From Candidatus Hydrogenedentota bacterium (GTDB lineage: Bacteria; Hydrogenedentota; Hydrogenedentia; Hydrogenedentales; SLHB01): a stretch of 16,821 nucleotides of DNA. The notes beneath the pieces are model-generated. The model saw nothing but the letters and a program-made list of their open reading frames with translations. It did no database searches and had not been told where the DNA came from. A program made the translations under genes and the position numbers. Shown here piece by piece: positions 1-16,821 of this stretch; within the stretch, counting starts at the first letter, position 1; every line of letters starts with the position of its first letter. Location: assembly GCA_045863295.1 (NCBI GenBank), contig BTWA01000065.1, positions 1 to 16,821 of the forward strand. Direction: 5' to 3'.

Positions 1-2
1 CC

Positions 3-536
3 AAGGAAGTCGTAAAATCCTGCGAGGAACGACTGAGTTTTTGGCGTCAACTGCGCGGAATTGCGGGACTCGACGCCAAGGTCGATACCGACGCAATCGC
101 GCGTGATGCGAAACAACAGGTTGTTCAACAGATTGCCACCGGTCTCATGCAATTGGCGGGGATAACCAACGGATCGGCGCCGGCCGTGACCTTGGCTATG
201 CCGGTCGCCGCTGCCGTGTCAACGTTGGCCGAAGGCAAAGCCCCCGCGCCGGCCACTTCCACTGCGGCAGGCGGCACAAACGGATACTCGGCTCCCATTC
301 TGTACTCAGACGAGTGCACAGGGTGCGGTGAATGCGTTTTGTTGAACCCAAAGATGTTTGCCTGGAACGACAAGAAACAGGCAATTATCTCCGACCCGAA
401 AGCAGGTCCCTATAAAGACTTGGTCAAGGCAGCGGAGAAATGCGCGGCCAGGGCCATACAACCGGGACTCCCCGCGGACCACTCCGACAAAGAGACTGAG
501 AAGTTGATCAAGCGGGCCGCAAAGTTCAATCGATAA
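3..536 (+). CDS. 3' part of a large oxidoreductase-like protein (probably 2-oxoacid:ferredoxin oxidoreductase family or associated) with a C-terminal 4Fe-4S ferredoxin domain; 5' end outside window
   Basis: The frame of ORF 147..536 is open back to base 3 (KEVVKSCEERLSFWRQLRGIAG...). An Ala/Pro/Thr-rich linker precedes CTGCGEC and a distal Cys (AAEKCAARAIQPG), a single-cluster ferredoxin pattern. The oxidoreductase assignment is recalled family resemblance only. Confidence 0.65.
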   Translation, partial: KEVVKSCEERLSFWRQLRGIAGLDAKVDTDAIARDAKQQVVQQIATGLMQLAGITNGSAPAVTLAMPVAAAVSTLAEGKAPAPATSTAAGGTNGYSAPILYSDECTGCGECVLLNPKMFAWNDKKQAIISDPKAGPYKDLVKAAEKCAARAIQPGLPADHSDKETEKLIKRAAKFNR

Positions 537-549
537 CCCATGATGCAGT

Positions 550-580
550 CGCGGGACGGGAGGCGTATTCCCGTCCCGCG
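550..580. repeat. Perfect 12-bp GC-rich inverted repeat (stem-loop) between the ferredoxin-domain gene and rnfC
   Basis: CGCGGGACGGGA (550-561), 7-nt loop, TCCCGTCCCGCG (569-580). No U-tract follows on either strand. Confidence 0.75.
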
Positions 581-600
581 CATTGGTGAAAGGCGAGCAG

Positions 601-1950
601 ATGCGCAATGCGTGGCTCCAGATTAAGAAGACCTTTCCACACGGCATCCATCCGCCGGAATTGAAGGATCTGACGAAGGACAAGCCGATTCGACGGTTTC
701 CATTCGCGCCTGAGATGATCATCCCTTTGTCGCAACACACCGGCGCGCCCGCCAAGCCGATTGTGCGTGAAGGCCAGGAAGTGGTCCGGGGAGAACCCAT
801 TGCCGATGCCGGTGGCTTTGTATCGGTTCCCATGCATGCACCGGCCACGGGTCGCATTGCCCGCATCGGATTGTGCCGCGACACACGCGGCGGAATGACG
901 CCTGCAGTTTTTCTTAAGGTGTACCCATCCGCTAGCCAGGAGATTCTCTACGGCTCCGAGGTGGATGTTGACGCACTGCCTCCGAAAGACCTTGTAAAGG
1001 CTGTGCAGGATACGGGCGTCGTGGGATTGGGCGGCGCAGCCTTTCCAACCCACGTAAAGCTCGTATTACCCGAAGGCCGTTCCGTTGATACCATCGTGGT
1101 CAACGGTTGCGAATGCGAACCTTATCTGACAACGGATCACCGGGTGATGCTCGAATACCCGGAAGCCATTATGCAGGGGATTCGCGTTGTTCTCCGCGCA
1201 TTGAGCGCCAAACAGGCTGTCATCGGCGTCGAAAAAAATAAAATGGACGCAATCGCCCGGCTTCAACGATTCGTGCCCGGCGATCTCCCCATCGAAGTCC
1301 GGGCCGTGGAAACGAAATACCCGCAGGGAGCGGAAAAAATGCTGGTCAAGGCGCTCCTGGGACGCAACATACCTTCCGGGGGACTCCCTTACGAAGTGCA
1401 TGTAGGCGTCTTCAATGTGGCAACCCTTGCTCAAATCGGAGAACTTTTGCCTCGCAAGCAAGGCTTGATTGAACGCGTGGTCACCGTTACCGGGCCAGGC
1501 GTAAAGGAGCCGGGCAACTATCTATTGCCCATCGGCACTCCTTTGGAATACGTGCTGGATCGTGTTGGCTTGACTGCGGAGCCCGATGAAATCATTTTTG
1601 GTGGCCCGATGATGGGTGCGAGCATTGTTTCGCGTGAGGTGCCCATTACCAAAGGCATCACCGGGATCGTGGTATTTCCGCGTGGCCAAGGCTCTCGCAA
1701 CGGTCATTCAACCGAGTATCCTTGCATCCGGTGCGGCCAGTGTGTAGATGCCTGCCCGATGCACTTGAATCCTTCCACCCTGGGATTGCTCGCTCGAAAT
1801 CGGGTGTACGACGAAATGGTGGACCGTTACCATCTGATGGATTGTTTCGAATGCGGATGCTGCGCTTACGTATGCCCATCGGCCATCCCGCTGGTGCATC
1901 ACTTCCGCGTGGCCAAGTCCTTTGCGCGCGAACGAAAGGCAAAATCATGA
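601..1950 (+). CDS. rnfC: Rnf electron transport complex subunit C
   Basis: TFPHGIHPP, IPLSQHTGAP, GLGGAAFPTH, NGCECEPY, KYPQGAEK, GGPMMG and two CxxCxxCxxxCP motifs. ATG 601 preferred (AAAGGCG upstream); GTG 583 possible. Confidence 0.96.
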   Translation: MRNAWLQIKKTFPHGIHPPELKDLTKDKPIRRFPFAPEMIIPLSQHTGAPAKPIVREGQEVVRGEPIADAGGFVSVPMHAPATGRIARIGLCRDTRGGMTPAVFLKVYPSASQEILYGSEVDVDALPPKDLVKAVQDTGVVGLGGAAFPTHVKLVLPEGRSVDTIVVNGCECEPYLTTDHRVMLEYPEAIMQGIRVVLRALSAKQAVIGVEKNKMDAIARLQRFVPGDLPIEVRAVETKYPQGAEKMLVKALLGRNIPSGGLPYEVHVGVFNVATLAQIGELLPRKQGLIERVVTVTGPGVKEPGNYLLPIGTPLEYVLDRVGLTAEPDEIIFGGPMMGASIVSREVPITKGITGIVVFPRGQGSRNGHSTEYPCIRCGQCVDACPMHLNPSTLGLLARNRVYDEMVDRYHLMDCFECGCCAYVCPSAIPLVHHFRVAKSFARERKAKS

Positions 1951-3029
1951 GTACAGTGCGACACGCTGTCGAGATTCATACTTCGCCGCATGTCCATACG
2001 GCTGTCACTACCGACCGTATTATGCTGCATGTCGTGTACTCGATGCTGCCCATCTGTGCATTCGCGGTATTTGCTTTCGGCCTATCCGCGCTCCTATTGA
2101 TTACAACGAGCGTCGTCGCTTGTGTGGCAACCGAGCACCTGTTTTGCCGCTTGGCCCATCGTCGCTCCACCGTCGCTGATTACAGCGCCGTCATCACTGG
2201 GATTCTGCTTGCGCTGTCGTTGCCGCCCGGGTTTCCCCTGTGGATGGCCGTGGTAGGCGGATTCGTTTCCATTGCACTGGGTAAAATGATTTTTGGCGGT
2301 CTGGGACAGAACCCTTTCAATCCCGCACTCGTTGGGCGTGCTTTCCTCCAGGCGGCGTTTCCAGTCGCCATCACGACATGGTCCCCCGTTTTTTCCCCTT
2401 CAGTCTGGTCGCCGGATCGGTTCATGTCCATACCGATGGCCACTCTTTCTCTGCCGTTTATGAGACCCGATAGTGTGGCCGCGTTCATTCAAGGTATCAC
2501 CGTGGATGGGTTTACAGGCGCAACACCGCTGGCCCGAATGAAATTCGAAGGGCAACCAACGCCGATTGTCGATTTAATCATGGGAATGACCAGCGGCTCC
2601 ACGGGCGAAACGTCCGCTGTGTTGATTCTGATTTGCGGCGCCTATCTCATATTCAAAGGATTGATGAACTGGCGTATTCCAGCCAGTTTGCTGGGCACTA
2701 CCTTCATACTCAGCTGGGCATTGCACTTGGTCGATTCCAAATATCCTGAACCGCTTTTTGTGCTCTTCTCAGGCGGATTGATGCTCGGGGCCGTATTCAT
2801 GGCATCTGATATGGTTGGATCACCGGTCACGCGCAGGGGTGTGTGGATCTACGGCGCTCTTATCGGCTTCCTAATCGTGCTGATTCGGGTCGCCGGCGGC
2901 CTGCCCGAAGGCGTAATGTACGCCATACTCCTCGGAAATGCCTGCACGCCGATTATCAACATGCTCACCCAACCGAAGCCCTTCGGCTGGCACCGGCCGG
3001 CCAGGCAACCGAAGGGAGAAAAGTCATGA
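1947..3029 (+). CDS. rnfD: Rnf electron transport complex subunit D
   Basis: Polytopic membrane protein with SPH, FGGLGQNPFNPALVGRAFL, FMN-attachment motif DGFTGATPL, GGLMLGAVFMASD and PEGVMYAILLGN. ATGA overlap with the rnfC stop. Confidence 0.95.
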   Translation: MSTVRHAVEIHTSPHVHTAVTTDRIMLHVVYSMLPICAFAVFAFGLSALLLITTSVVACVATEHLFCRLAHRRSTVADYSAVITGILLALSLPPGFPLWMAVVGGFVSIALGKMIFGGLGQNPFNPALVGRAFLQAAFPVAITTWSPVFSPSVWSPDRFMSIPMATLSLPFMRPDSVAAFIQGITVDGFTGATPLARMKFEGQPTPIVDLIMGMTSGSTGETSAVLILICGAYLIFKGLMNWRIPASLLGTTFILSWALHLVDSKYPEPLFVLFSGGLMLGAVFMASDMVGSPVTRRGVWIYGALIGFLIVLIRVAGGLPEGVMYAILLGNACTPIINMLTQPKPFGWHRPARQPKGEKS

Positions 3030-3718
3030 GCACATCCGCTCCATCCATCGCAATACCACAAGTGCGGCAGGCCAGCAGCGTTAAGATGATCGCCACGCTG
3101 GGCACTGTCTCCACAATATCCGGAGTGTTGTTAGTGCTCGTTTACTTGGGCACGTTCGACATCATTGCCGAGAACAAGCGTAAGGCATTGGAAGAAGCCG
3201 TATTTACGGTACTTCCGGGGGCCGTGGAACGGGCCACGTACGCCGTGTCAGCGGACGGCTTTACCCCCATCCAAGGCGACACCAAGGATACAGACGTTGT
3301 CTATGCCGGCTATGACGAGAGCGGCAAGCTTGTGGGGGTCGCCATTACAGCCGCGGGCCAAGGCTATCAAGACATCATCAGCATATTGTTCGGATACGAC
3401 CCTGTCACCGAATCGGTGATCGGCTACAAGCTGCTGGGAAGCAAGGAAACTCCGGGGCTTGGCGACAAGATTGGAAAAGACGAATCGTTTCTGGCTTCCT
3501 TCCGTAAGCTGGATGTCTCTCTGAACTCCGAAGGATCAGGGCTCAAGAACGCAATTGAAGTGATAAAAGATGGCAAGAACAAAGACTGGCAGATTGACGG
3601 TATCTCGGGTGCGACAATTTCCTCCAAAGCCGTAGGGGCCATGCTCAACACGCGCTGCTCCCAGATACTGCCCATTGTTCGCAAGCACGTCGACCAATTG
3701 CAGAAGGTAACACCATGA
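3026..3718 (+). CDS. rnfG: Rnf electron transport complex subunit G (FMN-binding)
   Basis: Single N-terminal TM helix, GQGYQ, ETPGLGDKI and FMN motif DGISGATISS. ATGA overlap with rnfD, GGGAG SD upstream. Confidence 0.93.
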   Translation: MSTSAPSIAIPQVRQASSVKMIATLGTVSTISGVLLVLVYLGTFDIIAENKRKALEEAVFTVLPGAVERATYAVSADGFTPIQGDTKDTDVVYAGYDESGKLVGVAITAAGQGYQDIISILFGYDPVTESVIGYKLLGSKETPGLGDKIGKDESFLASFRKLDVSLNSEGSGLKNAIEVIKDGKNKDWQIDGISGATISSKAVGAMLNTRCSQILPIVRKHVDQLQKVTP

Positions 3719-4362
3719 TCAACGAACCCCAAGAACCTTCAATGGACGTCTTCCTCCGCGGTTTGTGGAAGGAGAATCCCGTGTTCGTCATGGTGCTCGG
3801 AATGTGTCCAACGCTGGCAGTCTCGAATTCCGTGATTAATGCACTTTCCATGGGTCTGGCCGCCACGTTCGTGCTGGTGGCATCGTGTGTGCTCGTATCA
3901 ATCATGCGCAAATGGATTCCGAAGCAAGTTCGAATCGCCACGTATATTGTGATCATCGCGACCTTCGTGACCATGGTGGATTTTGCCATTCAGGCCATCA
4001 GCCTCGAAGTGTATAACGCACTCGGCGCATTCATTGCCTTAATTGTAGTGAATTGCATTATTTTGGGCCGCGCGGAAGCCTTTGCCTCCAAGAACGGGCC
4101 CGTGCGATCGGCGCTGGATGCCCTGGGGATGGGCTTGGGGTTTACGCTGGCCCTCCTGTGCCTCGGCGTTGTCCGTGAAATCCTGGGCAGTGGCACGCTG
4201 CTCGGTTATCCGGTAGTGGGCAAGCATTTCGAACCATGGGCCATCATGATTCTCCCACCGGGCGGCTTCCTGACCCTGGGAACCTGGCTCCTGATTTTCA
4301 ACTGGTGGCGGACTCGAAAAGACCGCCACGCGGATGCCTCAACGGGAGGACACGCAGCATGA
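3715..4362 (+). CDS. rnfE: Rnf electron transport complex subunit E
   Basis: ENPVFVMVLGMCPTLAVS, LIVVNCIILGRAEAFA, REILGSG, ILPPGGF. ATGA overlap with rnfG. Confidence 0.96.
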   Translation: MINEPQEPSMDVFLRGLWKENPVFVMVLGMCPTLAVSNSVINALSMGLAATFVLVASCVLVSIMRKWIPKQVRIATYIVIIATFVTMVDFAIQAISLEVYNALGAFIALIVVNCIILGRAEAFASKNGPVRSALDALGMGLGFTLALLCLGVVREILGSGTLLGYPVVGKHFEPWAIMILPPGGFLTLGTWLLIFNWWRTRKDRHADASTGGHAA

Positions 4363-4940
4363 ATGACGAATCGCTCTTTCAGATCTTCATCAATGCATGT
4401 ATCATCAACAATTTCGTGTTGAGCATGTTTCTAGGCATCTGTCCGTTTCTAGGCGTATCGGGCAAATTGGAAACCGCAAGCCGTATGGGGCTCGCCGTTA
4501 CGTTCGTGTTGATCGTGAGTTCGGCGTGTGCGTATGGAATAAACCTGATTTTGGCTTGGGCCGAAGCACCTTACCTGCAACTGATGTGCTACATCGTAGT
4601 GATTGCGTCGGCAGTGCAACTCGTCGAGATGGTCATAAAGAAATACAGCCCCGCGCTATACAAGGCCCTGGGCATCTATCTGCCTCTCATTACCACCAAC
4701 TGTGCCATTCTGGGCCTCACGTTGTTTCAGACCTCCAAAGGCTACAGTTTTGTGCAGTCCCTGGTGTATGCCGTGGGGGCAGGCGGCGGATTTACACTCG
4801 CACTCGTCATTATGGCGGGGCTTCGTGAACAGTTGAAACTTGCAACTGTCCCAAATGTAATGCAAGGCACGGCCCTCACGCTCATGGTTGCGGGAATCCT
4901 TTCCCTGGCTTTCATGGGATTCGCAGGCCTCGGAGGGTGA
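4359..4940 (+). CDS. rnfA: Rnf electron transport complex subunit A
   Basis: NNFVLSMFLGICPFLGVS, LGIYLPLITTNCAILG, C-terminal SLAFMGFAGL. ATGA overlap with rnfE, GGAGG SD upstream. Confidence 0.96.
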   Translation: MNDESLFQIFINACIINNFVLSMFLGICPFLGVSGKLETASRMGLAVTFVLIVSSACAYGINLILAWAEAPYLQLMCYIVVIASAVQLVEMVIKKYSPALYKALGIYLPLITTNCAILGLTLFQTSKGYSFVQSLVYAVGAGGGFTLALVIMAGLREQLKLATVPNVMQGTALTLMVAGILSLAFMGFAGLGG

Positions 4941-4944
4941 GGAA

Positions 4945-5154
4945 GTGTACAATGGCCTGCACACTATACTCATGATCTTGGGCACCAGTTCGGCCGTGTT
5001 CACAGGAGTAGCCATTTGGTTCTGGATCATGCACATCGCCAGAGACAAAAGCTTGCCCGCCGACTATGACTGCCTGCAGGAATCGGCGTGCGGAAGTTGC
5101 CCTGCAGCCGACACTTGCCAGGACCGCAGCGCCCATGGGCAACCCGCAGCTTGA
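4945..5154 (+). CDS. Small membrane protein with a 4-Cys C-terminal tail (69 aa)
   Basis: GTG start 4 nt after the rnfA stop, preceded by GGAGGGTGAGG. Hydrophobic helix (ILMILGTSSAVFTGVAIWFWIM), then C-x5-C-x2-C-x5-C (CLQESACGSCPAADTC). Confidence 0.65.
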   Translation: MYNGLHTILMILGTSSAVFTGVAIWFWIMHIARDKSLPADYDCLQESACGSCPAADTCQDRSAHGQPAA

Positions 5155-5237
5155 CGGGCCCAATCCGCGTTCCTGCAGAATACCCTGGGATCGGTAAAGT
5201 CGAAGGCCACAAACTTCGTGTGATACAATCCCGCGCT

Positions 5238-6215
5238 ATGCAAACGGCTTTAACGCTACAAGAGTTGTACCGCCCTGTCGAAAGGGAGATGGCGGAGGTC
5301 CGGAAAGCGGTCGCGGGGCTTTGGCACGATGCCCTGAAGCTGGTCCATGGGAGCTCCATCCCCGAACCCCCGATCGGCGGGAAAATGCTGCGGCCGGCGC
5401 TGTGCCTCTTGTCCGCGGGGGCTATAGGCGCCGCGAACGTGGCCGACTATGTGCCCATGGCCACGGCCATGGAACTCCTCCACCTGGCCGCGTTGGCGCA
5501 CGACGACGTCATCGACGGGGCCGACCTACGCCACGGCGACGCCTCTCTGAATGCCCGCTGGGACAACCACACGGCGGTGCTCGGCGGCGACTATCTCGTG
5601 GCACGCAGCATTGGCCTGCTGAGCCGGTATGACTCGTGCGGCGTGATTGTAAATGCCATTGAGTCCGTGCGGATGATGGCCGAGGGCGAGTTAAACCATT
5701 TCGGGCTTGCTCAGAATCAGTACACCGAGGCTGCGTGTATAAGCCTCGCCCGGCAGAAGACCGCAAGCTTGTTCGCGGTTACGTGCAGCACGCCGAGCGT
5801 GCACATTTCCGGCACTCCCATGCAGAACCTCAACGACTATGGCATGAACATCGGTGTCGCGTTTCAATTGGTGGATGACTTGCTGGATTTGTCCCAAAAT
5901 CGCGACGCGCTGGGAAAGCCCTCCTGCGGCGATCTGATTGAAGGCAAGAAGACACTGCCCGTGATCTATATGCGCGAAGCCATGGATGACGCAGGTGTGG
6001 CACGTATCGATGCCATGAAACATGCAAAACTGAGCGATGCCGACCGAACGTGGGTGGCCGAGACACTGGAAAGCACACGGGCCCGCGAACGGGTCGAATC
6101 GATATCCAGGGAATACATCGAGGAAGGCCGCGCAGCAATAAGCAGCCTGCCCGCGAGTTCCTACAAAGATGCAATGATGGGCATTGCGGAATTCATTCTG
6201 GTCCGAGGCAACTGA
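5238..6215 (+). CDS. Polyprenyl diphosphate synthase (IspB/HepT-like, trans-prenyltransferase)
   Basis: GGKMLRP, first Asp-rich motif HDDVID..LRHG, AVLGGD, KTASLF, second motif FQLVDDLLD, GKPSCGDLIEGKKTLP. Ala at the fifth position before the first motif fits a long-chain product. Confidence 0.92.
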   Translation: MQTALTLQELYRPVEREMAEVRKAVAGLWHDALKLVHGSSIPEPPIGGKMLRPALCLLSAGAIGAANVADYVPMATAMELLHLAALAHDDVIDGADLRHGDASLNARWDNHTAVLGGDYLVARSIGLLSRYDSCGVIVNAIESVRMMAEGELNHFGLAQNQYTEAACISLARQKTASLFAVTCSTPSVHISGTPMQNLNDYGMNIGVAFQLVDDLLDLSQNRDALGKPSCGDLIEGKKTLPVIYMREAMDDAGVARIDAMKHAKLSDADRTWVAETLESTRARERVESISREYIEEGRAAISSLPASSYKDAMMGIAEFILVRGN

Positions 6216-6265
6216 CCTGCCCAAATCGAGTCAGGCAATCGCGCTTACCGGTCCATTCCGGAACC

Positions 6266-8425
6266 ATGAATACGAGCAAATCCTACATCTTTTTCCTGAT
6301 GGGCAGTGTCGTCAGTACATGCCTGTTCTCACCAACCGCGGATGGAGAATTGCCAAGGACCACCATCCGCTCGGGCGTGGCCGGTGCACCGGCCATTATC
6401 ATTAATGGGGACACGTACTCCCCCCTGTTTTTTGCGGCCAACAATCAATTCAACCGCGATGAAATCTTGCTGGAGGAACTGCGGCTTGCCGCCGATGCCG
6501 GTTTCAAACTGTATACATTCAATGTCTGGCTGGAACCGTTCAAAACCCCGGACGAAACCGTTGCTGAGGTTGAGAAGTTTGCCTCCGCTCATCCCGAAGG
6601 TTACTTCTACGTGCGCATTTGGCTCGGAGCGCACAGGAGTTGGTTGGCTGAAAATCCAGATGAGCGCATTGTGGATTCCGAAGGAAATGCCAGCGAAATG
6701 GCCTCGCCAGCCAGTGAATTATGGCGCAAAGATACTGCCGAAAGATTGGCCCGGTGTATAGAATTGATAGCCGCGAGTCGCTACGGAAGCAAGCTCTTCG
6801 GCGTGCATCTGGCATACCTTCAAACCGGCGAATGGTTCTACCCGGATACGGAACGCTACTACGACTACTCCCTTCCCGCGCAACAAGCATTTCGAACATG
6901 GCTCAAAGCCAAGTACCGTACGCCTCGAAGCCTTCGAAAGGCGTGGAGTGATCCGGCCGCTACGTTTGACTCTGTACAGATACCCACAGCCCAGGAACGA
7001 GAGGACAACGCATGGGGCCATTTTCGCGACCCCGTGAAGCATGCGAAGGTTATCGATCATCAGCGGTTTCTTTCCGATCAAATGGCCGATACGATTGCAT
7101 ATTTCGCTTCCGAGGTGAAACGTGTCAGCAATCGACGTCTGTTGGTTGGGGCTTTCTATGGCTATACCATGCAATTGAATCACAACGGACCCCGTGCCCT
7201 CGCCCATTCCGGTCATCTGAGTCTGGCGCGCTTGTTGGAATGCAGCGACATTGACATCATTGCGGCGCCCTATGCGTATTTCGAGCGAAACATCGGCGAA
7301 CCGGGGCACTTTCATTTGCCCTTGGATTCCCTGGCACTACATGGAAAGCTGGGCATCGTAGAAGAAGATTCGTACACGCATTTGTCGTCCCCGCCCCAGG
7401 ATCTCCTGATAGCGCCTGGATACCCGGACCGAACCCAGACCATGGAAGAAACACAAGCGCTCCTCCGGCGCAATTTCGCAAACGCCTTCACGCACAGAAA
7501 TGGCATGTGGATCTTCGACTTGTTGTCCGACGGCCGCTGGAATGACAAGGCAATATGGGATTCCGCAAAACTATTGTTGCGGATGGCTGCGGCTTCGCGC
7601 GATGTGCCCGTCTTTGAACCCCAGATTGCCGTGCTGATGGATGAGGAATCGGTACATTTCCTGCAGGACACAACCTGGCCTGTGTTGCTGCAATCGTTGG
7701 CCGTGTGGCTATCCGAATTTGATCGCATGGGCACGCCGGTGGGCTACTACTTACAAAGCGATATTGCGCGACTGCCTGATTCCGTGCGCATGATTGTGCT
7801 GGCAAACCCCTATGTCCTGAGCGAGGACGCGCAGCGGCAAATTGATCGGCTACTCGACCTCGGCTGTACAGTCGTATTGACCTACGCCCCAAATGCCGCA
7901 GGCGGCGCGGGCTCCTCTGTACTGGCGAATATCGCCGAGGCCACGGGATTCACGGTGGAATCCAAAACGGATTCCATGCCATTGCGAATCAAGAGCGTGG
8001 AGACCGATGAGACCGTCGCGCTCGGAACTGACAACTGGGCAAACCGAATCGTAATCACCTCCGACAGCGGACATATTCTGGCACGTTACATGGAGACCGA
8101 TGAAGTAAGTGCCGTCGCCCGCCCCCAAGGAAAGGGCGTACTCGTATATTCCGCCACCCCCAGGCTTCCAGTGGGCCTCCTCCGGTGGATGGCCCAGCGG
8201 AGCGGTGTGCACGTGTATAGCAACGCACCGGGTATGGTGGGTCTTGTGGGCCCCTATCTCATCGTTCACACGTCCCAAGAGACCGATCTCACCATCCAGT
8301 GGCCCGATCCCTTTGATTCCGTCGACCGTATTGTCCCGCTCTCCCCCTTGCCAATGGCAACAAAAAACACAACCTGGGTCGATACCCTGCCCGGCAAAAG
8401 CACCGCCGTCTACCTCGTTCGCTGA
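6266..8425 (+). CDS. Glycoside hydrolase, clan GH-A, GH42/beta-galactosidase-like, with likely signal peptide
   Basis: Hydrophobic N-terminus, TGEWFY (candidate acid/base Glu), DYS...AFRTWLKAKY...LRKAW (GH42-like segment), VEEDSYT (candidate nucleophile) and a C-terminal trimerisation-like region. Substrate not determinable. Confidence 0.7.
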   Translation: MNTSKSYIFFLMGSVVSTCLFSPTADGELPRTTIRSGVAGAPAIIINGDTYSPLFFAANNQFNRDEILLEELRLAADAGFKLYTFNVWLEPFKTPDETVAEVEKFASAHPEGYFYVRIWLGAHRSWLAENPDERIVDSEGNASEMASPASELWRKDTAERLARCIELIAASRYGSKLFGVHLAYLQTGEWFYPDTERYYDYSLPAQQAFRTWLKAKYRTPRSLRKAWSDPAATFDSVQIPTAQEREDNAWGHFRDPVKHAKVIDHQRFLSDQMADTIAYFASEVKRVSNRRLLVGAFYGYTMQLNHNGPRALAHSGHLSLARLLECSDIDIIAAPYAYFERNIGEPGHFHLPLDSLALHGKLGIVEEDSYTHLSSPPQDLLIAPGYPDRTQTMEETQALLRRNFANAFTHRNGMWIFDLLSDGRWNDKAIWDSAKLLLRMAAASRDVPVFEPQIAVLMDEESVHFLQDTTWPVLLQSLAVWLSEFDRMGTPVGYYLQSDIARLPDSVRMIVLANPYVLSEDAQRQIDRLLDLGCTVVLTYAPNAAGGAGSSVLANIAEATGFTVESKTDSMPLRIKSVETDETVALGTDNWANRIVITSDSGHILARYMETDEVSAVARPQGKGVLVYSATPRLPVGLLRWMAQRSGVHVYSNAPGMVGLVGPYLIVHTSQETDLTIQWPDPFDSVDRIVPLSPLPMATKNTTWVDTLPGKSTAVYLVR

Positions 8426-8518
8426 CCGGTACCGGAATCGGTTACGCGGTTTGTGTCGCAACACTATCCACGCTATCATGCGCGCACTATGTGACGGCGG
8501 AATGGAGACCCCTATCCC

Positions 8519-9580
8519 ATGTTGGCTCGGGTACAATCATGTGCCATACACGGCATTGAGGGCGTTCCCCTGATTGTCGAGGTGGACAACCGCCCCGGCG
8601 AATTCAAAATGATTCTGGTGGGCCTTCCAGACATGGCTGTGAAGGAAAGCCAGGAACGCGTCACGTCCGCGCTCACCAATTCCGGATTTCGGTTTCCCCG
8701 CGGCAGAAACGTTATCAATCTCGCCCCGGCTGATATGCGCAAAGAAGGCAGTGCCCTGGATTTGCCCATCGCGCTCGGTCTCCTCGCAGCAACGGACCAA
8801 ATCAAGGCCGACTCGATGGAACAGTACATCATCGTGGGGGAACTGGCACTGAACGGGGCCGTGCGCCCGGTAGACGGCGCCTTGCCCATGGCCATATCCG
8901 CGAAGGATCGTGGTTTACGCGGTATTGTCGTGCCTGAGGAAAATGCCGTGGAAGCGGGTATTCTTCCAGGCATCGATGTAATCCCCGTGCGAAACCTCGC
9001 CGAGGCCGCGGGATTCATACACGGTACAACCCAGATTGCGCCTCACGTCACCGACGCGGATCAGTATTTCAAACAGGCACGCAACGGCAAATTCGACCTC
9101 TCCGACGTGAAAGGTCAGGCGCACGTCAAACGTGCCTTAACCATAGCCGCTGCGGGCGGACACAATCTGTTGATGGTTGGTCCCCCGGGCACGGGCAAGA
9201 CGATGCTCGCCGCGAGGCTTCCCACCATTCTACCCGATATCACATTCGACGAAGCGCTCGAAACATCACGAATTTACAGTGTTGCCGGAACGCTGGTGGG
9301 CGGATCGCGCCTTGTCGCACAAAGACCCTTTCGATCGCCCCATCACACCGCAACTACGGTGTCCATTTGCGGCGGAGGCGGCGGCCAACGCCCCATGCCC
9401 GGCGAAGTGAGCATGGCGCACAACGGCGTACTTTTTCTGGACGAACTCCCGGAGTTCAATCGCGGCGCGCTTGAAGCCCTGCGGCAACCGCTTGAAGACG
9501 GCATAGTCCATATCCGGCGCGCGAACTATTCCGTGACTTTTCCGAGCCGGGTCTTGCTTGTCGTCGCCATGAATCCGTGA
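8519..9580 (+). pseudogene. comM: comM/yifB Mg-chelatase-like AAA+ ATPase, 5' two-thirds only, interrupted by element insertion
   Basis: [47 protein letters not shown], Walker [17 protein letters not shown], Walker [18 protein letters not shown]. It ends at VAMNP-stop, where the family continues CPCG plus roughly 150 aa. Confidence 0.93.
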
Positions 9581-11076
9581 AGTTGCGTTGCCTTGGCACC
9601 ATCAATTCTGGAACCTAGCGGTGAATAGGCTAGGTGGATTTCGATATCCCCTTGGCCGACAACGATTTGGTCGGTAATGTGTTCGACGATTCGTCGTCGA
9701 TCTTCCGTCTCCAATTTAGGCCAGCGTTCATGCAGATCCTGGGCATCAGACAACACTTCATCCGTGGACAGCATGTTGACTTTGAGATAGTCAATCTCCG
9801 CACTGACCTTTGCTGACTCGGCGGTCAATTGGTCCAGGCGTTCTTGGAGAGGATCGTACCGGTGCCGGAAGCCTGCCGAGGGGATCTCGCCCCGGTGGTG
9901 CAACTCAAAAAGTTGGTCTAACTTCTGCTGCGTTTCTTGCTTTTCCATTTCCAACTTGGAACGCAATTGTTCCCGATGAATAATCTCCAAATTGGCGTCC
10001 GCCAACAGAGACGAGACCTCGTCTGGGGAAAACAAGAACTCACGGAGCTGCTCATAATAGACCCCTTCCAAGTCCACAATGGGGATCTTGTTGCGGCACT
10101 TGGGACAGACATACTTTGGGGAATTCGACGGCACTTGCATCTTTTGGCCACAGGCGCAAAAGGCCAAACCCGCGAATAAATGAACGGGCCTCTTGCCGGG
10201 TCGTCTGGCCAAGCGTCGTCGCTGTTCGTCCAGGATGACGTTGCATTGGTCCCACAGCTCTTCCTGGACGATGGGTTCCACCTCGGACAGGACCCAATCG
10301 CTCTCTGGCTTGGGAACCCAATGCTTCTTTTCGCCGAGACTCTTGGTATAGTTGGCCCGCCTCACCCCTTTGGCAATCGGGTCACGGATGAGCCGGTCGA
10401 CAGTGGTATCCGACCACAAGCCGCCGTTTCGGGTCCGAAACCCCGCCTCATTGAGCTTGCGCGCAACCGTCTTCTTGCGCCGATACTGCAGGAACAATTC
10501 ATAAATCTGTCGGCGCACGGCTGTTTCGTCCGGGTTGGGAACGATTTTGCCATCCTTCCAGGAATAGCCATACGGGGCTTGGCCCCCTAGGGGCTTGCCC
10601 AACTTGGCGCGAATCGGTACGGACGCCGCCACCCGTTCCGCGATTTCCGATCTCTCCCACTCCGCCATGGCGGCCACGATGGTGAAGAACAAGCGACCAG
10701 CGGCGGTTGAGGTGTCAATGGCTTCTTGGAGCGAAATGAGATCCGCCCTGTGAGATTGAAAGACATCGGCGAAGTCCAATAGATCCCGGGTGCTGCGGGC
10801 CAAACGGGCCAGCTTGGAGAAGATTAGACCGGTGATGTGGCCGCGTTGCAGATCAGTGAGCATGCGGCGAGTCTCGGCGTGTTCCTTGACATACTTGCCG
10901 CTGACGCCTTCCAGGCGATAGACCTCGACGACCTGCCACCCCTTGGCCTCGGCATAGCATTTGGCTCGTTGCTCGTGATGCTGTGGACTCTCTCCTCTGG
11001 CTTGATCTTCAGTGGATACCCGAATCCAGATACCAACTCGTTTGACAGATGAATTCTCGGTCTTTTCCCGCGCCAT
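9526..11076 (-). CDS. Large serine recombinase (integrase), probably comM-targeting
   Basis: WIRVSTEDQ (catalytic Ser), [37 protein letters not shown] recombinase domain, zinc ribbon CACG...CPKC, coiled coil. SD GAGGAGG at 11084-11090. Confidence 0.95.
9560..9600. other. Left junction (attL-type site) of the integrated element within comM
   Basis: GCC ATG AAT CCG TGA: the expected Cys codon TGY is TGA (9578-9580) and ComM similarity stops there. The exact crossover cannot be fixed without the other junction. Confidence 0.8.
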
Positions 11077-11121
11077 GGTGCGGCCTCCTCATTAGCAGAG
11101 TCAGCTTGCTTTGTGCGTTCG

Positions 11122-11150
11122 ATTCTATGTGGAAAGGCTGCTCTTGTCCA
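11122..11150 (-). promoter_or_regulatory. Sigma70-type promoter for the integrase
   Basis: Minus strand TGGACA (11150-11145), 17 nt spacer, TAGAAT (11127-11122), about 45 nt upstream of the ATG. Confidence 0.65.
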
Positions 11151-11190
11151 GAGAAATGGCGGTGAACGGAAGCTAGGAACTACTTGCCAC

Positions 11191-11216
11191 GAAAAAGCCC
11201 AACATAGAGTTGGGCT
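11191..11216 (-). terminator. Intrinsic terminator downstream of hicA
   Basis: Minus strand AGCCCAAC-TCTAT-GTTGGGCT (8-bp stem) followed by TTTTC. Confidence 0.7.
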
Positions 11217-11243
11217 GGCAGATCTGATTTGGAACGATTTCCA

Positions 11244-11465
11244 CTACAGGAGAGTCACAAGTTCTTCCACAGTCAGACCTGCTTGTTTGATAATACTTTT
11301 CATCGTCGACCGTTTGAGGTCTCTGGAATGAACCGGCACAACTACTTCGCGACCATCGGGATGCTTGAGGATGCAGTGCGAACCGCTTTGGCGGGCTTCG
11401 GAGAAGCCGGCCTTTTTGAGGGCAGCGATGAGTTGGCGGGACTTAAGAGCAGGAAGGCGGCTCAT
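11244..11465 (-). CDS. hicA: HicA-family mRNA interferase toxin
   Basis: 73 aa basic protein with LKKAGF..RQSGSH (catalytic His), VVVPVH.RDL...T..SIIKQAGL. ATGA overlap with hicB. Confidence 0.93.
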   Translation of the reverse strand: MSRLPALKSRQLIAALKKAGFSEARQSGSHCILKHPDGREVVVPVHSRDLKRSTMKSIIKQAGLTVEELVTLL

Positions 11466-11710
11466 ACAGCCGAAGAAACGCTCACCTGGACTTGGACCGA
11501 GACCGGTTCGCGTGGAGGCCTCTCGGTGGGTACAGGTTTGCCATCTTCAATTAACGATTGCACATACAAGGAGATGGCATCACGGGCCATCTCCAATGCC
11601 TCTTCGTAGGTATCGCCTTCAGTGACGACAGCCGGTAAGGCCGGCACGGTCACCGTATAACCGCCTTCTTCTGCAGGCTCCAGAACGATGGTGTAGTTGA
11701 GTATGCTCAT
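11462..11710 (-). CDS. hicB: HicB-family antitoxin (short form, no C-terminal DNA-binding domain)
   Basis: YTIVLEPAEEGGYTVTVPALPAVVTEGDTYEEALEMARDAI...GKPVP. ATG 11710 has a GGAGA SD. 82 aa. Confidence 0.92.
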   Translation of the reverse strand: MSILNYTIVLEPAEEGGYTVTVPALPAVVTEGDTYEEALEMARDAISLYVQSLIEDGKPVPTERPPREPVSVQVQVSVSSAV

Positions 11711-11743
11711 GCGTCTGTTCTCCATAATCTTATTGCTGGTCTT

Positions 11744-11771
11744 AGTATAGCACCACAAGAAAGACTGTCAA
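11744..11771 (-). promoter_or_regulatory. Near-consensus sigma70 promoter of hicB-hicA
   Basis: Minus strand TTGACA (11771-11766), 16 nt spacer, TATACT (11749-11744), with extended -10 TGn. Confidence 0.75.
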
Positions 11772-11798
11772 ATGCATCGGGCGATCACAGTCAAGGCC

Positions 11799-11836
11799 AC
11801 AATAAAGCCATGCTTTGGGAAGTCCCGCAGCATGGC
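11799..11836 (-). terminator. Intrinsic terminator closing the HTH-RuvC-RuvC-DUF932-ORF operon
   Basis: GCCATGCT (11807-11814) / AGCATGGC (11829-11836) 8-bp stem with inner GGGA/TCCC, followed by TTTATTGT on the minus strand. It starts 5 nt after the stop at 11842. Confidence 0.65.
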
Positions 11837-11841
11837 GAAAT

Positions 11842-12108
11842 TTACATGCAACTCGTCTCCGAAGACGATTCAAATGCGTCTGGATAGGAGTCTCTCAGGG
11901 CATCGATATCGAGTTCGGCCTTTTGACAGTGGAATGTTGAACCATTGTCCAAATGCAGTTCGATACCGATTCCAGACACGTCATTGGCAAAGTGTACTTG
12001 CCGAATTGTCCGGCCAATGAGGAATTCGTGGAATTGAAGCCGAAGCCGGATGCCGTCCGGGGAATGGATGAAGGTTTCAAGGTCAGCCCGGTCACACAGG
12101 TCACCCAT
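11842..12108 (-). CDS. Hypothetical protein (88 aa, acidic)
   Basis: Starts 10 nt after the DUF932-like stop and ends just before a terminator. Globular-looking composition, no family recognised. Confidence 0.6.
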   Translation of the reverse strand: MGDLCDRADLETFIHSPDGIRLRLQFHEFLIGRTIRQVHFANDVSGIGIELHLDNGSTFHCQKAELDIDALRDSYPDAFESSSETSCM

Positions 12109-12118
12109 GGTAACGAGC

Positions 12119-13141
12119 CTAGGCGACTAATGTCAGTAGCCGGGATGCCCGGTAGTCGATTTGCGCCCGTTCCCCTGCGAACACGTTTCGTTGCGAGAGG
12201 CGTGTTAGGGCGTCTACCACCGAGTAGATCGTGAATTCGCCTTGGCCTTTGGCAATGGATAAGGCCTCTTTGGCAATTGCCCGGTTGATTCCTTGAGCCT
12301 GCAGGATAGGTATGACCTCGTCTTCATCATGCCCAAGGACTTCCTTCATGGCCTTGGTAATGACGCGGACAAAGCCGTCTTGTCGCTCGTCTCGCCGTTT
12401 GGTCAAGGTAACGAGAATCTCCCGGATGCTGTCCAAGGCCTCGTGAACATTGGTCGTGTGCTTGCGGGTGAACTCCACAATATCCACAGCATCCCAAACG
12501 ATATGGTTTTGACAGACCTTTTGAAACCAGAAGGTCTGTACACCCACGGTTCGCCGGCCCACCTCGGAGTTCCACAAGAAGAAACCGGGGGCAAAGAATT
12601 GGCCGTCGATCTCCGTCCAACCGGTCGGATCGATGAGAAAGCAGAACATGTCCTGCTCTCCGCAGTACAATCCGGTCCCGCCCCCCATCGCCTCCTGGGC
12701 CGCCTCGAAATCCGTGACGAATTCCAGTACCAGGGACAACAGATCGACATTGTAGAGACGGGTGTAACTGACGCCATGGACCGAGCGGATTTGGTCGCCC
12801 AACGTGAACACTTGAAGCGGTTTGTTCCCACGCGGAAGGGTTTCGCCAAGGACCAGACTGGCCGTCTTGGACGACAATCGGCTGACAGTCTCTTTGCTGA
12901 CTTCCGCCAGCTTGCAGACTTGGCCAAATACCCAGTCATTCAGGCCGAAGGGCTCGTCATTCGCCACCATCCGCAGACTGCCGTTGGTCGGTTCGATGCA
13001 CACGTCCATCGGGGAGTACCATCTGGTTTGGGACTCCTGCTTTTCCCGATGACAGTGTTCCCAGAGTTCGGACAGCGAGGAAAATCGCTCGTCCGGCCTC
13101 CGGGAGAAGAGTTGATTGTGCGCTTTGACAAGGTTCTGCAT
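12119..13141 (-). CDS. DUF932-like mobile-element protein
   Basis: 340 aa with LFSRRPDERFSSLSEL, GLYCGEQDMFCFLID, GFFLWNSEVG and QKVCQNHIVW, matching my recollection of the DUF932 NS..G and CxN motifs. SD AAAGGA. Confidence 0.75.
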   Translation of the reverse strand: MQNLVKAHNQLFSRRPDERFSSLSELWEHCHREKQESQTRWYSPMDVCIEPTNGSLRMVANDEPFGLNDWVFGQVCKLAEVSKETVSRLSSKTASLVLGETLPRGNKPLQVFTLGDQIRSVHGVSYTRLYNVDLLSLVLEFVTDFEAAQEAMGGGTGLYCGEQDMFCFLIDPTGWTEIDGQFFAPGFFLWNSEVGRRTVGVQTFWFQKVCQNHIVWDAVDIVEFTRKHTTNVHEALDSIREILVTLTKRRDERQDGFVRVITKAMKEVLGHDEDEVIPILQAQGINRAIAKEALSIAKGQGEFTIYSVVDALTRLSQRNVFAGERAQIDYRASRLLTLVA

Positions 13142-13264
13142 GTCTCAATCCTTTCTTGGGGGTGTCCCTGTTTTCACTCGGGAGACCAACCATTGGTCCC
13201 TCGGCTCCCAGAACAGAACTCTGCACTGGTAACCGAAGAACCAATTGACTGAGACACTTCTCCC

Positions 13265-13768
13265 CTACTTCAAATCATCCTGGGCTTTCAGACCCACTGC
13301 TACGGCATCGAACATGTGGCCATGAAATCGCTCCTTCCAGCGACGCTCCCGCACTACGAACGACCGTAGTTCTGGGAAACGCCACGTGACCATGAACGCG
13401 ACTTGGCGTTTGTTGGCGCCGCCTAGGCCGCAGAGGAACTTGCGGACAGAAGATGGCGAGTAGGCCCGTATTTTGAGTCCATGCTGCTTGCCCAAACGGG
13501 CAAGCGTCCTGACTATAGCGACATGGGTGGACATTCTTGGGGTGCGGCCTCGAAACGAGACTTCGATGGCCAGGACATTGGGCTTCAGATGCCCGATAAT
13601 CTCGTTGCCCACTTTCCGTACGGCTTGGACCGCACCTTGCTTGTCTAACCCCGGAGGCAGGACTTTGACTCCATGATAAAGTAGTTCGCCACCGTGCAGG
13701 ACGGCGTAGCCCAGATAGCGGGTGCCGGGATCGATGGCGAGGATGCGCTTTGTGTAATTATGCTTCAT
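13265..13768 (-). CDS. RuvC-like (RNase H fold) Holliday-junction resolvase/nuclease, copy 2 in transcription order
   Basis: RILAIDPGTRYLGYAV (Asp), VLAIE (Glu), SPSSVRKFLCGLGGANKRQV (RuvC P..VK....G.G.A.K.QV motif), HMFDAVAV (His/Asp). Confidence 0.88.
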   Translation of the reverse strand: MKHNYTKRILAIDPGTRYLGYAVLHGGELLYHGVKVLPPGLDKQGAVQAVRKVGNEIIGHLKPNVLAIEVSFRGRTPRMSTHVAIVRTLARLGKQHGLKIRAYSPSSVRKFLCGLGGANKRQVAFMVTWRFPELRSFVVRERRWKERFHGHMFDAVAVGLKAQDDLK

Positions 13769-13785
13769 GGGTTGATTGGTTATAC

Positions 13786-14304
13786 TTAAAGGCCCGTCGA
13801 CCTTTGGCTTTCCTCCCTGTACGTAATGGCAAAGGCCAGGGCGTCAAAAATACTCATACGTGGATCCTCGGACATCCATGGCTTGCGATAGGGCGGACGA
13901 TACAACCCCAAAACCGGGAATCGCTGCACTAAGGCTTGAACCCGTTCTTCCTTCGTGCGCGCTACCCACTTTCCAAAGGTCAGTTGCACTTGAGTAACGC
14001 TTGAACGTCCGACAGCCAATCCCAGACGGGTAACCATTCTCTCGACACCTTGTAGCGCCTTGCGGGCGCGCACGCCGCGGCGGCTTTCCTCGCCTTCCAG
14101 GTTCTCCATGACAATGATAGCCGGTTGGTAGCGTTCAATGAGCATCCGCACCCCTCCTTTCATGGAGGCATCATAGACACCAGGTAAACGCCGCACGCCC
14201 CAGTCCACCAGCCGGTCCTTGCCTTCCAATACAACAAACCCCATACCCCGATGAAACGGATCCAGAGCCAATACCCGCTCTGGATAATAGGGACGCGACA
14301 TCAT
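13786..14304 (-). CDS. Divergent RuvC-like (RNase H fold) nuclease, copy 1 in transcription order
   Basis: RVLALDPFHRGMGFVVLEG, IIVMEN, TKEERVQAL..RFP, SIFDALAFA. Collinear with the neighbouring RuvC. ATGA overlap with the HTH gene. Confidence 0.75.
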   Translation of the reverse strand: MMSRPYYPERVLALDPFHRGMGFVVLEGKDRLVDWGVRRLPGVYDASMKGGVRMLIERYQPAIIVMENLEGEESRRGVRARKALQGVERMVTRLGLAVGRSSVTQVQLTFGKWVARTKEERVQALVQRFPVLGLYRPPYRKPWMSEDPRMSIFDALAFAITYREESQRSTGL

Positions 14305-14660
14305 AGGATTTCGCCTACTTCATGGCTCTCCACTTCTTTAGCCAGAAATTGCAGCCACTTGTGTTTCGCCTCGATGAGTTTCCGACCTTTGGCTGTTTTT
14401 AGGTCAGCAAGGAGCGTCACAGCACGCTCCCGGATTCGCTCTTGGGCATCAAAGTAGACACCTTCGAACAACTTGTGCAACGGTGCGCCCAGGGCAAGTT
14501 CTAGGAGTATCGCGGTCTTAAGCGACGGGGATCGCTTGAACGCCTCGTAATGGGACACGGAACTGCCTGAACCATGCCCGATGAGCCGCGCCAGATCCTT
14601 GACGGTGAGGCCGGTCGCCTTGCGCGCCGACCGAATGTAATTCGATAAACAGTCGACCAT
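14301..14660 (-). CDS. XRE/Cro-family helix-turn-helix regulator
   Basis: NYIRSARKATGLTVKDLARLIG...SVSHYEAFKRSPSL...LELALG...LF, plus a C-terminal helical extension. Confidence 0.9.
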   Translation of the reverse strand: MVDCLSNYIRSARKATGLTVKDLARLIGHGSGSSVSHYEAFKRSPSLKTAILLELALGAPLHKLFEGVYFDAQERIRERAVTLLADLKTAKGRKLIEAKHKWLQFLAKEVESHEVGEIL

Positions 14661-14797
14661 TGTTAAAAAGCTAATGGGCTAATAATCATGGTTCCATTCT
14701 ATTTCGCTGCTGTTGCGGGAAGTAGTCGGGCAAGTATGACAGATGTGCCAGATTTGCCTTTCTCGCGCGATAGTTATCAAACAAGTAACTTATCGAA

Positions 14798-15004
14798 ATG
14801 CAAACGCCACTAAGCGAAGCGACAATTGTTAAACGATATCGGAAGTTGTATCCGCAATACACTGACGAGCAACTTATTGAAATTCATCAGCGCATGCTTA
14901 CACTCGTAGCGATACTTAGGCGAATCGTCCTACATAGGCGCGGTCAAAAGCTCACACACGAGTCTAGATTGACGTCATCAAGTATTCGATCTACGATTCG
15001 TTAA
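14798..15004 (+). CDS. Small basic hypothetical protein upstream of the second recombinase
   Basis: 68 aa, amphipathic helices (RKLYPQYTDEQLIEIHQRMLTLVAILRRI). Divergent from the HTH gene and ends 24 nt before the recombinase ATG. Confidence 0.55.
   Translation: MQTPLSEATIVKRYRKLYPQYTDEQLIEIHQRMLTLVAILRRIVLHRRGQKLTHESRLTSSSIRSTIR
14969..14997 (+). promoter_or_regulatory. Sigma70-type promoter for the second recombinase, inside the 3' end of the small ORF
   Basis: TTGACG (14969-14974), 17 nt spacer, TACGAT (14992-14997), 31 nt before ATG 15029. Confidence 0.65.
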
Positions 15005-15028
15005 AGAGTATTTTTTCCATTTTCTCAT

Positions 15029-16606
15029 ATGAATGACTACTTTGCCTACATTCGCGTTTCAACAGTTCGCCAAGGCGAGCGTGGCGTATCCCTGACTGAA
15101 CAAAGAGATGCTATTGCGCGATACGCAACTGCCAATTCCTTAAACATCCGAGACTGGTTTGAAGAACGTGAAACGGCCGCAAAAAGCGGCAGGCCTGTAT
15201 TCTCAAAAATGCTAGAGCAACTCAAGCGCGGACTAGCAAAGGGTATTGTGATTCACAAAATCGACCGCAGCAGTCGGAATCTGCGAGACTGGGCCAACTT
15301 GGGCGAACTACTTGACAGCGGAGTTGATGTCCGGTTCGCCCACGAAGGCCTTGATCTGAATTCGCGCGGCGGACGGCTCTCAGCGGATATACAGGCAGTT
15401 GTTGCTGCTGACTATATCCGCAATCTGCGGGAAGAAACGCGCAAGGGGTTCTATGGGCGACTTAAACAGGGTTTGTATCCCCTGGCCGCTCCGTTAGGCT
15501 ATAAAGACAATGGGGCGGGAAAGCCAAAATCCATTTGTCCCATCAACGGACCGATAGTACGCAGTGGATTTGAAGCATACGCGACTGGGCTCTACTCTCT
15601 CGACAGGCTTACGGAAGAACTATATGAATGGGGACTTCGAACCCGTTATGGCGGGAAATTGACACTCGGTGCTGTAGCAGAGTTGTTGAAAAACCCATTT
15701 TACATTGGCCAAATCCGAATCCGCAGCACCAATGAAATTTTTGCTGGTTTACATGAACCGCTCATCAATACGAGCCTGTTCAAACATGTACAAGCGGTTT
15801 TCGAGGGACGAATGCCTAAACGCACTCGAACCCACGAGTTTCTCTTCCGTCAAATCTTTACATGCAAAGCTTGCGGCTGCTATCTAATTGGCGAGTACCA
15901 GAAAGGACATGTCTATTATCGTTGTCACTCCAGGCGTTGCCGAATGACCTGCATACGCGAAAACCTCCTTGAAGACGCTACTGCTGCTTCTCTGTCTCGC
16001 ATAAAACTAACTACGGAGGAAATTGCCAATTTGAAGGACGTTGCCAATGAAGCCCAGGCAGAATTCACAAAAAACAGGCAGAAGGTCCTCGCTTCGTTGG
16101 AACTGAAGAAGACCGCTATTAACGGGAGGTTAGATCGACTCCTAGATGCATACTTAGACCAATGTATCTCCAAGGCTGACTATGAGCACCGTAAGAAGAG
16201 CGTTTTACTTGATATCAGTCTTATTGAAGAAAGACTGCGGAACTTGCATAGCGATTCAACGCATGAGGAAAAAATTACTATGGAACTACTCGAACTACTT
16301 AAAACCCTTGATTTAAGCCATAAAACAGGCAAAATATCAGATAGCCGCGAATTACTCAGAACTATATACTCGAACCGTGTAGTACTTGGAAAAAACGTTG
16401 AATTAGAGCCAAATATTCCATTTCGCGAACTATCAAATCGCCCCATTTTAACGAATTGTTGCCCTTTCGGAGACACGAGTCGAACTTGGTGGAAAGAATT
16501 TCTTAAGCGACATATTGCGCGTACTATGGGTGACATTTCCAAGAACGATTCACCAAGTGAACCCAAATCTGACAAGAAGCCACGAGGTCGGCCGAGATTG
16601 AACTGA
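15029..16606 (+). CDS. Second large serine recombinase
   Basis: YFAYIRVSTVRQ (catalytic Ser), GRPVF..ML, HKIDRSSRN, APLGY, LLKNPFYIG, HEPLI, zinc ribbon CKACG...YYRCHSRRC, coiled coil. Confidence 0.95.
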   Translation: MNDYFAYIRVSTVRQGERGVSLTEQRDAIARYATANSLNIRDWFEERETAAKSGRPVFSKMLEQLKRGLAKGIVIHKIDRSSRNLRDWANLGELLDSGVDVRFAHEGLDLNSRGGRLSADIQAVVAADYIRNLREETRKGFYGRLKQGLYPLAAPLGYKDNGAGKPKSICPINGPIVRSGFEAYATGLYSLDRLTEELYEWGLRTRYGGKLTLGAVAELLKNPFYIGQIRIRSTNEIFAGLHEPLINTSLFKHVQAVFEGRMPKRTRTHEFLFRQIFTCKACGCYLIGEYQKGHVYYRCHSRRCRMTCIRENLLEDATAASLSRIKLTTEEIANLKDVANEAQAEFTKNRQKVLASLELKKTAINGRLDRLLDAYLDQCISKADYEHRKKSVLLDISLIEERLRNLHSDSTHEEKITMELLELLKTLDLSHKTGKISDSRELLRTIYSNRVVLGKNVELEPNIPFRELSNRPILTNCCPFGDTSRTWWKEFLKRHIARTMGDISKNDSPSEPKSDKKPRGRPRLN

Positions 16607-16686
16607 TGGGTCTTAGTGGATCATGCGGTCAGTTTACGCTACTGGTTCATGAGATAAAGGAGGGCAGGTGTGACGTTTGGTGACCT

Positions 16687-16821
16687 TTATGGACAAGGTA
16701 GGTTAGTAAAACTATTCTGTTGCACCTTCTCTGGCAAGCACCGTACAAACCATCCTATTGGCACTATGAGCTTACCCCCATCTTTCGACAGGTACGGGGT
16801 TAAATTAAGCGATAATAGTAC
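16687..16821 (-). CDS. Possible 3' end of a minus-strand gene entering from beyond the window
   Basis: One minus frame is open for 44 codons from the window edge to TAA at 16689-16687 (VLLSLNLTPYLSKDGGKLIVPIGWF...). No motif recognised. Confidence 0.2.
   Translation of the reverse strand, partial: VLLSLNLTPYLSKDGGKLIVPIGWFVRCLPEKVQQNSFTNLPCP

Follow-up and report, generated by a model that had tools for sequence, protein, structure and literature searches.

What two tandem RuvC-like genes do behind a small regulator gene on mobile DNA, and whether they form a single system with the genes around them, is the question raised by a minus-strand operon of a Candidatus Hydrogenedentota bacterium. 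The window analysed here is an entire contig of 16,821 nt. The operon encodes, in order of transcription, an XRE-type HTH protein (14301..14660; Pfam HTH_3 at 2e-8), the RuvC-fold protein RuvC1 (13786..14304), the RuvC-family nuclease RuvC2 (13265..13768), a DUF932-family protein (12119..13141) and the small protein orf88 (11842..12108), and it is transcribed divergently from orf68 (14798..15004, plus strand) and a large serine recombinase gene, SR2 (15029..16606, plus strand). All seven open reading frames are present as a first-pass annotation had called them, and its overall interpretation, that of one novel module, is partly supported. The region forms the conserved end of the backbone of an integrative genomic island inserted in comM. 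Tentatively, we read the operon as a replication and recombination module of this element, in which an asymmetric RuvC dimer would be combined with an HTH-RuvC1 regulatory pair.

The integration target, comM, codes for a Mg-chelatase-like ATPase. Its 5' fragment (8519..9580, plus strand) matches Pfam Mg_chelatase over only positions 1-158 of 207 and is interrupted at about residue 353; the missing 3' part was found in the same genome (G000:C38:29503-30021), and we infer a join between the window's element and contig C38. The gene is broken at the same place, residues 352-360, in related loci, and in three other genomes, always with this break, the two halves are separated by 32, 43 and about 50 kb. 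At the island edge stands SR1 (9526..11076, minus strand), a large serine recombinase with Resolvase, Recombinase and Zn_ribbon_recom domains; in 9 of 79 related loci its homologues (E<1e-100) adjoin a comM 5' fragment. SR1 is the comM-specific integrase that inserted the island, which bears out the earlier view that these genes belong to a mobile element. Insertion of this kind is covered by PMC10083194, where the Mg-chelatase/ATP-dependent-protease gene is the target of 12.4% of predicted site-specific large serine recombinases; that study catalogues recombinases and sites, and the island backbone (HTH-RuvC1, the F2 ATPase, coupling-protein-like ATPases) does not figure in its passages on them.

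A complete element of 32 kb, bounded by comM-C' and comM-N', was found in genome G001. It runs from comM-C' through an HTH gene, two coupling-protein-like ATPases, a type I restriction-modification system, an OLD-family ATPase with a UvrD-like helicase, SR2, F2, HTH, RuvC1, DUF3768 and SR1 to comM-N', and carries defence cargo. It has no recognised relaxase or mating-pore genes, so the island is described as probably mobilizable from its two coupling-protein-like ATPases. The earlier remark that the window shows no conjugation or replication genes is correct but limited by the window itself, as the contig ends 215 nt past SR2. Here the assembly broke at the start of a repeat (16767..16821), which shares 54 identical nt with the end of contig C10, and the window's own element can be traced only as far as position 16821. 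In run X1 the repeat-start bases sit in a 1452-nt contig with a mean word depth of 43, against about 10 elsewhere; host and island pieces resemble each other in contig depth, a measure too coarse to bear on replication of the excised element.

Between SR1 and the operon lies a toxin-antitoxin pair, hicBA (11244..11758, minus strand; hicA 11244-11465, hicB 11462-11758; Pfam HicB_lk_antitox 4e-13), with a terminator-like site at 11216-11196. It was found in only one related locus (L009) among those fetched by the RuvC1 scan and is variable cargo. The terminator previously placed after the 88-residue frame was not recovered: no terminator-like site was found behind orf88, and a strong promoter-like site for hicBA occupies 11771-11744.

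Neighbourhoods of RuvC1 relatives were tabulated across the 79 loci, a survey that the first-pass annotation had proposed. RuvC2 follows RuvC1 in 8 of them, and a close DUF932-like gene is present in 7 and orf88 in 3, so that the claim of five genes forming one module does not hold: the full layout is rare, while its sub-modules are common. The conserved units are three, namely HTH-RuvC1, RuvC2 with an upstream partner, and a hairpin-DUF932-orf88 cassette. The surroundings are clearly those of integrative islands with replication and coupling-protein genes, probably mobilizable. The F2 ATPase is present in 46 of the 79 loci (a cluster among its Atlas neighbours has DUF3631 in 25% of members, a lead only), coupling-protein-like ATPases in 16, and a CHC2-Toprim primase in 8; Rad52/22 and PD-(D/E)XK nuclease genes also occur among neighbours in relatives, Rad52 together with an exonuclease. 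Establishment-type genes are represented by DUF3768 (9 loci), RadC (7), ArdC (7) and a short DUF932 (4).

SR2, with the same three domains as SR1, has an upstream, divergent counterpart in 38 of the 79 loci and an upstream same-strand one in 3 more; in 21 of the RuvC1 loci the match reaches E<1e-100. The small orf68 before it has a single weak relative (L030, E 9e-4) and no family match in Pfam, PHROGs, PADLOC or NCBIfam. The intergenic region from which the HTH operon and orf68-SR2 diverge (14661..14797) is, by its position, presumed to be the control region; no strong consensus promoter was found in it.

HTH and RuvC1 are a translationally coupled, near-obligate pair. Their reading frames overlap by 4 nt (ATGA), as annotated earlier; 71 of 79 related loci have the HTH gene immediately ahead of RuvC1, 37 of the 63 measured gaps are -4 nt, and the HTH partners form a dedicated family (alignment A5). 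Record titles for such loci name at least 15 phyla, and the RuvC1 family comprises at least 100 clusters.

RuvC1 has no Pfam match of its own, yet it has a true RuvC fold: its AF2 model (pLDDT 90.7) finds bacterial RuvC as the best structural matches in Foldseek (TM 0.62-0.72), and the family profile matches PDB RuvC sequences at E 3e-5. Over the full length of RuvC1, it and RuvC2 share 25% identity (E 6e-7). RuvC2 itself is a clear Pfam RuvC match (3e-14; 53.6 bits against a cut-off of 22.2), which upholds the initial identification of two RuvC-like genes. Bacterial RuvC (E. coli 1hjr, T. thermophilus 4ld0/6s16, D. radiodurans 7xhj) shares the RNase-H-like fold of RuvC1 and the D-E-H-D site of RuvC2. 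The window's genes differ from it in being island-borne, in tandem and behind an HTH gene, and RuvC2 reaches only 45 bits against NCBIfam equivalog cut-offs of 100-163. The housekeeping ruvC, from which they had rightly been distinguished, lies elsewhere in the genome (G000:C5:228540-228983, 172 bits).

The active-site positions of RuvC1 are D15-E67-S151-D154, with Ser at the third catalytic position unlike bacterial RuvC, and D15, E67 and D154 are intact in the window's copy. Across the family the catalytic triad is degenerate in 37 of 72 relatives scored, having been lost at least 4 times (10 by parsimony), whereas a loop that sets it apart from bacterial RuvC, RKPWMSED, is preserved, with R140, K141, W143 and E146 kept in 75-78 of 79. 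Such repeated loss argues against junction cutting as the activity that selection maintains in RuvC1. Nor can partnering RuvC2 be its main job, since 71 of the 79 loci hold no RuvC2-type gene. Of 9 loci in which RuvC2 does follow, 8 have an intact RuvC1 triad, compared with 27 of the 71 others (Fisher p 0.009, uncorrected for kinship), which fits catalysis in that subtype.

These properties bear on the strongest alternative, in which HTH-RuvC1 is mainly a regulatory switch: RuvC1, a pseudo-nuclease, would sense a DNA structure (junction, cruciform, stalled fork or excised circle) and modulate the HTH repressor, thereby timing island excision or replication, with RuvC2 as an add-on nuclease for which RuvC1 serves as scaffold. 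The independent triad losses beside a conserved non-catalytic loop suit it, as do the dedicated HTH family and the persistence of the HTH-RuvC1 pair alone amid insertion sequences on Bradyrhizobium megaplasmids. Complex prediction weakly supports binding of HTH to RuvC1: the pair scored 0.49 (runs 0.47-0.51) against 0.06 for the best control, with partner pLDDT of at least 81 and at least 70% of contacts common to runs. Of 157 solved complexes 116 passed the mark, as did 2 of 215 mismatched pairs; only 18 of the 157 passed it with scores up to 0.60, the range in which both passing mismatches fell. RuvC-like pseudo-nuclease domains of the TEFM, Tex and Spt6 type (8u8v_B, 5ola_A, 3bzc) are also among the fold matches of RuvC1, ranking below RuvC. 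These RuvC/YqgF-like domains keep the fold without catalysis in nucleic-acid-bound regulators, although they are unrelated to RuvC1 in sequence and none has an XRE partner. Against a mainly regulatory role stand the three catalytic residues of the window's RuvC1 and their retention in front of RuvC2; moreover, no operator or DNA-structure ligand was identified. We consider this alternative possible but rather unlikely.

RuvC2 behaves differently from RuvC1. Its gene starts 17 nt after RuvC1, its catalytic site (D13-E69-H151-D154) is intact, and the D, E, H/N and D columns are kept in 73 of 73 downstream, RuvC2-type ("b") copies. Of 80 loci fetched for the RuvC2 family, 6 start too near a contig end to be testable; an upstream RuvC-like gene is present in 73, and one further locus (L138) adds a copy truncated by an insertion, so that the RuvC2 type was never observed without an upstream RuvC-like partner (74/74 testable loci). 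This partner, which is sometimes RuvC1, is catalytically dead in 63 of 65 copies scored, with N or S for the first Asp, K for Glu, R for His/Asn and E for the last Asp. A tree resolves three supported clades, RuvC1 (100/100), the dead "a" copies (100/98) and the b copies (99/93), and RuvC2 nests within the last. In the dead/active type a replication-initiator gene (phrog_186/428/270, E 1e-12 to 1e-14) is directly upstream in 35 of 42 testable loci, between the HTH gene and the RuvC genes.

That dead/active pattern weighs against a reading in which each protein is an ordinary Holliday-junction resolvase, homodimeric and independent of the other, the two being redundant copies like those of phage replication modules and an unrelated Cro-like regulator standing in front. 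In temperate-phage early operons a RuvC-like resolvase gene is placed after the replication genes, and the position of the present genes is similar; both proteins have the RuvC fold, RuvC2 matches phrog_159 ("RuvC-like Holliday junction resolvase") at 7e-9, and RuvC of Lactococcus phage 67 (4ktw) is among the fold matches of RuvC1. Simple redundancy fails as an explanation because the RuvC2 type was never observed alone and its partner is usually dead. The phage enzymes, likewise RuvC-fold nucleases of mobile elements, are single genes; RuvC1 has no relatives among 50,697 phage records, and in a scan limited to chosen peptide patterns RuvC2 has one on a single contig of 2.9 million in IMG/VR. 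Two independent resolvases are an improbable account.

We judge just as improbable a toxin-antitoxin, abortive-infection, defence or anti-defence pair, in which an XRE antitoxin and a RuvC-fold toxin would stabilise the island or attack incoming DNA. It would suit an overlapping two-gene operon with the small HTH gene first, the pair's survival amid insertion sequences, the defence cargo of the G001 island, and weak NCBIfam matches of the HTH protein to antitoxin families, although these lie far under their cut-offs. A nuclease toxin would be expected to keep its active site, yet half of the RuvC1 relatives scored do without it; PADLOC, whose use had been suggested, returned no match for RuvC1 or RuvC2 except noise to Cas12c (E 0.005); and the dead/active type has its replication initiator inserted between the supposed partners. 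The role in defence or RNA-associated cleavage that had been floated from the initial reading found nothing to support it in our analysis.

Least probable is a recombination directionality factor or other excision control for large serine recombinases: known directionality factors are unrelated co-opted proteins and most RuvC1 loci have a large serine recombinase no more than 8 kb away (an SR2-like gene upstream in 41/79, an SR1-like one downstream in 9/79), but the module occurs with the SR1 type only, the SR2 type only, both or neither within that distance, and RuvC2-type pairs also adjoin tyrosine integrases, in line with the earlier argument that these genes are not tied to serine-integrase chemistry. 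PMC12286644, a study on finding directionality factors by virtual pulldown, contains none of the terms RuvC, nuclease and HTH.

The third unit begins in the 123-nt spacer between RuvC2 and the DUF932-like gene (13142-13264), which holds a long hairpin (13193..13245, minus strand). The spacer, rightly flagged as foldable, reaches an MFE of -61.6 kcal/mol (z -5.6 to -6.3), a stability matched by none of 200 shuffles. Equivalent hairpins precede DUF932-like genes in 7 of 8 regions (z -1.6 to -7.4), and RNAalifold gave 17 pairs with compensatory change in 13; covariation supports the hairpin. Its sequence is unique in the genome and has no Rfam match. The protein downstream is a long, 340-aa DUF932 form. 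Alone it falls below the Pfam threshold (16.8 vs 23 bits), but it matches phrog_1362 at 3e-12 and 22 of 29 aligned relatives match PF06067, so the original label stands; a search yielded 1791 cluster representatives at E<=1e-3, and the Atlas clusters carry the name DUF932. Its AF2 model (pLDDT 90.4) had no convincing PDB fold match, and titles and abstracts of papers mentioning DUF932 give no function. The protein is 55-68% identical in five related loci (L008, L085, L028, L064, L037); in L008, L028 and L064 a homologue of orf88 (32-42% identity) directly follows. Two paralogues of orf88 lie on contig C55, and it has no match in Pfam, PHROGs, PADLOC or NCBIfam. Establishment and anti-restriction genes (ArdC, whose function is the subject of PMC7213743, RadC, DUF3768, DUF932) follow RuvC1 in related loci, and the papers retrieved on them mention no RuvC-like gene alongside.

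Structure-selective nucleases such as Mus81-Eme1/Mms4 and XPF-ERCC1 consist of a catalytic subunit and a dead paralogue. The logic of the RuvC pairs may be alike, with pairing suggested here by gene order alone; those enzymes have an ERCC4 fold, not an RNase H-like one, and are eukaryotic. On our favoured reading of a replication and recombination module, the minus-strand operon would be the element's own early, DNA-processing operon, of no help to the integrase. The HTH protein would control the divergent promoter region and probably bind RuvC1. RuvC2 would be the dependable catalytic subunit, paired in an asymmetric dimer with the product of the RuvC-like gene immediately upstream, which is RuvC1 here and a dead paralogue in most relatives. 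This dimer might nick or resolve branched DNA (Holliday junctions, D-loops, forks, perhaps cruciforms) arising from replication and recombination of the putative excised element. The hairpin, the DUF932-like gene and orf88 would be a cassette under separate control, resembling those that accompany ArdC, RadC and DUF3768 in DNA establishing itself in a new cell.

As first supposed, no named system with this architecture was found in PADLOC, NCBIfam or literature searches, which also returned no description of any of the three sub-modules. The operon is one of a class of modules, widespread and undescribed, that combine a RuvC-type enzyme with a second, often inactive, RuvC-like protein.

Contig C65, which makes up the entire window, is one of 88 contigs in a 6.3-Mb assembly. 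Its left part holds host genes by Pfam-based annotation, namely an Rnf operon, a polyprenyl synthetase and a GH42-like protein (3–8425), followed by a comM-type gene for a Mg-chelatase-like ATPase (8519–9580) whose Mg_chelatase domain breaks off after position 158 of 207. Everything to the right of this comM fragment is foreign: a large serine recombinase (SR1, 9526–11076, minus strand), hicAB (11244–11758, minus strand), the minus-strand operon, a small ORF (orf68, 14798–15004, plus strand) and a second large serine recombinase (SR2, 15029–16606, plus strand). The operon runs from an HTH gene (14301–14660) through RuvC1 (13786–14304), RuvC2 (13265–13768), a spacer (13142–13264) and a DUF932-like gene (12119–13141) to orf88 (11842–12108). 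HTH and RuvC1 share an ATGA overlap, 17 nt separate RuvC1 from RuvC2, the spacer measures 123 nt, and 10 nt lie between the DUF932-like gene and orf88. Our own ORF calls reproduced all ORFs and distances of the first-pass annotation; the terminator it had placed behind orf88 was not found by a terminator scan. A promoter scan of the divergent region (14661–14797) gave no clear promoter. Directly upstream of hicB we observed a near-consensus promoter-like site (11744–11771; TTGACA, 16 nt, TATACT, with TG), which suggests that hicBA, lying behind the RuvC/DUF932 operon, is transcribed on its own.

SR2 carries Resolvase, Recombinase and zinc ribbon domains, all above the Pfam cut-off, and SR1 has two of the three above it, with the zinc ribbon at 17.6 bits, below cut-off. 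Both match the phrog_95 integrase (2e-79 and 4e-107), and both are large serine recombinases by domain content. The last 54 nt of the contig (16767–16821) also form the end of contig C10, without a mismatch; in sequencing run X1 this repeat lies on a 1452-nt contig with a mean word depth of 43, against ~10 for neighbouring pieces, and directly after SR2 it looks like a multi-copy insertion sequence. Because C65 ends in a repeat common to C10, the island could not be traced past the contig end. When contigs of four sequencing runs were aligned to the window, X1, possibly the source, covered all of it and the other three gave short identical pieces only, at low depth; no joint spanning the island was seen in the covered parts of the window, and no bridge from C65 to C38 was found through contig ends.

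C38, a second contig of the genome, carries the missing 3′ end of comM (29503–30021; L002:9503–10021). Upstream of it lie a triple-HTH gene, cargo genes, a full-length comM paralogue and a 1032-aa coupling-protein-like ATPase. The paralogue (G000:C38:21406–22965; L002:1406–2965), 6.5 kb upstream of the orphan 3′ fragment, is 73% identical to the 5′ fragment in the window and 65% identical to the 3′ fragment, and may either have come with the island as a replacement copy or be a paralogue belonging to the host. The best match of the window comM is found at locus L028 (71–74% identity), where an intact comM, 74% identical to the C38 paralogue, lies 1.5 kb beyond orf88. The presumed island cargo on C38 includes a 2119-aa protein with RHS repeats and Peptidase_C39 (9965–16324) as well as an IS66 transposase fragment, and PSD1/PSCyt domain proteins are also encoded there. 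A planctomycete host, to which these proteins had pointed, was rejected in favour of Hydrogenedentota, with which the comM match at L028 agrees. In five other genomes comM is broken at residues 352–360, and three of these five have the two halves on a single contig, separated by 32, 43 and ~50 kb. With a split target gene and an integrase at its edge, the foreign segment has the make-up of an integrated island. Large serine recombinase elements inserting into a comM-type gene are already known, according to one source (PMC10083194); our literature search, which reached few subscription journals, returned no description of the island backbone.

A complete 32-kb element in a Desulfocapsaceae genome (L165/L166, G001:C2:4208500–4243200) reads, in order, comM-C′, an HTH gene, three genes without family, a large coupling-protein-like ATPase, a gene without family, a small coupling-protein-like ATPase, type I restriction-modification, more cargo including an OLD-family ATPase with a UvrD-like helicase, SR2, a small ORF, F2 (an unnamed P-loop ATPase family), HTH, RuvC1, DUF3768, SR1 and comM-N′. 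The OLD-family ATPase and UvrD-like helicase form a Gabija-like pair; LpxC- and LpxD-like genes and a 1249-aa protein without family are also present. Judged by its gene content, the element is an integrative island with defence cargo, and since it holds both restriction-modification and the Gabija-like pair, comM islands can be regarded as defence carriers. Phage structural, relaxase and pore genes were not recognised in it by Pfam, to which several of its proteins have no family match. In another genome (G002), the far end of a comM island holds two adjacent comM 3′ fragments (C12:1453559–1454023 and 1455483–1455950), an arrangement that suggests successive insertions or a tandem array.

One genome per species was scanned with a RuvC1 alignment and matches were fetched by peptide pattern, giving a sample of at least 80 loci, not a census; counts depend on thresholds for phmmer or BLAST and on our own ORF calls, which begin at the first start codon behind a stop. 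By their record titles the loci span at least 15 phyla, with isolates of Desulforhopalus and Bradyrhizobium among them. The RuvC1 ORF is intact in 79 of the 80, an HTH gene lies directly upstream in 71, and the gap between the two is −4 nt in 37 of 63 measurable cases. HTH was scored as absent in seven loci, among them L069 (one frame), L053 (an IS66 transposase between the genes) and L045 (a second copy of the pair). On this gene order, the HTH–RuvC1 pair is a conserved core. Across 79 loci, RuvC2 follows RuvC1 directly in 8, a close DUF932-like gene is present in 7 and orf88 in 3. An SR2-like recombinase is located upstream and divergent in 38 and upstream on the same strand in 3, and an SR1-like recombinase with a comM 5′ fragment is found downstream in 9. 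Further neighbours are a coupling-protein-like ATPase of ~416 aa (16 of 79), a class also present on C38 and twice in the Desulfocapsaceae element, DUF3768 (9), a CHC2-Toprim primase (8), RadC (7), ArdC (7) and a short DUF932 (4). F2 (~450 aa; loci L003–L082, e.g. L063:5998–7353) lies between SR2 and HTH in 46 of 79 and is absent from the window; it gave no match in Pfam, PHROGs or PDB sequences, and its Atlas neighbours include a cluster with DUF3631 in 25% of members. RuvC1 relatives were absent from 50,697 phage records. Four were found on conjugative Bradyrhizobium megaplasmids, among insertion sequences, with the pair annotated there as “HTH regulator” and “hypothetical protein”.

Complex prediction gave HTH–RuvC1 a score of 0.49, against 0.06 for the best control, with partner pLDDT of at least 81 and at least 70% of contacts shared between runs. 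Among solved complexes 116 of 157 attain the score mark, among mismatched pairs 2 of 215; at scores up to 0.60 those attaining it comprise only 18 of the 157 and both passing mismatches. Because the gene coupling is strong, we read this score as a modest push towards binding of RuvC1 by the HTH protein, and the two would form a conserved regulator/partner pair.

RuvC1 has no Pfam match of its own and is 25% identical to RuvC2. With its AF2 model (pLDDT 90.7), Foldseek returned RuvC chains as the best PDB matches (probability 1.00, TM 0.62–0.72), and the family profile matched RuvC sequences of the PDB (E 3e-5), with D15, E67 and D154 falling on catalytic residues. A precomputed PF02075 match is present in 30 of 100 relatives, among the matches listed, and many of the listed relatives bear the JGI name “RuvABC endonuclease subunit”. 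RuvC2 is a Pfam RuvC match (3e-14; 53.6 bits versus a cut-off of 22.2), and both proteins have an RNase-H-like RuvC fold. Neither qualifies as an orthologue of housekeeping RuvC under the NCBIfam equivalog models TIGR00228 and NF000711, where RuvC2 scores 45.5 and 44.9 bits versus cut-offs of 163 and 100.65 and RuvC1 has no match.

A metagenome scan with the RuvC2 alignment, again fetched by peptide pattern, yielded a sample of at least 80 loci rather than a census. A RuvC-like gene lies directly upstream of the RuvC2-type gene in 73 of the 80, and six further loci begin less than 200 nt from the match, so that an upstream partner is not assessable. The partner is RuvC1-type in five loci, and in three of these (L085, L086, L091) a DUF932-like gene comes next, which is also the arrangement of the window. 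The remaining partners are a close paralogue (“a”) with N or S, K, R and E in the catalytic columns in 63 of 65 scored; the downstream live copy (“b”) has D, E, N/H and D in 73 of 73, and the tetrad of the window RuvC2 reads D13, E69, H151 and D154. RuvC1 (100/100), the dead copy (100/98) and the live copy (99/93) form separate clades, and the window RuvC2 nests inside that of the live copy. In L138 (3–567) only the last 48 residues of the dead copy remain, a transposase-like ORF ends shortly before them, and the live gene is left without a full partner. The order in the dead/active operons is HTH, replication initiator, a, b. The initiator lies directly upstream of the dead copy in 35 of 42 testable loci and matches phrog_186/428/270 (E 1e-12 to 1e-14) and Pfam HTH_36. 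The same contigs carry Rad52/22, PD-(D/E)XK nuclease, DUF932, RadC, coupling-protein-like and tyrosine-integrase genes, and the single IMG/VR contig with a RuvC2 relative, found by peptide-pattern scan, has the same context.

RuvC is a homodimer. The gene order suggests hetero-pairing here, rather than a homodimer making paired symmetric cuts in Holliday junctions. As the most economical mechanism, RuvC2 would supply the catalysis in an asymmetric RuvC dimer whose other half is the product of the upstream gene. The first-pass annotation had pointed out that serine integrases need no resolvase; the puzzle of RuvC-fold proteins beside them would dissolve, because the genes would belong to the replication/recombination set of the island and not to integration. 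A literature search reaching few subscription journals turned up no account of dead/active tandem pairs of bacterial RuvC or of HTH–RuvC pairs.

At the tetrad positions the window RuvC1 has D15, E67, S151 and D154. Counting the window and 79 loci, 35 of 80 rows retain a full D-E-D triad; on the 72 complete rows, 35 are intact and 37 degenerate. The first Asp is replaced by Tyr (18), Ala (5) or His (5), and Glu by Gln (14), among the 80 rows. The “intact” label needs 10 changes on the 72-row tree, at least four of them forced by well-supported branches. In the RKPWMSED motif, R140, K141, W143 and E146 are kept in 75–78 of 79, and D154 in 72. Since the triad was lost repeatedly and the motif kept, selection in the RuvC1 family appears to act on something other than RuvC catalysis. 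The main rival to RuvC1 as part of an asymmetric dimer is that it is chiefly a structure-sensing pseudo-nuclease controlling the HTH protein. An intact RuvC1 occurs in 8 of 9 loci with RuvC2 following versus 27 of 71 elsewhere (p 0.009, uncorrected for relatedness), and the window RuvC1 groups on the 72-row tree with that of L008, a carrier of the same RuvC2, DUF932-like and orf88 genes. A toxin–antitoxin pair, with an XRE antitoxin and a RuvC-fold toxin, is less probable: a type II toxin would keep its active site, and more than half of the complete rows have lost theirs in independent changes.

Proteins of 302–2000 aa contained no fused RuvC1 forms, which is weak evidence; the 309-aa frame of L069, joining HTH and RuvC1, may be an assembly frameshift. 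The RuvC1 genes of L031, L023, L044 and L056 sit in bins labelled Pacearchaeota or candidate-phyla-radiation bacteria and are close in the tree to those of Desulfocapsaceae, Enterobacteriaceae or Bacillota bins, a grouping that points to recent transfer or contigs in the wrong bin.

The spacer upstream of the DUF932-like gene folds far better than its shuffles (z −5.6 to −6.3), and a 15–26-bp hairpin occurs at the same place in 7 of 8 upstream regions of close DUF932-like genes; the exception, L037, has its DUF932-like gene elsewhere. RNAalifold gave 17 pairs, 13 with compensatory changes, and on visual inspection the stem looks similar at its base across sequences and variable above. The stretch 9000–16821 matched no Rfam family at E ≤ 1. 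The DUF932-like protein is the best-conserved product of the operon, with 55–68% identity across phyla. It scores 16.8 bits against PF06067 (cut-off 23), a very large family matched by 22 of 29 aligned relatives (best 3.5e-10), and in Atlas its own cluster and its structure rows bear the name DUF932 (TM 0.95); we assign it to DUF932 (PF06067). Foldseek returned nothing at E ≤ 0.001. A 2plg-like fold (VIA best Z 7.2), an OB-fold/RPA for residues 29–125 (only ~Z 5) and PsiB (Z 4.7) were rejected, and no fold was assigned, because all structure matches lie within the stated noise range of the tool. Two tandem paralogues of orf88 (G000:C55:24271–24510 and 24870–25082; 40% and 34% identity) are located near a contig end. 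Hairpin, DUF932-like gene and orf88 together would form an establishment-type cassette.

A defence system, which the first-pass annotation had entertained, also ranks below the pseudo-nuclease reading: PADLOC-DB 2.0 offered no usable match to any component model, with none for RuvC1, the DUF932-like protein, orf88, orf68 or SR2 and weak ones for RuvC2 (Cas12c, E 0.005 over 25 residues), SR1 (AbiEii, E 0.005) and the HTH protein (generic HTH). A role as directionality factor for a large serine recombinase is similarly improbable, as is plain redundancy of RuvC copies. The housekeeping ruvC lies elsewhere, on C5 (172 bits).

Beyond the asymmetric dimer itself, we consider it a long shot that mobile islands across many phyla carry an unrecognised two-part device, comprising an HTH–RuvC1 switch and an asymmetric RuvC dimer. 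In the first part, an XRE repressor bound to a RuvC-fold pseudo-nuclease would read DNA structure (junction, cruciform or excised circle) and switch the island between integrated and active states. In the second, an obligate dimer of one live and one dead (or RuvC1-type) subunit would nick one strand at a branched or hairpin-bearing site, where replication of the element would start or finish; the conserved hairpin before the DUF932-like gene would be a candidate nicking site.

Each of three database labels misleads: RuvC1 relatives are called a RuvABC subunit by JGI and hypothetical by RefSeq, and RuvC2 relatives ordinary RuvC by NCBI. A widespread comM-inserting island family, in at least 15 phyla and with defence cargo, has these modules as markers of its backbone; none of its replication, transfer or control genes is known to have been studied. 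RuvC pairs with a dead subunit, together with a repressor-tied RuvC family that is losing its active site, would widen the known uses of the fold, and asymmetric pairs could yield structure-specific nickases. If true, the two-part device would give bacteria an analogue of the nuclease pairs in which eukaryotes combine an active with an inactive subunit, and it would control transcription in a new way, by sensing structure.
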